Counted from the stretch's first letter, positions 1 through 64,000 are shown. The stretch is 64,000 nt of DNA from a virus (IMGVR_UViG_3300018083_000001); one strand, 5' to 3'. Notes: generated from the sequence alone by a model not told the origin. Program-made: numbers and translations.

Positions 1-555
1 CGCAGAAGCCCGGAACACAGTAACAGTCGCCCCACCAGCAAAACCGGATCGAACCGCAGGACGCACTTCAATTGTTAAAGAGCCACCGCCAGAAGCTGTG
101 CCACCTTCACTAACCCGATGTAAAGCCCTTACAGTCGTACCGCTGGTATAATCAAATGACAGATAATCTCCCGGCGATAAGATAAAACCGGCAGGCAAGC
201 TGCCAAGAACAATGGTATATGGAAGCGTTACAGACGTCAATGTGCACGTGCCGGTAAATCCTCCAAGGAAACCAGTATTTGCGTAGGCTAATGGATATTG
301 TCGGTATTGATCGTAGCCATAGAACTCTTGTATTGAAGACAATGTATCAAACCAAGCGCGCGCAACCCCCATCTTGGTAGCGTCCATTGCCTCAGATCGC
401 CATTCTCCAAGCCATAGATTTGGACCAATATCAAGAGCAATCTGCCGACCGGATCGTAATGGTGATATTTCCAGCATCGGCTTCAAGGTAAATGTAAGAC
501 CAGAAAGACGGTCACTTAGCTCAGATGGTATTGCCCTTGGGAAGGTAATAGCCAT
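1..555 (-). CDS. tail protein directly downstream of tape measure (distal-tail / minor-tail slot); 3' end outside the window
   Basis: My own minus-strand translation from ATG 553-555 (MAITFPRAIPSELSDRLSGLTF...) stays open for 185 codons to base 1. The ATG overlaps the TMP stop (TAATG) and GGAGG lies upstream. It is absent from the ORF track because there is no stop in the window. Confidence 0.6.
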   Translation of the reverse strand, partial: MAITFPRAIPSELSDRLSGLTFTLKPMLEISPLRSGRQIALDIGPNLWLGEWRSEAMDATKMGVARAWFDTLSSIQEFYGYDQYRQYPLAYANTGFLGGFTGTCTLTSVTLPYTIVLGSLPAGFILSPGDYLSFDYTSGTTVRALHRVSEGGTASGGGSLTIEVRPAVRSGFAGGATVTVFRASA

Positions 556-2969
556 TATACACCTCCCACCCTGCGGCTTTTGGCGTCTTGCATAGTCCGG
601 ATCACGATGCTTGGTATCTCCCTTTGCCGCGCCGCAATACGTTCATCAATCATTGCGACAGTTTTCTCGGATGCGTCCCCCTGGATGATGATATTGGTAC
701 CGCCGATATTTACTCCACCGCCGCGGCCATAGCTTTGTGTCTCCTCGCGACTAAGCACCCTCTCGCCAGGATGGGCTATGATCGGCACCCCATCGTCCGT
801 GATCATACCGCCACTGGCAAAGTGCGGGGCATTATCAAAGTATGCCGGATGGACCCATGTTGGTGTGCCTCTATCTCTTCCGACCAAGCCGCCTCTTCTG
901 AAGGCTCCCTCAATATTCAAGTTCCATGTATCATTAAACGATGGACTTGGATCCAACTTGGCATCTAATGGACTGAATGCGCCTTCGCTCATAACCGTGA
1001 CGCCTTTATCGCCGCCACCTCCTCCACCACCTAACAATTTTCCTAGTGCTCCTACTCCTGCGCCACCTCCTGCTGCTCCAGCAGCACCAGTAATAAGACT
1101 ACCGATACCACCACCACCGCCAATTCCAGTCAGCGCGGCTTTCAACGCCAGAGCGATAGGCTGAAGGATCAGCATCTGATTCATCATGCTTAGTAACGTG
1201 CGGATAGTCTGCAATCCAAATTCCTTCATAGCCTCGCTGGCGGACTTGGTACCCATCTGGAAATCAAGCAAAGCGTTATTCATGTTACTGAGGCCGACAA
1301 TAGCCACTTGATCAAGTTGCTTATTCAAATTAGCCGTCTCATTGATAAAGCTTTGCAGATGCGGCAAGCTTGATCCATAGACCTTCGCGGCTTCTGCCGC
1401 CTCCTTGGCGTGACGGGCATAATTGCTCATACTTGTATTGGCTTCTTGCTGCGTAAGATGCCCCTTCATAACTTCAATATTTAATTCTTTTTGCTTTTGA
1501 ATCATAAGCTCATCAGCAGTAACAATACCATTTGCAGCACGAACCTGTAGAATGGTATTAGATCGGGTTGCCTCTTCAACGGCCTTTGTCTCTTCAAGTA
1601 TGTTCTTCGCCTGCCTTGAAGTTATCCCAGCGCCAGCTTCGCGATTAGCCTTCTCAATCTCAAGACGTTTCAATTTAACAATATCAGTGATCTTGGCCTC
1701 TTCGCCAAGTAGATTAATACGTGCTTGTAGGGCAGACATTGCCTCGTTTGACTTAAATGCAGCAAGAGCACGGTCAGCGTATACCCGGAATGATTCCCCA
1801 TTCTTTGCTACTGCTGCGTCTAGCTCTTTGACTTTGAGCGCAAGACGCTCTGCTGGCGTTGCAGCATCACCAAGCACTTCCATCCATTTCTTAGTTTCAT
1901 TGTATGCCCGGATGGCGGCTTTCCTCGCCTCCTCTAAAGTTTTCTCTGGAGTGGCTACTGGAAAGACCGTGATTGCTACTGGTGATCGCGTTCCTCCACG
2001 AGTTTGCGTCTCATCCGTCGATTGCGCAGCTATCTTTGCAATAGACGTAGCAGCAGATAATAATTTCTCAGAAGCCCAATTAAGCAATTCCAAAACCTTC
2101 CCGGAAAAAATCTGAATGATTGCTGTACGAGCTGCGGCCATGTTCTTGGTAATGCTGTCCCCAAGGTCATCGAATTTTTTGGCGTTTTGCTCAGTGATAT
2201 TCTGCAACATGTTCAGATCAGACGTGAGCTTGCCAAGACCGCCACCCTCTTGCGACGCTCCAAGCAAGCGAGAGATGCCGCCGCCACCTCGACCAAAGAT
2301 TTGTCGAGACAGAACCAACGCCTGTTCCTGCGAACCAGCTTTGGCCGCCTTAGCTACCAAGTCCCAAGCTTCAGCAAGATCAGTCGTCTCAGAGATTTGT
2401 TTAGCGATAGCTGGATTCATCAACAGAAGCTGCTCGTAAACTGGACCTGTTGCCTCCTTAACATTGTCCATCTCAAATGAGAATTTTTCTAATCCCTTTG
2501 AGACAGAATTAGCAGACACGCCAACCTCAGCACCAGCCTTCTGCAAAGCTTGAATTTGCGTCGTTGTAAACGTAGTGGTCTCAGCAAAGTCTCTTAACTC
2601 ACCTGCCTTGTTTGCCATTTCAAGTGCGGCCTCTGCGGCTTTATGAAAGGCAAAAGCAAGAACGCCAAGTGTACCAGCAATAGCCACTCCTGCTACGCCG
2701 AATGATCGTAAGGCGGTTGTTATAATTCCAAAGCTACCACTAGCCAATGTGTTTTGCGCAACGACCTGCGTCATAGCATTCTTGACGGCAGTGATCTGAG
2801 TGGCGTGTCGTTCCATGCCGCCAGACGTTGTCCTTGCGCGAATATCCATCTCATGTAATTTAACTTCAGTGTTTTGTGCCTCCTTGTTGAACGCCTTGAG
2901 TGAAGCTGTCCCTTTATCCAAAGGGGCAGAGTCAACGGCAAATCCAAGCTCAGCAACAGTAGCCGCCAT
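555..2969 (-). CDS. tail tape measure protein
   Basis: 804 aa. The N-terminal two-thirds is long and helical, with Gly runs (GIGGGGGIG, LLGGGGGGGD). It lies after the G/G-T chaperone pair and before the distal tail gene. Confidence 0.85.
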   Translation of the reverse strand: MAATVAELGFAVDSAPLDKGTASLKAFNKEAQNTEVKLHEMDIRARTTSGGMERHATQITAVKNAMTQVVAQNTLASGSFGIITTALRSFGVAGVAIAGTLGVLAFAFHKAAEAALEMANKAGELRDFAETTTFTTTQIQALQKAGAEVGVSANSVSKGLEKFSFEMDNVKEATGPVYEQLLLMNPAIAKQISETTDLAEAWDLVAKAAKAGSQEQALVLSRQIFGRGGGGISRLLGASQEGGGLGKLTSDLNMLQNITEQNAKKFDDLGDSITKNMAAARTAIIQIFSGKVLELLNWASEKLLSAATSIAKIAAQSTDETQTRGGTRSPVAITVFPVATPEKTLEEARKAAIRAYNETKKWMEVLGDAATPAERLALKVKELDAAVAKNGESFRVYADRALAAFKSNEAMSALQARINLLGEEAKITDIVKLKRLEIEKANREAGAGITSRQAKNILEETKAVEEATRSNTILQVRAANGIVTADELMIQKQKELNIEVMKGHLTQQEANTSMSNYARHAKEAAEAAKVYGSSLPHLQSFINETANLNKQLDQVAIVGLSNMNNALLDFQMGTKSASEAMKEFGLQTIRTLLSMMNQMLILQPIALALKAALTGIGGGGGIGSLITGAAGAAGGGAGVGALGKLLGGGGGGGDKGVTVMSEGAFSPLDAKLDPSPSFNDTWNLNIEGAFRRGGLVGRDRGTPTWVHPAYFDNAPHFASGGMITDDGVPIIAHPGERVLSREETQSYGRGGGVNIGGTNIIIQGDASEKTVAMIDERIAARQREIPSIVIRTMQDAKSRRVGGV

Positions 2970-2976
2970 GTGGTTC

Positions 2977-3348
2977 TCACTTCAAGAGATTATCGAACAA
3001 ATCCGGAGTCATGTCCTTTGGAATGACTTCTTCTGTCTTGTTACCATTCGTCCATGACACGTAATAGCTATCTAGCCGCCGAATGACAAGAAGCTCAAAC
3101 GGACTAAGTTGTACGTGATTGAGTTTTTGCCAAGCAAGATACTCGCTCGATTTGACAAAACTAACTGGATCGAAATCTCTGTCTCTGCTGATAGACAGAA
3201 ACCAATACCACAGATAGCTCAACTCTGGAGGCTCGTCAGTATTTGGACTAGCAAACTGAGCCCGACCGAAATCAATTAGCTTTTCGGCAAGGCTTTCGAA
3301 AAATTTGCTCTTGCTCCACAAAAATCGTTGCCTTGCTCGAACAACCAA
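2977..3348 (-). CDS. T part of tail assembly chaperone G-T (expressed by -1 frameshift from the upstream ORF)
   Basis: The -1 frame ORF overlaps the 3' 73 nt of ORF 3276-3710. After the slip, AAA TTT TTC GAA AGC... reads KFFESLAEKLIDFG, exactly as in the track protein. Confidence 0.6.
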   Translation of the reverse strand: MVVRARQRFLWSKSKFFESLAEKLIDFGRAQFASPNTDEPPELSYLWYWFLSISRDRDFDPVSFVKSSEYLAWQKLNHVQLSPFELLVIRRLDSYYVSWTNGNKTEEVIPKDMTPDLFDNLLK

Positions 3349-3710
3349 CGATGGTTGTTGTAAGCAACCCGGTATTCATCCGGCTTATTCTGCGCTGGTG
3401 TCCCATCTGACAGTGGGATGTCCCATTCCTTGGTCGCTACAACAAGCAACTCGATTGCATCCTTATCCAATGCAGAGGCGAGTTGCGGTGATCTAGTCCG
3501 CATCATCGTTAGTGCCCGTCTATCTGCTTGCTGACGGGACACTCGCACGATCCGCTCAGAGTCAGAACCATAATAGGTAATGGTCCACGGTCGCCCATCG
3601 GGCCACCGCAGTACCTCACCATCAATATAGCTGCGCACTTCCATAGTGGCTCCTTCTTCAGAGCCAACTGTGGTATCAAAAGAGTCAAGTCCAAGGCTTC
3701 GATTACTCAC
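3276..3710 (-). CDS. tail assembly chaperone (G-like)
   Basis: 144 aa with a GTG start overlapping the upstream stop (GTGA). It sits immediately upstream of the tape measure and carries a slippery heptamer near its 3' end. Confidence 0.7.
   Translation of the reverse strand: MSNRSLGLDSFDTTVGSEEGATMEVRSYIDGEVLRWPDGRPWTITYYGSDSERIVRVSRQQADRRALTMMRTRSPQLASALDKDAIELLVVATKEWDIPLSDGTPAQNKPDEYRVAYNNHRWLFEQGNDFCGARANFSKALPKS
3300..3306 (-). promoter_or_regulatory. -1 programmed ribosomal frameshift slippery heptamer A_AAT_TTT
   Basis: On the minus strand, GCA AAT TTT TCG is in the zero frame of the G ORF. The X_XXY_YYZ pattern re-pairs as AAA TTT in the -1 frame, which is the open T frame. Confidence 0.6.
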
Positions 3711-4120
3711 AGGGTTACTCCTGGTGTTTGGATGCGAAGGCTCAGAACCGTCGTTGACTTTGCTAAGCCAAGAAGGTTCACCGTCTCACCCGAGGTGATC
3801 ATATCTGCTTGCGGTTGAATACCACCTGGCGTCTCCGACAGGTAGTAAGGCGAACCAGCGACAAGCGTTGCACCGATCGTGACATCGCCGGAAACAGCAA
3901 CCTCAATAGTCTGTCCCGTGCCAGCGCTATTGAGAGCGATGCCGCCTGGTGTCTTAGACTCAGCCGTTGCACCATTGTTGTCGGCAAGTTTCCACTGACC
4001 CGTGGCTGCTTCCCGGTAGACAACTTGTCCTGCTGTGACAGAAGCACCAGCAATGCCGCCTTGAGTTGAAGCGTTGCCCGCAGCAACGACGTTGGCCGGT
4101 GTTATGGTGAGATCAACCAT
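3707..4120 (-). CDS. hypothetical tail-module protein
   Basis: 137 aa from ATG 4120, with GGAG 8 nt upstream. The longer 180-aa track ORF would overlap the tube gene. The sequence is Gly/Ala/Thr-rich and beta-type; I did not recognise the family. Confidence 0.5.
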   Translation of the reverse strand: MVDLTITPANVVAAGNASTQGGIAGASVTAGQVVYREAATGQWKLADNNGATAESKTPGGIALNSAGTGQTIEVAVSGDVTIGATLVAGSPYYLSETPGGIQPQADMITSGETVNLLGLAKSTTVLSLRIQTPGVTL

Positions 4121-4172
4121 TTGACGAACTCCATGAGTTGGACGAAAGAAGGATAAAGATGAAGCGCGACGA

Positions 4173-4652
4173 TCATGTCGCGGCAACACGAACAACGTTA
4201 GAGTTGATCTCCAACGTAGCATTAACCTCGCGAATGGTATTAGCACCACCGCCTTGATCTTGCGCAGTCATAGCCAGGGCGATGAAGTATCTTTTTGACG
4301 GAGCGCCAGCCGCTATCTGATCGTTCAGATCGATGCGGAAGGCATAATTGTTCTTGTTGTTCGGTTGCGATGCCGCCAGAAGAGCGATCTGTCCGGGATC
4401 AGTCGGTTGCGACGCAAATACGTTCTGCATCGTGCCAGCGTTTGCCGTGCCCTTCTGCTTGATGTCACGGCCACGATTAATGATGGCGGTTGTGATGGCT
4501 TGCGCCGCGTCACCAATAGCGCCCATCGTAGACCAACCGTCAATTTCGGTCCAGACCTGCGACGTGAAATCAGATTCAATGAAGTCAGTAGGCTTATCGG
4601 CGAGCACACCGCCGATGAAGATATGGCAACCTGCGACTGGATAGAGAGCCAT
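4173..4652 (-). CDS. major tail (tube) protein candidate
   Basis: 159 aa, lying between the terminator-like gene and the chaperones. Size, position and beta-rich sequence fit a siphovirus tube protein. The family was not verified. Confidence 0.6.
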   Translation of the reverse strand: MALYPVAGCHIFIGGVLADKPTDFIESDFTSQVWTEIDGWSTMGAIGDAAQAITTAIINRGRDIKQKGTANAGTMQNVFASQPTDPGQIALLAASQPNNKNNYAFRIDLNDQIAAGAPSKRYFIALAMTAQDQGGGANTIREVNATLEINSNVVRVAAT

Positions 4653-4677
4653 CTAGTTTTCTCCTTCAAAGATGATT

Positions 4678-5121
4678 TTAAGCGGTGGGTCTTGCGTAGC
4701 AACGGTACAGAAGGCGCACTGGAATGATCCACCATGAACCATCTGTAAACCCTTGAGTGACTTGTGGAGACTCATATAGCGTTACCACGAAGTCATCATC
4801 GATGATTGTGGTTCCACGTTTGAAGTAAGCAGCAACGTCCGCAGCGATCCGCCTTGGCTCTGTGTCGCTACCCCTGATGCCGCAGAAGACATCAAGTTGA
4901 AAGATACCATAGTGTTGTTGATAAGAATTATAAGGAATACCCAACGCGAACGATGGCGCTGGAATAAAAGAAGCCCGCAGATATTTTGCCGTTGGTGTTG
5001 GCGTCGGTGGCGTGAAGTCCTTGTTAGGCTCAGCCAACGGGAGACTGACTGAAGTGGCAAAGGCTCGTGCTTGTACGAGCAACCCTTCCTCAATTGCCAC
5101 TTCTGCTACGTCATCAACCAT
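4678..5121 (-). CDS. tail terminator / tail completion protein candidate
   Basis: 147 aa from ATG 5121, overlapping the upstream stop (ATGGTTGA). It occupies the slot between the gp10-family gene and the tube gene. Confidence 0.5.
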   Translation of the reverse strand: MVDDVAEVAIEEGLLVQARAFATSVSLPLAEPNKDFTPPTPTPTAKYLRASFIPAPSFALGIPYNSYQQHYGIFQLDVFCGIRGSDTEPRRIAADVAAYFKRGTTIIDDDFVVTLYESPQVTQGFTDGSWWIIPVRLLYRCYARPTA

Positions 5122-5563
5122 TTGATCTCTCTGCAACACGGTTCTTTAATTCATTGACGACTTGATTCACCGTCTGTGGCCATTGTATTACAGCTTGACC
5201 GACATATGCCCGCGGCGCCATCTTGGATGTTCCATATTCCACAAACCCAGCGTAGCTTGCGGTGTAACCGACATAGATCGTTTGACCGATCTTGGCGCCA
5301 GCAATAGCGAGCGTAACGTCTCCAGGCAAGGCCGTCCTGCGCCGCCGCGAACCGCCACCACTAGATTTTTCCGAACTGATACGCGGCATCTCACTAACAG
5401 ACGCTTGAACGGAAGCCCGGAGAAAACCCGTATCAACGGGAACTAGGCTTTGTGCTATTGATATTGTACGTCTTGTACTCTCGCGAAACACGGCATTCAT
5501 GCGCTGCTCTGTTGCACGAACCCAATCGTCAATTTGCGCACCAAATGAAAGTTTATTGGCCAC
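5114..5563 (-). CDS. HK97 gp10-family head-tail/tail component
   Basis: 149 aa. The VPVDTGFLRAS motif is typical of the family. GTG start with a GGAGAAG RBS. Confidence 0.75.
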   Translation of the reverse strand: MANKLSFGAQIDDWVRATEQRMNAVFRESTRRTISIAQSLVPVDTGFLRASVQASVSEMPRISSEKSSGGGSRRRRTALPGDVTLAIAGAKIGQTIYVGYTASYAGFVEYGTSKMAPRAYVGQAVIQWPQTVNQVVNELKNRVAERSNG

Positions 5564-5663
5564 CGAAAAACTTCTCCATCAATATGTGGATCAATACTAG
5601 GACCGCCCCAGAAAGAACGACCACTGAGGCTGTTATGAATATGAACCACATCCATTCTGGCAT
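5553..5663 (-). CDS. possible 36-aa single-pass membrane peptide
   Basis: My own translation gives MPEWMWFIFITASVVVLSGAVLVLIHILMEKFFGGQ. It fills the gap between the morphogenesis gene and the gp10-family gene. It is below the track size cutoff and the RBS is weak. Confidence 0.3.
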   Translation of the reverse strand: MPEWMWFIFITASVVVLSGAVLVLIHILMEKFFGGQ

Positions 5664-5667
5664 TGCA

Positions 5668-6690
5668 TCATTTGACTCCAGCAAGGAAGTCAACCACAGG
5701 TTCGCGCCAACATCGACAATTGATTACCTCGTCTGCCGGTCCATTTGGATCACCGGGATACATTAGCGCAACTCCATTGCCGGTTATAAATGGTTCATCT
5801 TGTTTAACGACTTGGCCATCCATAACCCGATGAGAGTCACGGGTACGATCATCGTGCGTCGCATGCCACATATATTCAACATTTTCTTTTTCAATAGCGC
5901 CCTGCGAGATACCTTGTCGCATCGCCTCATCCTGCGATTGATGCAAGGCGGCCATTGATTCGGTCCGTGCTATCGCTTCTGCGCGAAACTTCAATGCGCG
6001 GTTTTTGTAAGACGTAACCATCTTCTCCCGCAGCTCAGCAGGCACTGGCGCACCTTCCTCTGCCGCACGTCTCACTGCTCCATCAAACCTTTTGTCTCTG
6101 AGCGTACGGTTGAGCGCTGCCCCTGGCGCATCTGAGGCAAGTTCGTCCCGGTAATTGCGAACCCATTCCGCTTGCGACGAAGTGAGTCCCAATGTGCCGC
6201 CCTCACGGCGTCCAGACGCGCCAATACGTCCAACGAGATCGAGTGACGCAGTGCGCGGGTTGAGTCCTTTAGCCATCCCATCTGTTAGATGCTCCCGGAT
6301 CATATTGCGCTGATCTTCAAGTATCTCTGTGATTGACTTAGATGAATGTGCGCTAAGCCATTGCTCTGCGCTTTGATTGCGAACGGAAAATTGAATGACG
6401 GTCCTGAAGCCTTGTGGGTTCCTCGTGACAGGAATAAGTCTAGCTGTGGCGTTGCCTCCTGCTTCAAAGGCATTACCAATAGTCGCATCCCATTTGCGAA
6501 ATTGCACGGGATCAAGACCAACAGCACTAACAGCACCAGCAACATCGCCACTCTCAAGCATCCTAGCAATCTGCTGGATGTCAGCTCCCTTTCGCATATT
6601 CTGGACGGCATCATTGAATGCCTTTTGTAATTCGACATCCCAATGATCGATCAACCTATCAAAGAGACGATTTGTTCTAGCCTTCGCCAT
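5668..6690 (-). CDS. head morphogenesis / minor capsid protein (SPP1 gp7 / Mu F family)
   Basis: 340 aa. The C-terminal WHATHDDRTRDSHRVMDGQ ... EVINCRCW signature matches the family. Confidence 0.85.
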   Translation of the reverse strand: MAKARTNRLFDRLIDHWDVELQKAFNDAVQNMRKGADIQQIARMLESGDVAGAVSAVGLDPVQFRKWDATIGNAFEAGGNATARLIPVTRNPQGFRTVIQFSVRNQSAEQWLSAHSSKSITEILEDQRNMIREHLTDGMAKGLNPRTASLDLVGRIGASGRREGGTLGLTSSQAEWVRNYRDELASDAPGAALNRTLRDKRFDGAVRRAAEEGAPVPAELREKMVTSYKNRALKFRAEAIARTESMAALHQSQDEAMRQGISQGAIEKENVEYMWHATHDDRTRDSHRVMDGQVVKQDEPFITGNGVALMYPGDPNGPADEVINCRCWREPVVDFLAGVK

Positions 6691-6955
6691 CGGTTTCTTC
6701 TTGAGTTGTATCTAACAAATTAGCAAGACGATATTGTAGCATGACGACAGCGCCAAGAATTAAACCAGCATTGCCGATTGTGTTCTCTGAAACGCAGCAA
6801 TTGATAGCCGAGTTTGGCTTTACATAGGCAATTGCCACTTCAGTTATATCTCCTGCCTTGGCCATCTTGAGAATCATCTCAAGCGTCTCAATCGCTGACT
6901 CGCGATCTGAGTCAATACGCTTCTTGAACTTTACAACCTTTGGTTTTTCTCTCAC
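6677..6955 (-). CDS. hypothetical protein
   Basis: 92 aa with a GTG start in a GTGA overlap with the upstream stop. Confidence 0.5.
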   Translation of the reverse strand: MREKPKVVKFKKRIDSDRESAIETLEMILKMAKAGDITEVAIAYVKPNSAINCCVSENTIGNAGLILGAVVMLQYRLANLLDTTQEETDGEG

Positions 6956-7305
6956 ATCCGCCCTCTACATGTCCAGACTGCTGTTGCTGGATCAGTTGAT
7001 ACTTCAAGAACCATAAATTCCTGACCGCCATTTATCGTAACAACATCTCCAACCTTAGGCATGACCGATATGCTACCAGCAAGGATCATGATCTTGCGTT
7101 CATTCTCCGCCACAAGGCCATCTGCGCGCAACGACATTGAATATGTTTCAACAAGTGCCTTACAAGAATGAGTCGCTGTTACAAATTCAATTGAATCGCC
7201 ACTACCAACAACCTCAGTATCCCGTCTTAGGATTGCTGGAAAGAACACGTCAGTGAACGCTTTGTTAATTTGCGAAGCCATAGCGGCAATCGGAGAAGTG
7301 GCCAT
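6952..7305 (-). CDS. head-tail joining / head closure protein candidate
   Basis: 117 aa. Size and position in the connector cluster fit. The call rests on weak sequence resemblance only. Confidence 0.4.
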   Translation of the reverse strand: MATSPIAAMASQINKAFTDVFFPAILRRDTEVVGSGDSIEFVTATHSCKALVETYSMSLRADGLVAENERKIMILAGSISVMPKVGDVVTINGGQEFMVLEVSTDPATAVWTCRGRM

Positions 7306-7306
7306 G

Positions 7307-7603
7307 TTATTTTGTCTTCACTTTGAGTTTGACAGTTTGATCCCAGGTACGTCCGCCTGTCGTCAAGATGCGATTGATCAATTTATAAGTGACACCTTCA
7401 GTACCGCCAGATAGCCATATCGTTGTCGTTGTAGCGGTAAAGCTATCGCTGTTCTTGACGAGGCCAACTGGAACGATCCAAGTAGATGTTTGAATTACAT
7501 CACCGAGTGTACGTCCCGGTTGCGTTGCATTTCCTGCCCAATTGAGACTATAATCGGCAATCTCATCCGGGTCTTTGTTATCCCACTTGCCTGATAATGC
7601 CAC
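7307..7603 (-). CDS. hypothetical small beta-rich virion-module protein
   Basis: 98 aa with a GTG start, directly downstream of the 1838-aa gene. Confidence 0.5.
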   Translation of the reverse strand: MALSGKWDNKDPDEIADYSLNWAGNATQPGRTLGDVIQTSTWIVPVGLVKNSDSFTATTTTIWLSGGTEGVTYKLINRILTTGGRTWDQTVKLKVKTK

Positions 7604-7610
7604 TGTCGTC

Positions 7611-10600
7611 TCACTGTTGTTGGATTACAGATGCCGCATCTTCATCAATTAACACAAGTGCCATTCGACTTTCTGCTATTACTAACACACTATGACTTTC
7701 AATCATCGGCAAAGCTATGGTACTTTCATCTAGTACATTAGCAACGTGATCGGCCGCAATGTCGCTTGGTACGATGATCTCAGAGAAGATTACACCAGCT
7801 TGCGCCGTTGCCGCAGCACCGATCAGGAAGCCCTTAACATCAAACCTAGTTAGATTGCCAGCTGACGCAGTGACGAATGAACCAAGGAGCCTAGCGCCAC
7901 GCAGAAGGATACCAGCTTGCGCTTGAACTTGTGCGCCTTGAATTGCGAACGCTGATACGCGAGCAAATATCGCACCGGCAGTAACTTGGACTTGTATCCC
8001 AGATAACACGGCAGTAATAGCCTGGGATACCGTAAACAATCCAGCGGACGTTGTAGCTTGTACACCAATAAGCGATACGGCTTTTGTAGTCGGTGCTGAT
8101 AGCGTTCCAGCAAAGGTAGTAACAAACGCGCCTTGTATATTGACACTTATTGTACTTGCCGCAGCCGATGTAATTGTTCCAGCGCTTGCGGCAACCTGTG
8201 CGCCAAGAAGCGCGAAGATATCAGAGACGCCAAATGATCCTGGCGATGCCGTAACTTGTGCACCAGTTAGCGCAACGACCTTGGCGACCAGCGCCGCCAT
8301 CGCGCCAGCTTGCGCAGTAGCCTCAACACCAATAAGCGTAGGCGGTCTTGCGGCAAGAGAAATGATACCTGGCGATGCCGTAACTTGCGCGCCTGGTACC
8401 GCAACATTAGCCGTGCTTGCGGTATTTACAACAAGCGAACCAATTTGCGCCGTAACTTGTGCGCCAACGAATGCAAAGACATCGCCAATACCGAATGTAC
8501 CAGCGGAGGCGGTAGTTTGCGCGCCAGTAAGCGCGACAAGTTTAGCGATTGAAGTTATTAATGTCCCAGCTTGCGCAGTAACAGATGCGCCAGTAAGGAC
8601 TTTTGTAACAGGCTGCGCAAGGACGCCAGCCGAGATAGTAACTTGAGCTCCGGTCAGCGATACAAAAGTGGTACTGACCGTGGTTGCTGTTATCGTACCC
8701 GCAGTCGATGTAACTTGCGCGCCAATCAAAGCGAACGTATCGCTCAACCTAAATACGCCAGCAGTCGTAGCCGCTTGCGCACCAGTAAATGTAACTGCCA
8801 CGGCTTTGGTAACAGAGAGGAGGCCCGGAGTGGCGGTGGCTTGAGCGCCAACGAGACCAACAGGCTGTACCTTAGCAACCGTCAATATACCAGGAGACGC
8901 AGTGCATAATGCGCCAGGTAGCGTTTTGCTAATCGTCTCTCTTATAGAACCAGCAGAAGCTGAAACCTGAATGCCTGGAACTGCAACATTGGTAACTGTC
9001 GAAACAGCCGAGACACCTTTCACCTCTACCCACGAGACATAGACCCGCGCCAACACAACAGCGAACTGGAAGGTTCCAGCAGAGAAGGTACAACCCGCTC
9101 CAGCCAGATTAGCGGGAGTGAATTTTAAAGTAGTCAGTGTACCGGCAGAAGCAGAACAGGACGCACCAACAAGCGGCTTTGCTTCCGTGATCGCCAGCGA
9201 TCCTGCCGAAGCAGATGCTTGCGCACCAGTCAGTGAAACAAGTCTAGCGGTCGTTGGAGCTATCGAACCAGCGAACGTAGCTACCTGCGCGCCGGTTAAG
9301 AAAACCCGCTGCTGCGCGAGCGATCCAGCCGACGCGGTGACAGACGCGCCAGTTAGATTTACTGAGACAGAGCTAACAGCAATCGACTTGCCGTCCCAGG
9401 TGGTATATCCGCTCGCTGGAGGGGCACCTAAGAACGTACCATCAAACTTTGCGTTGAACACCTCACCATTGAGGCGAAGATCAATAGCAAGCGACAACCG
9501 GCCACCGCCAAGCGCCGAGATGCTAAAAGTGTTCCAGGCACCATTCTGTGTGATGTTACGAACGGAAACAGTGGCGGCAGAAGTATCAGCAGAGACAGAG
9601 TACCAATCACCGGCAGCAATGACCTTGTCGTGTGTTCCTACGTTAGAACCGCCAACATAAACAGGTCTGCCTGAACCAGTCCAGAAACCGATGCTGTTGT
9701 TATCCCAACCTAAATAAGCAGCAAGTGGCGTTACCAATGCTGACGCATTCGCGACACCGATAGAACTTGAAGGACCACCACCACCGCCAGTGAATTGTAC
9801 CTCAGCATAAATCTTGGTAGTGCCGACCGCATTAAGAGTTGAGAATGCCAGCCTGTCAGAGAAGTCGCCAGAAACCATAGTCGCTGTCAAATAATTATTT
9901 GACAGAATGATAGTTGGGAACGTGCGATCCGGATTAAAGAACGTAGCAGGATACGCACCCAACGTCCCGGCAGACATCGTCACCGATGCACCGGGCAGAT
10001 TTACACCGCCAGCTATCGCTTTACCATCCCAAGTGGAATAACCACTCGCGGGAGGCGTCCCTAAAAATGCACCGTCAAAGTTCGCGGTAAACGCATCAAA
10101 TTGATTAGCAAAGGTGCTAGCAAAACAAATTTCACCACTGGTTATACTAGAAATGGAAACTGTAGCGGACCAGCTTCCAGCACCTGTGATGTTCCTGAAT
10201 TGAATTGTGCCTGCGATACGATCAACCGCAATACCAATCCAGTCCCCAGTTCCAACCGCTGGCGAAACAGTGATGCCAGCGCTGACGCCATTGTAGTACG
10301 CAGTAGCACCATATAGTCCAATTGAATCGGTGCCTTGACCGATAAAACCTGAACCATTTGTGACATCAAAAGTAGTGGTAGCAACGCCAACACCGAAAGT
10401 TCCACTCGCTGTATCAAGATGAACCTCAGCATAAACTTTCGTGCTGCCGTGCGTCGGTGTAGAAAGAACGCTCGCTAAAGTCCCTGCAGCATTAGGCCTT
10501 GTCGCTGTCAGATAGTTATTTGACAATACGAGGTCTGGAAACTTACGATCTGGATTAAGAATAGTGCCGGCATATCCACGGAACGTCCCAGCGGACATCG

Positions 10601-13127
10601 TGACCGATGCACCAGCAAGCGCCACGACCGGAATGGACCTGCCGTCCCAGGTGGTGTAGCCGCTGGCTGCCGGAGGTCCACCTAGGAAAGGACCGTTAAA
10701 ATTTACGTTGAATACTTCGCCTTGATTGAAGGTGGCAATTCCGAGCGATTGCTGAACGCCACTGAGACCAGCATGACCTACTGTCTTCCAGATGCCGTTC
10801 TGCGTGATGTTGCGGAAATAACAGCGACCAGAACCAGTATCAACTGCAATGCCGAACCAATCACCCGCAACAGTGTTCGTCTTATCAATCGTCCCGACCT
10901 GGGCACCATTGATGAAGATATTGCCAGCGACATATATGCCAACTGAATTATTGTCGGAACCTAAATAATTGGTTAATGCCGCCGAGGCATTTGCGATACC
11001 GACCCCATCACCGGAGAGGCCAACACCGCCGCCAGCCATCTGAGCTTCAGCATAAAACTTAGTGGTAGATGCATCATTGAGAATTGAAAGAGACAACCGA
11101 TAATTAGAGGTCGCTGAAGTTCGAGTTGCCGTCAAGTAATTGTTAGATAGAGTAATGTCCGACAACGCCGTGCGACTTGAATCGAGGTACGCTCCAGAAA
11201 TAGTCTGAAACGTTCCAGCAGACAGCGTTGCTGATGCGCCAGGAAGATTGACCGTGATCGTAGAAACAACCGAGGTCCCAATCGTGCCTGCCGACATCGT
11301 AGCAGACGCGCCAGGAATATTAATAAATGGAGAGATCGAAACCGACAATGCCTGAGCGGACGCAGTGACCTGCGCACCGATCAAGTTTGGCTTGGTCAAT
11401 ACCTCTTGAGCGTCTAAAGCACCGGCGCTTGCCGTGACCGAGATGCCGGGAACATTGACATTGGTCGTTGCCGTTATCGCGCGGATATTATATTCGTTAT
11501 ACTTCAGAGTGCCATTGTCGTTGACAATGTAGCCAACAACATAGTTACTACCGCGCGCATACATACTGCCGCTGGAGCTGCGCGACAGGCCAGCATCTGT
11601 GTTAGGAACTGTTCCAGCAAATGCTAATACTGGAGAACCAAACGTCGCGCCATCGTTCGATGATTTAATCGCGTAAAGGTCGCTATCCGATGAATTGCGA
11701 TAAGCAATAGTTACTTCATCGGTATCAATATCCACGCCGATGCGATGCGGCGTTGAAGCAGCCGCAATACTTTGATTTGCAGTAGTAAGCGTCGGATTAT
11801 CCGAACTGTCAAAATACACGGTCTGCTGCGCAGCACCGACAGAAACGGTTGCAACAACTTTGGTGGTACCTGACCGGTCGTAGCTAACAGCATCGCAAGG
11901 ACCACCCCAAGCTCCTTGCGATACCGCCGTATTCATCGTATTGGCGGCTGACAATGTCCTAATACTATTAACTGATGCGGCTGGCTGAAACAAAAAATGG
12001 ACTCTGTCAGCAGCACCCAAGACTGCTGTCGGAGCTGAAGTATCAATTGCAGTATTGCCATCAACCTGGGTTTCTGTAGACCAAGTGTTGACCGCTGTGC
12101 GGCGACGATAATAAATGCGGGCACGGAACGTGCCTGAAGTCTTGGTCTGCAAACCATTATAGAACGCAACGACCTCGCCGTTACCGCGAACAACAAGCGA
12201 AGCATTAGCATTAGCGCCAGAAATTTGACCAGCTACAGAACCCGCTGCTGAGACCGTTTCCACAGTAGCAAGAAAAGTATCTGTTAGCGCATCAAATGAA
12301 AGATACTTGACCGCTTGAGACGTTGACGCCGTGCCGTCTTGCACCAGCAAATGAACCGTATAGCCAACCTGATACGCATCAACCCTCAGGATCGCGGTAG
12401 TGAAGCCGGTCTTGGTAGTAACACTCGCCCACGATGTATCCGGCGCGGTGGCCTTGAACGCCTGCAGCGTCGTACCAGTCGTACCATCGCGGCCAAAGAA
12501 GTAATATTGATCTGAAGCGACCGTGACAGCCTTGTAATAAGTGATCGCATAGTCGAATGGCGCGGCACTCTGACCAGCTAGATTGGCAACGGTGTTGCTG
12601 CTGCCATCAAGCGGCGTATAAGCCAGACCGCCGGTAATGTCGTTGACTGCATTGCCGACAAAACGAACACTATTCGCAGCACCAGAAGTAAGGATATAAA
12701 ACACAAGCGCGTACTGAGTTAAATTTGTCAGCGCAACCGGAGTAGCGAAATGAAACGAAATAGTAGTATTGCCGCCATTTGCAGTTAAGGTGCCTGAGAC
12801 TAAATCACTGGTCCCCAACACTGTACCAGTAGGAGCACCGACCGATAAGCTTGCGTGGTCCCTGAGCTCAACGTAACAATTTGCAATAGGAACGGCGGGA
12901 AGGCCAGTCCCCGCCAGTATGATTGAAACATCACTTAAACTATAACCAGGCGATGGCGTAAATGTCTGAGCCGCGATGTGTGAAGTAAATGCACCAGCCG
13001 TCACGTTGTTAGTTGTGGTCGTTACTCCACTTTGACCAACCGCGCTATAAGTCCCAGCCGCCACCTTGAATGGCCCGGCTGGCGCAACCGCCGTCGAGAT
13101 ACCAGTGATGGTGACGGGCAGTGCCAT
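7611..13127 (-). CDS. giant multi-domain virion-associated protein (Asp-box region, 3 SPRY-like modules, C-terminal short-repeat fibre)
   Basis: Single 1838-aa ORF whose ATG overlaps the upstream stop (TGATG). It has an Asp-box (SSNDGATF). Three ~207-aa modules each carry LSNNYLTAT. The C-terminal part holds ~25 units of L(T/I)GAQVTASAG-type repeats. Confidence 0.85.
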   Translation of the reverse strand: MALPVTITGISTAVAPAGPFKVAAGTYSAVGQSGVTTTTNNVTAGAFTSHIAAQTFTPSPGYSLSDVSIILAGTGLPAVPIANCYVELRDHASLSVGAPTGTVLGTSDLVSGTLTANGGNTTISFHFATPVALTNLTQYALVFYILTSGAANSVRFVGNAVNDITGGLAYTPLDGSSNTVANLAGQSAAPFDYAITYYKAVTVASDQYYFFGRDGTTGTTLQAFKATAPDTSWASVTTKTGFTTAILRVDAYQVGYTVHLLVQDGTASTSQAVKYLSFDALTDTFLATVETVSAAGSVAGQISGANANASLVVRGNGEVVAFYNGLQTKTSGTFRARIYYRRRTAVNTWSTETQVDGNTAIDTSAPTAVLGAADRVHFLFQPAASVNSIRTLSAANTMNTAVSQGAWGGPCDAVSYDRSGTTKVVATVSVGAAQQTVYFDSSDNPTLTTANQSIAAASTPHRIGVDIDTDEVTIAYRNSSDSDLYAIKSSNDGATFGSPVLAFAGTVPNTDAGLSRSSSGSMYARGSNYVVGYIVNDNGTLKYNEYNIRAITATTNVNVPGISVTASAGALDAQEVLTKPNLIGAQVTASAQALSVSISPFINIPGASATMSAGTIGTSVVSTITVNLPGASATLSAGTFQTISGAYLDSSRTALSDITLSNNYLTATRTSATSNYRLSLSILNDASTTKFYAEAQMAGGGVGLSGDGVGIANASAALTNYLGSDNNSVGIYVAGNIFINGAQVGTIDKTNTVAGDWFGIAVDTGSGRCYFRNITQNGIWKTVGHAGLSGVQQSLGIATFNQGEVFNVNFNGPFLGGPPAASGYTTWDGRSIPVVALAGASVTMSAGTFRGYAGTILNPDRKFPDLVLSNNYLTATRPNAAGTLASVLSTPTHGSTKVYAEVHLDTASGTFGVGVATTTFDVTNGSGFIGQGTDSIGLYGATAYYNGVSAGITVSPAVGTGDWIGIAVDRIAGTIQFRNITGAGSWSATVSISSITSGEICFASTFANQFDAFTANFDGAFLGTPPASGYSTWDGKAIAGGVNLPGASVTMSAGTLGAYPATFFNPDRTFPTIILSNNYLTATMVSGDFSDRLAFSTLNAVGTTKIYAEVQFTGGGGGPSSSIGVANASALVTPLAAYLGWDNNSIGFWTGSGRPVYVGGSNVGTHDKVIAAGDWYSVSADTSAATVSVRNITQNGAWNTFSISALGGGRLSLAIDLRLNGEVFNAKFDGTFLGAPPASGYTTWDGKSIAVSSVSVNLTGASVTASAGSLAQQRVFLTGAQVATFAGSIAPTTARLVSLTGAQASASAGSLAITEAKPLVGASCSASAGTLTTLKFTPANLAGAGCTFSAGTFQFAVVLARVYVSWVEVKGVSAVSTVTNVAVPGIQVSASAGSIRETISKTLPGALCTASPGILTVAKVQPVGLVGAQATATPGLLSVTKAVAVTFTGAQAATTAGVFRLSDTFALIGAQVTSTAGTITATTVSTTFVSLTGAQVTISAGVLAQPVTKVLTGASVTAQAGTLITSIAKLVALTGAQTTASAGTFGIGDVFAFVGAQVTAQIGSLVVNTASTANVAVPGAQVTASPGIISLAARPPTLIGVEATAQAGAMAALVAKVVALTGAQVTASPGSFGVSDIFALLGAQVAASAGTITSAAASTISVNIQGAFVTTFAGTLSAPTTKAVSLIGVQATTSAGLFTVSQAITAVLSGIQVQVTAGAIFARVSAFAIQGAQVQAQAGILLRGARLLGSFVTASAGNLTRFDVKGFLIGAAATAQAGVIFSEIIVPSDIAADHVANVLDESTIALPMIESHSVLVIAESRMALVLIDEDAASVIQQQ
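7770..9370 (-). repeat. degenerate coding tandem repeats (18-24-aa units, about 25 copies, with a ~4-unit super-repeat)
   Basis: Read from the protein, e.g. VALTGAQTTASAGTFGIGDVFAF / VGAQVTAQIGSLVVNTASTANVA / VPGAQVTASPGIISLAARPPT / LIGVEATAQAGAMAALVAKV. This 4-unit block recurs at least 3 times. Coordinates are approximate. Confidence 0.75.
9370..11200 (-). repeat. three tandem ~620-nt coding repeats encoding SPRY/B30.2-like (concanavalin-like) modules
   Basis: The LSNNYLTAT anchor occurs near 11135, 10515 and 9895. Each module also has K.YAEV, GVG(V/I)A, NS(I/V)G and GDW.G(I/V)A(V)D ... RNIT. Coordinates are approximate. Confidence 0.6.
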
Positions 13128-13480
13128 CAGCCCTGCTCGATCAGTTCGCGACCCCGCTCAAAGATGCCCTTGGGCACCACACCATTCTTCACTGCCAGTT
13201 TCCTGCCTGCTCGGTCGCTGTTACGGAACATTTCTCGGCAATCATATTGACGACATTCGTAGGGCGCACGCTCGTGAATCGAGCAACCACGTTCATTGAG
13301 GTAACAACAATCTCCGTTCGGCAGTCGGTCGAGGATCGTGATGGGCTCTTTGTCCAGCCCGTCGCGGTACCATTTCGCGGTATTATATTGGCTGGCATCA
13401 TCGCCCATCTCCGGACGTATCACGGTCATCATCCGGCAGCACAGCTTGCAGGAACCACACGGGACAACATTGCGGTTCAT
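13127..13480 (-). CDS. YkgJ/UPF0153-type Cys-cluster protein (family that includes flagellin lysine-N-methylase FliB)
   Basis: 117 aa from ATG 13480, in an ATGA overlap with the upstream stop. Motifs are PCGSCKLCC (CxxCxxCC) plus CCYLNERGCSIHERAPYECRQYDC. Confidence 0.75.
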   Translation of the reverse strand: MNRNVVPCGSCKLCCRMMTVIRPEMGDDASQYNTAKWYRDGLDKEPITILDRLPNGDCCYLNERGCSIHERAPYECRQYDCREMFRNSDRAGRKLAVKNGVVPKGIFERGRELIEQG

Positions 13481-16400
13481 GATACTGCGCCGGTCCAAAC
13501 CCAGCCGGTGCTGGAACCATGATTAGCCGTCAAAGCGTTCCACTGTGCGGCGTTACCGTAAAAGTCAAAAAGTGGAGTCCCATAGGCGCTATGCGATGTT
13601 GTTGGATTGACCAGAACGCCCGTCGTAGGATTACAGAAATTATTCTGAACGGTTGAATTACCAACATCAGCAGTAACGCCAGTCCACATCGCAGCCCGAT
13701 ACATGAGGCCATTGAACGGGAATATACCTTCACGCGAGCCTATCGCAAATGAAGAACCTCCAGCCGTGAACTCAAAATCAAGCGTACTACCTGAAGTATC
13801 ATCGACACCGTCATTGACCCATGCACCAGAACCCTCACGCCACACGCGTATCTTCGACGTGCCATCAGCATCGAGTGAGATAAGAATGTTAGCTCGCTCA
13901 GCGCCAATCACCGTAGTGTTATTCATAATAATTGGAGCAGCGGCAGCGGTATCCCGCCAGATAGTGCTGAGTGAACCCGATAGTGCTGGATGTCGGCAAG
14001 TGCCACTGGTACCACCTAACTGTGATATTAGATAATTAGGGTCTGCGCCAACAACAGAAGCAAAATCAACGCTTATGAAAATCAACGCCGTTCTGCCATC
14101 AGTCGGAGCAAGCTGCGTGCTCTTAGTCAACCAAGTGCTTCCATTAAACGTCACGCCATTCTCGGTGAACTCTGCTCCTGTAATGCTGAATGAACCAGCA
14201 TAGGCTCTGGCTTGAACGCCACGCAGACCGCCAGTCGGCCAAAGCGGCTCAGCCACGTCATAGAACAATTTTGTCCAGTTGGTCGTATCACCCCATTTGA
14301 CGTAATCATAATTTGAAGAGTTCCAGATCGGCGGGGCTGGTGGACGAACTTGCCCTTCCTCATCAATCCATCGCTTCAGGTACACAAAGAACGAATCATA
14401 ACCCCAACGTCCAACTTCACTAGCCAGAACCAAGGCGATTGCTAATCCTGAACAGCTCTGCGAACCGATGATCTGATAAGTAGCCGAATTGTGATGTTGA
14501 TAAGCACTACCGCTAGCAGGAGCAGGCGAGAATGCCGAGCCTCTGCGAACTTGGTAATAACTTGTATTGTCTGGCTGCGTCGTCCACGGAGCAGTGACCG
14601 TTGCGACCTTGGTACTGGAGTTCCAGCCTGATGAAGCCACCGTCCGCATCTGTCCTTCACCCGTCCCGGACCAGATGAAGATATGATCACCAGCTATGAT
14701 GCTGGGCGATTTGTCGGCTTGCAGAGTAATGGTCGATGTACCACCCGTCTGCGCCTTGCCACCGCCGTCAGTGAACGCTTGAAACGGAGCAACGAGCAAC
14801 TGCTTAGTTGTGTCGTTATAATGAATCATCTCGGCCTGTTGTCCGGAACCAGTGCCGCCGGTGATCTCCATGTTGTAAAAAAGCGAAGGGTTTCCGCTAT
14901 CAGCGTTAAGTGAAGCTGCAAGCTGGATCGAATCAGCCGTCCCGCCCTGAGCTATACCATAGCCCTTAACTATTCCTGTCGGATCGGTAAGGCCATAAAC
15001 AACATCCCGTGTCTCATGGTTATCGGGATAAGTCTTTGGCGTTCCCAATGTCGGATTAGCCCTGGAGCCATACAGGTCTTCATGGGCGCCATACCAGAAG
15101 GCACCATCCTCGTGATAGAACTCTTGGTCAGGATAAATACCTGCAGTGACGTTTCCAGGTTTCACACACATCGCCGGGACATTAAGGAACCGTCCAGCAA
15201 AGAATGCCAAGCCCTTCATGCCTGGACCAAAACCACCCAGCGCGATATTGCAAGGCATATTCAGCGCGACATGCGAATAGGCCATCAAGCCATCACGCAC
15301 GATGCGGTTGATAAGTTCATTTCGGCTTGGGCTATCTGACAACGCCCCAAGAATCATTCTGTTGGTATTTATTGCTTGGTACGCTGGATAGGCAAGTTGC
15401 GATCTGACAGGACACCATGACGTGTAGTAAACAATCGGTCCAAATCTTACCAGAGGCCGTTCATGGAATGGGTCAAGCATGTTATACCCGTTCCAGTTTG
15501 GCTCCTCGTATCCGACTGGCCGCGTGACCGGCGTGTAAAGGCTATAGTTGATATCGCTAGTGGTGTATGTCGGCTTGCCTGGCGATGCGACATAAAGACC
15601 AGTCGGCTTAATCGCATTGGCTGGTGGAGCACTCGCCACTACAGTGATCTCAAGAATGTTATAGCAAGCGTTGTACGCGCCGCCGCTTTGTACATTGTCG
15701 CAGCCGCGATAAAGCCAAATTGTCTTTGGACTCCCGTCTGGATAATGATCAATTGTTGCTGGTAAACTTATCGACAAGGCTGCGCTATAGTTACTTCCAG
15801 GACCAACATTGCTAACAGGATGCACTCGATCATCCATCCCCTGCAACAAACCTTGGGGATCGACCATGACCTTGCCCTTGTAGGAACCAAGACCCACGTA
15901 AGCAAGGTCACCAGTTGGAGCGACGGCTCCAGTCGTATCAATACCAAAGTTCAACAACCTTGCGCCGCCAGAAGGCGCAACAACCCACGGGCTGCCATCG
16001 ACGTAGACGCCGGTTGTAGGTTTTCCGCTGAATACTGCAGTGATCCCATCACGAGAAACAAACGTGAATGAATCCCATAGATCGCACATCCAACCGTTGC
16101 CAGACCCACCGAAGCCCTTTATGTCACGGTGGAACTTGCCACTTCCGACAAAGGTCGAGAAGTCTGTGCTATCGTCGAAGTAACGACCCCAATTTTCCCA
16201 CATCTTGGGATCGTTTAGATATCTTCTGGCAAACGCTGCAACCGATCCGTTTCCGCCCCAGGAAGCTTCATCTCCCATGATGGCCGAGGCCATGAACAAT
16301 CCCTGATGGCCGTATTGATTGGCAGCCATATAAGTTCCAAGCCAATTCGGCTCATTTGGATCAAACAGTTGGTTATAAGTGCCCTCACGAGAATTTGGAA

Positions 16401-18378
16401 AGTCTGGATTCCAGATAATGAATTTGTCTGTAGTATCAGGATTAGCCGAGAAGGCTGAGTTGACTGTTAATACCCTTGTCGTTCCGTTATAAGCGGTGCA
16501 AGTTTTCTTCTCATAGCTTCCGTCTATGTAGCCATAGATGGTTCGACCAACGAACATACCATCAACATTAAACAAAGTCGGGTATAACACCTCGTTGACT
16601 ATCTTAAATGTTGTGGCGTTTGCTGAATTAACTTGAACAAAATCACAGTAATATAATGGCTGATCCTTGTATGGATAAACATCATAGGTCAGACTTGGAT
16701 AACGCGCCGTTCCATTGCCGCCCTGACCGGCTGAATAATCCTGGAATGCCGTATCCCCGAACAGCGGATAGTCTCCAGTATGCCCAGCAGGCATCGTGTA
16801 TGCCACTGACGGAGTAGCACACCAGAACGTGCGAGTCTGCTCGCCCCATTTGTAGACGGTTTCACCAAAAAGATTTATCTTGCCAGTGGAAATGCTTGCG
16901 GCATTCTTCATACCAGTGTCGTTGAACAACAAGCCGGCAAACCGAATGAGCCAAAGCGGAGTGATAAAAAAACCTGCGCCGCACGAGAACGGTGCAGCAC
17001 CAACAAACTGAGCTACTGCATAAGCATCAATAGCAATCTGGATGAGACGCTTCAGGAATTTGTCTCGATCAGAAACATCGTGCAACACGTAACAGGCCAA
17101 CTTGCCCCAGGAACCGCCACGGTCGCGTGGATACCAATTCATATTCATTGCCGGAGACAGCATAGTATAACCGTTACGAGCAGTGCGATGCGGGGTGATA
17201 AAGTATTGCAAATCCTCGCATGACTCTTTGCGCATCTGCTCGTACTGAGTCATGAACGGAATGTAACCGCCATCAGCACCGATATAAACCGAGTCATCAT
17301 CAATGTGCCAAGCGTCAGAAGTAATGCCCTTAGGATTAAAAGGCGAGGTCAGATTTGGCAACAGACTGGTATTCAATTCACTGAAACGTCTGCGGGTCTT
17401 TATTGCGCCGTAATAAGCCGGGCGAAATTCATCAGCCCACGGAATGTAGTTGACGACAGTCAAACATGCCATACGCATCAGAGTCTGAACATTTGACGTC
17501 TGTAAATTGTATTGCGTATCGTCCATAGAAACAGAAGAGACGAGAGAGTCGCCTGGGTGCAAAACCGAACCATTGGTGTGGGCGTTATAAGATGCGTCAT
17601 AATCGATGGCGTTAGCATACGGACCATGCGGCAATAAAGTAGTATCGTTCTCAGTCGCCCTTCCGTCATAACCCTGCTTCATGGTCGTAGTGTAGCCATT
17701 ACCATCCAGCGCCACTTCAACCATCGTGTTGAACGTCGGATTTATCATTCCGCCGTTCTTTGTATTGACTCCTGTTCCGCTTGGAGGAGTGGACATTGTC
17801 GGCATCGGCAGTGTCGTGGCCGTGTAGACCCAGACATCGCCGTTGACATAAGTGCCATTGGTCACTGTGCCAGGGAACGTCCAGGACATCCCATTCGGAG
17901 CAGTCACCGTCGTCGTCCCACCAACAGCCGGATTGGCCGTGAACTCAAGCTCAAGATTATTGAAATTGGTAATCGCTGCAAGTTGCGGGGCCGTCAATGT
18001 TTGCACAACAGTAGTGAATGTTGCAGAAATGCCGGTATGCGTCCAACTGACGATCTCAGTGCTACCCTGCATCAACCGAACGAGCAAATCTGCTACGCCA
18101 CCAGATCCTGATTTTGCGTAGCGATAGCTGACCGTGACCGGATCGACCAATGTCGTACCGCCAGCAAGATTACCGAGGCTGACTCGGCACGTATCATTAG
18201 CGGCTAGCGATGATTGGATATAATCAGCATCATTGATTGATGCCTCATCAATGTACGAGAACAAATTGGCGCCAGCATCCTGTCCAGCCCAAGTGCCATC
18301 GCTCACATCAGCATCAGGCCTCATAAATGCATAAATAATGCTGCTTCGATAACCAAAGAATATTTTAAACTGCGACAT
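13477..18378 (-). CDS. giant virion-module protein with C-terminal LamG/concanavalin-like domain
   Basis: 1633-aa single ORF. The C-terminal ~180 aa (TALIFISVDF ... RVWREGSGAWVNDG ... FAIGSREGIFPFNGLMYRAAMWTGV) fits the LamG_3 pattern. I did not recognise the central region. Confidence 0.8.
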   Translation of the reverse strand: MSQFKIFFGYRSSIIYAFMRPDADVSDGTWAGQDAGANLFSYIDEASINDADYIQSSLAANDTCRVSLGNLAGGTTLVDPVTVSYRYAKSGSGGVADLLVRLMQGSTEIVSWTHTGISATFTTVVQTLTAPQLAAITNFNNLELEFTANPAVGGTTTVTAPNGMSWTFPGTVTNGTYVNGDVWVYTATTLPMPTMSTPPSGTGVNTKNGGMINPTFNTMVEVALDGNGYTTTMKQGYDGRATENDTTLLPHGPYANAIDYDASYNAHTNGSVLHPGDSLVSSVSMDDTQYNLQTSNVQTLMRMACLTVVNYIPWADEFRPAYYGAIKTRRRFSELNTSLLPNLTSPFNPKGITSDAWHIDDDSVYIGADGGYIPFMTQYEQMRKESCEDLQYFITPHRTARNGYTMLSPAMNMNWYPRDRGGSWGKLACYVLHDVSDRDKFLKRLIQIAIDAYAVAQFVGAAPFSCGAGFFITPLWLIRFAGLLFNDTGMKNAASISTGKINLFGETVYKWGEQTRTFWCATPSVAYTMPAGHTGDYPLFGDTAFQDYSAGQGGNGTARYPSLTYDVYPYKDQPLYYCDFVQVNSANATTFKIVNEVLYPTLFNVDGMFVGRTIYGYIDGSYEKKTCTAYNGTTRVLTVNSAFSANPDTTDKFIIWNPDFPNSREGTYNQLFDPNEPNWLGTYMAANQYGHQGLFMASAIMGDEASWGGNGSVAAFARRYLNDPKMWENWGRYFDDSTDFSTFVGSGKFHRDIKGFGGSGNGWMCDLWDSFTFVSRDGITAVFSGKPTTGVYVDGSPWVVAPSGGARLLNFGIDTTGAVAPTGDLAYVGLGSYKGKVMVDPQGLLQGMDDRVHPVSNVGPGSNYSAALSISLPATIDHYPDGSPKTIWLYRGCDNVQSGGAYNACYNILEITVVASAPPANAIKPTGLYVASPGKPTYTTSDINYSLYTPVTRPVGYEEPNWNGYNMLDPFHERPLVRFGPIVYYTSWCPVRSQLAYPAYQAINTNRMILGALSDSPSRNELINRIVRDGLMAYSHVALNMPCNIALGGFGPGMKGLAFFAGRFLNVPAMCVKPGNVTAGIYPDQEFYHEDGAFWYGAHEDLYGSRANPTLGTPKTYPDNHETRDVVYGLTDPTGIVKGYGIAQGGTADSIQLAASLNADSGNPSLFYNMEITGGTGSGQQAEMIHYNDTTKQLLVAPFQAFTDGGGKAQTGGTSTITLQADKSPSIIAGDHIFIWSGTGEGQMRTVASSGWNSSTKVATVTAPWTTQPDNTSYYQVRRGSAFSPAPASGSAYQHHNSATYQIIGSQSCSGLAIALVLASEVGRWGYDSFFVYLKRWIDEEGQVRPPAPPIWNSSNYDYVKWGDTTNWTKLFYDVAEPLWPTGGLRGVQARAYAGSFSITGAEFTENGVTFNGSTWLTKSTQLAPTDGRTALIFISVDFASVVGADPNYLISQLGGTSGTCRHPALSGSLSTIWRDTAAAAPIIMNNTTVIGAERANILISLDADGTSKIRVWREGSGAWVNDGVDDTSGSTLDFEFTAGGSSFAIGSREGIFPFNGLMYRAAMWTGVTADVGNSTVQNNFCNPTTGVLVNPTTSHSAYGTPLFDFYGNAAQWNALTANHGSSTGWVWTGAVS

Positions 18379-18383
18379 AACAA

Positions 18384-18698
18384 TTAAGCCGTCGTTGGAA
18401 TTGCAAGGACAAAGTCAGCCCACTCCTTAGGAGACGTCTGATCAATGCCAACGATGAAGATGTTATCGGCATTCATCTCAGTACTCGTCAGCGCAATCTT
18501 GACCGACACTGAACTTGCTGGCTCCACCACAGGCAATGTTGCTAAATTGGTCAATGCTCCTCCGTCTTTTGAAATTTTCCAATCACCAGCTGCTAACGTT
18601 GGACTGCTTTTAAATGAACCAGGATTGGCTGGATCAACAAGTGAAATGTATGTAACAAAATCTTCATTCTTGACCGGAGGATTATATGGTGCTGCCAT
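18384..18698 (-). CDS. hypothetical protein
   Basis: 104 aa, tightly packed in the operon. Confidence 0.6.
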   Translation of the reverse strand: MAAPYNPPVKNEDFVTYISLVDPANPGSFKSSPTLAAGDWKISKDGGALTNLATLPVVEPASSVSVKIALTSTEMNADNIFIVGIDQTSPKEWADFVLAIPTTA

Positions 18699-18701
18699 GT
18701 T

Positions 18702-19826
18702 CTATAATCCCAGGTTGAATGACGGTCGCGCGGAATATCCTGCTGCTGGAATAAACACCGGCGATATATTACCAATTGCTCGTACATCATCAGTCCATGA
18801 ACCAGGCGAGCCAATGACTTCCTCTGTCCAGTAACAGTTGCCATTGAATGCCAAAGCCGCAGCTTGAACGTCGGCATCTATTGTCGCAGTTGTCAAATGT
18901 CTTATCTTGCGAGGAATAGAAAAGGCAAAAGCTGGAAGCATAGTGAACCGATACCAACGTCCAGCCGGTAGAAAAAGATGCGAGGCAGTTGAGAATACAT
19001 TCACCAATGGAACTGGAGCAGAACCACCAAGAGAGCCAGCTTGATTGGTATATGTTCCTAGCGTAGTACCTTTAGGCAAAGAACTGTCCGGATAAATCTT
19101 CCAAATGTGACCTTCATTACATGTGACGCCAGAGTCAGGATAACCACCCATACCAACCCAAACAACATCTTCATCTGGCTTAAAGCGCAATCCGCGTTCA
19201 TTCACATCACCAGTCGTTGTGACCATTTCATCGAGCAATGTGCCGAGCGGATGCAGCAATCCGGCATACTTAACGATCATCATCGTGCCAGTGAATTGAT
19301 TTGTTGCAGGATTGAATCCAGACGCACTATATGATCCATTAGCCGATGAAGCCAGTGGAGAGCTAACGCCATTGTCCCGGTTCATCGTGACGTAGTTCGT
19401 TGCGCCTCCATCTTGATCACCAATAACGAACGAATAAAGCTTGCCGGCTGTAACTGAAATAGACAATCCACTTTTCTTCACCCAACAATTAGCAGTCGTT
19501 CCATTAAGTGTGATGGTGAAGGCCGAACCAACCAACGTCCCAGGGACAAATGTGCTAGCCATTCCTTCCCTGATTTGACCATTGATCACTCCGTCCGTTG
19601 ATCCCCACGTCCCATTGTACGATGCAACGTAAACCCAGACGTCGGTCAGTGTTCCTGTCTCTTGAGCGAGAAACCAACCAGCAAAACAATTGCCAGAAGT
19701 GCCATACACAAACGCATTATTGAACGCCATTGTCGTCAAGTTAGGGACGCCATTGATTATCTTGGACGGCGACATCTTGTTGGCGCTACCAGTCCGCAGA
19801 TCACTCCATCGAGAAAATGCGGCCAT
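18702..19826 (-). CDS. hypothetical beta-rich structural-module protein
   Basis: 374 aa. The N-terminal jelly-roll-like pattern resembles the N-terminal regions of the two giant proteins. Confidence 0.65.
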   Translation of the reverse strand: MAAFSRWSDLRTGSANKMSPSKIINGVPNLTTMAFNNAFVYGTSGNCFAGWFLAQETGTLTDVWVYVASYNGTWGSTDGVINGQIREGMASTFVPGTLVGSAFTITLNGTTANCWVKKSGLSISVTAGKLYSFVIGDQDGGATNYVTMNRDNGVSSPLASSANGSYSASGFNPATNQFTGTMMIVKYAGLLHPLGTLLDEMVTTTGDVNERGLRFKPDEDVVWVGMGGYPDSGVTCNEGHIWKIYPDSSLPKGTTLGTYTNQAGSLGGSAPVPLVNVFSTASHLFLPAGRWYRFTMLPAFAFSIPRKIRHLTTATIDADVQAAALAFNGNCYWTEEVIGSPGSWTDDVRAIGNISPVFIPAAGYSARPSFNLGL

Positions 19827-19828
19827 GG

Positions 19829-20089
19829 TTATGCGCTCAATGTTATCGTGTAATTGGCAGCGGCATAATCGGATCGCTCTGTAGCGTTCTGCGAGAGACT
19901 AAACAAAGTGTAGCCACGTTGCGTCAACCAACGATGGATCATCGTGAACTGTTCGATGAACGGATGATTGATATCCGTAATGATGTCTTTCACGCTCAGC
20001 GTGGTCACTTCCATGTAGACCTTCTGGCCTCCGCCCATGTCAAAGACGGCCTTGCTGCCTTGGAACGTGAGCGGAGGAAGGGAAGGCAT
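19829..20089 (-). CDS. hypothetical protein
   Basis: 86 aa; the start is adjacent to the upstream stop. Confidence 0.55.
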   Translation of the reverse strand: MPSLPPLTFQGSKAVFDMGGGQKVYMEVTTLSVKDIITDINHPFIEQFTMIHRWLTQRGYTLFSLSQNATERSDYAAANYTITLSA

Positions 20090-20808
20090 TAGGCGATACG
20101 CAGGATGGCGTTGGAAGCGTCTGGCGTCGGGAACACGAAGGTCATCGTACCAGCCGACACTGTCTGTGTGCCACCAAAGTCATGCACCGACACCGAGCGA
20201 TTGATCGCTGAGCCACCGGCATTCGGCGTGATACCTGTCGCATGACCAAGCCGCACCGATGTATTGTAGATAATGCCGGCTGTGCATGAGATGGTCGCCG
20301 TCGTAAGAGATGGATCAGGCGAGAAGTCAGTGAATGCCGTGGAACCGGACACCGTTGGTGTCACATTGGTCAGCGCCATGCCGCCTGATGTATAGCCTGT
20401 GCCAGATGCCTCGTCCGTACCAACGTTTGTCGCTGTTGGACCTGCCGTACCAGGCGTACCAACGTTAGTTTGCGTGCCGTCGAAGGTTCGCGTTGGCGTC
20501 ACCTTGATCAAAAGCAACTTGAAGGCATCGCCAGTCATAGCAATAGTGCCGGTTGTCACAGTACCAGTGTGCGCCTTTGAAAGCGTCACCGCAGTACCAG
20601 AATCAATCGACGCAATGACAGCACCAGCGGCGATGCCGGTGCCTGTTACAGCCATACCAACGGCCATACCGGCAGTAGTAGCCAGACCAGTGAGGGTGAA
20701 CTGACCCGACGTGCCCGCGCCAGCCAAGGAGGACAATGGTCCATTGAAACAGTGCGCGGCTTGTAGCATCTCTTGCTTGTCTGACACGCAGACGGCGGTT
20801 GTTGCCAT
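20089..20808 (-). CDS. hypothetical Gly/Thr/Ala-rich structural-module protein
   Basis: 239 aa. Low-complexity G/T/A segments suggest a fibre or decoration-like protein. Confidence 0.65.
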   Translation of the reverse strand: MATTAVCVSDKQEMLQAAHCFNGPLSSLAGAGTSGQFTLTGLATTAGMAVGMAVTGTGIAAGAVIASIDSGTAVTLSKAHTGTVTTGTIAMTGDAFKLLLIKVTPTRTFDGTQTNVGTPGTAGPTATNVGTDEASGTGYTSGGMALTNVTPTVSGSTAFTDFSPDPSLTTATISCTAGIIYNTSVRLGHATGITPNAGGSAINRSVSVHDFGGTQTVSAGTMTFVFPTPDASNAILRIA

Positions 20809-20846
20809 AATTTAATTCTCCGATTGAAAGGGCCGAGGTGAAACTG

Positions 20847-21401
20847 TTACTTCTGAAGATACTTACTTATGTGCGCATGAACGTTAGCAGCGCCATGGTT
20901 AGCGCGGGCTTCGCGATAAGCCTTGGCTTCTGGATTGCTAGCGTTCTTGTCGGCATGATAGCTGCGCTCGATGTCCATTGCCGTGGCAAAGTGCGAGCCA
21001 ATCATACCAGCAAGCACAGCTTGGACTTCCTTCTTGGCGAAATGTTCGCCAAGGTCAACCTCCTTCTCACCTCCGGTATCAGGATCGGGTATTTTGATCT
21101 TGCCGACCTTCTTAGCAGCGGCAGCAACCTCAGCAACAACTGCGTCACAGTGTTCCCTTGGATCAATCGGTTCAGCGAGACGCTTCATGCCGCCTCTTTC
21201 GATCTTGCCGCGCTCACTGGTTTGTACATTCTCGTGGTGCGGTTGCAAGAGATCAAGAAGCGCCATTTCAAACTTGCGCGCGCCGACAGTGTCCGCGGCG
21301 CCAGAACTGAACACAGACTGGATGATTTGTCCAGCGGTGGTAACTGCCCACTTGTCAGCGGGATGCGGGCCACCATTGGTGACCATAATTCCTACTTGCA
21401 T
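20847..21401 (-). CDS. hypothetical protein
   Basis: 184 aa, with codon usage consistent with its neighbours. Confidence 0.6.
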   Translation of the reverse strand: MQVGIMVTNGGPHPADKWAVTTAGQIIQSVFSSGAADTVGARKFEMALLDLLQPHHENVQTSERGKIERGGMKRLAEPIDPREHCDAVVAEVAAAAKKVGKIKIPDPDTGGEKEVDLGEHFAKKEVQAVLAGMIGSHFATAMDIERSYHADKNASNPEAKAYREARANHGAANVHAHISKYLQK

Positions 21402-21441
21402 GATGGCCTCATTTGATTTGAATTGAAAAGGGAAGGAAAGC

Positions 21442-21473
21442 GGACCGGAGGAAAAGGGTGTAACCTCCGGTCC
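21442..21473 (-). terminator. hairpin (10-bp GC stem) followed by a T-rich tract; possible attenuator after the capsid genes
   Basis: Minus strand reads GGACCGGAGG-12 nt-CCTCCGGTCC, then GCTTTCCTTCCCTTTTC. Confidence 0.45.
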
Positions 21474-21544
21474 TAGGTGAGCTGAGGAGTGGAACTCACC
21501 TACAAAGTCACTTCCATAAGAGTGAGCTGGGAAGGCAACAGCCC

Positions 21545-22258
21545 TTACTCCGTGACCTTGTTCGCATTCTTGTTGTGCTTCTTGATGGCCTTGATGATGT
21601 CTGCTTTCAAGTAGGCATCGCCAAGGTCGATGTTGTTCTGTTCGGCATGTTCCTTGAGCTCAGCGACAGTCATGCCTTCCAGATCTTCATCTTCACTGCC
21701 TTGCGCTTTGTTGGCGCCGGAAGCCGCACGGCCAGAAGCAACCCTGGCCCTGGTTGCTGTAGGATCATTCGGATTTGGCGGACGACCAATCGTCGCTGCA
21801 GCAACCAGGGCCTCTGTGGCTTCTTGGACCTTCTCATGGACCTCTGGACGCAAGCCGCCAGGCTTGTCTTCCATGCCAACTGATTCACGCATCTGACCAG
21901 CCGACTTGCCGATGAACGCGCCATGGTTGTTCTCGAACTCCGTGGCGTCCTTGTCAGGATAGCGGATGTCGGTTGGGGTTGGCTCACTGTAGGTGCCGGA
22001 CGGATTCTTGTCCGTTGCCACCAGCCCACCGCCTTCATTGACACCATAGTTGGCATCGATGCGGCGTTTCGCCTTGTGATCCTCGTAAGCCTGTCGCTCA
22101 GCATCAGTCATCGGCCGATCAGCGTCCGCTGATTTGGCATCTTTGTCGAGCTTGTCTTCATATATCTCGTGCTCGCCTTCTTTGTAATCTTCTTGGTTGA
22201 TGACCTTGTACTCGTTGCCGTGCTCGTCGCTGTGCTTGACTCGTACTGTTCCCGCCAT
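21545..22258 (-). CDS. hypothetical acidic protein with C-terminal HeH/SAP-like motif
   Basis: 237 aa, just downstream of the coat gene. C-terminal MTVAELKEHAEQNNIDLGDAYLKADIIKAI resembles HeH / Rho-N type helix-extension-helix motifs. Confidence 0.6.
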   Translation of the reverse strand: MAGTVRVKHSDEHGNEYKVINQEDYKEGEHEIYEDKLDKDAKSADADRPMTDAERQAYEDHKAKRRIDANYGVNEGGGLVATDKNPSGTYSEPTPTDIRYPDKDATEFENNHGAFIGKSAGQMRESVGMEDKPGGLRPEVHEKVQEATEALVAAATIGRPPNPNDPTATRARVASGRAASGANKAQGSEDEDLEGMTVAELKEHAEQNNIDLGDAYLKADIIKAIKKHNKNANKVTE

Positions 22259-22309
22259 GGGAAGCTCCTTTCGAAAGAAGATGAAACGATAACTTATAAC
22301 GTAGCTAGC

Positions 22310-22331
22310 AGCGCCAAGTTTCCCTGGCGCT
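22310..22331 (-). promoter_or_regulatory. stem-loop immediately 3' of the coat gene
   Basis: Minus strand reads AGCGCCA-8 nt-TGGCGCT. There is no T-run, so this looks like an mRNA-stabilising or processing hairpin rather than a terminator. Confidence 0.35.
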
Positions 22332-22342
22332 ACACCTTTTGT

Positions 22343-23494
22343 TTAGCCAAGCAGCAAAGCGATATGCTCAGGCTTAACAACGCCAACGCCCCAAGCAAGA
22401 GCGACCTCATAGCGAATGCGGCGATATTCGCGATACAACCGCACCTCGAAGCTAATGCCGGACGTTGGATCGGTCACCATCTTCGAGTCATCAGCAGAGT
22501 CACCGCCATCCGGAGCGGCAGGGGCACGCGCCGCAAGAACAAGAGCATTCGGCGTAAATGCTACGTTGTCGGTGAAGTTTGCACCAATCGTCATGTTTGT
22601 CGCCGCTGCTGGGATTGCCTGGAGGAGGCCAGGAGCGTTGATGACTAACGTGCCGGGTGCCGCAAGTCCGGTCTTGACGACATACTTGTTGGTATCACCG
22701 GCGAACGTAACCACGTCACCGGCCAGGATTGTACCAGCGCCAGTAATGACCGGGATTGAAGTCGTACCAATTGGGAAGCCAGCAGCAGTCGAGGTGTACG
22801 CTGTGCCACCGCCCTTGGTGATGACGCCAACGCCAGCGGAGTAGCCAATACCAAAGCCCATGACAGTCGTAAGAATACGACGCCGCAGGAAGTCATCGGT
22901 GTTGGCTTCGTTTGCCTTGAAGAGAACAGCTTGCTTGCCTTCCAAGTTAAACCTTGCGGCACCGCCAATGATCAACCGGCGACCAAATTGCGGTGCGCCG
23001 TTCTGATCGAGGATTTGGTTGAGGCCGGCAAAGTCAGTCAGATCGCCGGCAGTACCAAATGGGGTATTGCCCGCTGTACCGTAGGCGCGTGAAGCTGCTT
23101 TGGCAGCAGCCGCTACCGCGTCAACTTCAACTTGGTTGGCGAGCCAGCGGAATGCTTGTGCGAACTGATCAGCAAGGATCTGATTGTACTGTCCACCAGG
23201 ACCAATTGCGCGTTGCTCTTCACCGTTCCAACGGACCGGCGAATATTTTGACTTCGTGATTGACACAGCTTGTGTACCAACAATGACGTCACCGTCATCC
23301 GGAGGTACAGAAGATGGAGTGATATTGCCGCCAGTTGCCGCTGGCACAACAGGAACAGTTACTGTCTGGCCGACAGCTGCGCGCTCCATCGAGGCATCCC
23401 GCTGCATCGCAGGGATGATACCGATAAGCTCACGGGATACAACGTCCAATCCAGCAAACAGACTGGGAAGGACAGCAGTCAAGGTATTGGCCAT
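22343..23494 (-). CDS. major capsid protein (P22 coat gp5-like family)
   Basis: 383 aa following the scaffold gene. The N-terminus MANTLTAVLPSLFAGLDVVSRELIG..P and the size are typical of P22-type coat proteins. Strong AGGAG RBS. Confidence 0.8.
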   Translation of the reverse strand: MANTLTAVLPSLFAGLDVVSRELIGIIPAMQRDASMERAAVGQTVTVPVVPAATGGNITPSSVPPDDGDVIVGTQAVSITKSKYSPVRWNGEEQRAIGPGGQYNQILADQFAQAFRWLANQVEVDAVAAAAKAASRAYGTAGNTPFGTAGDLTDFAGLNQILDQNGAPQFGRRLIIGGAARFNLEGKQAVLFKANEANTDDFLRRRILTTVMGFGIGYSAGVGVITKGGGTAYTSTAAGFPIGTTSIPVITGAGTILAGDVVTFAGDTNKYVVKTGLAAPGTLVINAPGLLQAIPAAATNMTIGANFTDNVAFTPNALVLAARAPAAPDGGDSADDSKMVTDPTSGISFEVRLYREYRRIRYEVALAWGVGVVKPEHIALLLG

Positions 23495-23587
23495 ATGATG
23501 GCTCCTATGAGTTGAGTGAATTGAAATGGTGGGGCCATCGGCCTAGTCAAGCGTGCCGCCGTCAGCGGAGATAATTGAACCGATCTA

Positions 23588-24379
23588 TCAGACCAGCTGA
23601 ATTTTATCGACCGTCATCTTGGTCATTTGTTCTTGTGGCGTGAGCCTATCAAAGTCAGCACGCGACATGGTCTTTGCGCCATGTTGGCCGTTATTGCCGC
23701 GCCCTCCAGGACCAGATGGCTTACCAAGATATGCCTTGCCTTTCGTGCCAGCCCAATCAGCGACATAGGTAGGCACTTCAATCTCGCCCATGTCTGTAGT
23801 GAATACAGGAACACGGTCGCCCTTCTCGGTCTTAGTAACCTTGACAGATGGCTTGAGGCTGGCGATTGCGCCTTCAAGCAGCTCTGGTTGGACGCCCACT
23901 TCAAGCAGCGCATCCTTCAAACGGCCATCGACCGTGGTCTTGTCAATGTAGCCATCGCGTTCAGCGATCTGCTGCATCAGCGCTGTCTCTTTTTCAGTGG
24001 ACTTCTTCGTCAGGTTCTCAATCTTCTTTTCATAGACCGCCTTCATTGACTGGATGTGCTCATCAGCAATCTTCTTTTTCTTCTCTGGATCGCCAGCATC
24101 ATCGGCGAAATGCGCGACCATCTCCGCGTATTTTTCAGGGTCAAAGCCTTCCGGAATAATTGCGATCTTCTCTTCAAGCTCGGTGACCTTGGCCTTCAAT
24201 TCATCACGCTTGCGGACGTTCTCCTTGTTGGCGGTGATCACACCACGGACCTTTGGATGATCGTCGATCATATCAAGGTCAAGGACAAACTTGCCTTTCT
24301 CCTTTTCATCCTTCTTGTAGAACTCCTTGAGCGTCTCAGGCACATCAGCCTCTGTCTCAAGTACTGCTTTCAAACCCAT
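23588..24379 (-). CDS. capsid scaffolding protein
   Basis: 263 aa from ATG 24379, with an AGGAGAATACCCG RBS. It is Lys/Glu-rich, coiled-coil-like, and directly upstream of the coat gene. Confidence 0.7.
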   Translation of the reverse strand: MGLKAVLETEADVPETLKEFYKKDEKEKGKFVLDLDMIDDHPKVRGVITANKENVRKRDELKAKVTELEEKIAIIPEGFDPEKYAEMVAHFADDAGDPEKKKKIADEHIQSMKAVYEKKIENLTKKSTEKETALMQQIAERDGYIDKTTVDGRLKDALLEVGVQPELLEGAIASLKPSVKVTKTEKGDRVPVFTTDMGEIEVPTYVADWAGTKGKAYLGKPSGPGGRGNNGQHGAKTMSRADFDRLTPQEQMTKMTVDKIQLV

Positions 24380-24557
24380 CGGGTATTCTCCTGTTTGCGA
24401 CATTCAGTCGCATGTTAGATAGTGCGAGCATATCGCTCATATCGTTGATGAAGTCTTTATGATCTTCCGTCCCTTCATCAGCGCAATTTGGATAACATTT
24501 CAAAAGGTAAAGGACCATATTCATAGCCTCTACCTTTTTATTTTCAAAGTCACTCAT
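24357..24557 (-). CDS. hypothetical protein
   Basis: 66 aa track ORF with nothing recognisable. Confidence 0.4.
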   Translation of the reverse strand: MSDFENKKVEAMNMVLYLLKCYPNCADEGTEDHKDFINDMSDMLALSNMRLNVANRRIPDGFESST

Positions 24558-24563
24558 AACAAT

Positions 24564-24698
24564 TCATTTCTTGCGTAGCTTCTTCTTGAAGCCGCCTGTT
24601 GCGTGATAGAACGCAACCTGCTTCTTCGTGAATACGCGACCAGAAGGCGACTTATATTTGCCCTGGCCCTTGCCTTTCATAATCTTCTTGAATGGCAT
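24564..24698 (-). CDS. possible 44-aa highly basic peptide
   Basis: MPFKKIMKGKGQGKYKSPSGRVFTKKQVAFYHATGGFKKKLRKK, from an internal ATG with a GAAGAGG RBS. It overlaps the 3' end of ORF 24652-24855. Confidence 0.35.
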   Translation of the reverse strand: MPFKKIMKGKGQGKYKSPSGRVFTKKQVAFYHATGGFKKKLRKK

Positions 24699-24855
24699 CT
24701 GGCTGAACCTCTTCCAAACTATCAAGCCATTTCTTTTTCTGGCGCTCCTTGCCAGACGGAAGAGAGCCAGTACCATCGAGCCGCTGGTGCAAGGCCTTAT
24801 GCACCTCTGCGTCTTTTAGCATGAGCTCTCTTAGTTGCTCTTCTTGATAAGTCAT
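24652..24855 (-). CDS. hypothetical protein
   Basis: 67 aa; the ATG overlaps the adaptor stop (TAATG). Confidence 0.55.
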   Translation of the reverse strand: MTYQEEQLRELMLKDAEVHKALHQRLDGTGSLPSGKERQKKKWLDSLEEVQPDAIQEDYERQGPGQI

Positions 24856-25415
24856 TATGCCCTCAATAGGTCAACCATTGCCGTCCCACCAACCGCCGCT
24901 TGACCGGCGACTTGCGCGACAAGGTTATCAATTATAGTATAATTCGTTGCGCCCGTCCCGCCACCTTCATACTCGATTGATACTGAACCAGCCTTGAGCG
25001 ATTTAACTTGGCGCTCCATATCTGGTTGCATGGATCCGGGATTTTGTAGCTCACGGTAAGCTGCTTCCGCAGTAGCTTGAAGAAGAGGCCGTGGTATCTC
25101 GTCAACATCAATGATCAATCCTTCTGCATCGACAATGTTCGTCATGTATGGGTCATTGATAAAGACCCCATACTCGATCCAGCCGGCCTTGCGCGGCCAG
25201 AACAATCCTTGCTCATTGCCATAGGTCTTGACGCCTGGATACTTCACCCAGTTGTCGATGGCTCTTGTCCCTTGAATCAAAGCGGACTCAATTTGCTCAT
25301 CGCTATACGCCGATATGTCCCAGTTCAACGTCTCTGCGTAAAGCTCAAAGTCCACCTGTAGCATATAGGTGTTTGCTAAAGGCTCGCCAAGACCTTCTTC
25401 AACGACAAGAGCCAT
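24855..25415 (-). CDS. head-tail adaptor / connector protein (gp6 / DnaT_2-like)
   Basis: 186 aa next to the portal. The pattern ANTYM..VDFELYAE...W ... AL..GTRAIDNW ... Q.LFWPR is typical of these adaptors. Confidence 0.55.
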   Translation of the reverse strand: MALVVEEGLGEPLANTYMLQVDFELYAETLNWDISAYSDEQIESALIQGTRAIDNWVKYPGVKTYGNEQGLFWPRKAGWIEYGVFINDPYMTNIVDAEGLIIDVDEIPRPLLQATAEAAYRELQNPGSMQPDMERQVKSLKAGSVSIEYEGGGTGATNYTIIDNLVAQVAGQAAVGGTAMVDLLRA

Positions 25416-25421
25416 CGCACA

Positions 25422-25544
25422 TTATCCCTTCTTGAATGAAGGCCTACCAGCCTTGGGCAACGTACCACGCTTGCCCTTGCCGCTTATTTCTACTCCAGCC
25501 TTGCGGCCAAAAGCCTTCTTTGCTCCCTTGCTGGCTGCTTTCAT
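25422..25544 (-). CDS. possible 40-aa highly basic peptide
   Basis: My own translation gives MKAASKGAKKAFGRKAGVEISGKGKRGTLPKAGRPSFKKG. It lies between the portal and the adaptor and is below the track cutoff. Confidence 0.3.
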   Translation of the reverse strand: MKAASKGAKKAFGRKAGVEISGKGKRGTLPKAGRPSFKKG

Positions 25545-25557
25545 TCCAGATGCTTTC

Positions 25558-27069
25558 CTAGCCATTAGCAACACGCTCCTTGGGTTTGAGACTGGGTGGT
25601 TTGATAGGCAACCCAGTCAGGGGATCGACCGCAGCAGGTATTGGTAGACCTGTGCGTGGGTCGATGTCTTGCTCTGCTTGAAGATCCATGTTTGCCTGAT
25701 CCTCAGCAATGAGCTCTTGCTCCTCGTCAGCGGTGCGCTCCTCCGGGATCACGCCACCCTTTTGGAGACGTTCAAAGGAGGTCTGCCAGGAGTAGGCGCC
25801 ATCTTGCCAGCCCTTGACGATAGCACCAATCTCTTGCGCGTTGAGCGTGTGATCGTAGAAGTCCAAATTGGGTTCAACCGACACGGATTCTGGATCGACA
25901 TTCATCCACACTGCTAGGTTCTTGAGCGCCTTTTCAAGGCCAGCAGCACTGGTCATTGCGACTTGCTTCAAGGTAGAGGCCTGATTGCCGAGCCGCATCT
26001 TGAGGGCTTCACCGCTCTCTGCTGATCGCTTTTGGTCGGTCAGTATTTGCGCGCCTAATGCTACAGCACGATCAAGGGACGCTTGTATAGCATCCTTCTG
26101 TGCGCCTATCCCTGCGCCGCTAAACTCTAGATACTTAGCATCTGCGCCTTTCGGCAAGATCCAAAGCTTCGATGCACCAATTGAAGATGGCGCTGCTCCC
26201 GATTTAATTGCCTCTGCGGGATCATCAAAGCCCATCGCAACAGGCGTCGGCTCAGATGTCATATGCATGGCGAATGTGTAGTCCGCGTCAAGGCGATAAA
26301 TCCTCAAGGCGATCTTTGCTAGACCGTACAATGGTACATCGTCCGGGTCAGCTTGTAAGCCGTTGGTGTTGATAAACACAAATGGTAGTTCTTCCAATCC
26401 CTGTACCTGTCCCATCTTGGGAGGCTTAAGTGCCACAACATTCGCAACAGGGGACCAGAGGCCTTGCGCAGTCCGCTCCCATTCACGGGAGGTGTACCGT
26501 CCATCCTCCATGTAGCATTCGCGGTAACGCTCTTTCGTGGTCCAGATATTTGTCTCTGGGTTGCGCTCTATTCCACACTCATCAAGTACCAAGTAATTTG
26601 GAACTTCATCTTGCGTATCCCAATTAATAATCGACTCAGCTGTGTACCCAGCCAGGTAGCCTTCACCATCTTGATCTATCCCAGGGAGGATACCATAGCG
26701 ACCAGTAATCATTAGCTCATTAGCAATTTGCCGATGGAAAGTCTCTAACGTGGAACCATTCCTCGTGGCCTTCTCTATCAAGCCTTCCATCTTCTTTGGT
26801 AGCTCGACCACAGCAGGGGTTTCTAACATGATCCCAACAGTGCCGCGCACAGTAGGCGAAACCAACTCAGGAAACTCAGCGCGCGACTTGTACGACAAAT
26901 AAGTCTGATTGCGCAACGCATAGTCCGTCATGGCGTATGTGCCAGACTTCATAGGCAAATATGTTTCACCACGCAACTTGACTGCGTCCTCACCATCAAA
27001 CGCATCACGCATCAGCTGCCAAAAGCCGGCAAACTCTGCATAGCGCGGATGTTGTATGGTTATATCCAT
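25558..27069 (-). CDS. portal protein
   Basis: 503 aa, directly downstream of TerL. The N-terminal region resembles DUF4055-type portals. Confidence 0.8.
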   Translation of the reverse strand: MDITIQHPRYAEFAGFWQLMRDAFDGEDAVKLRGETYLPMKSGTYAMTDYALRNQTYLSYKSRAEFPELVSPTVRGTVGIMLETPAVVELPKKMEGLIEKATRNGSTLETFHRQIANELMITGRYGILPGIDQDGEGYLAGYTAESIINWDTQDEVPNYLVLDECGIERNPETNIWTTKERYRECYMEDGRYTSREWERTAQGLWSPVANVVALKPPKMGQVQGLEELPFVFINTNGLQADPDDVPLYGLAKIALRIYRLDADYTFAMHMTSEPTPVAMGFDDPAEAIKSGAAPSSIGASKLWILPKGADAKYLEFSGAGIGAQKDAIQASLDRAVALGAQILTDQKRSAESGEALKMRLGNQASTLKQVAMTSAAGLEKALKNLAVWMNVDPESVSVEPNLDFYDHTLNAQEIGAIVKGWQDGAYSWQTSFERLQKGGVIPEERTADEEQELIAEDQANMDLQAEQDIDPRTGLPIPAAVDPLTGLPIKPPSLKPKERVANG

Positions 27070-27071
27070 TG

Positions 27072-28322
27072 TTAGTAAATTCCAGAGTTGACGATAGCAG
27101 GTCTCATGGATGCGGTCCGTAATGGTTCAACTGCATAGCGACAAGAGTCAATGGTATGGTTCTTACGATCACTGAGCCTCGGCAATACCTCCTCGGTCTT
27201 ACGGTCAACCTCGTAACTGTAATTGGTAAACTCATCAGCAACATGCGTACAATGTCTTTGGTGAATGACAATGTCATAGCTCTTCAAGAACTCAATACCC
27301 TGCTCAACGGAGTTCGGTCCCTTGATGCTTGGTTGCATCTTTGGATAGCCATTGCGCTTCAGGTAACTTATGTTTTGCGGGTCCGCGCTGTCGGCAATGA
27401 TAGGCCAATTTCGAGCATGTCCATTGTCGATGGTGTCGAACAACGTCGGCGTCCTGTCAATCTCACAACCGATCTTCCACGCCTCGCGATCAATAAATAA
27501 TGTTCGCCCCTTGATCCAGCATCGTACAAGTACGGTGGGATCAACTGAGAAGCCCCAATCTGCGCCATAGTAAAAGCGCGCATCGTCCGGTGTCTCGAAT
27601 TCATCGATGCTGATGTTCTTAAAGACCCTCGCCTCAGAATGCTTCTGATACTCACCCAACCAGACGTGTGCATACTTATCTGGGTCGCGTCGCTGGTCCC
27701 AATCTTTTTCCTCAGCAAGCTCTTTCGGAAACCAAGGATTGTCTGTCCAATTGGCACGAACCACTCTTGAATTAGGGAACGCATTATCTCCTCGCAACAA
27801 TTGCTCTACTGGATCCTTGGGTGACTTAGGGTTCCATGAGAACCATATCTCTGAATCTCTGGCGCGTATTGTAGGACGTAATATGGTCAATGAATGTTGG
27901 CTCAGATTTTGCGCTTCCTCGCACCATGCCGCATGATAGCCTTCCAATGATTGTACTGTTTCTGCTGTATGATTCTGCATTCCAGTGAATGTAAATAAAC
28001 CACCACCAGGCGTTATGATCTTATCATCCATTATGCGAAACTTGGATGCAACCTTGAGCTTGTTGATTTTAAATTCAAGAAGCCGCTTGACTGATTGTTT
28101 TAGGCTCTTCTGAATCTCACGGACACATACAAGGCTGAAACCTTTTTTTGCTACAGCACGCTCGATAGCAAGCTCAGCAAAGAAATGCGATTTGCCTGAA
28201 CCACGTCCGCCATAAGCGCCAAGAAACCTAGCTGGACTCAGGAGTGGTTCGAACACTTTCGGCGTCATTAACCTCAGGCGCATTGTCTTCAGCAATGGCT
28301 CTGTAGTCGCGTCCATCTGCAT
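27072..28322 (-). CDS. terL: terminase large subunit (PBSX/terminase_3-like)
   Basis: Walker A GGRGSGKS lies near the N-terminus and the nuclease half is C-terminal. The start is ambiguous among ATGs at 28322, 28283 and 28268. Confidence 0.9.
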   Translation of the reverse strand: MQMDATTEPLLKTMRLRLMTPKVFEPLLSPARFLGAYGGRGSGKSHFFAELAIERAVAKKGFSLVCVREIQKSLKQSVKRLLEFKINKLKVASKFRIMDDKIITPGGGLFTFTGMQNHTAETVQSLEGYHAAWCEEAQNLSQHSLTILRPTIRARDSEIWFSWNPKSPKDPVEQLLRGDNAFPNSRVVRANWTDNPWFPKELAEEKDWDQRRDPDKYAHVWLGEYQKHSEARVFKNISIDEFETPDDARFYYGADWGFSVDPTVLVRCWIKGRTLFIDREAWKIGCEIDRTPTLFDTIDNGHARNWPIIADSADPQNISYLKRNGYPKMQPSIKGPNSVEQGIEFLKSYDIVIHQRHCTHVADEFTNYSYEVDRKTEEVLPRLSDRKNHTIDSCRYAVEPLRTASMRPAIVNSGIY

Positions 28323-28623
28323 GAATGATCACACGATCAATGTGAGTTATGACGACATCATCGCCATTTCTTTCTGATACTTGAGTAGGAAGGATTTTGC
28401 CAAGCAATCCAAGGAAGGCAGGCATCTCAACTAGTGCCGCACAGCGTAGGTAATTTACAAAGCCGGGAAGTCCGTGGGGATTTTCTAAATCATTACCAGC
28501 AATGTCTGCCGCCATCAATGCTGCTTCTCTGAGCAAAAGATTTGCTCTGTTTGGAATACCAGCTGGACGTCCTGGTGGATCATTAGCAACGACAATCGCG
28601 GTGTTGTTACGTTGTTCTTCCAT
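28228..28623 (-). CDS. terminase small subunit candidate
   Basis: 131 aa immediately upstream of TerL and overlapping it. The call is by position only. Confidence 0.4.
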   Translation of the reverse strand: MEEQRNNTAIVVANDPPGRPAGIPNRANLLLREAALMAADIAGNDLENPHGLPGFVNYLRCAALVEMPAFLGLLGKILPTQVSERNGDDVVITHIDRVIIHADGRDYRAIAEDNAPEVNDAESVRTTPESS

Positions 28624-28703
28624 TGGGGCCGCGCGTACTCTTTCGTTGTTGGCTACCGCTCATGCTTGCGCTCTGTTAGGCAAGGCATTGTTGTACGCGC
28701 GGA

Positions 28704-29189
28704 CTAGCGAACAGCTTCTAGGTTAGATCCACTCAACTCTATCGGAACATAACCGCCCATTGCCATCAGCAATACGCGCTCACGATCATGCTTTCCCATT
28801 CCTTCATACACTACCAACTCCCCGGCAAATGCTCCATCTTTGACGCGAAGCTTTTGCCCGACATACCAAGGCAGGGGAACTGATCCCTGCCCAATCTTCT
28901 CCTTGTGCATCAAATCCTCAACCATTGCGTCTGGTACTATGCTTGGCCTTGCTCCACCCAAGACTTGAAGGACGCCTCTTGTTGATAACAACCCACGCCA
29001 GAACCCAGCAACTCTGACGAACAAGTAGCCAGGAAACAAGTACAACAACCGCTCGTGCTTCTTGCCGCGTTGGAAGTATTGCTTGCGGTAGCGGGGCGCA
29101 TAGCTCTCAATATCTTGGAAGCCTAAGTTGCGGGTTGCGATCCGTTCACAATTCGGCTGAGTTGTTACAAGAGCCCAGTAGCCCGACAT
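28704..29189 (-). CDS. NusG/RfaH-like transcription antitermination factor
   Basis: 161 aa from ATG 29189. The NGN-like N-terminus reads WALVTTQPNCERIATRNL ... LFPGYLFV. The C-terminal KOW-like segment reads GQKLRVKDGAFAGELVVYEG. It is the first gene of the late operon. Confidence 0.75.
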   Translation of the reverse strand: MSGYWALVTTQPNCERIATRNLGFQDIESYAPRYRKQYFQRGKKHERLLYLFPGYLFVRVAGFWRGLLSTRGVLQVLGGARPSIVPDAMVEDLMHKEKIGQGSVPLPWYVGQKLRVKDGAFAGELVVYEGMGKHDRERVLLMAMGGYVPIELSGSNLEAVR

Positions 29190-29337
29190 GGAGACCGCCA
29201 ACAACAGGAGCGTTTGAAACCCAACACGAGGAACTCCGTGGCCTGAACTTAGGCCTCTGTTTCGAGGAAAAGTAAAGTTGTTTTCGGAATTTTTGTTTGA
29301 AAACTAAACCTTTTAGTAAATCACGGACGGACGTTTC

Positions 29338-29458
29338 AGCCCGGTAGCCCGGTTACAAAGGCAGACTTTACCTCGCTCTTTTTCTTCTTTTAAGAAGAAG
29401 AAGAAGAAGAAGAAATATATATAAGTAGGAAATGGGGTATGAACCGGGCTACCGGGCT
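29338..29458. repeat. 17-bp perfect inverted repeat enclosing an (AAG)7 microsatellite and a short (AT)n tract
   Basis: AGCCCGGTAGCCCGGTT at 29338-29354 pairs with AACCGGGCTACCGGGCT at 29442-29458. (AAG)7 lies at 29392-29412, preceded by the complementary CTTCTT, and ATATATATA follows. Confidence 0.8.
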
Positions 29459-29475
29459 TTTCAGTTGTAACATCA

Positions 29476-31695
29476 TCACCAAGCCTCCTCTCCCATCAAC
29501 CCGTCAGGGGTCATGTACGATTTTTCAAGATCAACCCAATTTGCACTATCAGGAAAATCATAGTTGGAAATGATTCTGAACCGGCTCCCTTCTCTGACGA
29601 ACCTCTTTTCTGGAACAGTCATCCCATTGCGTCGGAAAATGCTAGAGATGGTTTCCGCATTCTCCAAGAAGTTGCCATCCTTGTACTTGGCGCTCAATCC
29701 TGCCTTACGATCACTAAGCCATACTCGGACCGCATCAAGCCGCATAATAACATTCTTCTGTCCCTTCATAGCCTTCATTTTGGTAGCCAACTCCCATATC
29801 AAAGCTTCACCATCGCTCAGTGAAGCCAACATCACCTTGGTCTTTCCATCGGTCATTGGTGCGTGGCGGCCGGTCGGGATAATGTTTGCCTCATCCTTCA
29901 CGAACTCCTTCGCCCAAGCAAGGATCGCTTCAAAGCCTCCTTCACGCAGGTACTTGTTGAAGCCTTTCCAATAGGCCTCGGTCCGAACATCACCGCCCAA
30001 AGTCGGAACATACCAACGCCGGTCAGAAGCGTCCATCTTGATTGGTCGGTTGCTATTGGAGAACGCAATCACATGGACGTGGTTCCTAATGGTAAATGTA
30101 TCCTGGTGCATTAATCGTATGTCCAAGGTATCATCCGTGATAACATCTTTCATGCGATTATATAATTTGCTACTATGCCCTTGGTAGACCTCCCCAATGA
30201 TTGCGAGCCTTTTGTTCCTTGCCCAGCCGTTGAACTTATCTAACAATTGTTCCTCATTCGGCCAACTTACATTGTGCGGACCTACCAATTCCGCGACTAT
30301 GTTACCAAGAGTGTTCTTACCAATCCCCTGCGTCTCATGCGGCATCAATAGCCCATACCTCATTCGTATATCAAGACGCGCCGCCAACGTAGCAATCCAG
30401 CACTTAATGTGATGGCGCTCCTTCTCATTAGGAAACAAGATCGCTAGGAACTCCTCAAAAGCACCAAGGTCGCCTTTCCGGGCAGTTAACAAAGTCGGAC
30501 AATGCATATTGTACGCGCTCCCAATATTAGGCAAAGCGACACTCCCCATAGGGAACGCCGGCTCATAGGCCAAGCAATCGCAGCGCGCATGGAAGCTCTT
30601 CTGTAATAATCCTGCGACATTCTTCGCGTCAGAGAACGACGAGAACAATCCATTAAACTCCTTATCAGAGAACGGCATATCGAAATGTGAGTTGTGGATG
30701 AACAAGCTCGGCTTCACAATCCAGTTACATTCCGATATGAACTCCTCACGAAGCTCAAAATACTTTTTGTCCTCGCCACTCTTGCGCGTGGCCCAGGTCG
30801 CCCCTGTGACGCATTCATCAAACTTAGTCTTATTGCCTTCTGGCCAAGGATCAGACAAATCAAAGTGCGGCGGGAAACCGCGGTGGCTAAACTTTATCGC
30901 AAGAGCACTTCTTTGAATGATGCGGCTAATCTTAGGGACCGCATCGTTGCCGGATATATCGTTGTCTGCGATAATGGTAACCTTGATATGCCGTCCTAGT
31001 TTGCGGATCGGCTCCCAATCAACACGGTGCGGGTTTGGGGCACCTCCAGGCCATCCAAGATGAGCTACACCGTCTCCTAGAAGTTCATCCCGCCAGGGAT
31101 GTTCTTCTAGGAACTCGCTGGTCATTGCCGCAGCGCACTTCGCCCCTTCATGGATATATACCTCAATAGCATCCTTAAGCTTCTCCAATCCGTACAATGG
31201 CAACAGACCATCAGGCTCCATCATCCGCCAACGTCCGTCACTCCAGTAGCTCCAGGGAAAATCCTCCTTGGTACCATCTTCCTTTCTTATCCTTTGTTGG
31301 ACAAAGTTTAATTCGCCATTGATATCACGGTACTCAAATAGCTGCGCGTCCCCACCAACCATAGCCCTGAGACCGTCGATGCGTAGCCCACGGTTAGAAG
31401 AATTACCAGCGTCAATCTGCCGGGGCCATGTGCCATTCTTCGTTGCGTGTTCAATCTCAAGCTCAATGGCCGCTGCCTCCTCCTTGGTCGGCGCATACTC
31501 CTCCTCCTTACAGACAATCTTACCATCCACGACCGATATAACACTCGCATCATAGTGGTAGTGGTCGCGTCCCTCTCTTGTGACGACATACTTTCTAAAA
31601 TTCCTTACTTCAGCGCCAATGCGCGCCAAGTAATTATGCAATGCCGCAGGCAACTTGTGCGTCTCAGGCATCTTGTAGGGCGCTCGTTCATGCAT
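29476..31695 (-). CDS. DNA primase-helicase (TOPRIM-like domain plus P4-alpha/D5-type P-loop NTPase)
   Basis: 739 aa. TOPRIM-like segment: IHEGAKCAAAM ... VTIIADNDISGNDAV. P-loop: ETQGIGKNTLGNIVAELVG. Confidence 0.75.
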   Translation of the reverse strand: MHERAPYKMPETHKLPAALHNYLARIGAEVRNFRKYVVTREGRDHYHYDASVISVVDGKIVCKEEEYAPTKEEAAAIELEIEHATKNGTWPRQIDAGNSSNRGLRIDGLRAMVGGDAQLFEYRDINGELNFVQQRIRKEDGTKEDFPWSYWSDGRWRMMEPDGLLPLYGLEKLKDAIEVYIHEGAKCAAAMTSEFLEEHPWRDELLGDGVAHLGWPGGAPNPHRVDWEPIRKLGRHIKVTIIADNDISGNDAVPKISRIIQRSALAIKFSHRGFPPHFDLSDPWPEGNKTKFDECVTGATWATRKSGEDKKYFELREEFISECNWIVKPSLFIHNSHFDMPFSDKEFNGLFSSFSDAKNVAGLLQKSFHARCDCLAYEPAFPMGSVALPNIGSAYNMHCPTLLTARKGDLGAFEEFLAILFPNEKERHHIKCWIATLAARLDIRMRYGLLMPHETQGIGKNTLGNIVAELVGPHNVSWPNEEQLLDKFNGWARNKRLAIIGEVYQGHSSKLYNRMKDVITDDTLDIRLMHQDTFTIRNHVHVIAFSNSNRPIKMDASDRRWYVPTLGGDVRTEAYWKGFNKYLREGGFEAILAWAKEFVKDEANIIPTGRHAPMTDGKTKVMLASLSDGEALIWELATKMKAMKGQKNVIMRLDAVRVWLSDRKAGLSAKYKDGNFLENAETISSIFRRNGMTVPEKRFVREGSRFRIISNYDFPDSANWVDLEKSYMTPDGLMGEEAW

Positions 31696-31842
31696 GTTCC
31701 GTCTCCCAATGACATTCCCTCGACCCTCCTCCGATTCAAATTGTTAGTAAAGATTTTTCTTTGCCATCCAAACAAACAACTTTACTTTCCGTAATTAGAC
31801 GCCGAAGCTATCTGAAGTTGAACACCCGTGTAGGAAAACACA
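31696..31842. promoter_or_regulatory. divergent intergenic region between the primase gene and the plus-strand early operon (promoters expected, not pinpointed)
   Basis: A 147-bp AT-rich gap between oppositely oriented genes. I could not identify a convincing -35/-10 pair. Confidence 0.35.
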
Positions 31843-32418
31843 ATGCCCAGTTTCATAAAAGCTGAAAAGCCTAGTCAAGATAAGCTCGACGCAGTCAAGT
31901 CCGATTTGCGGGAAGTCCGTGATCTTCTTATCGAGAAGCAAAACACGGAAGAACATCTCACTGAGCTTAACAAAAGCATCAACGATAAAATCCGCAACTC
32001 GCTCCCTACTATCTTTCAAGAGACGGGGATTACATCCCTGACCCTTGAACCCACCGGCAACCTCCCGGCTTACAGTGCTAAGCTTGACACAGAGGTTAAG
32101 GCAGGAATAACCAGGGAATTCACGCCAGAGCAACGGCAAGACGCGATGGACTGGCTCGTTGCTAATGGTGCGGACAGCTTAATAAAATCTGTCATCACCA
32201 TAACCCTCGATAGGAATGAATACGATAAAGCCCTCAAACTCGTCAAAGAGTTTAAGGCTAAGGGCCTCGATGTTAGCCTCGATACGACCGTTCATTGGGC
32301 AACGCTTTCCTCTTGGCTACGGGAACGCTTCGAGGCGCAAGACCTCCCGCCAAACATCGTAACAATCGGCGGTACCATCTCACCGATCGTCAGGATCACT
32401 GCCAAGAGGTCCAAATGA
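31843..32418 (+). CDS. hypothetical early protein
   Basis: 191 aa with an AGGA RBS and a coiled-coil N-terminus. Confidence 0.6.
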   Translation: MPSFIKAEKPSQDKLDAVKSDLREVRDLLIEKQNTEEHLTELNKSINDKIRNSLPTIFQETGITSLTLEPTGNLPAYSAKLDTEVKAGITREFTPEQRQDAMDWLVANGADSLIKSVITITLDRNEYDKALKLVKEFKAKGLDVSLDTTVHWATLSSWLRERFEAQDLPPNIVTIGGTISPIVRITAKRSK

Positions 32419-32717
32419 GAAGTCAAGCGGAACGCGATATGCGTAAGTTCTTTGATGAGAAGCTTTATGCTCTCATTGAAGATTTTCGCTGGCGATGCGA
32501 CTTCATTGATATTGAACCGACTGTTGCTGCTGCTATGATGGTACGGGCACTAGTCCGTCCCGCTATGGCTATGATGTTGATCCACGGAAGCGACTCAAGA
32601 AGCGCGGAGGAAATATCTGAAATCCTCCGTACAATGGTGCATCAAGTTGCTAAAGAACTTGATGTTGTTGACGCTAGAATTAAATCCAACCGACGTTCAA
32701 ACAAGAAGGAAACCTAG
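32415..32717 (+). CDS. hypothetical protein
   Basis: 100 aa from ATG 32415, in an ATGA overlap with the upstream stop. Confidence 0.55.
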   Translation: MRSQAERDMRKFFDEKLYALIEDFRWRCDFIDIEPTVAAAMMVRALVRPAMAMMLIHGSDSRSAEEISEILRTMVHQVAKELDVVDARIKSNRRSNKKET

Positions 32718-32718
32718 A

Positions 32719-33537
32719 ATGGCTAAGAATGGTAACAATACCGCCTTGAAAGTCAAGGACAAGGAGCAACTCCCCGCAACAAATACCGTCTCCGATGATT
32801 TTCTTAAGGAGATGCTTGCTGATGCTGGTGAAGGCACAACGCAAGCAGCCGAAGATAATCTTGTTCCTTTGCTGTATGTTCTGCAAGGCCTGTCTCCTCA
32901 AGTCAACAAGCGCAATGACGCCTACATCGAAGGCGCAGAGGTTGGCGACATATGGCTGAAGAATGCACCGCAGCCGGTCTTCAAGGGCAATGAAGGTGTT
33001 ATCTTTATCCCTTGTCATTACTCCCGATGTCACGTTGAATGGATCCCACGAGACAGCGGTGGTGGCTTTGTGACGCGACACTTTACTATTCCAAAGGAAG
33101 CCATCGATACTGGAGAAAAGGCCGCAGGCAAGCCAATCTACGAGATGCCAAACGGTAACACGCTCGTTGATACGGTCAACCGGACCGGCTTCGCGATTAT
33201 GCCGGACGGATTGGCGTTGCCATATATGATCCCGATGAAGTCTACCAACATTACTGTATCCAGGGCTTGGAACAGTATCATCAACCAGAAGCAAAAACAC
33301 GGCTTGATTCTTCCAAGCTACTCGTGGCGTTACCGTCTCACCACGGTCTATCGAAAGAACGACAAGGGCGAATGGTATCTCTTGCATGCTGAAAATGATC
33401 GTGAATTAAACGACAGCGAACGTGAATTGTACCGCCAATGCAAGGCCCTCAAGAAAGCTTGCGACGGCAACAAGGTCACTGGCGAAGCGGAAGAAGGACA
33501 CGGCAATATCCGTGAAGATGCCGACGCACCGATGTAA
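32719..33537 (+). CDS. hypothetical protein with acidic C-terminal tail (possible ssDNA-binding/annealing role, unverified)
   Basis: 272 aa from ATG 32719 with an AAGGAAAC RBS. The C-terminus is GEAEEGHGNIREDADAPM. Confidence 0.55.
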   Translation: MAKNGNNTALKVKDKEQLPATNTVSDDFLKEMLADAGEGTTQAAEDNLVPLLYVLQGLSPQVNKRNDAYIEGAEVGDIWLKNAPQPVFKGNEGVIFIPCHYSRCHVEWIPRDSGGGFVTRHFTIPKEAIDTGEKAAGKPIYEMPNGNTLVDTVNRTGFAIMPDGLALPYMIPMKSTNITVSRAWNSIINQKQKHGLILPSYSWRYRLTTVYRKNDKGEWYLLHAENDRELNDSERELYRQCKALKKACDGNKVTGEAEEGHGNIREDADAPM

Positions 33538-33745
33538 CTGAAATGTGGTCCGCGCACAAATACGCAATGAGGCCGCTCATCCTTATTGCCGCTTATGACC
33601 CTCCCTTTCGTTGTGTTGGGGGAGGCGAGGCGTCTTGGGTATACTCGCCCCAAGTCTCTACACGGGGAGTTTGTGCGTGGGGTAACTCCGGAGCGGAGCC
33701 ACACAATCTTGAAGTTAGTAGTTAGCAACATAGAAAGGTGTTAGT

Positions 33746-34180
33746 ATGAAAAAGGCAAACTTGAATAGCATCGCGTCGTATCGTACCAATGGTGAGTTTG
33801 TAGCAAAGTCAACAAGCTACCGCGAAGCCAATGGATTGAAGCCGCACAATGTTTGGCGAAGTAAGAAGGAAGGAGTGGACCATAATCGTGGCTTGCTCAT
33901 TGCAGTAAAGAAGAACAACAAGGACCACTGGGCTGTTAATAAGTCAGCCATTGAATTTATCTTAAAGGCTGAAACTGAGAAACACATCGACAAAGGATAC
34001 TTGTTGATGGAAGATGAAGAAGGCAACGTGGTTAGGTATCACACTATCAATCAAGTCTATGAAGCCATCAAAGGACAAGAGCCAAACCAAGGAGTTGAAT
34101 GGGGACCATATTATTATTTTGATGAGGAACTAAAAATCTATGCACCGGGCAAGTTCAAACCGGAAAGTGATAGGTTATAA
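33746..34180 (+). CDS. hypothetical protein
   Basis: 144 aa, preceded by a 208-bp non-coding gap. Confidence 0.6.
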   Translation: MKKANLNSIASYRTNGEFVAKSTSYREANGLKPHNVWRSKKEGVDHNRGLLIAVKKNNKDHWAVNKSAIEFILKAETEKHIDKGYLLMEDEEGNVVRYHTINQVYEAIKGQEPNQGVEWGPYYYFDEELKIYAPGKFKPESDRL

Positions 34181-34181
34181 G

Positions 34182-34361
34182 ATGCTCGTTGAAATCAAAA
34201 AGCACGAACTCACGGCCATCGCTCAGATTGTTATAAATCTCCGGGCGATGGCGGCGGTACTACTCCCGCATGACGATCCACAGCTCATCAAGATCAATGT
34301 CTGGGCGGCTATGGTTGATGAGGTTCTTGAGCGGGCTTATGAACAGGAGAACATCCAATGA
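34182..34361 (+). CDS. hypothetical protein
   Basis: 59 aa from ATG 34182, 1 nt after the upstream stop. Confidence 0.45.
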   Translation: MLVEIKKHELTAIAQIVINLRAMAAVLLPHDDPQLIKINVWAAMVDEVLERAYEQENIQ

Positions 34362-35278
34362 TAATCGTCGGCGCGGGATTAGCGGGATTGCTCGCCGCTA
34401 ATATGTTACAGCGGCGTCATTCAGTAACGGTCGTTGAGCAACAAGAGCATATCCCCAACAACCATAGCGCAGTGCTTAGGTTTAGGACGCCAATAATAGG
34501 CGATGTGTTAGGTATCCCGTTCCGCAAGGTCAACATGATTAAGTGTCCCGCAGAATGGCGCAATCCTGTGATCGATGCGCTCGCCTACTCCTACAAATGT
34601 ACGGGACAGTATCGTAGTGACCGCTCCATCACGAGCGGACTGGTCGTTGAGCCGCGCTACATAGCACCACCAAATCTGATAGATCGAATGGCTAACAGTA
34701 TCAATCTCAAGCTCAACAATCGGTACGATCATGGTTTGGGCGAGATCAACATCCCGGTTATCAGTACGCTACCGATGCCCAAGCTTATGGAGATGCTAGC
34801 CTATCCTGAAGCGCCAGACATAACAGAGTTCAAGTCAATCAAGGGCTACAACGTCCGCGCCAAAATCGCCGATTGTGATTCATTTATCAGCCTCCTTATC
34901 CCGGACCCAAACATCCCGATCTCCCGCATCTCGATAACTGGAGATGAAATGATCATCGAGGTACCAAGAGCAAGAACACCAGAACAAGTAAGCGCCAAGT
35001 GGATCGCTTCTGCGGCTATCGAGCTACTCGGCATAAGCTCAAATCAAGTTATGGAGGTAACACTTCATGAACAAAAATACTCAAAGATCACGCCCATTGA
35101 CGATGACGCACGCAAACGCTTCATCGCCTGGGCGACAGACCATCACAATATCTACTCGCTTGGACGCTTTGCTACGTGGCGGCCTGATTTACTACTTGAT
35201 GACCTTGTTAACGACATAAGACTAATCGACAAATGGCTAGGACAACATCACGGTTATGATCGAAAGGAACGAAAATGA
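34358..35278 (+). CDS. FAD/NAD(P)-binding Rossmann-fold oxidoreductase-like protein
   Basis: 306 aa. The N-terminal dinucleotide-binding motif is MIIVGAGLAGLLAA ... VTVVEQ. C-terminal SLGRFATWR resembles the amine-oxidase / UDP-galactopyranose-mutase type. Confidence 0.7.
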   Translation: MIIVGAGLAGLLAANMLQRRHSVTVVEQQEHIPNNHSAVLRFRTPIIGDVLGIPFRKVNMIKCPAEWRNPVIDALAYSYKCTGQYRSDRSITSGLVVEPRYIAPPNLIDRMANSINLKLNNRYDHGLGEINIPVISTLPMPKLMEMLAYPEAPDITEFKSIKGYNVRAKIADCDSFISLLIPDPNIPISRISITGDEMIIEVPRARTPEQVSAKWIASAAIELLGISSNQVMEVTLHEQKYSKITPIDDDARKRFIAWATDHHNIYSLGRFATWRPDLLLDDLVNDIRLIDKWLGQHHGYDRKERK

Positions 35279-36018
35279 AAGTTACAGTCGTTGATTACAC
35301 CGGCGCAGGACTTGATGACCGCTGGTACGCCGCCAAGAAGCTAATCCGCGCCAAGAACACCCGCGTCCATACCCCAATGGACATGGATAGCTTGTCGCAA
35401 GAGGAGCTATTAGACCAACTCAAGGCCGTCGCAATGACGATCCGTAGTTCTTGGGAGTTTGTCAACATCACGTTCAAGATCGAGGACATCTCCCGCGCTT
35501 GTTGTGACCAGATGACACGCTCCAGAGTTGGCGTATCTTTTGCCGTGATGGCGCAGCGCGTTGTGGATAACTCTCATTTCAAATATGTAATGCCCGACTC
35601 AATCAAGAAGAACAAAAAGCTTCTAGAGGTTTTTGAGATGCACATGGTCTCAACAGCTTTCCTCTATTCGGTATTCATCAAGGAAGGTATCCCAGCGCAG
35701 GACGCTCGCAGTATATTGCCGATGGCGACATACTCTCCATTGACCGCGGAGTACAACTTGCGCTCACTCGCAGGTGTCGTAGCCAAGCGCGAGAACCTCA
35801 GAGCCCAAGGCGAGTATGCGAGTGTCGCAGCGGAGATGAAGCGTCTCACCATACAACTATGGCCTTGGGCGGATATGTTTCTCTCTCCTGAAGGTACACG
35901 CACACCGGCCATTGACAAAATCATGAAGGATGCGCTTGGTGATCGCTCGCCTGTCGAGAAGCCAGAGCTCAATGACGCGCTCAAGGAGCTAGACCTTCTC
36001 AAAAAGACGTGGGACTGA
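35275..36018 (+). CDS. thyX: ThyX-like flavin-dependent thymidylate synthase homologue with altered signature motif
   Basis: 247 aa in an ATGA overlap with the upstream gene. It has ARSILPMAT and NLRSLAGVVAKRENLRAQGE like ThyX. The RHR-x7-S-QRY signature reads RSR-VGVSFAV-M-A-QRV. Confidence 0.65.
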   Translation: MKVTVVDYTGAGLDDRWYAAKKLIRAKNTRVHTPMDMDSLSQEELLDQLKAVAMTIRSSWEFVNITFKIEDISRACCDQMTRSRVGVSFAVMAQRVVDNSHFKYVMPDSIKKNKKLLEVFEMHMVSTAFLYSVFIKEGIPAQDARSILPMATYSPLTAEYNLRSLAGVVAKRENLRAQGEYASVAAEMKRLTIQLWPWADMFLSPEGTRTPAIDKIMKDALGDRSPVEKPELNDALKELDLLKKTWD

Positions 36019-36019
36019 A

Positions 36020-36232
36020 ATGAAATATGTCTCATATGTAGTCCTACAACTCTGGTGCAATAAAAATGAGAAGCATTCTGAAACGTTCAATGGCCGGTCT
36101 ATCCAGACTTGCAGGAATCAAGCCAAAAAACGCGGCTGGCGTATCCACGCTGACCGGACTGCAACCTGTCGCAACTGCCACACGTTCAAGGTCGAGTATA
36201 AGAACAAAAGACGCCGACCTCAAGTATCATAA
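36020..36232 (+). CDS. hypothetical Cys-containing basic protein
   Basis: 70 aa. The composition looks protein-like (WCNKNEKH ... TCRNCH). It overlaps the 5' part of the next track ORF. Confidence 0.4.
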   Translation: MKYVSYVVLQLWCNKNEKHSETFNGRSIQTCRNQAKKRGWRIHADRTATCRNCHTFKVEYKNKRRRPQVS

Positions 36233-36671
36233 GTTTTGTTTCACAGACATTGATCATACATTCTCCAATGCGGCTTGGCGGGACGCCCAACTTGGCGACT
36301 GGGATGAATATCATAGGCTATCGGTCGATGATAAACCTATCCCAGAGACAGTCGCCTTGTTAGCAAGTTTGAACTCTGATCGATGGTGGACGATAGGATT
36401 GACTGCGCGTCCGGAGAAATGGCGGGCGATAACTATTAACTGGTGCATCAAGCACGGTGTCTTTCTCGATGAACTCATTATGCGGCCAAATGATAACTAT
36501 CAAGGCGCAGCAGAGTTCAAAAGGCAAGAGGTGATAAATCGTCTTTCCGGTCTACAAAAGACGCCGACTGTGATACTCTTTGACGACCGGGATGATGTTA
36601 TAAGTGCAATCAAGGAATCAGGCGTCCGCTGTGCGTTGTTTCAAGTCAACATAGGAGGAGTGGGTGGTTAA
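36066..36671 (+). CDS. HAD-superfamily phosphatase (T4 Pnkp 3'-phosphatase-domain-like); true start unresolved
   Basis: Motifs: FTDIDHT (DxDxT), GLTARPEKWR, and FDDRDDVISAIKESGVRCALFQV. The only in-frame starts (36066, 36090) lie 48-56 codons upstream, within junk-like sequence that overlaps the previous ORF. Confidence 0.65.
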   Translation: MRSILKRSMAGLSRLAGIKPKNAAGVSTLTGLQPVATATRSRSSIRTKDADLKYHKFCFTDIDHTFSNAAWRDAQLGDWDEYHRLSVDDKPIPETVALLASLNSDRWWTIGLTARPEKWRAITINWCIKHGVFLDELIMRPNDNYQGAAEFKRQEVINRLSGLQKTPTVILFDDRDDVISAIKESGVRCALFQVNIGGVGG

Positions 36672-36957
36672 AACTGTTCCAGAGCGATTTATTGATCTTG
36701 CTGATTTATTCGAAGAACGCAATAAGGAATATGGCGCTGATTACAAGAGCCATGGCAAGATGATGATCAGCCACCTCCCTGATGGGATAAACCTTGTTAA
36801 GGAAATTGACTTCAGTCGTTATGATATTGCTGTTATGATCGCGGCAAAGTATGGCCGATATATGAAAAACTTTCATAAAGGCGGTCATGCTGATAGTCTT
36901 AGAGACATCGCCGTTTATTGTATGATGCTAGCGGAGCTAGATGAGGAAGCGAAATGA
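36664..36957 (+). CDS. small helical protein; possibly MazG-like / dNTP diphosphohydrolase N-domain-like
   Basis: 97 aa with a GTG start. The pattern RNKEYGADY ... KYGRY ... HADSLRDIAVYCMM was recalled from memory and not verified. Confidence 0.4.
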   Translation: MVKTVPERFIDLADLFEERNKEYGADYKSHGKMMISHLPDGINLVKEIDFSRYDIAVMIAAKYGRYMKNFHKGGHADSLRDIAVYCMMLAELDEEAK

Positions 36958-37511
36958 TCGCTGTGATATTCGACACTGAAACGACAGGGCTTATCCAAAA
37001 TCATAGCATGTCCCTCAATCAACAACCTGAGGTCATAGAGTTCTATGCGGCGATGGTTAATATGCATACTGGTGAGATACTCCGCGAATTTGAAACATTG
37101 ATCAAGCCAAGCCGGAAGCTTTCTGATGTTCCAGCCTTTGGTGATAAGAAAACCATAACCCAAATGACCGGCATTACCAACGAGATGCTCGAGGACCAAC
37201 CATCATTCAAGGACGTAGCCGATCAAGTAAGGGACATACTCCTTGCCTCTCCCTGTGTGATAGCCCACAATGTCTCGTTCGACTGCGAGATGATCGACAT
37301 TGAATATGAACGCCTCAAGCAATCCTTGATGTGGCGGGATGTTATCTGTACGGTCGAGGCTTCCGCCTATCTAAACGGCGGAAGGCTTTCCCTAACAAAG
37401 CTGCACGAGTATCTTTTCGGAACGCAATTCAAGGACGCGCATCGAGCCAAGCCAGATTGTCAGGCTCTGATACGCTGTACGTTGGAGCTATTCAAGAGAG
37501 GAGTGATATGA
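36954..37511 (+). CDS. dnaQ: DnaQ-like 3'-5' exonuclease (Pol III epsilon family)
   Basis: 185 aa. Exo I is IFDTETTGL, Exo II is AHNVSFDCEMI and Exo III is HRAKPDCQAL. Confidence 0.85.
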   Translation: MIAVIFDTETTGLIQNHSMSLNQQPEVIEFYAAMVNMHTGEILREFETLIKPSRKLSDVPAFGDKKTITQMTGITNEMLEDQPSFKDVADQVRDILLASPCVIAHNVSFDCEMIDIEYERLKQSLMWRDVICTVEASAYLNGGRLSLTKLHEYLFGTQFKDAHRAKPDCQALIRCTLELFKRGVI

Positions 37512-40342
37512 GCGCAAGAATAAGAACAGGTTACTCCTTTAAGACTGCGTGGGGGCATTTGGAGGAGGTGTCTGAACGATTGAATGAAATTCAACTATCC
37601 AGACAACCCATCACAGACAAAGATTCAACGTTTGGCTTCACATCGTGGAATAAGTTAGTCAAGGCTCCGCTCTTTGGCGTTGAGCTTAGTGTTGCTGCCG
37701 CCATCGGGCAAAAGCTTCCAGCAATCGACAATATGACGTTCCTCGCCAAGGACAACTTAAAGTCTCTCAATCAACTCGTACACTTAGCGACTAGCATCGC
37801 CGCCAAAACCCCGCATCTCCGTTACGAGGATGTTAATAACGCAGAAGGTGTTATCAAGATCGCTGGTGAACGGGCGCAACTTGAACTGCTCGATCCATCT
37901 GACAAAGATTTGTATATGGCACTTAGTCCCGCATTGCCCAAAGGCTTATACACGCAAGCAGTCGAGCGCAAATTCAAATTCATTGCCTGTTCGGAGAATT
38001 ATTATCCATTAGCCAAGGACAAGGAGATATATCGCGTTGCGCTTGGTAAGCGTAGCAATACACAAAGCTATCCAATGTACATCCTATCGGATGATGAATG
38101 GGATAAGTCTATTAGGATTGCTTCCGATTTACATAAATCGAAGGCAATCACAAACCGCAAAAAGGTTTTTGCGAAATGTAACGCCAAGTTGTTACCTGCC
38201 GAGCTACTTACTCCGAGGAAAAACCGGACATTGCGCGAGTTATGCCTTGATGGTGCTGAAAGACTAGGTATCAATCTAACCGATCCCATTTATGGTGATC
38301 GTTTAGATAGAGAGCTAGACTTGATCGAAGAGAAAAAGTTTGAGGATTATTTCTTCATCATTGCTGATCTGGTATGTTACGCAAAGACCAAGATGATCGT
38401 TGGTCCTGCGCGAGGTAGTTCGTGCGGATCATTGGTATGTTACCTCCTCAACATCACCGCGGTGGATCCTATTCCATATGGATTGATCTTTGAAAGATTC
38501 ATCGATACAACGCGTGCCGATCTACCGGATATTGATATTGACTTCTCTGATGCGCGGCGCTTTGAAGCATTCAAGTATGCCGAGGAGAAATACGGCAAGG
38601 ACCATGTGGCACGTCTTGGAACTGTAACTCTTTTTAAGCCGACATCCGCCTTGAACCAAGCCGGTGCGTCGCTCCGTGTACCGAAATGGATGGTGACGAA
38701 GGTATCAGATACCATTGTCGAAAGATCGCTGGGAGATGCGCGGGCTTGGCAAACCATCGAGGACACCTTGGAGTCCACGGACGCTGGCCGGCTTATGATC
38801 AAGGATTTTCCCAGCATGAAGCTCGCTCAGCAAATGGAGGGGCATCCGAACTCCTCCTCGCAGCATGCGGCCGGATTGTTACTTACGCAAAGCCCAATAC
38901 TCGATCACGTCGCCGTTCACGGGCAGACCAATGTCGCGATGTGTGATAAATACGATGCTGAATCGCTCAATATGTTGAAGATAGATGCTCTGGGCCTCAC
39001 ACAACTATCTATTTTCGAAAGGACACTTGAGCTGATAGGAGAGAAATCAGTCAATGGGTATCTTGAGAAGCTACCACTGGATGACCCGCTCGCATTCAAA
39101 ATCCTCAATGACTTTAAGTTCGCCGGTATCTTCCAGTTCAATGGTATCGCCCTACAAAATCTCGTCAAGCAGGTCCGAGACATTAATCATCTTGATGATA
39201 TCATCGCGATCACGGCATTGGCACGTCCAGGTCCATTGGCTACCGGAGGAGCAAACCTCTGGTGTAAGCGGCGCACAGGGCGCGAGCCAATTCTTTACAA
39301 TCATCCCATAGTCGAGCCATATCTAAAAGAGACACTTGGCATTGTGATTTATCAAGAGCAAGTCTTAACGATGGGCCGGGAGATAGGCGACCTAAGTTGG
39401 GCACAAGTCACAGCATTGCGGAAGGCAATGAGTAAGTCGTTGGGCGTTGAATATTTTAACCAGTTCGGTGATCCTTGGAAAATCGGCGCGATGAAACGCG
39501 GTATGTCGCAAGGTGTCGCCGACAAGATGTGGGATGATCTTTGCTCGATGGGATCGTGGGCGTTTAACAAGGCGCACGCTGTTGCCTATGGATTGGTGTC
39601 TTATTATTGCTGCTATTTGAAAGCGCATTATCCGCTGGAATTTGCGGCGGCCACGCTGGACGCAGAGAGCGAGCCAGACCGCCAGATTCAATTGTTGCGC
39701 GAGATGAAAGGCGAAGGGATCGACTATGTTGATGTCGATCCGGACCACAGCGGCAAGCTTTGGTCTATCGCTAACAATAAGCTAATCGGACCATTGACCT
39801 CAATCAAGGGCATCGGACCGGCGTTCGTCAACGAGATAATCAACGCCCGCAAGAAAGGCATACCGCTAAGACCAACAATCGCCAATCGTCTTAAGGAAGC
39901 CAAGACAGATATCAAGACACTCTATCCCGTCAAGGCATTTATCGAGCGCAATTATCCCGATTTAGAAAGTATCAACATCGTCAGCAAGGTGCATAATCTC
40001 ATTGACATACAATGCGGTAAATTCGGCAGGTTCGAGCCGATCCTTGCGATCGCCATAGCAGTCAGGATAAATCCGCGCGATGAAAATGAGGAAGTCAATA
40101 TCAGGCGTCGTGGTGGTGAAGTCGTAACAGGACCGACCAAGTATCTAAATATGTTTTTCCGCGACGACACTGATGAAATATTCGTTAAGGTGGACCGCAA
40201 AGACTTTGAACAATACGCAGTGCCGATAATCGAGCGTGGCCGTCCAGGCAAAGCCATCTACGCAATTAAGGGAACGGTCCCGCCAAACTTCAGGATGATA
40301 TCAGTAGATCGTATCAAATATCTGGGGGACATAGACCAATGA
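37508..40342 (+). CDS. dnaE: DNA polymerase III alpha subunit (DnaE-type) with degenerate PHP domain
   Basis: 944 aa from ATG 37508 (ATGA overlap). Motifs: GPARGSSCGSLVCYLLNIT, PDIDIDF, HAAGLLL and FNKAHAVAYG. The N-terminus RIRTGYSF replaces the H.xVHSxYS metal ligands. Confidence 0.9.
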   Translation: MSARIRTGYSFKTAWGHLEEVSERLNEIQLSRQPITDKDSTFGFTSWNKLVKAPLFGVELSVAAAIGQKLPAIDNMTFLAKDNLKSLNQLVHLATSIAAKTPHLRYEDVNNAEGVIKIAGERAQLELLDPSDKDLYMALSPALPKGLYTQAVERKFKFIACSENYYPLAKDKEIYRVALGKRSNTQSYPMYILSDDEWDKSIRIASDLHKSKAITNRKKVFAKCNAKLLPAELLTPRKNRTLRELCLDGAERLGINLTDPIYGDRLDRELDLIEEKKFEDYFFIIADLVCYAKTKMIVGPARGSSCGSLVCYLLNITAVDPIPYGLIFERFIDTTRADLPDIDIDFSDARRFEAFKYAEEKYGKDHVARLGTVTLFKPTSALNQAGASLRVPKWMVTKVSDTIVERSLGDARAWQTIEDTLESTDAGRLMIKDFPSMKLAQQMEGHPNSSSQHAAGLLLTQSPILDHVAVHGQTNVAMCDKYDAESLNMLKIDALGLTQLSIFERTLELIGEKSVNGYLEKLPLDDPLAFKILNDFKFAGIFQFNGIALQNLVKQVRDINHLDDIIAITALARPGPLATGGANLWCKRRTGREPILYNHPIVEPYLKETLGIVIYQEQVLTMGREIGDLSWAQVTALRKAMSKSLGVEYFNQFGDPWKIGAMKRGMSQGVADKMWDDLCSMGSWAFNKAHAVAYGLVSYYCCYLKAHYPLEFAAATLDAESEPDRQIQLLREMKGEGIDYVDVDPDHSGKLWSIANNKLIGPLTSIKGIGPAFVNEIINARKKGIPLRPTIANRLKEAKTDIKTLYPVKAFIERNYPDLESINIVSKVHNLIDIQCGKFGRFEPILAIAIAVRINPRDENEEVNIRRRGGEVVTGPTKYLNMFFRDDTDEIFVKVDRKDFEQYAVPIIERGRPGKAIYAIKGTVPPNFRMISVDRIKYLGDIDQ

Positions 40343-40566
40343 AGGACTATCCAATCACAAAGGGCATTGACGTTCCCAAGGTTGCTCCGGGAGCCAAGTG
40401 GAAATATCCGTTCAATAAAATGGAGGTTGGCGACAGCTTCGAGGTTGATAGTAAAGCCGAGCATCAGAAGGTCCGGGTTGCGGCCTTGAGCTATGCCCGG
40501 AAACATAATAACAAGTTCACGGTTCGCAAATGGAATGATAAATGGCGTTGTTGGAGGATTGAATAA
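40339..40566 (+). CDS. hypothetical protein
   Basis: 75 aa in an ATGA overlap with the dnaE stop. Confidence 0.6.
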   Translation: MKDYPITKGIDVPKVAPGAKWKYPFNKMEVGDSFEVDSKAEHQKVRVAALSYARKHNNKFTVRKWNDKWRCWRIE

Positions 40567-41471
40567 TGAAAATCGCCCTTGTTGTTATCTCTAATCGTCC
40601 AGAGAAAATGAAGACATGCGTCGCTGCGACGTTCAGGCACGCGATGGTTTCATCGCACAAATATCAATTATGTCTCTCGTACCAAGATCCATACACGGTT
40701 AATGATCTTGCTGAAATAGATCGCTCACTTCCAAAAGGAGTAGAATTCAACTTTGCGTATCGCAAGCCGCCAGAAGGGCCACTGTTCAATTTTGTCGAGG
40801 CGCGGCTCCATTCCTTTTGGCTCGCGGAACGTGCCGAGGCTGACTATCTGATATGGGTTGATGATGACTTCCGCTTCACGAACGGCAGCACGACACAACT
40901 TGGAGTATCCACTGGCCGGCGTTATTCTGATGCTGTCTATTATTTGAAGAAATATCCCGAATGTGGATTGGTCCAGATGACGGGCTTCCTTGGCGGAGCA
41001 AATTCCGGACGCTACATCCAGCCATTTTTCAATGGCTTCTATGAAACGGCCTGTGGCCTCGTCATGCGCGGCAAGGACCGCGCCTATGGACCACTTATTG
41101 ATCCGCGTCTTAACGTAATTGGCGGTGGATCTGATCCGGCGACTTTCGTTACCTCTCTCATCAACGGCTTTTATGTCGCCAAGACATTCAATACTCCGCT
41201 CCGAAAGGATCCAAGCAAAAAGATATTCGTTCCAAGCGGACGGTCCGGCAAACACCTCACAGATAATCAAAATTACAGCCAAGATTATCTTACCACTGTC
41301 GGCGTCCACGCGCAGATCACGAAGCATTTCGGCGAATACCGCCACGGCAAGCGTATCTCAAGGCCACTGTACCAGACTTATCGGCTCGCCGCCAAGAGGC
41401 GCGGCCACGAGATTAAATCCGCGATGTGGATGGACCGTGAAGACCAGGAGCGGCTGGCGGAGGAAGTTTAA
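40566..41471 (+). CDS. GT-A-fold glycosyltransferase-like protein
   Basis: 301 aa. The N-terminal beta-strand MKIALVVISNR and the YLIWVDDDFRF (DxD) motif fit the fold. The fold call is tentative. Confidence 0.45.
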   Translation: MKIALVVISNRPEKMKTCVAATFRHAMVSSHKYQLCLSYQDPYTVNDLAEIDRSLPKGVEFNFAYRKPPEGPLFNFVEARLHSFWLAERAEADYLIWVDDDFRFTNGSTTQLGVSTGRRYSDAVYYLKKYPECGLVQMTGFLGGANSGRYIQPFFNGFYETACGLVMRGKDRAYGPLIDPRLNVIGGGSDPATFVTSLINGFYVAKTFNTPLRKDPSKKIFVPSGRSGKHLTDNQNYSQDYLTTVGVHAQITKHFGEYRHGKRISRPLYQTYRLAAKRRGHEIKSAMWMDREDQERLAEEV

Positions 41472-41863
41472 TGGATGGCGGATTACGCCCAATGTTCCGG
41501 AAGCAACTGCGCGACTATTTTTGGGTCGTGATCGAGACGCCGATGAGCGGTGGCGGTGTCCCGGATCACTACTGGTGTAGCTCCGGGATAAGCGGCTGGA
41601 ACGAATACAAAGCCACCTCCGGGATGGTCGTCCGGTTTCGTCCGGAGCAAATCGGCTGGCACTCCGCCTACGCTCGCCACGGAGGAAGGAGCTTCATAAT
41701 TATCCGCCGCCAGAACCGGGATGCCGATGAGATTTATATTTACAAAGGCAGCGACGCAGATCCAAATATGATGAAGAAAACTCCTTGGGTTTATGCCGCC
41801 GATGGTGGTCCGAAAATGTGGAATTGGGAGGTCATTTCCTCCGTCCTACGCACGGCGAAGTAA
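41471..41863 (+). CDS. VRR-NUC / PD-(D/E)xK nuclease-like protein
   Basis: 130 aa. GGGVPDHYW ... GWNEYK ... PEQIGWH matches the VRR-NUC pattern (G.PD ... E.K ... Q..W). Confidence 0.5.
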   Translation: MDGGLRPMFRKQLRDYFWVVIETPMSGGGVPDHYWCSSGISGWNEYKATSGMVVRFRPEQIGWHSAYARHGGRSFIIIRRQNRDADEIYIYKGSDADPNMMKKTPWVYAADGGPKMWNWEVISSVLRTAK

Positions 41864-41983
41864 TAGAACGGCATATCGGATTTCAAACTTAAAACGGTGC
41901 CTGTGAAATCAGCCCTTACTGGGTGTTTTTCACAATTCCGGGATGACACCTTCTTACTAGCACCTAAAAAAGCGTTATTTTAT

Positions 41984-42005
41984 AAGGGCTTACGAAAGCC
42001 CTTTT
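41984..42005 (+). terminator. intrinsic terminator candidate at the end of the replication operon
   Basis: AAGGGCTT-ACGA-AAGCCCTT followed by TT(CAT). The stem is 8 bp and the T-run is only 4 nt. Confidence 0.45.
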
Positions 42006-42059
42006 CATCTGTCTCGAAAAAGGGCTATTTTACCGGACGTTCTACCGTCGTGAGACGCT

Positions 42060-42437
42060 AGATAAAAAGGTTACTCGGGACTAACCCGAGCGCAGGGAGG
42101 AAAGCCCTCCCGGAAAGCGGACTCAAAAGCGCCTGAGCGGAGTGAAGCCGAGAACCTGGATCGGTAGCGCTGCGAGGGTTAGTAAATCGAGCGGGATGCC
42201 GCGAGAGAGAAGAAGCGAAAAAGTTTTCGAGTGCGCATCGACGCCACCCGAATGTCCACCGCGACCGCAGTACGGACGAAAACTTTTTCGAAGCCCCCAC
42301 CCAATCGCGGTGGGCTGTTGGAAATCCCGAATGCCCTCCGTGGCCGTAGTAGGGATGTTGAGGATTGTTCCTAGTGCGTCGCACCTACGGGATGCGGCGC
42401 ATCGGGGAGCAATACCGCTCCGATGAGGAGACTGAAC
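42060..42437 (+). ncRNA. candidate structured non-coding RNA / regulatory leader (class unknown)
   Basis: About 380 nt of GC-rich sequence with no credible ORF. It has several hairpins: 42074-42090, 42095-42111, 42296-42314, and a 14-bp inverted pair at 42216-42229 / 42277-42290. The strand is assumed from the flanking genes. Confidence 0.3.
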
Positions 42438-42674
42438 GTGATAACGATTAAAGAAGCGACCACCCTTCTGAACCTTGCGAAAGCCTACGCTGCGAACGAA
42501 AAGATTGGCGACCAGGCTCAGAGGCTCTATGTAAATAATTTCGATAAAGCCGAGCGACTGGACGACCAGTACGATAAGACGGAGGAGAAGCTGGACCGCT
42601 CCCTGCGGGTGGCTCTTCTGAAACTGATCGATGCGAACTGGGCGCTGGCCGGAACGCCGGTGAAGATTAAGTAA
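42438..42674 (+). CDS. hypothetical coiled-coil protein
   Basis: 78 aa from GTG 42438, with GAGGAG 7 nt upstream. The track start ATG 42423 has no RBS. Confidence 0.55.
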   Translation: MITIKEATTLLNLAKAYAANEKIGDQAQRLYVNNFDKAERLDDQYDKTEEKLDRSLRVALLKLIDANWALAGTPVKIK

Positions 42675-42775
42675 CTGACTACCTCTGGGGGACGCTGGAA
42701 TGACCCAGCGTCCCTTTCCTTCCACCGAAAGACTCCAAGCCCATCGAGGCACGGAGCAAATAAGGAACTACTAAA

Positions 42776-43960
42776 ATGATCTCTTCTTCTTTGAAGGCTA
42801 ACCTCGCCGCTCTTGAGTCCGTTCTCCCGATTTTGATCGAGAAGGAGAAGGCTGGATTAGTTAAGCCCAATAGCGTGAAGGCCGCTCGCGACTTTATCTA
42901 TATGGGAAAGAATGATCGAACATTTTCCGAAAAGCAGGAACTGTTCGTTGGGACGCTCCTCGCTAGGGCGAACCGGAAGCACATTAAGGCTAACATCCAC
43001 GTTAATACCGGCACGAACGTAAACGTGGAGGAGATCGTCGATAAGGTTATGGAGAAGGTCGGCAAGGAGAAGATTGATCCTGAGCTGATCGTTGGCGCGG
43101 TCTTGAAAAAGATCGACGGAAAGTTTTCCGATAGCGTTGTTGCCTCCGTGGTAAAGACGCTCGATGAGCGGCTGCCTCGGAAAGTTGAGATCGTCGTAAA
43201 GAATGCTGAGACTGGAAAGGCGATTAAGGTTGTCGGTGCGCGCCATAAGAATTTTGAGAGGCTTCTGAAGATTGCCTCTCTGCGCGGCGTGGACGGCCAG
43301 CGTCTCGGCATCTTCCTCTCCGGTGAAGCTTCCTCCGGTAAAACGACCGGAGCGAAGCAGGTCGCTGAGGCGCTTGGATTGAAGTGGTACTTTAACGGGG
43401 CCATTTCTCTCCCACACGAGATGCTCGGCTTCATCGATGGCGCTGGTACCTATCACCGGACGCCTTTCCGCGACGCCTACGAATTTGGCGGCGTGTATAC
43501 GTTCGATGAAGTAGATCGCTCTGATCCGAACGCGCTGCTCGCCGTTAACCCTCACTTGGCGAATGGCGTCGCGACCTTCCCGGATAAGCAAGTGAAGCGG
43601 CACAAGGATTGTATCATTATCTGTACCGCTAACACTTGGGGCTTGGGAATGGACGCGAACTATTCCGGTGCGACGAAACTGGACGCGGCGTTCCTGTCGC
43701 GCTTCCCGGTTAAGATCTCCTGGGACATCGACCTGGACCTGGAGTTCGCTATCGTAAATAATAAAGAATGGCTGGCCCGTGTCCGTCGCGCTAGGGCGAA
43801 TGCCCGAGCCGTTGGATTGAAGGTGATGATCGACGTGCGTACCTCGCTCGCCGGTTCTACCTTGATCGATGAGGGTGGCTTCTCCTCCGATGAAGCGGCG
43901 GAGTTGACCTACCTCGCGAACCTGAAGCCCGAACAACGCAAACAGATTGAGTTGGTGTAA
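42776..43960 (+). CDS. AAA+ ATPase (AAA_5 / MoxR-CobS-like)
   Basis: 394 aa. Walker A is GEASSGKTT, Walker B is VYTFDEVD, sensor-1 is CTANTWG and the Arg finger is FLSRF. RBS is AAGGAACTACTAAAATG. Confidence 0.85.
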   Translation: MISSSLKANLAALESVLPILIEKEKAGLVKPNSVKAARDFIYMGKNDRTFSEKQELFVGTLLARANRKHIKANIHVNTGTNVNVEEIVDKVMEKVGKEKIDPELIVGAVLKKIDGKFSDSVVASVVKTLDERLPRKVEIVVKNAETGKAIKVVGARHKNFERLLKIASLRGVDGQRLGIFLSGEASSGKTTGAKQVAEALGLKWYFNGAISLPHEMLGFIDGAGTYHRTPFRDAYEFGGVYTFDEVDRSDPNALLAVNPHLANGVATFPDKQVKRHKDCIIICTANTWGLGMDANYSGATKLDAAFLSRFPVKISWDIDLDLEFAIVNNKEWLARVRRARANARAVGLKVMIDVRTSLAGSTLIDEGGFSSDEAAELTYLANLKPEQRKQIELV

Positions 43961-43961
43961 C

Positions 43962-44801
43962 ATGAGACAGATTGACCTGACTTACGATAAGCGCCCGGAC
44001 CGTTACCTGCTCCTGGAAAGTGATGAGGTAATCCCGGCGGTGAAGTCGATTGAGAAGCGGTTGACGGGCTATCTCGCCCGGAACCGCTCTTGGTCCGGTG
44101 GGAATAGCTTCGATGAGCTTCTGAATAAGATTATGCTCGGTGACGAGACGCTGGTCGCTGCGTCCGAGGCGATGTTGGAAAAAATCGAGGACCAAGTTCC
44201 AATGTCGAAGGGATACCAGACGGTTGATGACGTCGTTGGAGCGTTTCCGAATATCCCGGCCTATCTGGCGGGCCAGCCGATGTGTATGCGTCGGCGGAAG
44301 CGAGTGACGAAGAATAACGCGCCGCTGGTTATCTATATGGACCTGACCTCTAGCGCCGGCATCGACGCGAAAAGGATCCAGGATCGCGGGACCGTACTAC
44401 TGGCGCTGGTTCGCCTCCTCTGCGACCATCGCGCGGTTGAGCTCTGGGTCGGCACCGGACTAGGTGGCGGCTATAATGGCGTGTCGGGAACGGTGGCGTG
44501 GCGGATAGATACCGCGCCGCTGGATCTGGCCCGTGCGGCGTTCCGTATCGCCTCCACGTCGATTGCGCGCGGATTTGGATACGAGATGGCTACTGAAAAG
44601 TTTGAGACTGGCGGCGGCTGGCCGCTGGGAGACTTTCGGAGGCATCAGGCTACCGCGAAGGAGCGGCTGGCGAATGTTTTCGAAGGCCAAGAGATACTTT
44701 ACGTCCCGCCGATCTTCCTGACGGACGAAATGACGACTGACCCGGTGGGTTGGGTGAAGCGGACCTTGAAGGAGTATGTTGGGGGAGGGGATGATGAGTA
44801 G
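43962..44801 (+). CDS. vWA-like (CobT-like) partner of the AAA+ ATPase
   Basis: 279 aa from ATG 43962. LVIYMDLTSSAGI is a DxTxS MIDAS-like motif. The sequence has an alternating beta/alpha pattern and sits immediately after the ATPase. Confidence 0.55.
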   Translation: MRQIDLTYDKRPDRYLLLESDEVIPAVKSIEKRLTGYLARNRSWSGGNSFDELLNKIMLGDETLVAASEAMLEKIEDQVPMSKGYQTVDDVVGAFPNIPAYLAGQPMCMRRRKRVTKNNAPLVIYMDLTSSAGIDAKRIQDRGTVLLALVRLLCDHRAVELWVGTGLGGGYNGVSGTVAWRIDTAPLDLARAAFRIASTSIARGFGYEMATEKFETGGGWPLGDFRRHQATAKERLANVFEGQEILYVPPIFLTDEMTTDPVGWVKRTLKEYVGGGDDE

Positions 44802-44997
44802 TCCCTTCCCAATTACCGATCCACTATTCGGAAAGAAGCACTATGACTACCTCATCCGCGAATTGGATGACCCGTCTCGTGAGATGGTCGATGAGCTGTG
44901 CCGCGTTTTCAAAAAAGACCGGCCAGCTTTCGATCCAGATTTATTTCGCTACCTCATCAACCAGATTAAGAAGGAACGGAAACATGACCCGATCTAA
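44791..44997 (+). CDS. hypothetical protein
   Basis: 68 aa from ATG 44791, with a GGGGGAGGGG RBS. Confidence 0.5.
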   Translation: MMSSPFPITDPLFGKKHYDYLIRELDDPSREMVDELCRVFKKDRPAFDPDLFRYLINQIKKERKHDPI

Positions 44998-45313
44998 AAC
45001 GAAAACGATAATGGACTTGAGAACCTTGATCGTCCTATCCGCTGTGGCCGGTGGATCGAACCTAGGATTGCCGCTCCCGGAAAAGGAAAAGGTCCAGCGC
45101 CTCTTAACGGTCGATGGCCTAGAGATGGAGCGTGCCGTGATGACGCTCTGGGGAAGCTATATGGATAGCGATGAGATGTGTTATACCTTTCTGAGCGAAT
45201 GCTCGTGGTGGTACGCGGACCGATCCAATTTCAATCGAGGCCGGTCCAAATCCGCCGATCCGTCCTACGTTAAGCGAGTGTGGCCCGACATCGCGCGGGT
45301 GATGGGCTTCTAA
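44984..45313 (+). CDS. hypothetical protein
   Basis: 109 aa from ATG 44984, with an AAGGAACGGAAAC RBS. Confidence 0.5.
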   Translation: MTRSKTKTIMDLRTLIVLSAVAGGSNLGLPLPEKEKVQRLLTVDGLEMERAVMTLWGSYMDSDEMCYTFLSECSWWYADRSNFNRGRSKSADPSYVKRVWPDIARVMGF

Positions 45314-45599
45314 CCGGAGGCCTCCGGTAGGCGCGTCCTATCCCGGAGGCCTCCTACTACCCTCCCGGACCGGGAGGCCTCCCTAGGGCGCTTCTAAGCC
45401 TCCGGGAGGCCTCCTATTCCTAGCCCTAGGGAGGCTTCCTAGGGCGCTTTTCTAAGCCTCCCGCTAGGGTAGGGTGCCTCTCCCGGTAAATCGCGCCTAC
45501 GGGCTGTTTCCGGGTGGATAAAGTGCCTATCCTATCCGTCCCTTTTTCCGGAGGCCTCGAAAGCCTCCGGACCGTCCTACCCTCCGGGAGGCCTCCCGG
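45314..45599. repeat. array of GGAGGCCTCC-core palindromes and related hairpins in a 333-bp intergenic region
   Basis: Copies lie at 45314-45327 (CCGGAGGCCTCCGG), 45343-45354, 45372-45383 and 45404-45414. A degenerate copy is at 45430-45439. A split hairpin is at 45548-45570. A 16-bp palindrome (CCGGGAGGCCTCCCGG) is at 45584-45599. A 17-nt palindrome lies at 45361-45377. CTAGGGCGCTT(C/TT)TCTAAGCCTCC occurs as a direct repeat. Confidence 0.85.
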
Positions 45600-45646
45600 A
45601 GAATAGGTAATACCTAAAATATCCAACGCACAGAAGGAATATCGAA

Positions 45647-45886
45647 ATGACCGTTCAAGAACTAATCGAACTCCTCAGCAATGAAGATCCCAAGGCTCAA
45701 GTCCACGTTACCTACTCCGCCAACGACCACTGGCGGACCGTTCTGGCTCCTCCGGTCCGGAGCGTCGATGGCGAGGCGCGCATTGAGCGTTCCGATTATC
45801 ACGGGACCGATACGCTCCTGGATGATGACGATTGCGACGGCGAGACTTACGACAAGGCTCGCCAAGTCGTAGCATTGAGGATCTGA
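45647..45886 (+). CDS. hypothetical acidic protein
   Basis: 79 aa with a GAAGGAA RBS. Confidence 0.55.
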   Translation: MTVQELIELLSNEDPKAQVHVTYSANDHWRTVLAPPVRSVDGEARIERSDYHGTDTLLDDDDCDGETYDKARQVVALRI

Positions 45887-45888
45887 AC

Positions 45889-46173
45889 ATGGATGATAAC
45901 TATCTCGGAGTCAAGGACGGCAAGATCACGTCCTATGTCGGACCGGACGCCACAGCGGCGTTCCGGGCGATAACGATAGCCAGCGCTCTCCGGTTTTACG
46001 CTAAGACCGGGATGAAGGTGAATCGTTCCTACTCGCCAAAGCTGATGATGAGCGCTGCGGCGAACATCACGCAGAAAATCTACAAGCGCGGAGAATATCT
46101 CCGCGCCGCTGATGACCTTATAAAGTGGGCTGATGAGATGAAGGCGGCTTTGCCCGTCCGGGAGGAGGAATAG
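45889..46173 (+). CDS. hypothetical protein
   Basis: 94 aa from ATG 45889, 2 nt after the upstream stop. Confidence 0.55.
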   Translation: MDDNYLGVKDGKITSYVGPDATAAFRAITIASALRFYAKTGMKVNRSYSPKLMMSAAANITQKIYKRGEYLRAADDLIKWADEMKAALPVREEE

Positions 46174-46174
46174 A

Positions 46175-46399
46175 ATGGCGCATAGAGATGAACCAGATCA
46201 TAGAACAGAGGAGGAGGCGGAAGCCTTCGCTGATAAGGTCTATGAGCTACTCAATAGTACCACCGACGCGGAAGTGATCCTCAAATGGATCGAGGAGGTA
46301 CGCAGCCTAGCGTATCTCAAAGGCTACCAAGACGGCATCACGGATGAGTCGATGGCGGCGGAAGCGAAGAAACGCCGCGCAAAGGCGACAATAGACTGA
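46175..46399 (+). CDS. hypothetical acidic protein
   Basis: 74 aa. Confidence 0.55.
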   Translation: MAHRDEPDHRTEEEAEAFADKVYELLNSTTDAEVILKWIEEVRSLAYLKGYQDGITDESMAAEAKKRRAKATID

Positions 46400-46484
46400 A
46401 CTGTTGCCTGTTGCCGCGTTAAGGAGCGCGGTAATGGGGAGCATCAGAAGGTGTCTCCATAACCCGTGTAGAAGGATTACTAAA

Positions 46485-46793
46485 ATGGCTACAGCTGCAA
46501 AGAAGATCGTTGCGAAGGCTAAGACTGCGGTAAAGGCGAAGGTCAATGCCCGGCGTCCGTCTCGCCGTCTCTTAGTGGACGATGCGCGGTTGAAGGTCGT
46601 GAACTCTGCGACCTATCGCGAAGGGACCGCTGTCGCGAAAATGTTCGAGGCGGTGAAGTCGTGTAAGACCGTAGGCGAAGCCAAGGGCAAACTTGGCCGC
46701 TTCAAGAAATACGGCAACCATGTCGAGCGTATCCTGCGTTGGTGGAACAAGCACGGCATCGTCACAATCACGAAGCCGGAGGCGGCGAAATGA
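46485..46793 (+). CDS. basic protein with Lys/Ala-rich (histone-H1-like) N-terminus
   Basis: 102 aa from ATG 46485. The RBS AAGGATTACTAAAATG is nearly identical to that of the AAA+ gene. The N-terminus is MATAAKKIVAKAKTAVKAKV. Confidence 0.5.
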   Translation: MATAAKKIVAKAKTAVKAKVNARRPSRRLLVDDARLKVVNSATYREGTAVAKMFEAVKSCKTVGEAKGKLGRFKKYGNHVERILRWWNKHGIVTITKPEAAK

Positions 46794-47119
46794 AGCAACA
46801 GGACACAATCGTGATGGTCAGCCTCAATAAGCGAGCGAGCGAGCATCATGTCGGAATCATCCCAGGCTTCCTTGATCTCAAAGACCCTCGTCCAGCTTGT
46901 GTGCAATTTGACGACAAATACTCCTTTGGGGGTGGCTGGCGTTTGATGGATGGATGGACATTGATCAAGGATAGTCTCGTGTTGCGCTATCCGGGTGATC
47001 CAATGCTACACCCAATGGTTGCTATTCCGTTCCGCGATGAATTGATCGTGGTTTACGACTACGCAATCGTTATGATCCTCCAAAAGGATGGATCGTTCGA
47101 AGTATCAAGGATGGACTAA
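46790..47119 (+). CDS. hypothetical protein
   Basis: 109 aa from ATG 46790 (ATGA overlap). Confidence 0.55.
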   Translation: MKQQDTIVMVSLNKRASEHHVGIIPGFLDLKDPRPACVQFDDKYSFGGGWRLMDGWTLIKDSLVLRYPGDPMLHPMVAIPFRDELIVVYDYAIVMILQKDGSFEVSRMD

Positions 47120-47120
47120 C

Positions 47121-47219
47121 ATGCGCGAACTAATCGAAACGACGCTTGAGCTATCCGCTGTGACCGTATTCTTGCTGGTAGTCTTTCTGCTGGCGGGACT
47201 TTATAGCGGAGTAATCTGA
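47121..47219 (+). CDS. possible 32-aa membrane peptide
   Basis: My own translation gives MRELIETTLELSAVTVFLLVVFLLAGLYSGVI. The RBS is AAGGATGGA and the stop overlaps the next ATG (TGATG). Confidence 0.4.
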   Translation: MRELIETTLELSAVTVFLLVVFLLAGLYSGVI

Positions 47220-47401
47220 TGGCACAATATAGCCATAGACCTTGTAACTGCGGCTCCGGAGAAATCCACGAGCCGCAGTTTGACGGCTACGGTATCTTTC
47301 TAACTTACACTTGCTTGAAGTGTGAGAAGGAAAAGATGTCGCGCTATCGCAAAGACATTCATGAGCACTACGAATGTGATGAGGCGATAGATGAGGATTG
47401 A
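47219..47401 (+). CDS. small Cys-rich (zinc-finger-like) protein
   Basis: 60 aa with CNCGSG ... CLKCEKE. Confidence 0.5.
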   Translation: MAQYSHRPCNCGSGEIHEPQFDGYGIFLTYTCLKCEKEKMSRYRKDIHEHYECDEAIDED

Positions 47402-47621
47402 AGTTGGAACCTACCTCCGGGCTTATGGCCCGGAGGCTCTATTGCGATTGCTTATCCTTGAATTGGATAGCTTCGCAGAGGAGGAGGCGACCAGCGGTCG
47501 CATCCCTATCGCTAAGCAAGTCGCTTTGCTTACTCAAAAGCTAGAAGGACTACGATATGAGTACCGTGTTGAAAGTCAAACCAGAGAAAGTCGAGGAGGT
47601 TCTGAAGCAACTCTTCCATGA
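47391..47621 (+). CDS. hypothetical protein
   Basis: 76 aa. It overlaps both neighbours and contains the hairpin at 47414-47436. Confidence 0.4.
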   Translation: MRIEVGTYLRAYGPEALLRLLILELDSFAEEEATSGRIPIAKQVALLTQKLEGLRYEYRVESQTRESRGGSEATLP

Positions 47622-47745
47622 GGTCGGTGACCTAATAAGACACCTCAAGGAAGGCGACGACCAAATCACAATCTCTATCAGTCGCGACAAACTCTACAAG
47701 ATCACGCTATCCCATTCACAAGGAGCGCTGCATGAAGAAGCGTAA
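47557..47745 (+). CDS. hypothetical protein
   Basis: 62 aa with a GAAGGA RBS. Confidence 0.45.
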   Translation: MSTVLKVKPEKVEEVLKQLFHEVGDLIRHLKEGDDQITISISRDKLYKITLSHSQGALHEEA

Positions 47746-48385
47746 GGAAGGCAGTAAGATTGGTAAGCTTGAAGTCAAGTACAAGGAGAGCGGACGCGAA
47801 GCCGCAATCAAGTATGGTGTGTCGATCGGCATGAAGGAAAACCGGGCGCGAAACTTAACTGCGTCTTGGGACCGTCAAAGCGGCAAGCTTATTAGTAAGA
47901 TGCCGAAGCTTCCCAAGGCCGTCAAGGATAAGGCCAAGGCCATTTCTGAAAAGGTCAAGATCAAGGTAGCAAAGGCCAAGCCACTTACTCCAGAGAAGGC
48001 TAAGGCAAAAGCCGAGAAAGCCGACGCTCTGGCGATCAAGGCAAAGGAGATCAGCGAGAAATTCAAAGGCCTGCGGCTTGCTAAGGCTCAAGCCAAGTTG
48101 GAGAAGAAGCTTGCTGGCGAGACCAAGGCCAAGTTCAAATCGTCAAAGGCCAAGGGCGCAGAAGCAGTTAAGGCTGAAGCGGGCGAGGTAAAGAACGTCA
48201 ACGTGAACTCGACCAAGCCCCGTGTCTATGACACGGCCCTGGAACAGTCCGGTGTGTTGCTCGCGGAAGGACCGGACCAGAGTGAGGTACGTTATGATGA
48301 CGGCACTACTCGCTTCACGATCAATAAGCTTCTCAAGAAGGAAGGTTCTGGAGAAGCTACGACAAATGGAGAAGCCGCCGCTTAG
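47732..48385 (+). CDS. Lys/Ala-rich histone-H1-like basic protein
   Basis: 217 aa. The central ~110 aa consist of AKAK / KAKA repeats. Confidence 0.6.
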   Translation: MKKRKEGSKIGKLEVKYKESGREAAIKYGVSIGMKENRARNLTASWDRQSGKLISKMPKLPKAVKDKAKAISEKVKIKVAKAKPLTPEKAKAKAEKADALAIKAKEISEKFKGLRLAKAQAKLEKKLAGETKAKFKSSKAKGAEAVKAEAGEVKNVNVNSTKPRVYDTALEQSGVLLAEGPDQSEVRYDDGTTRFTINKLLKKEGSGEATTNGEAAA

Positions 48386-48719
48386 GCTGCTTTATCTACT
48401 AGCGTTCATAATGGTCGTGGCCGGGGCATTCTCGCTCCGGTCACTTCCTACTCCAACGCCAATACCGTTTGAGCGTCAATGGCAAGAAGCAATCGTGCCA
48501 CTTGCGCTCGCTACTCCGGTCAAGGTCAAGACTGAACGGATCGTTATGGAGCTACCGGAGTACAAGCCTGAGCCACTTCAAGATGAGGAGCCTCCCATTC
48601 CCGTGTATGATGAGGTTCGTAAACCAAAGACATCTCCAAAGCACGACATCTGTCGTGGTAAGGGCCGTACCTACTATACAAAGCGCGGCGGCTATCAATA
48701 CTGGAGATGTAAGCGTTAA
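48366..48719 (+). CDS. membrane-anchored Pro-rich protein
   Basis: 117 aa from ATG 48366. The N-terminal TM segment is LLYLLAFIMVVAGAF. Confidence 0.5.
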   Translation: MEKPPLRLLYLLAFIMVVAGAFSLRSLPTPTPIPFERQWQEAIVPLALATPVKVKTERIVMELPEYKPEPLQDEEPPIPVYDEVRKPKTSPKHDICRGKGRTYYTKRGGYQYWRCKR

Positions 48720-48742
48720 ACACAAACACAAAGGGTACACCA

Positions 48743-49228
48743 ATGAGCTATATGCGAGAGCATTTTGAGACGATTGAGACTTTGTTCAGGCTCAGCCGTC
48801 CAAGTGGCAATAACGTCTATTCTAGGTTTATGCTTACTCACGGACGGGACTATCAGATTGGGCCAGATACCTACAAGGGCCGTCGCGGCGCACGGAAGCA
48901 ATGCTTCATGAACGCCGCCAAACTCGCCCTCAGGAATAGTAAACTGACCTACGTTGAGGGCAAGGTCGCTTGTTATGGTTTACCTATCGACCATGCTTGG
49001 TGCGTTACCGACGATGGATTTGTCGTTGATCCGACTGTCCGAAATGGCGATGATGGACACATCTCGGATTATTTCGGCGTTCCATTCCACGTCAGTTATC
49101 TCGCTGCGGCGATCCGCGAGAACAATAGCTATGGCTTGTTGGATTATTTCTACGCCAATAAGACCGCTCCAAAACTCTATGAGCTTGGCTTGGAGAAGGG
49201 CCAGCGCTGGTTGATGGGTGTGCTATGA
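48743..49228 (+). CDS. transglutaminase-like cysteine-peptidase-fold protein
   Basis: 161 aa. QCFMNAAKLAL ... IDHAWCV ... FVVDPT has the C-H-D order and spacing of the transglutaminase core. Confidence 0.5.
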   Translation: MSYMREHFETIETLFRLSRPSGNNVYSRFMLTHGRDYQIGPDTYKGRRGARKQCFMNAAKLALRNSKLTYVEGKVACYGLPIDHAWCVTDDGFVVDPTVRNGDDGHISDYFGVPFHVSYLAAAIRENNSYGLLDYFYANKTAPKLYELGLEKGQRWLMGVL

Positions 49229-50280
49229 GACCGAAATCGCCAACGTTGTACGATGAAGTATTCCGCGCCAGCTTCAGTAACTCTCCTAACCCAACCTTGT
49301 GGCCTGTTGAGGCGCGTGGCCTATGGCGTGATGCGATCACAAAAGCCCGTCGCTTCGTCCTTGATGATAATATGTCGAGGTTCCTTTCTGACCTCTCAAT
49401 CGAAGCGTTTCAAAAGGAGCAAGGGAACCATGCCTTGCTAATGCGGATGCTTGAGTCGCTCCGCATGAACGCTAGATTACCGCACGGCACAACATGGATC
49501 GAATACAATATCCGGGCACATCAAGCCCGGACTACTGAGTTGCTTGGACGCAACTACGTCGATTCATCTGAAGTCCCGGAGGTTGAGGGTTGGCTCATCC
49601 AGCAGCATCCAAAGATTGACACCGCCTTCATCGCCCATCTAGTCTCTTCTGAGAGTAGGGATTTGTTATTCTTCCCGATGGCTATTGCTTGGACTACGGA
49701 TGATACGACCGTGTTGCCTTGGAAGCCTCTCCCGTTCTCTGAGAGATCCATCTCTCACGGTTACGCAGCAACAGGAATACGTGGCTACAATACAGATCGT
49801 GCGGCGTTTGTATTCTCGCCTATGGTCCATACTCCAAATAAACCAGATAAACTTGCAATCATAATAAGGGAATGGGTTGGGTTGCTGCGTCGCATTTGGG
49901 CGTTCCTTGCGACGATAAATGATCTGCCTGTGTTGCTATCTGACACGGCAGTATCCAAAGGCTTTGTCGCACGGGGACAATACCGGCGCTTCCTATCCCA
50001 CAAAACAATCACGATCAACGTGCCGCAAAAGCACTACCGCAAAACCATCCGAACCGCTTTGGCGCTCGCTCATCGCCGCGCTCATAGCGTCAGGGGCCAT
50101 TGGCGGATCGACTGGCGGCATCCGCTCTCCAAGCTTTGCGATCACGAATGGAGCGCGGACGATAAGCATATGGATTGTACCCGCTGTAAGGGACGTAAGA
50201 GTTGGATCACCGAGCACGAGCGTGGCGATGCTAGTCGTGGCTTTGTTACACACGACTATCTCGTCAAGCATGAAATATAA
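49225..50280 (+). CDS. hypothetical protein with C-terminal Cys/His cluster
   Basis: 351 aa in an ATGA overlap. The C-terminal cluster reads CDHEW ... HMDCTRCKG. Confidence 0.6.
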   Translation: MRPKSPTLYDEVFRASFSNSPNPTLWPVEARGLWRDAITKARRFVLDDNMSRFLSDLSIEAFQKEQGNHALLMRMLESLRMNARLPHGTTWIEYNIRAHQARTTELLGRNYVDSSEVPEVEGWLIQQHPKIDTAFIAHLVSSESRDLLFFPMAIAWTTDDTTVLPWKPLPFSERSISHGYAATGIRGYNTDRAAFVFSPMVHTPNKPDKLAIIIREWVGLLRRIWAFLATINDLPVLLSDTAVSKGFVARGQYRRFLSHKTITINVPQKHYRKTIRTALALAHRRAHSVRGHWRIDWRHPLSKLCDHEWSADDKHMDCTRCKGRKSWITEHERGDASRGFVTHDYLVKHEI

Positions 50281-50292
50281 AAGGAGGTAGCC

Positions 50293-50556
50293 ATGCGCTA
50301 CTACGTTGAGACTATCGTTTGGCGTAATGGCGTTGAGTACTGGAGCCGCAATCGCTTGCGGTCTTACGAGGAAGCCAAGGCCGTAGCCCAATGCCTCGCA
50401 GAGGAGGCATTCCGCGAACAGGTCAATGTCTCCAATGACTATCAGATGGGGCAAGCGCCAACTTTTGAAAATGACTTTGGCGAGATGATGTTGATCCGCG
50501 CCACGGCATTCGGCGAGATGGCGAATGTTCGCGAAGGAGCATTTGTGATTGATTAG
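50293..50556 (+). CDS. hypothetical protein
   Basis: 87 aa with an AAGGAGG RBS. Confidence 0.6.
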   Translation: MRYYVETIVWRNGVEYWSRNRLRSYEEAKAVAQCLAEEAFREQVNVSNDYQMGQAPTFENDFGEMMLIRATAFGEMANVREGAFVID

Positions 50557-50700
50557 AGCTACCCAACCTTGGCATGTTCGGTCGGTTAGCGTGCGGATCG
50601 GCTTTCAGAAAGACAACCTGCGGTCCCAAGGTTGGGTTCGGTCAATACCGTACAAGGTTGTCGTCGCACGCAAAACTTTTACAGGAAAAGGAAAACGGAA

Positions 50701-51051
50701 ATGAGCTACAAACTATCAACTGACAAACGCTACCAGTACTCGGCTCTGGAACGCCGAGCATTTGCGCTACTCAGTAGCGAGCCGCGCAATACCATTGACC
50801 TTGTTGAAGCGTTCTATCCAAAAGGCAAGGAGCGTCCGCTATTCCCGCGTGAGACTGTGACATATCATCTATCAGCGCTCATGAGGAAGCTCGACAATAA
50901 CAATGAGCCGTTTTGCATAATCAAATCCAAAAGACGAGGCTCCGTCCCTATTGAGTGGCACCTTGCGCCGCGCCAGGCAACTCCAACCCAGCACCGGGAG
51001 TATATGAAGGCGCGTCTCCGCATCGTCAAAAACAAAATCGAGGCCGCATGA
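50701..51051 (+). CDS. winged-helix DNA-binding-like protein
   Basis: 116 aa from ATG 50701 with an AAAGGAAAACGGAA RBS. The helix-rich pattern (TIDLVEAFY ... TVTYHLSALMRKL) is tentative. Confidence 0.45.
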   Translation: MSYKLSTDKRYQYSALERRAFALLSSEPRNTIDLVEAFYPKGKERPLFPRETVTYHLSALMRKLDNNNEPFCIIKSKRRGSVPIEWHLAPRQATPTQHREYMKARLRIVKNKIEAA

Positions 51052-52622
51052 AATATCAACCATTGAAGCAACCGTGGAATCACCAAGCACGAGCACTGGC
51101 GTATCTCCACGGACGTAAGTGGTTCGCTTTGCAGATGGCGATGCGGACCGGCAAAACCAAGGTTGCGCTCGATGACTTTGGTCAACTTGAGACTGACGGG
51201 ATGGTTGATGACCTTCTCGTCATCGCTCCTGCCGGCGTGTACCGGACCTGGATCGACGCGGTGGAGGATCATGTCGATCCTTCGCTCAAAAAGCGACTCA
51301 AAATCTATCTCTGGCGGAGTGGCAAGAAAAATGCTTCCAAGGAACAGCTATTGCGTAAATATTTTATGCAAGCCCGCAACGGTCCAAGGTTACTGCTTAT
51401 CAATATCGAGGCTCTGTCTGCGGTTGATGAAGCCTTTTGCCTTGCTGAAGACTTCCTCAAACAGCGCCGCGTCTATTTCGTCATCGATGAAAGCACGACA
51501 ATAAAGAACGAAAGCATAAGAACTGAACGCGCCTTGAAGCTAGGTCCGTTGGCGGAGTATCGACGCATATTGACTGGCTTGATATCACCACGCTCGCCGC
51601 TCGATGTGTTCTTTCAGTTCCAATTCCTCGAACCAGGGAGCCTCGGCCATCGCACATACACATCCTTCAAGGCTCGCTACGCTATCGAAAAGAAAATGTG
51701 TACGCTTCCTACTGGAGTACTGCAAGGCCGCCTAGCAAGCCGCGTTGGGACGAGCGTCACAATCAATGGAGTCATGACACAAGTCACCACCTTGGATCGT
51801 AACTCGGTAATGAACGAGCTAGACCGGCGCGGCATCTGGTACCAAAAGTTCAATACCATCGTCGGCTATAAGAATGAGGATGAGCTACGCGACAGAATAG
51901 CGCCGCATTCGTTCCGCGTCAAGCTTGAAGATTGTTACGACCTTCCGCCCAAACTCTATAGCGTGCGTGATATTGAGATGACGCCAGAGCAAAAGCGTAT
52001 CTACAAAAGCCTCAAGGAGAAGGCGACCGCAGAGCTAACCGAAATGGAACATGTTACCGCGCTGAGTGTCGTGGCGCGGATGATAAGGCTTCATCAAGTC
52101 TTGTGCGGCCACACGCGGGATGAGATGGATAAGCTACACGAGATACCGGAGAAGCGGACCGCGGCATTGATTGACCTCTTGCGTGAGGTGGAAGGCAAGG
52201 CCGTGATCTGGGCGTCGTATGACTACAATGTCCGGTTCATAAGTGCCGCCCTTGAGGAGGAGTTTGGAGAGGGCTGTGTCGCCCGGTTCTGGGGCGGCAA
52301 TGAAGGAACAAGAGAAGAGGAGGAGAAAATATTCCAAACAGACGAAGCTTGTCGGTTCATGATCGGTACGCCTGCCGCTGGTGGCCGTGGGCGCCGCTGG
52401 TCTGCGGCCGACACTGTTATTTATTTCTCGAACACGAACAACCTAGAGCACCGCTCGCAATCGGAGGAGAGAACCCAAGGCATAGGCAAGACAGAGTCAG
52501 TAGTCTACATCGATCTCATCGTCCCGGATACCGTGGATGCACGAATCATCCAAGCATTGCGGGACAAGATAGATATGGCCGCCACAATCAGCGGCGATAC
52601 ATGGAAGGAGTGGTTGATATGA
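51048..52622 (+). CDS. SNF2-family helicase / DNA translocase
   Basis: 524 aa from ATG 51048 (ATGA overlap). Motif I is MRTGKTK and motif II is VIDESTTIKN. Helicase-C motifs are TPAAGGRG and QSEERTQGIG. Confidence 0.9.
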   Translation: MKYQPLKQPWNHQARALAYLHGRKWFALQMAMRTGKTKVALDDFGQLETDGMVDDLLVIAPAGVYRTWIDAVEDHVDPSLKKRLKIYLWRSGKKNASKEQLLRKYFMQARNGPRLLLINIEALSAVDEAFCLAEDFLKQRRVYFVIDESTTIKNESIRTERALKLGPLAEYRRILTGLISPRSPLDVFFQFQFLEPGSLGHRTYTSFKARYAIEKKMCTLPTGVLQGRLASRVGTSVTINGVMTQVTTLDRNSVMNELDRRGIWYQKFNTIVGYKNEDELRDRIAPHSFRVKLEDCYDLPPKLYSVRDIEMTPEQKRIYKSLKEKATAELTEMEHVTALSVVARMIRLHQVLCGHTRDEMDKLHEIPEKRTAALIDLLREVEGKAVIWASYDYNVRFISAALEEEFGEGCVARFWGGNEGTREEEEKIFQTDEACRFMIGTPAAGGRGRRWSAADTVIYFSNTNNLEHRSQSEERTQGIGKTESVVYIDLIVPDTVDARIIQALRDKIDMAATISGDTWKEWLI

Positions 52623-52984
52623 ATACGATAGATTTAGAACGGCTGGAAGGCGACGTGCGGCATGTCCTATCACGGACCAATAACGACCCAGCAATGAAGG
52701 CGGCTGACCTCGGACGCCTCTCAGCAGAGGCTGTACAAGCGCAGTACGAGAATGCCGCTCGTGAAGTCGAGGAGATGGGGAACGCCATCAAGGACCGCAT
52801 CCAGAAACTGGAGGCGGCCTTGCGGGAGTGCGACGCTGACATGAAATATGTCGCTGAGGCGGCCATCGCGATCCGTGAGAAGGGCAAGCTCGTCCATCTA
52901 CAGATCCAAGAGGCCAGTACCCTGTCCCAGGAGATCCGCGCCGCTGCTTCGGAGTTCACAAAGAAGGTGACCAATGGTAGTTGA
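52619..52984 (+). CDS. hypothetical coiled-coil protein
   Basis: 121 aa from ATG 52619 (ATGA overlap). Confidence 0.55.
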   Translation: MNTIDLERLEGDVRHVLSRTNNDPAMKAADLGRLSAEAVQAQYENAAREVEEMGNAIKDRIQKLEAALRECDADMKYVAEAAIAIREKGKLVHLQIQEASTLSQEIRAAASEFTKKVTNGS

Positions 52985-53240
52985 TCACACGGAGGAGTTT
53001 CGCCGCACGATGATTGAGACGGGACAGCCGTTGCGCGATCTGGAACTGGTCCTTGAGAGAAAAGAGCCATGTTGGGACTCAGAGGAGCTCAAGCGCGAGT
53101 TCACCGTGCTTGGTTTTTTGGCGCCCTTTGTCGCTGTCGTTCGTAAGAGCGATGGCGTCAAGGGATGCTTGGAGTTCACGCACAGTCCAAGGTACTACTT
53201 CAACTTCATGCCGATTGATTTGAGATCGGTCAATTTGTAA
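52974..53240 (+). CDS. hypothetical protein
   Basis: 88 aa; last gene before a strong terminator. Confidence 0.5.
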   Translation: MVVDHTEEFRRTMIETGQPLRDLELVLERKEPCWDSEELKREFTVLGFLAPFVAVVRKSDGVKGCLEFTHSPRYYFNFMPIDLRSVNL

Positions 53241-53256
53241 GCGTTGCGTTTGCGTT

Positions 53257-53322
53257 GGATCGGAGGAGCCATTTGGGATCGGTCACGCATCCCCAAATTG
53301 GTTTTCTCCGGTCCCTTTTTTT
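53257..53322 (+). terminator. intrinsic terminator (long imperfect hairpin plus T7)
   Basis: GGATCGGAG ... CCATTTGGGAT / ATCCCCAAATTGG ... CTCCGGTCC, followed by C and TTTTTTT at 53316-53322. Confidence 0.6.
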
Positions 53323-53496
53323 GACCTTGAGGCGGTGTTTAGATACCGCCTACCGGGAGGCGCGGAAAAGCCCGTAAAACGGCCCATCGGATTAGCCACG
53401 TTTAAACAGCCCTAGGACACGATAAACCGGACCGAGGCAGGTAGGGATAGCCCCCAGTCCCGGAAGGCTTATAGGCGCGTGTTATTTCGTGGAATT

Positions 53497-53618
53497 AGCC
53501 CTATCCCGGATAGGGCTTCTTTCCGGAGGCCTCCCGGAGGCCGGTAGGAGGCCGGTAGGCGCGTCCCGGAGGCCGGATCGGACCGGGAGGCAGGGCGGCC
53601 AGTTTTATCGCCTCCCGG
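53497..53618. repeat. second cluster of the GGAGGCC / CCGGGAGGC palindrome-hairpin family
   Basis: Hairpin AGCCCTATC-CCG-GATAGGGCT lies at 53497-53517. CCGGAGGCCTCCCGG is at 53523-53537. Further GGAGGCCGG copies are at 53537, 53547 and 53569. The 9-bp stem CCGGGAGGC / GCCTCCCGG is at 53583-53618. The 15-mer CCGGTAGGCGCGTCC at 53552-53566 is identical to 45324-45338. Confidence 0.8.
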
Positions 53619-53703
53619 ACGATGCTACTCAAATCGCTTTCGCCTGGTTCGCTTTCAGGGATAGCGTAACAAAAGGTAAACGTAATTATATGGAGGTGTT
53701 GGT

Positions 53704-54192
53704 ATGAATAAACCATTCATCAATATCAGCGAGCTACGCCAGCTGGTTGAGAGCGGGAAGCCTGTTACTGAAATCGCCAGAATCATCGGCACGACACCGA
53801 GCACGATCAAGGTACTCTGTTCCAATAACGGTATCAGCCTTCTGCTCCCGCCAATCGAGTCATCACCACGGACCGTGGCGCATGTCGCGATGTACAAGAG
53901 CGTCCACGATGCCTATGCGGATCGCGCAAAAAAGTATCGGATAACTCCCGCGCGATTAATGAATGCGATCTTGACGATCATAGTCAAGGATAATTTATTC
54001 TCCGCGGTGCTAGACGACAGCAAGGAGCAAGATAGCCTTTTGCGGCAGAAGCCAAGTCGCTATCATCGAAGGGCTGCGCCGGTAAAACCCGGCAATGGTG
54101 CTGCCGCTGATCACAAGATCGTCACCCATCCGTCGAACGATGGTTCAGACAGTCTCGTCCTAGGCAAGGTCAGCGGCAGGTCACCAAAATGA
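53704..54192 (+). CDS. HTH DNA-binding protein (putative regulator)
   Basis: 162 aa with an N-terminal HTH-like segment SELRQLVESGKPVTEIARIIGTTPSTIKVL. It is the first gene after the palindrome cluster. Confidence 0.55.
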   Translation: MNKPFINISELRQLVESGKPVTEIARIIGTTPSTIKVLCSNNGISLLLPPIESSPRTVAHVAMYKSVHDAYADRAKKYRITPARLMNAILTIIVKDNLFSAVLDDSKEQDSLLRQKPSRYHRRAAPVKPGNGAAADHKIVTHPSNDGSDSLVLGKVSGRSPK

Positions 54193-54362
54193 GAGCCTCA
54201 ATGCGCCATATGAAAGACTTTAAGAACCGCAAAACGCGCAACGACAACCACGACAAACGTATGCAATGGGGGCTTCTCAAGAACACAATAAGCACAAGTT
54301 CAAGAAATCGCCGCGTCAAGGTATCGCTCGCCAAGATCGAACTAGGGGAGAACGACAAATGA
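54189..54362 (+). CDS. possible 57-aa basic protein
   Basis: My own translation gives MRASMRHMKDFKNRKTRNDNHDKRMQWGLLKNT... It has ATGA overlaps at both ends and is below the track cutoff. Confidence 0.35.
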   Translation: MRASMRHMKDFKNRKTRNDNHDKRMQWGLLKNTISTSSRNRRVKVSLAKIELGENDK

Positions 54363-54610
54363 ATTCTGTCGAAGAAGAATCAATAAGGATGAACTCAATC
54401 GCGACGGCTCTTGATAAGCTTTACAACGGCGACAAAACAGGCAAGGACAAGGACATAGGATTTGTGCTCCTTGTATTCCCTTACGGACAAGTCAGCGATG
54501 GCCGCGTCAACTACATCTCCAATGGCGCCAATCGCCGCGACATTATCTCCTTGATGAAGGAGATGATTGCGCGCTTTGAAGGTCAACCAGAAGTGACGGG
54601 GCATGCATGA
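54359..54610 (+). CDS. hypothetical protein
   Basis: 83 aa from ATG 54359, with GGGGAG 9 nt upstream. I prefer this to the track start at 54266, which has no RBS. Confidence 0.5.
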   Translation: MNSVEEESIRMNSIATALDKLYNGDKTGKDKDIGFVLLVFPYGQVSDGRVNYISNGANRRDIISLMKEMIARFEGQPEVTGHA

Positions 54611-54771
54611 GAGACAATCGGCTCGCCCCACCTTGGAACTGGCATCACGAGTTGCACCAGATCACAGGCGCGATAGCCCGACACGGCAGTAAGATCGACA
54701 AAGAGCTAGTCAAGCAATGGATCGAGGCAATGAAGAAGATCACCAAGTCAATGCGGGAGGAAATAAAATGA
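54607..54771 (+). CDS. possible 54-aa protein
   Basis: My own translation gives MRDNRLAPPWNWHHELHQITGAIARHGSKIDKELVKQWIEAMKKITKSMREEIK. It has ATGA overlaps at both ends. Confidence 0.35.
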   Translation: MRDNRLAPPWNWHHELHQITGAIARHGSKIDKELVKQWIEAMKKITKSMREEIK

Positions 54772-55118
54772 GACGGGTTCTGGTCTGCGGTGGGCGAGAC
54801 TATACAAACAAAACGCTTTTGTATCGCAAGCTTGATGAGGCGCATGAGTTTAGCTCCATCGTTTGCGTAATCTCTGGGATGGCGCCAGGAGCCGATACCT
54901 TGGCCGCTGAATGGGCGAAGGAACGCGGCATAGAACTCGTACCGTTCCCTGCGGACTGGTCGAAATATAGCCGCGCCGCAGGACCAATAAGAAACGCAAA
55001 GATGCTCGTCGAAGGGAAGCCTGATGTTGTTATGGCGTTTCCCGGCGATAAGGGCACTAAGGATATGATTAAGCGAGCGACCAAGGCAAAGATACCCGTT
55101 GTTCAAATCCGTGTATGA
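54768..55118 (+). CDS. SLOG-superfamily protein (DUF2493 / YspA-like)
   Basis: 116 aa from ATG 54768 with a GGGAGG RBS. Motifs: VLVCGGRDY, ISGMAPGADTLAAEWA, AAGPIRNAKML and MAFPGDKGT. Confidence 0.7.
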   Translation: MRRVLVCGGRDYTNKTLLYRKLDEAHEFSSIVCVISGMAPGADTLAAEWAKERGIELVPFPADWSKYSRAAGPIRNAKMLVEGKPDVVMAFPGDKGTKDMIKRATKAKIPVVQIRV

Positions 55119-55128
55119 TGAGGAGATT

Positions 55129-55338
55129 ATGACTGACATTGTTGAACGGCTGCGCAAACGCGCCAATGATGAGTTCGTACAGGATCACCCGATCATGCTT
55201 GAAGATGAGGCCGCCGACGAGATCGAGCGGCTGCGCAAGGCACTCGAAAAAATCTACCACATGGCGGATAACTGGAATGACGACTGGGACGCAATGAAGC
55301 AGATAATCAACGATGCAACAAAAGGACCACAAACATGA
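55129..55338 (+). CDS. hypothetical acidic protein
   Basis: 69 aa from ATG 55129 with a GAGGAG RBS. Confidence 0.5.
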   Translation: MTDIVERLRKRANDEFVQDHPIMLEDEAADEIERLRKALEKIYHMADNWNDDWDAMKQIINDATKGPQT

Positions 55339-55871
55339 ATAGCTATTTGCGGATGGCGACGCTATCCGTTGCGCTACTCTCAACAACACCTGGCGATGCT
55401 GCGGTGTTGACGTACACATACCAAGGACAGCCATTGTTTTACGGTTCAAATTCAACAGTAGGCTGGACCGGACAATTTAGCATTGATGAAGCTCTCCTGC
55501 TGGGAGGCTCACTAGCAAACACGACACATTCCTTCAATTGGGAGGCGAACTCCGTGCTGCCTAATTGGGCCCCTGGAATCAGCTTGAGCTATGGCCCACT
55601 AATCGTCACGAGCAATATTGGACGAGGGCACTTCTCAATAACATTCGACGCTGACCAACACATCATAGCTTGGGAGGGATACAATACGTTTGGATATATT
55701 GATCCGTACACCAGAAATGGAATTGACGGATGGTCTCAAGGCTTTGCGCAAAGCATCGTCCCTGGTACTTGGACTGGTGGTCCTACGGTTGCGGCTGTAC
55801 CTTTACCAGCGACGTTGCCGTTGTTTGCGATTGGTCTTGGGATGCTTGGTCTATTCGGGAGGCGCAAATGA
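55335..55871 (+). CDS. secreted protein with VPLPA-CTERM / PEP-CTERM-type sorting signal
   Basis: 178 aa. The signal peptide is MNSYLRMATLSVALLSTTPGDA. The extreme C-terminus is VPLPATLPLFAIGLGMLGLFGRRK. Confidence 0.7.
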   Translation: MNSYLRMATLSVALLSTTPGDAAVLTYTYQGQPLFYGSNSTVGWTGQFSIDEALLLGGSLANTTHSFNWEANSVLPNWAPGISLSYGPLIVTSNIGRGHFSITFDADQHIIAWEGYNTFGYIDPYTRNGIDGWSQGFAQSIVPGTWTGGPTVAAVPLPATLPLFAIGLGMLGLFGRRK

Positions 55872-56095
55872 AACTATATCCGTGGGATGAGGTTATTGAA
55901 AAGTGTGAATTGATCCTAGCACAAGGCGGAGCCATTTACCAACAATTCAACTGCCAGCATTGCGGACGTAAACAAACAATGGACAAGCCAAATAGCTTTT
56001 ACATTGCTGGTATATGCGAGGAGTGTGGAGGAACGACCGACATTAAAAAGAACGGGATGAACTATATGATTCATCTTGGCGCTAAGGTGAAATAA
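55868..56095 (+). CDS. zinc-ribbon protein
   Basis: 75 aa from ATG 55868 (ATGA overlap), with CQHCGRK ... CEECGG. Confidence 0.55.
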   Translation: MKLYPWDEVIEKCELILAQGGAIYQQFNCQHCGRKQTMDKPNSFYIAGICEECGGTTDIKKNGMNYMIHLGAKVK

Positions 56096-56121
56096 AAAAG
56101 GGGAGGCGATTAAGCCTCCCC
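56094..56121. terminator. bidirectional intrinsic terminator between convergent genes
   Basis: AAAAAA-GGGGAGGC-GATTAA-GCCTCCCC. On the minus strand the hairpin is followed by TTTTTT. Confidence 0.7.
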
Positions 56122-56128
56122 AATTCAT

Positions 56129-56908
56129 TTAAGCCGCAGCGAGAAGCTTCTGCTGTTGCTTACGACGACGCAACTTCAACATACCGAGTCCAGCGATGCC
56201 TGAACCAAAGAGCCAGACGGCTCCTGGAACAGGTACTGCCTGCACAGCCGGGACGATGAAGAATGAGTCAGGACCATCATTCGTATTCGTCATGCGAGCA
56301 AAGAACGCATACTGATGATTTGGATCAAGGCTAGCGGTCGTCAGACCATTGAGCAAATAGTCAGGAAAGCCCGTCCCATTGTTAAGGGTCGGAAGTGCGA
56401 TGTCATCGGCCAAAGCCGGCAAGAACGACGCGATGACCGTGTGTGAAGTAAGATCGAGGAAGAAGAACGACTCCAACACCTGTGCGCCCTGCCCATTGGC
56501 TTGGTTCACATCAATGCCGATGGAGAACGCATTCTGGCCGCCCAGTGCAGTGATCAGGTTGATGATCTGCTGACCGCTGTAGTTGACCGCAGAGATAGTG
56601 TCGGTAGCAAGGTTCGTGTCCCTGAGAATACCAGAAGAGAAGTAAGTCTCAGAGGTCTGGTTGCCTTGGTTGCCGTAGTCCGTGTAACCAAAGTTCTGGT
56701 CGATGTTAGTCTGATTTGGTTGGTTCGCTCCGCAAATAATGCAAGGAGCATTCTGCGGTTGATTCCCAGCCGGTACACCGCCCAGTGTCAGATCTGTGCC
56801 ACCAAGTGTCCAGACTTGGCCGCCGAGAGTGCGAGTGGCCGCCTGTGCGGGAAGAAGAGAGAGAACAAGCAACGACGCTGCCACCGCAGCGCCAAAGAGA
56901 CTTTTCAT
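56129..56908 (-). CDS. secreted protein with PEP-CTERM-type sorting signal
   Basis: 259 aa from ATG 56908. The signal peptide is MKSLFGAAVAASLLVLSLLPAQA. The C-terminus is VPVPGAVWLFGSGIAGLGMLKLRRRKQQQKLLAAA. The longer track start would run through an upstream terminator. Confidence 0.7.
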   Translation of the reverse strand: MKSLFGAAVAASLLVLSLLPAQAATRTLGGQVWTLGGTDLTLGGVPAGNQPQNAPCIICGANQPNQTNIDQNFGYTDYGNQGNQTSETYFSSGILRDTNLATDTISAVNYSGQQIINLITALGGQNAFSIGIDVNQANGQGAQVLESFFFLDLTSHTVIASFLPALADDIALPTLNNGTGFPDYLLNGLTTASLDPNHQYAFFARMTNTNDGPDSFFIVPAVQAVPVPGAVWLFGSGIAGLGMLKLRRRKQQQKLLAAA

Positions 56909-56996
56909 TGGAGTTACCTCTGGTGAGAGTTGTTCGAACAACACAAGGCTATCACAAGGTTGTGACAGGCGGTAGTAAATCTTTTCATTGTAAAAC

Positions 56997-57025
56997 AAAA
57001 AAAGCCCCAGCACTCGGCCAGGGCT
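56997..57025 (-). terminator. intrinsic terminator ending the lysis operon
   Basis: Minus strand reads AGCCCTGGC-CGAGT-GCTGGGGCT (9 bp including 2 G-U pairs) followed by TTTTTT. Confidence 0.6.
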
Positions 57026-57042
57026 AGTCACGGAGGGGAAAG

Positions 57043-57150
57043 TTAGTAATCTCTAGAGTTAATCCAAATCAACAAGAGGATCACAAAGATACCAAGCGCT
57101 CCAACAATGCCGCCAAAAATAATCCAGAAGTTGATTGTTTCATAAGTCAT
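57043..57150 (-). CDS. possible 35-aa membrane peptide
   Basis: My own translation gives MTYETINFWIIFGGIVGALGIFVILLLIWINSRDY. It is in an ATGA overlap with the upstream stop. Confidence 0.4.
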   Translation of the reverse strand: MTYETINFWIIFGGIVGALGIFVILLLIWINSRDY

Positions 57151-57365
57151 TTCGGCGGAATGATGCACTGACTCAGAAGCTTTTGCACCTCCTTTTGCAC
57201 GTCAAGAAATAACTTGACGTTTTCAGCGCGTTGATTATTGAACTGAGCAGATTGCAGATAAACAAATCCTATCAGCGAGAAGATCACCAGCAATAGCCCA
57301 AGCATCAGCGGTTGCGCCTTTAGCACGTCCAACAATGCACCGATATTGCTACCATGTCCGTTCAT
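57147..57365 (-). CDS. membrane protein (lysis-cassette component)
   Basis: 72 aa with one TM segment (PLMLGLLLVIFSLIGFVYL) followed by a helical tail. ATGA overlap. Confidence 0.55.
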   Translation of the reverse strand: MNGHGSNIGALLDVLKAQPLMLGLLLVIFSLIGFVYLQSAQFNNQRAENVKLFLDVQKEVQKLLSQCIIPPK

Positions 57366-57643
57366 TTGCTTCTGTCCCTTAAGAATTCATTGACAACGCG
57401 TAGCAGTTGCGCCTCGTTGCTTTTGACTTGTTGTTCAAGGACCGTGATGCGCTCCTCCATCTTTGCCATCCGCGCCACGGAATATTCCGCACCACGCGTC
57501 TCCATTATTGACACGCGTGTTTCCAGCTTGACTGAGTAAGCAAGGATCGCCGCTGCTGCTGTTGCAAGAGCCACGGCTTGCGCCCCCAGAAAGAGTATCA
57601 ATGTTTGGTTCTCCCCGAACCATGACTTGATATCTTTCACCAT
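57362..57643 (-). CDS. membrane protein with coiled-coil (i-spanin-like or holin-associated)
   Basis: 93 aa from ATG 57643 (TGATG overlap). One TM segment is followed by a coiled-coil. Confidence 0.5.
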   Translation of the reverse strand: MVKDIKSWFGENQTLILFLGAQAVALATAAAAILAYSVKLETRVSIMETRGAEYSVARMAKMEERITVLEQQVKSNEAQLLRVVNEFLRDRSK

Positions 57644-57855
57644 CAACGGACTAAGGGTCGGCCAGTATCGACGATGCCGATCATATCAAGCAGAAGGAGG
57701 ATCAGGATGAGTACGCAAACCACGGTTATCACGACCCGCGCGATTTGCTTGAATGGCGCCATCATTGGCAGATTGTCGACCAGGTATATTAACAACCAAG
57801 CAACGACGCCAAGCACGATTAGGTAGACGACGAAGTGGATCAAGGTATTGATCAT
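57643..57855 (-). CDS. holin-like two-TM protein
   Basis: 70 aa with two hydrophobic helices, a strong AGGAGG RBS, and a position immediately after the endolysin. Confidence 0.6.
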   Translation of the reverse strand: MINTLIHFVVYLIVLGVVAWLLIYLVDNLPMMAPFKQIARVVITVVCVLILILLLLDMIGIVDTGRPLVR

Positions 57856-57870
57856 TTGTGGCCTCCTGTT

Positions 57871-58989
57871 TCATGAAACTGGTACGCCATTGACGGTTAC
57901 TATTACGTCTCCTGTTATCTCGATATTGACGCGCGCCTCCACGACTGGCGGATGCGGCATCGGTCCTGGTATTGGCGGCCGTGGTGTCGATGGAGGTATT
58001 GGCTCTGGGATTGGCGGCATTGGCATTGGTGGTCGCGTTGGCTTCGATACTTCACCGCCAAGGTGATCCGCCAAGGCGGCACATATCTGATTGAAGTTCA
58101 TTTCATACTGCGCCGTGTCCGCCTCGCTGTCCACGAAACAAACCTCGAGCAATACCGCTGGCGCTGATGTCTTGTTGAGGAAGAACAAATCAGTCCGCTT
58201 CTTTGGACCGCGATTGATAAAGCCACCGGATTCAGAGATGACCTTGGATAGCTCTGTCGCTAGGGATTGCTGTGTCACGTACAATACCTCCGTGCCCATG
58301 GGTTTGCTAGTTGTCTGGTACGCATTGAAGTGAACGGATATGTCGAGTTGCCGCGTCTTGCTATTGTGGAAGTCAACTATGCGATTAAGGTTCTCGCTTT
58401 GCGTCTTGGACACATCATCATGGAACGTGACGACATTGCAGCCGCGCATGCGTAGCTCCAAGGCGAGCTTCTCCACGACACTTCTAGCTTCGTCAACTTC
58501 ATCGAGGTAGCCAGAAGCACCACGGACATATTTGCCGTGTCCAGAGGACATCACGATAGAATTATAGATGCCCATGTCAGCCTCTTCTGGTAATTCATAC
58601 GGGAAGGTCACTTCAACCTCATCGTCTGTCTCAATGCCCAATGCCGCCATAAGCCCAGGCGATAAATCCGCAACACGGCCAGTATCCTTATGCGGTCCCC
58701 AGTCCGCAGGATAGGCCATGAACTGTTTGCCGGTCTTTGGCGAGCGTACCAATGCCATAATGCCGAGCAATTCATTCTTTGATGTCTCATCATAGTCCCA
58801 GCGGCAAGCAACATAGAACTCTTCTGGGTTCAATCTTCTTGCGAGGCCTGTTGTTCCTGGAGGCTGATGCGGCAGGAATAGATGCGGCGCATCCGCCACC
58901 TCATAGATGAACGCCAGTCCCTCGCTTGGCGATACTCCCGTATCACGGGGACCACCAAAGTGCGAACATTTGCCGGTGATTGTTCTCAT
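57871..58989 (-). CDS. endolysin: RlpA/DPBB-like domain + N-acetylmuramoyl-L-alanine amidase (Amidase_3) + Pro-rich C-terminal tail
   Basis: 372 aa from ATG 58989 (ATGA overlap). Motifs: GKCSHFGGPRDTG ... ADWGPHKDTGRVADLS; SSGHGKYVRGA ... DISVHFNA ... APAVLLEVCFVDS; then PTRPPMPMPPIPEPIPPSTPRPPIPGPMPHPP. Confidence 0.8.
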   Translation of the reverse strand: MRTITGKCSHFGGPRDTGVSPSEGLAFIYEVADAPHLFLPHQPPGTTGLARRLNPEEFYVACRWDYDETSKNELLGIMALVRSPKTGKQFMAYPADWGPHKDTGRVADLSPGLMAALGIETDDEVEVTFPYELPEEADMGIYNSIVMSSGHGKYVRGASGYLDEVDEARSVVEKLALELRMRGCNVVTFHDDVSKTQSENLNRIVDFHNSKTRQLDISVHFNAYQTTSKPMGTEVLYVTQQSLATELSKVISESGGFINRGPKKRTDLFFLNKTSAPAVLLEVCFVDSEADTAQYEMNFNQICAALADHLGGEVSKPTRPPMPMPPIPEPIPPSTPRPPIPGPMPHPPVVEARVNIEITGDVIVTVNGVPVS

Positions 58990-59519
58990 AGCTTTGCCGC
59001 GCGTAGCCACATCGCTTCCATTGCCTCTGGCGTTGTGTTCTCGGTATTGAGATAGGCCGCCAACCCTTGCACCCATTCATCGTCAATGGAGATCGTCTGC
59101 GCACCAACGAAGAACATATTGGCTTCGAACTCCCGTTCATTCGGCACGTTGGAGGATTTGATGTAGTTATCTATCTCATTGGGCAGTGCGCCAGTCTTCA
59201 TCGTGCCTAACGCAGAATTCTGGGTAATTGAACCCATGTTAGCGAGTTCCTGGTAGAACTGCCTTCTGGAAATTGGCGGTGGCTTCAATGGCGGTGGCTG
59301 GATGTAAGGCATCGTCACGCCGCCCAGCGCGACCCATTCCTGGTACGCGATCCAGTCAGCATTGTCTGGATCATTCGGAATCACTGCGCCATCGTTGCGG
59401 ATCACAGCAGTGCCTTCTGCGTTGGCGAAAGTGTACGTCACCACTTGTTCTTTTGGCTCCGGTGGAGGGATAACAAACGGTGGCGTTGGCGGCATAAAGC
59501 TCCAATCGTCATTCGGCAT
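58986..59519 (-). CDS. hypothetical protein (tail-fibre-associated position)
   Basis: 177 aa with a Pro-rich N-terminus, lying between the fibre genes and the endolysin. Confidence 0.5.
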   Translation of the reverse strand: MPNDDWSFMPPTPPFVIPPPEPKEQVVTYTFANAEGTAVIRNDGAVIPNDPDNADWIAYQEWVALGGVTMPYIQPPPLKPPPISRRQFYQELANMGSITQNSALGTMKTGALPNEIDNYIKSSNVPNEREFEANMFFVGAQTISIDDEWVQGLAAYLNTENTTPEAMEAMWLRAAKL

Positions 59520-59522
59520 CTC

Positions 59523-61100
59523 TTATAACCTCGCGCTGGCTAGGAGTGAATCGACGTAGGCATATCCACCAACAGTTGTTATATCGGCTGAAAGTTGACA
59601 TGAATACGGAGTGGAGAGGCTTGCTGACGGACCTGATACGAACGTACTGCCACCAACAGTAGCGGTAATTGTTACTACCGGTGCGATCCGCATGTAGGGA
59701 TTAAAGTGATAGGTTGCGCGACGATAGCCTGCAGAGTTATCAATTGAAAACAACCACAAGCCACCAGGAGAAAATGTCTCATAGCGGAAATATCTCTGGC
59801 AGATCAATAACTCCTGATCGAATGGGCGCATGATCAATGGCGCTTGCGCGGCGGCGGGTGCTTGGGTGCCAGGGAAAACAAATACCCCGAACAGATAAAT
59901 ACCATCTGCTGTTGTCTCAACGCCATTGACTTGTCCGGGGGCTGCGATGTAGTTGGCATTGTACCAAGTGTTAGCAACTGGTGCTGTGTAAATCGTGCCA
60001 CTTGCCAACGTGAAACCAAACAAGATGCCAACGCCATTCGTTTTATTCCATGTCCCGGTCGTGCAACCAGGGATGGTAATAACATTATATTGTGGAACCC
60101 CAGCGACAGCTTGTACGTATGCAGCGCAGTAGCTGCGATCAGAAGTGGCGTTGCCAACCTTCAGAGTGTAACCGCCAGCACGTTGATGCACTGACCAAAA
60201 CGCAATGGTGATTGGTCTGGCGCTGGCGGTTCCCCAACCAAGACGTGCAATGCGGTAGCCTTCTATTTGTTGAGCCATGAAGGCATAGTCGCCACCGCCT
60301 AATGTCGTCTGCGCCACGGTAGTGTGAAACACCAAGGTGTATTGCAAACCTGGAACATGAGTATCATCATAAGCGCCAAGACCCGTAGTCATGCTACCGA
60401 CACGACCGTGCGACCATCCATCGATAGCGTAACCCGGCGTTATCTGACTGCTGCCGTGGCCATATTGCTGGCTGACCTCAAAGCTGCCATTGTATTGCAT
60501 TCCGTTGTACGCCATCGCGTCGAGCGGCGTGGCCCATTGCTTTGTTACAGCATGCAATGGTGCAGTTGGATCGCCACTCAACGTCAGCAAGCCCGTCATA
60601 ACGGCATCAACGCCGCCAGCCTTATGCACAAATAACGCAGGGTCAGGCGGGGCGGGCCGCACGTCACCTTGTACTACCCACGTACCCGTCACCTTCAGCC
60701 ACAAGGTCCAAGCAGGGACATTGGTCTTGAGCGCATAGTCCCCATCATTGCCGATTCCAGGATCAGGCACAGTACCATCAACCGCGTAGATAATCCCGGC
60801 ATCGGCCATCTTCGACAAGAAGTCACGCAACACCGCCTGTGTGATCGCAGGATCATACCGTGACCAAGAGTTCTTCAAGATCATGTAGACGGAGTTAGTC
60901 GCCGTGGCTCCTGCCCATGGAGCCATTAACGTGATAACATTGAAGCCCGCATTGACGCTCGACACGTAGGCTTGCGTTGTTCCGACCTGTAACGTGTCAC
61001 CAAGTAGCACATCGACAAAGATTGCACCTGAACTGGTTACCGTCGCCGAGCCGTTGGTAACAGTTACCGTTCCGAGATTATAGATTTGCCCGAGTGACAC
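59523..61100 (-). CDS. tail fibre / receptor-binding protein, paralogue 2
   Basis: 525 aa with a GTG start. The N-terminal ~150 aa are about 65-70% identical by eye to the upstream paralogue. Both share the C-proximal MRPFDQELLICQRYF motif. Confidence 0.7.
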   Translation of the reverse strand: MSLGQIYNLGTVTVTNGSATVTSSGAIFVDVLLGDTLQVGTTQAYVSSVNAGFNVITLMAPWAGATATNSVYMILKNSWSRYDPAITQAVLRDFLSKMADAGIIYAVDGTVPDPGIGNDGDYALKTNVPAWTLWLKVTGTWVVQGDVRPAPPDPALFVHKAGGVDAVMTGLLTLSGDPTAPLHAVTKQWATPLDAMAYNGMQYNGSFEVSQQYGHGSSQITPGYAIDGWSHGRVGSMTTGLGAYDDTHVPGLQYTLVFHTTVAQTTLGGGDYAFMAQQIEGYRIARLGWGTASARPITIAFWSVHQRAGGYTLKVGNATSDRSYCAAYVQAVAGVPQYNVITIPGCTTGTWNKTNGVGILFGFTLASGTIYTAPVANTWYNANYIAAPGQVNGVETTADGIYLFGVFVFPGTQAPAAAQAPLIMRPFDQELLICQRYFRYETFSPGGLWLFSIDNSAGYRRATYHFNPYMRIAPVVTITATVGGSTFVSGPSASLSTPYSCQLSADITTVGGYAYVDSLLASARL

Positions 61101-62593
61101 TACATCCTCGCATCAAAGTTGATGTTGCCACCTCCACCAGCATATACTACTGCCACCGCGCCATTGTACTGGATGCCGGATGCCAACGTAAAGTCAAGTT
61201 CAGCTTTGATGGCAGTTGAATAATTTGATGTGATGGTTGTTGCTGCGCTGACAACAGTACCAGACAGGAAAGACACCGGAGAGGTCATCAACACGGCAGG
61301 TGCAACTCGCATCGGCACTGGATGATAAGCCATCGCCCGCGCAACCACGGTAGTTGGCGAATAGACTGCGCCGACCAACGCCGGAATGCCATTGTAGAAA
61401 TATCTCATGCATGTGAGAACTTCTTCGTCGTATGGCCGCATCAGCTTGGGCAGATCGCTCACGAGCGGCAACTGCGTTCCAGCCGAGATAAATACTCCAG
61501 TGATCGCGAACGCATTGCCAGCCGTGTTGAATAAATTTGACGTTGCGTTGAAGGTCTGCACTTTGTTGAAGGTGCCCCAGGCATCGAGCGCCACAACCGG
61601 CGCAGCCTCTTTGCCATCGGCAAATATTTCAAACGTCAATCCAACCCCGTTGCTCTTGTTCCAGGTACCAGCCGTGTCGGGCGGCACGTTGAAGGCGACG
61701 TAGTTCCAGTTGTTGACGATTGCGAACTCATGATAGTAGCAGCGCGACTGATCGGCATTCGATAACTTGGCAAAGATCGTTCCAGGTCCAAGCTGATTGT
61801 AATAGCGGAACGCCACAACAATCGGCGACGCAACACTGCCAGGCATCAAACCAGAATCACCGCCCCAGCCCCAATGAGCAATCCGGTATCCCTCAATTTT
61901 GTGCCGAAACTTCACGAAGTCGCCGCTCGCTGGAGCCGAGAAATTTGCCGCATTGGAGAAATAACAACATTGTGGAAACTCCCTCGATGCGGCGGTTTGC
62001 GTTGACCAAATGGAAGCCGTGGCGTGCTTGAACATTCCCTCCCATCCATCAACGATATTCCGCGCCACATTGTTGGTGAGGAAGTCGGTTGGTATTTGGC
62101 ACACCTCCATCGAGGTATTCCACGCGACATTTTGCTGGACGCCATGCGGTTCACGGAGGTCACCCTGCAACACCCATGTCCCGCCGACCTTGAGCCAAAG
62201 CGTCCACTCCGGCGAATTGGTTCTCAGCGCATAGTCGCCATTGTTGCCGATGTCCGGGTTCGGCGTCGTGGCGACCGAGTAGATCACTCCTGCTGCATTG
62301 ATCTTCTGCAGCATGTCACGGACCCAGGATTGAGTGATCGCTGGATCATATCGCTCCCATGAGTTCTTCAAGATCATATAGGGAGCGCTTGCGGCAGTGG
62401 TCCCAGCCCACGGGGCTTTCAGCGTAATGACCGTCAGACCAGTATCGACACTCAGGATGAACGCCTGAGTTGTTCCAACCTGCAACGTGTCGCCATCGAT
62501 CACATCGTTCCAGATGACGCCTGCGCCTGTGACGGTTACTGATCCATTAGTAACCGTCACAGTTCCAGTATTGTATATTTGTCCGAGTGCCAT
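61100..62593 (-). CDS. tail fibre / receptor-binding protein, paralogue 1
   Basis: 497 aa. The N-terminus is MALGQIYNTGTVTVTNGS ... TLWLKVGGTWVLQGD, and the C-proximal motif is MRPYDEEVLTCMRYF. Confidence 0.7.
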   Translation of the reverse strand: MALGQIYNTGTVTVTNGSVTVTGAGVIWNDVIDGDTLQVGTTQAFILSVDTGLTVITLKAPWAGTTAASAPYMILKNSWERYDPAITQSWVRDMLQKINAAGVIYSVATTPNPDIGNNGDYALRTNSPEWTLWLKVGGTWVLQGDLREPHGVQQNVAWNTSMEVCQIPTDFLTNNVARNIVDGWEGMFKHATASIWSTQTAASREFPQCCYFSNAANFSAPASGDFVKFRHKIEGYRIAHWGWGGDSGLMPGSVASPIVVAFRYYNQLGPGTIFAKLSNADQSRCYYHEFAIVNNWNYVAFNVPPDTAGTWNKSNGVGLTFEIFADGKEAAPVVALDAWGTFNKVQTFNATSNLFNTAGNAFAITGVFISAGTQLPLVSDLPKLMRPYDEEVLTCMRYFYNGIPALVGAVYSPTTVVARAMAYHPVPMRVAPAVLMTSPVSFLSGTVVSAATTITSNYSTAIKAELDFTLASGIQYNGAVAVVYAGGGGNINFDARM

Positions 62594-64000
62594 CAGCCCA
62601 AAATCTCATATTCGCCGCTGAGCCAAAACGTACCAGCACCAGTGAAGGTGCCATTGTAATACCAGAAGATCGACTGGGTTGAACTGGCATACATCAGACC
62701 TGTGAGATCAGCAGCGCCGCCGGTCATGCCATGGAATGGCGTATAGTCCGCCGCCGGGAACGGCAAGTAAAATCTTATCCAGGCTCCAGCCGATCCAACG
62801 TTGGTGATGTCGAGTTGGTATCGCCACTTGCATGTCTTTCCAACCAGGGCATAGTAAAAATCATTTCTGCCGATTGCGCCAATTGCTCCCACGCCAGAAT
62901 CAACCGGCGGATGATACAGAGTCCAGGATGGCCGAAAGAAATTAGGATTGACCTGGATATTTGTTCCAGATGCGACGTTATTTATATTAGTCACGTTGCC
63001 ATAATAGTCATTGCCCTCGACATAGACGTAGGCGGTGCTGCCCTCGAAGTGCAATCCTTCACCGTTTTGACCATACCCGCCGCACGGTCCGATCCTGTTC
63101 GAAGTAATCCTCGTTCCTCCATTGCCGAATGGAGATGCCGACACGTTGGAGAGAAAGACACCATAACCATTGCCACCCATGCTGCAATTGTTGATGCCAA
63201 CGTTATGAATACCGTTGCCGGAGACGATGACTCCGGAATGCGTATTCCCCATCATTTGGCAATTGTTGAATGTTACTCCCTCAATGAGAGACGGCGCAGT
63301 CGCAACGAGCGCAACACCATGTTGCGATCCACTCATAATGTTGCAATCAGTAAATGTGCTGCGGCCAACAGCACCACTGCCGCCGGGAGCGGCGTAGATA
63401 TTAACTAGATTACCATATTCAAACGTGCATCCCTGAACCGTGACACGATTGACATTCTGGCCTGATCCAGGATCAAACAGCATGCAATAGTGCGCGTGAT
63501 TAAAAACGCAGTCAGTGATACTAGTTTTATCAGGATTGTGCCGAAGCAGTATCTGCGCGTATGGCAACGGTGTTGCTGGACCGTCGCAATAGACCTTGTC
63601 AATGAAGATAGTGCCTTGGGCATTGATCAGCACGATGCCGTAACCATTCCCCACAGTGCTATCGATAGTCCCGTCCTTGATAGTGAGGTAGTAGCCCGCG
63701 TTGTCGATCTGAATGCCAATCCATGCCTGAGCAATAAGAAAATCCTGGATCGTGATGGCATTGCCAGTGGTCAAGATATTGATGCCGCCAGTGCGTGCTA
63801 CCGAGTTGATACATCCAATATCCCGGAAATATTGAAAGCCCTGTAAATTAAATTGATGGTTGGTGGCATGCGTCATCTTGATGAACGAGCGGCGGGCACC
63901 GTCACCATAAATGTTCACTCCGGACGGTACGGTGATCACGTTAGAGTGCCGATACACGCCATGCGGTAAATAAGCATTAAGCCCCATCGCCGCGCAGTAG
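62593..64000 (-). CDS. right-handed beta-helix tailspike / depolymerase-like protein; 5' end probably outside the window
   Basis: The frame stays open from 63987 to base 64000 (...YCAAMGLNAYLPHGVY). It has repeated short beta-strand rungs with N/G turns (NCSMGGNGYGVFL, NNCQMMGNTHSGVIV, FTDCNIMSGSQHGVAL). Confidence 0.65.
   Translation of the reverse strand, partial: YCAAMGLNAYLPHGVYRHSNVITVPSGVNIYGDGARRSFIKMTHATNHQFNLQGFQYFRDIGCINSVARTGGINILTTGNAITIQDFLIAQAWIGIQIDNAGYYLTIKDGTIDSTVGNGYGIVLINAQGTIFIDKVYCDGPATPLPYAQILLRHNPDKTSITDCVFNHAHYCMLFDPGSGQNVNRVTVQGCTFEYGNLVNIYAAPGGSGAVGRSTFTDCNIMSGSQHGVALVATAPSLIEGVTFNNCQMMGNTHSGVIVSGNGIHNVGINNCSMGGNGYGVFLSNVSASPFGNGGTRITSNRIGPCGGYGQNGEGLHFEGSTAYVYVEGNDYYGNVTNINNVASGTNIQVNPNFFRPSWTLYHPPVDSGVGAIGAIGRNDFYYALVGKTCKWRYQLDITNVGSAGAWIRFYLPFPAADYTPFHGMTGGAADLTGLMYASSTQSIFWYYNGTFTGAGTFWLSGEYEILG

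Follow-up and report, generated by a model that had tools for sequence, protein, structure and literature searches.

Two secreted proteins where converging gene blocks meet

The window analysed here, a stretch of 64 kb, belongs to a tailed soil phage with a genome of about 69.5 kb, of which about 5.5 kb lies outside the window. It carries genes for a portal protein, large terminase, head morphogenesis protein, tape measure, DNA polymerase, primase, helicase, endolysin and tail proteins, and several samples of different sources, each assembled independently, yielded contigs of 69.4-69.6 kb with the identical gene order. Neither tRNA genes nor an integrase akin to those of temperate relatives were found in the window. 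Between 55335 and 56908 lie two genes for secreted proteins, A and B, on opposite strands. An earlier note on this DNA had placed both ORFs here and quoted their C-termini, and both are present with those coordinates and ends. The features of the site are as follows:

55335-55871, plus strand: ORF A, a secreted protein of 178 aa with a VPLPA-type PEP-CTERM tail (PF07589, 25.9 bits; homologues P0001-P0004)
55335-55400, plus strand: predicted Sec signal peptide of A, residues 1-22, kept in P0002-P0004, P0132, P0141 and P0150
55797-55868, plus strand: sorting tail of A, residues 155-178 (VPLPA motif, hydrophobic helix, RRK)
55868-56095, plus strand: zinc-ribbon ORF (CxxC...CxxC) of 75 aa, between A and the terminator and outside the sorting pair
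56100-56121, no strand assigned: G+C-rich hairpin of 8 pairs, common to both converging units, with a T-run on the minus strand only
56129-56908, minus strand: ORF B, a secreted beta-sandwich protein of 259 aa with a VPLPA/PEP-CTERM-type tail
56132-56236, minus strand: sorting tail of B, residues 225-259 (VPVPGAVW, hydrophobic helix, RRRK and 9 more residues)
56840-56908, minus strand: predicted signal peptide of B, residues 1-23, ending ...LLPAQA/A, conserved in the alignment and a helix in the model
56909-57002, minus strand: leader of B, 94 nt, with a GAGG ribosome-binding site and two palindromes
56929-56942 (GTTGTTCGAACAAC) and 56949-56968: palindromes upstream of B, each occurring once in the window
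57003-57025, minus strand: intrinsic terminator closing the lysis gene block upstream of B

The start of A overlaps the stop of the upstream ORF, and its own stop overlaps the start of the zinc-ribbon ORF, each time in an ATGA. A is thus translationally coupled within the plus-strand operon, as had been proposed. The zinc-ribbon ORF is not a conserved neighbour of A-type genes elsewhere. With this ORF interposed between A and the hairpin, the earlier description of A and B as two directly convergent genes has to be corrected. The same note had described a bidirectional terminator at this point; a hairpin does separate the converging units, but its T-run is good for the minus strand alone.

B is the last gene on the strand of the lysis genes (57043-59076), which comprise the endolysin gene (57871-59076) and genes for four small membrane proteins. 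As the hairpin at 56100-56121 ends B and the terminator at 57003-57025 ends the lysis block, B is a single gene bracketed by two minus-strand terminators, with palindromes of its own upstream, and the label 'moron-like' attached to it earlier is supported. Because neither palindrome is repeated in the window, there is no sign of a multi-site phage regulator that uses them. Proteobacterial PEP-CTERM genes have been described as preceded by a sigma-54 promoter and a TTTACA motif (Haft et al. 2006, PMC1569441). Unlike these, B shows no sigma-54 promoter upstream, and we saw neither a convincing sigma-70 promoter nor a convincing sigma-54 promoter in its leader. A TTTACA upstream of B was considered as a motif of this kind; it sits in the T-tail of the terminator, the GG-N10-GC element is absent, and we judged it to be a chance occurrence.

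Sorting signals of A and B

The N-terminus of A reads MNSYLRMATLSVALLSTTPGDA/A and that of B, from the ATG with the GAGG ribosome-binding site, MKSLFGAAVAASLLVLSLLPAQA/A, the slash marking the predicted cleavage point. These signal peptides were read from sequence and hydropathy, by which neither protein has a membrane helix between signal peptide and tail; both are conserved in homologues, in line with the earlier prediction. The C-terminus of A is ...AAVPLPATLPLFAIGLGMLGLFGRRK-stop (also given as AVPLPATLPLFAIGLGMLGLFGRRK) and that of B ...AVPVPGAVWLFGSGIAGLGMLKLRRRKQQQKLLAAA-stop, so that the three-part tail previously claimed for the pair, VP(L/V)P followed by a hydrophobic helix and an Arg/Lys cluster, is present in both. 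PEP-CTERM tails are recognised by a Pro motif, a transmembrane helix and a basic cluster at the extreme C-terminus, usually with fewer than 10 residues beyond it. A terminates at its basic cluster, B continues for 9 residues past RRRK, and the helix is seen in the structure model. The window has 422 six-frame ORFs of 60 aa or more, and a regular expression for the three-part pattern matched A and B alone among them, compared with a total of 2 matches in 100 triplet-shuffled windows (0.02 per window). Similarity between A and B is confined to the tail, and they are, as had been stated, otherwise unrelated.

Two profile models had been named in the earlier note as checks on this reading. TIGR02595 recognises B (17.9 bits, cut-off 16) and not A (9.8 bits), and VPLPA-CTERM (TIGR03370, cut-off 25.35) recognises neither (A 14.6 bits, B 18.5 bits). 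A is recognised by the PEP-CTERM model PF07589 at 25.9 bits against a gathering score of 20.7, on which B, at 16.0 bits, falls below threshold. The VPLPA motif is literal in A, and B has VPVPG; relatives score higher on TIGR03370 (P0003 22.0 bits, P0297 27.9 bits, P0331 41.6 bits). The tail is also conserved, being present in all four A homologues and, with its basic cluster, in 120 of 121 close homologues of B. Of the outcomes that the earlier note had named as refuting its idea, a lack of significant hits to PEP-CTERM models and a lack of C-terminal conservation among homologues are thus both contradicted.

The passenger domains between signal peptide and tail have a composition of their own. 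Ser, Thr and Asn together make up 25-26% of them, against 19% in the other proteins of the phage, and Lys and Arg only 1.5% against 9.9%, with Lys absent altogether. This is the surface-cargo composition known from bacterial PEP-CTERM cargo (Haft et al. 2006, PMC1569441).

Both proteins invite comparison with bacterial substrates of the PEP-CTERM/exosortase (EpsH, Xrt) system, in particular with VPLPA-CTERM proteins (TIGR03370) and with small beta-rich cargo, for example PepA of Zoogloea and the FxDxF and THxN families. A and B share with these substrates the signal peptide, a Ser/Thr/Asn-rich and Lys/Arg-poor passenger without known homology, the three-part tail a few residues from the stop, and HMM matches above threshold; B shares, in addition, the arrangement as a single-gene unit with its own leader. 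They differ in being phage-borne, and the passenger of B has no NCBIfam or Pfam model and was not found in the bacterial genomes scanned. The resemblance to the flocculation protein PepA (NF033554) is weak, with whole-protein scores of 20-25 bits (A 25.5, B 20.0) that are far under the cut-off of 80.

Family B, its tails and the A slot

B is a member of a large, undescribed family that was found in these searches only in viral or phage-like DNA. Its homologues form 602 clusters at 90% identity in metagenomes. At 50% identity the family comprises 396, 161 and 26 clusters at E-values up to 1e-3, 1e-10 and 1e-30, respectively, by a full HMMER search of 1.84 billion cluster representatives. A scan of IMG/VR found relatives encoded on 191 viral contigs, and three contexts recovered from assemblies were all phage-like (3/3), with genes for RecT, YqaJ, methyltransferases, and lysozyme or amidase. 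A motif scan that took one genome from each of 185,579 species of bacteria and archaea found none, although divergent relatives could be missed by such a scan. A, B and an FxDxF-type partner had no match by tblastn in 50,697 deposited phage records, nor did B match any PHROG or PADLOC family, and its passenger domain has no match in Pfam or NCBIfam.

The core of B is strongly conserved, with invariant stretches including NPCIICGANQPNQTN and NDGPDSFF, and the A-x-A signal-peptidase site is preserved across the aligned family. An AlphaFold model of B (pLDDT 82) is a beta-sandwich flanked by an N-terminal and a C-terminal helix. Foldseek with this model returned nothing below E 0.01 in the PDB, and profile searches of PDB sequences gave no match. 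In BFVD the best hit had an E-value of 8.5e-4 with a TM-score of 0.16, and there were weak matches to carbohydrate-binding parts of phage tail proteins. As none of these structural matches is significant, we take carbohydrate binding as a hint only and leave the fold unassigned.

The tail of B behaves as a separate module, kept under selection while it is exchanged among named types of exosortase signal. Members of the family end in VPLPA-like, PEPxxWA-like (VPE.STWAMM...), canonical PEP (VPEPGSL...), TPLPAS... or VP[GLI]P-xx-GAGLPGL...RRRR tails. About two thirds carry the last kind (VPxP-xxGAGxP), which no Pfam or NCBIfam model detects; among 40 aligned members, VPLPA-CTERM matches seven and PEPxxWA-CTERM another seven, and distant relatives score above the cut-offs of these two models at 41.6 and 36.5 bits. 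The Pro-x-Pro motif is retained across complete changes of the helix sequence. On a neighbour-joining tree of 119 cores, sorted into three broad tail classes, we counted at least 21 switches of tail class, against 30-36 when the classes were shuffled, and cores that are 91-94% identical, such as the pairs P0007/P0008 and P0043/P0061, may bear different tails. At two loci (L050, L051) the protein has two tails in succession, VPGPTVGA and then VPEPATWAMM..., apparently the scar left by a replacement. Contigs of the different tail classes are not distinguished by G+C content.

The gene as a whole is mobile too. Its neighbours vary, the largest cluster of neighbouring genes being present at 8 of 71 viral loci, and a 95-kb viral contig (L013) has B alone in common with the window within 10 kb on either side of the gene. 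The ribosome-binding site moves together with the gene. On some other phage contigs, a PEP-CTERM gene of the FxDxF family stands directly after B.

At the A slot it is the passenger that is exchanged. Close homologues of A number only four (P0001-P0004), all with the same signal peptide and VPLPA tail. A profile search brought up three further proteins (P0132, P0141, P0150) that retain the signal peptide MNSYLRMASLAAALLW and the tail VPLPAALPLFATGLGVMGLLGWRRKRK around an unrelated passenger domain. The structure model of A, at a pLDDT of 49.5, is too poor for a structure search. A gene of this kind, with the same signal peptide and VPLPA tail but an unrelated passenger domain, is carried by three temperate phages whose integrases are 86-87% identical and whose 70-aa holin-like proteins are 84-96% identical to each other and 49-53% identical to the window protein at 57643-57855. 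In all three it immediately follows the integrase gene and lies at the junction where the late genes converge, which is the classical position of lysogenic-conversion genes. At one locus (L113), an excisionase-like ORF and repeated GTTACAAAC sites come after the gene in the A slot.

A possible exosortase route to the host surface

Taken as one claim, we put at roughly 0.7 the probability that A and B are real phage-encoded PEP-CTERM/exosortase substrates of the VPLPA subtype, and mobile accessory genes that alter the surface of the host cell. The earlier observation of two sorting-signal proteins on this phage is confirmed, and its interpretation as exosortase cargo is supported. The signal peptide would take A and B through Sec into the periplasm, and the C-terminal helix and basic cluster would then anchor them in the inner membrane with VP(L/V)P at the membrane surface. 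A host exosortase would cleave at this motif and deliver the passenger domain to the cell surface or into the exopolysaccharide matrix. The 64-kb window yielded no protein with five or more membrane helices, and hence no candidate exosortase (about 5.5 kb of the genome lies outside), and the phage would therefore depend on the enzyme of its host. The architecture, HMM membership, phage origin, family distribution and modularity are direct results of this analysis, whereas exosortase processing, surface location and purpose are inferred.

As genes, A and B would be 'morons' in a variable junction where early and late/lysis blocks converge. B contributes a conserved beta-sandwich passenger that transfers between unrelated phages as a unit and swaps its sorting tail, and the A slot a constant signal peptide and tail between which the passenger is exchanged. 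Their purpose may be to alter the surface of the infected or lysogenic cell, by masking or binding a surface polysaccharide receptor or by changing aggregation; masking of the receptor could exclude other phages and protect progeny from cell debris.

A change of surface or matrix appears the likeliest purpose by analogy with known phage genes. Lom and Bor of lambda, Llp of T5 and Cor of phi80 (outer-membrane lipoproteins that block the receptor) are phage-encoded surface proteins that use a sorting route of the host, as is SasX, an LPXTG sortase substrate encoded by a staphylococcal prophage. Like A and B, these are accessory genes at variable positions in their phages, often beside integrase or lysis genes, and their products are exported and put on the host surface by host machinery, as we propose for A and B. 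The difference lies in the route, which is Lol, Bam or sortase for the known proteins and would be exosortase for A and B.

Three other explanations were weighed, and we list them in falling order of likelihood. The tails could be mere C-terminal membrane anchors that escape exosortase processing, the beta-rich domains remaining in the periplasm, for example to block DNA entry by other phages or to tune lysis. Inner-membrane exclusion proteins of phages are well known, the commonest tail of family B matches no sorting-domain model, and B itself lies under threshold on VPLPA-CTERM and PF07589. A plain anchor, however, needs no Pro-x-Pro at the membrane surface, and the conservation of this motif in tails whose helix has changed counts against such a reading, as does the fact that the alternative tails are named exosortase signals (VPLPA, PEPxxWA and canonical PEP) and that the composition of the passengers fits surface cargo. 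On balance we regard anchoring alone as unlikely.

Much less probable is a role for B in the lysis machinery, in which it would be a spanin-like protein of unusual build, its C-terminal helix in the inner membrane and its domain in the periplasm. B does adjoin the endolysin/holin block as the last gene on its strand; a search of 56900-58000 found no lipobox ORF, no outer-membrane lipoprotein spanin is recognisable in the block, and the topology of B resembles that of unimolecular spanins such as T1 gp11. Yet a terminator stands between B and the lysis genes, and B has a signal-peptidase I site and no lipobox Cys, where spanins are recognised in the lysis block by an outer-membrane lipoprotein signal or a type II inner-membrane coiled-coil partner. 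Elsewhere the gene is found among early or recombination genes far from lysis genes, its position varying from phage to phage, and B is missing within 6 kb of the lysis block in related phages that have the 70-aa holin-like protein. We consider it least likely of all, and highly improbable, that A and B are host genes picked up by accident, or the product of a chimeric assembly, and do nothing for the phage. PEP-CTERM proteins otherwise come from bacteria, and the distant relatives of A include genes on large bacterial contigs, but the arrangement recurs on contigs from several independent assemblies, A is translationally coupled to its phage neighbours, and the core of B is conserved on the 191 viral contigs while no relative was found in the bacterial species genomes scanned.

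Returning to A and B as exosortase cargo, the sorting system and the moron concept are both known already, and what is new is their combination, together with modular exchange of two kinds and a family that was found only in viral or phage-like DNA. The earlier note knew of no described exosortase cargo in phages, and our literature search bears this out, having found passing annotations in two places alone. HOG10 of Dehalococcoides IME1 is a PEP-CTERM-type domain annotated on a mobile element (bioRxiv 10.64898/2026.09.15.751708), and TIGR03118-family genes of PEP-CTERM type are annotated in Yellowstone viral contigs (PMC11003980). Both resemble A and B in lying on viral or mobile DNA and belong to different protein families; their sorting, modularity and distribution were not analysed in those papers.

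We know of no exosortase substrate of any phage that has been shown experimentally. The exosortase system is common in soil, sediment and biofilm bacteria, little understood by experiment, and has few substrates of known fate, and the interchangeable tails of family B are natural swap experiments that bear on recognition by each exosortase. Cargo of this kind would add an exosortase route to the Lol, Bam and sortase pathways of the host that phage accessory genes use, and it points to phage control over cell-surface or matrix properties in soil communities.

A wider reading, which we put forward tentatively and at somewhat less than even odds, is that commandeering of the exosortase pathway is routine among tailed phages that infect soil bacteria. 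Family B would then be virus-restricted cargo, with recombination exchanging its tails to match the type of exosortase in each host, and the slot beside the integrase would be a cassette site for passengers between a fixed signal peptide and a fixed tail. Together they would form a new class of surface-conversion or superinfection-exclusion genes, and the tail type could serve as a marker for host prediction, which may help to assign uncultured phages to their hosts. For the present phage, the host is probably an alphaproteobacterium, judging from sequence likeness. Its closest cultured portal protein is that of Paracoccus phage Pkon1, at 50% identity. Among the matches listed, 17 bacterial loci with VPLPA tails were confirmed; the genes adjoining them are unrelated housekeeping genes, the exosortase gene not being among them, a result that speaks neither for nor against the idea. 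Of the bacterial tails closest to that of A, again among the matches listed, 11 of these 17 loci are named as alphaproteobacterial, with several from Rhodobacterales or soil MAGs among them.

C-terminal tails of family B

About two-thirds of family B, the homologues of the minus-strand secreted protein of the window (ORF B), share the C-terminal pattern VP[GLI]P-x(2-3)-G[AST]G[LFI]P-x(12-16)-RRRR, as seen in P0017, P0057 and P0082 and at loci L016-L029. None of the sorting-domain models in Pfam and NCBIfam matches this three-part majority tail, and it may represent an unnamed exosortase-type signal. One B homologue carries two consecutive tail motifs, AVPGPTVGA followed by VPEPATWAMMLLGFAG...RKRR, and this double tail looks like the scar left by a tail replacement. 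It was found on two contigs:

L050 1082-1933: double-tailed B homologue
L051 9579-10430: double-tailed B homologue

Second PEP-CTERM genes and relatives of the A-slot

On other viral contigs the B gene is followed immediately by a PEP-CTERM gene of the FxDxF family; exosortase-type gene pairs therefore recur, with differing partners:

L008 11064-11648: FxDxF-family PEP-CTERM gene, directly after the B gene
L030 6841-7413: FxDxF-family PEP-CTERM gene, directly after the B gene

In the temperate relative L113 the PEP-CTERM gene is followed, at 6690-7100, by an AlpA/excisionase-like ORF and by GTTACAAAC in four copies, which are probably integrase arm sites of attP. On a 628-kb bacterial contig, the gene called as P0128 (L114 10001-10756) seems to join two tandem VPLPA-tailed genes into one. 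The P0128 tail differs little from the one on the phage A-slot proteins, which are encoded beside the integrase in temperate relatives, and this sequence resemblance hints at the host lineage.

Leader of B and other genes of the window

Two elements, each single-copy in the window, lie in the leader of B, and both are retained in the close relative L012:

56929-56942: perfect 14-bp palindrome, GTTGTTCGAACAAC
56949-56968: inverted repeat, 8/9 matching, CTATCACAA-GG-TTGTGACAG

Besides its Amidase_3 endolysin, the lysis block encodes four small membrane proteins: one of 70 aa that has three membrane helices, and three that have a single helix each. No lipobox was found in any of its ORFs (ORFs searched at 56900-58000), and there is thus no recognisable outer-membrane spanin.

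57043-59076 (-): lysis block
7611-13127 and 13477-18378 (-): ORFs of 1838 aa and 1633 aa, both very large
31843-33537, 35275-36018 and 54717-55118 (listed jointly): Pam3 gp33- and gp34-like proteins, ThyX thymidylate synthase, YAcAr-domain protein

The two very large ORFs belong to the structural region, and the jointly listed proteins are encoded in the early region.
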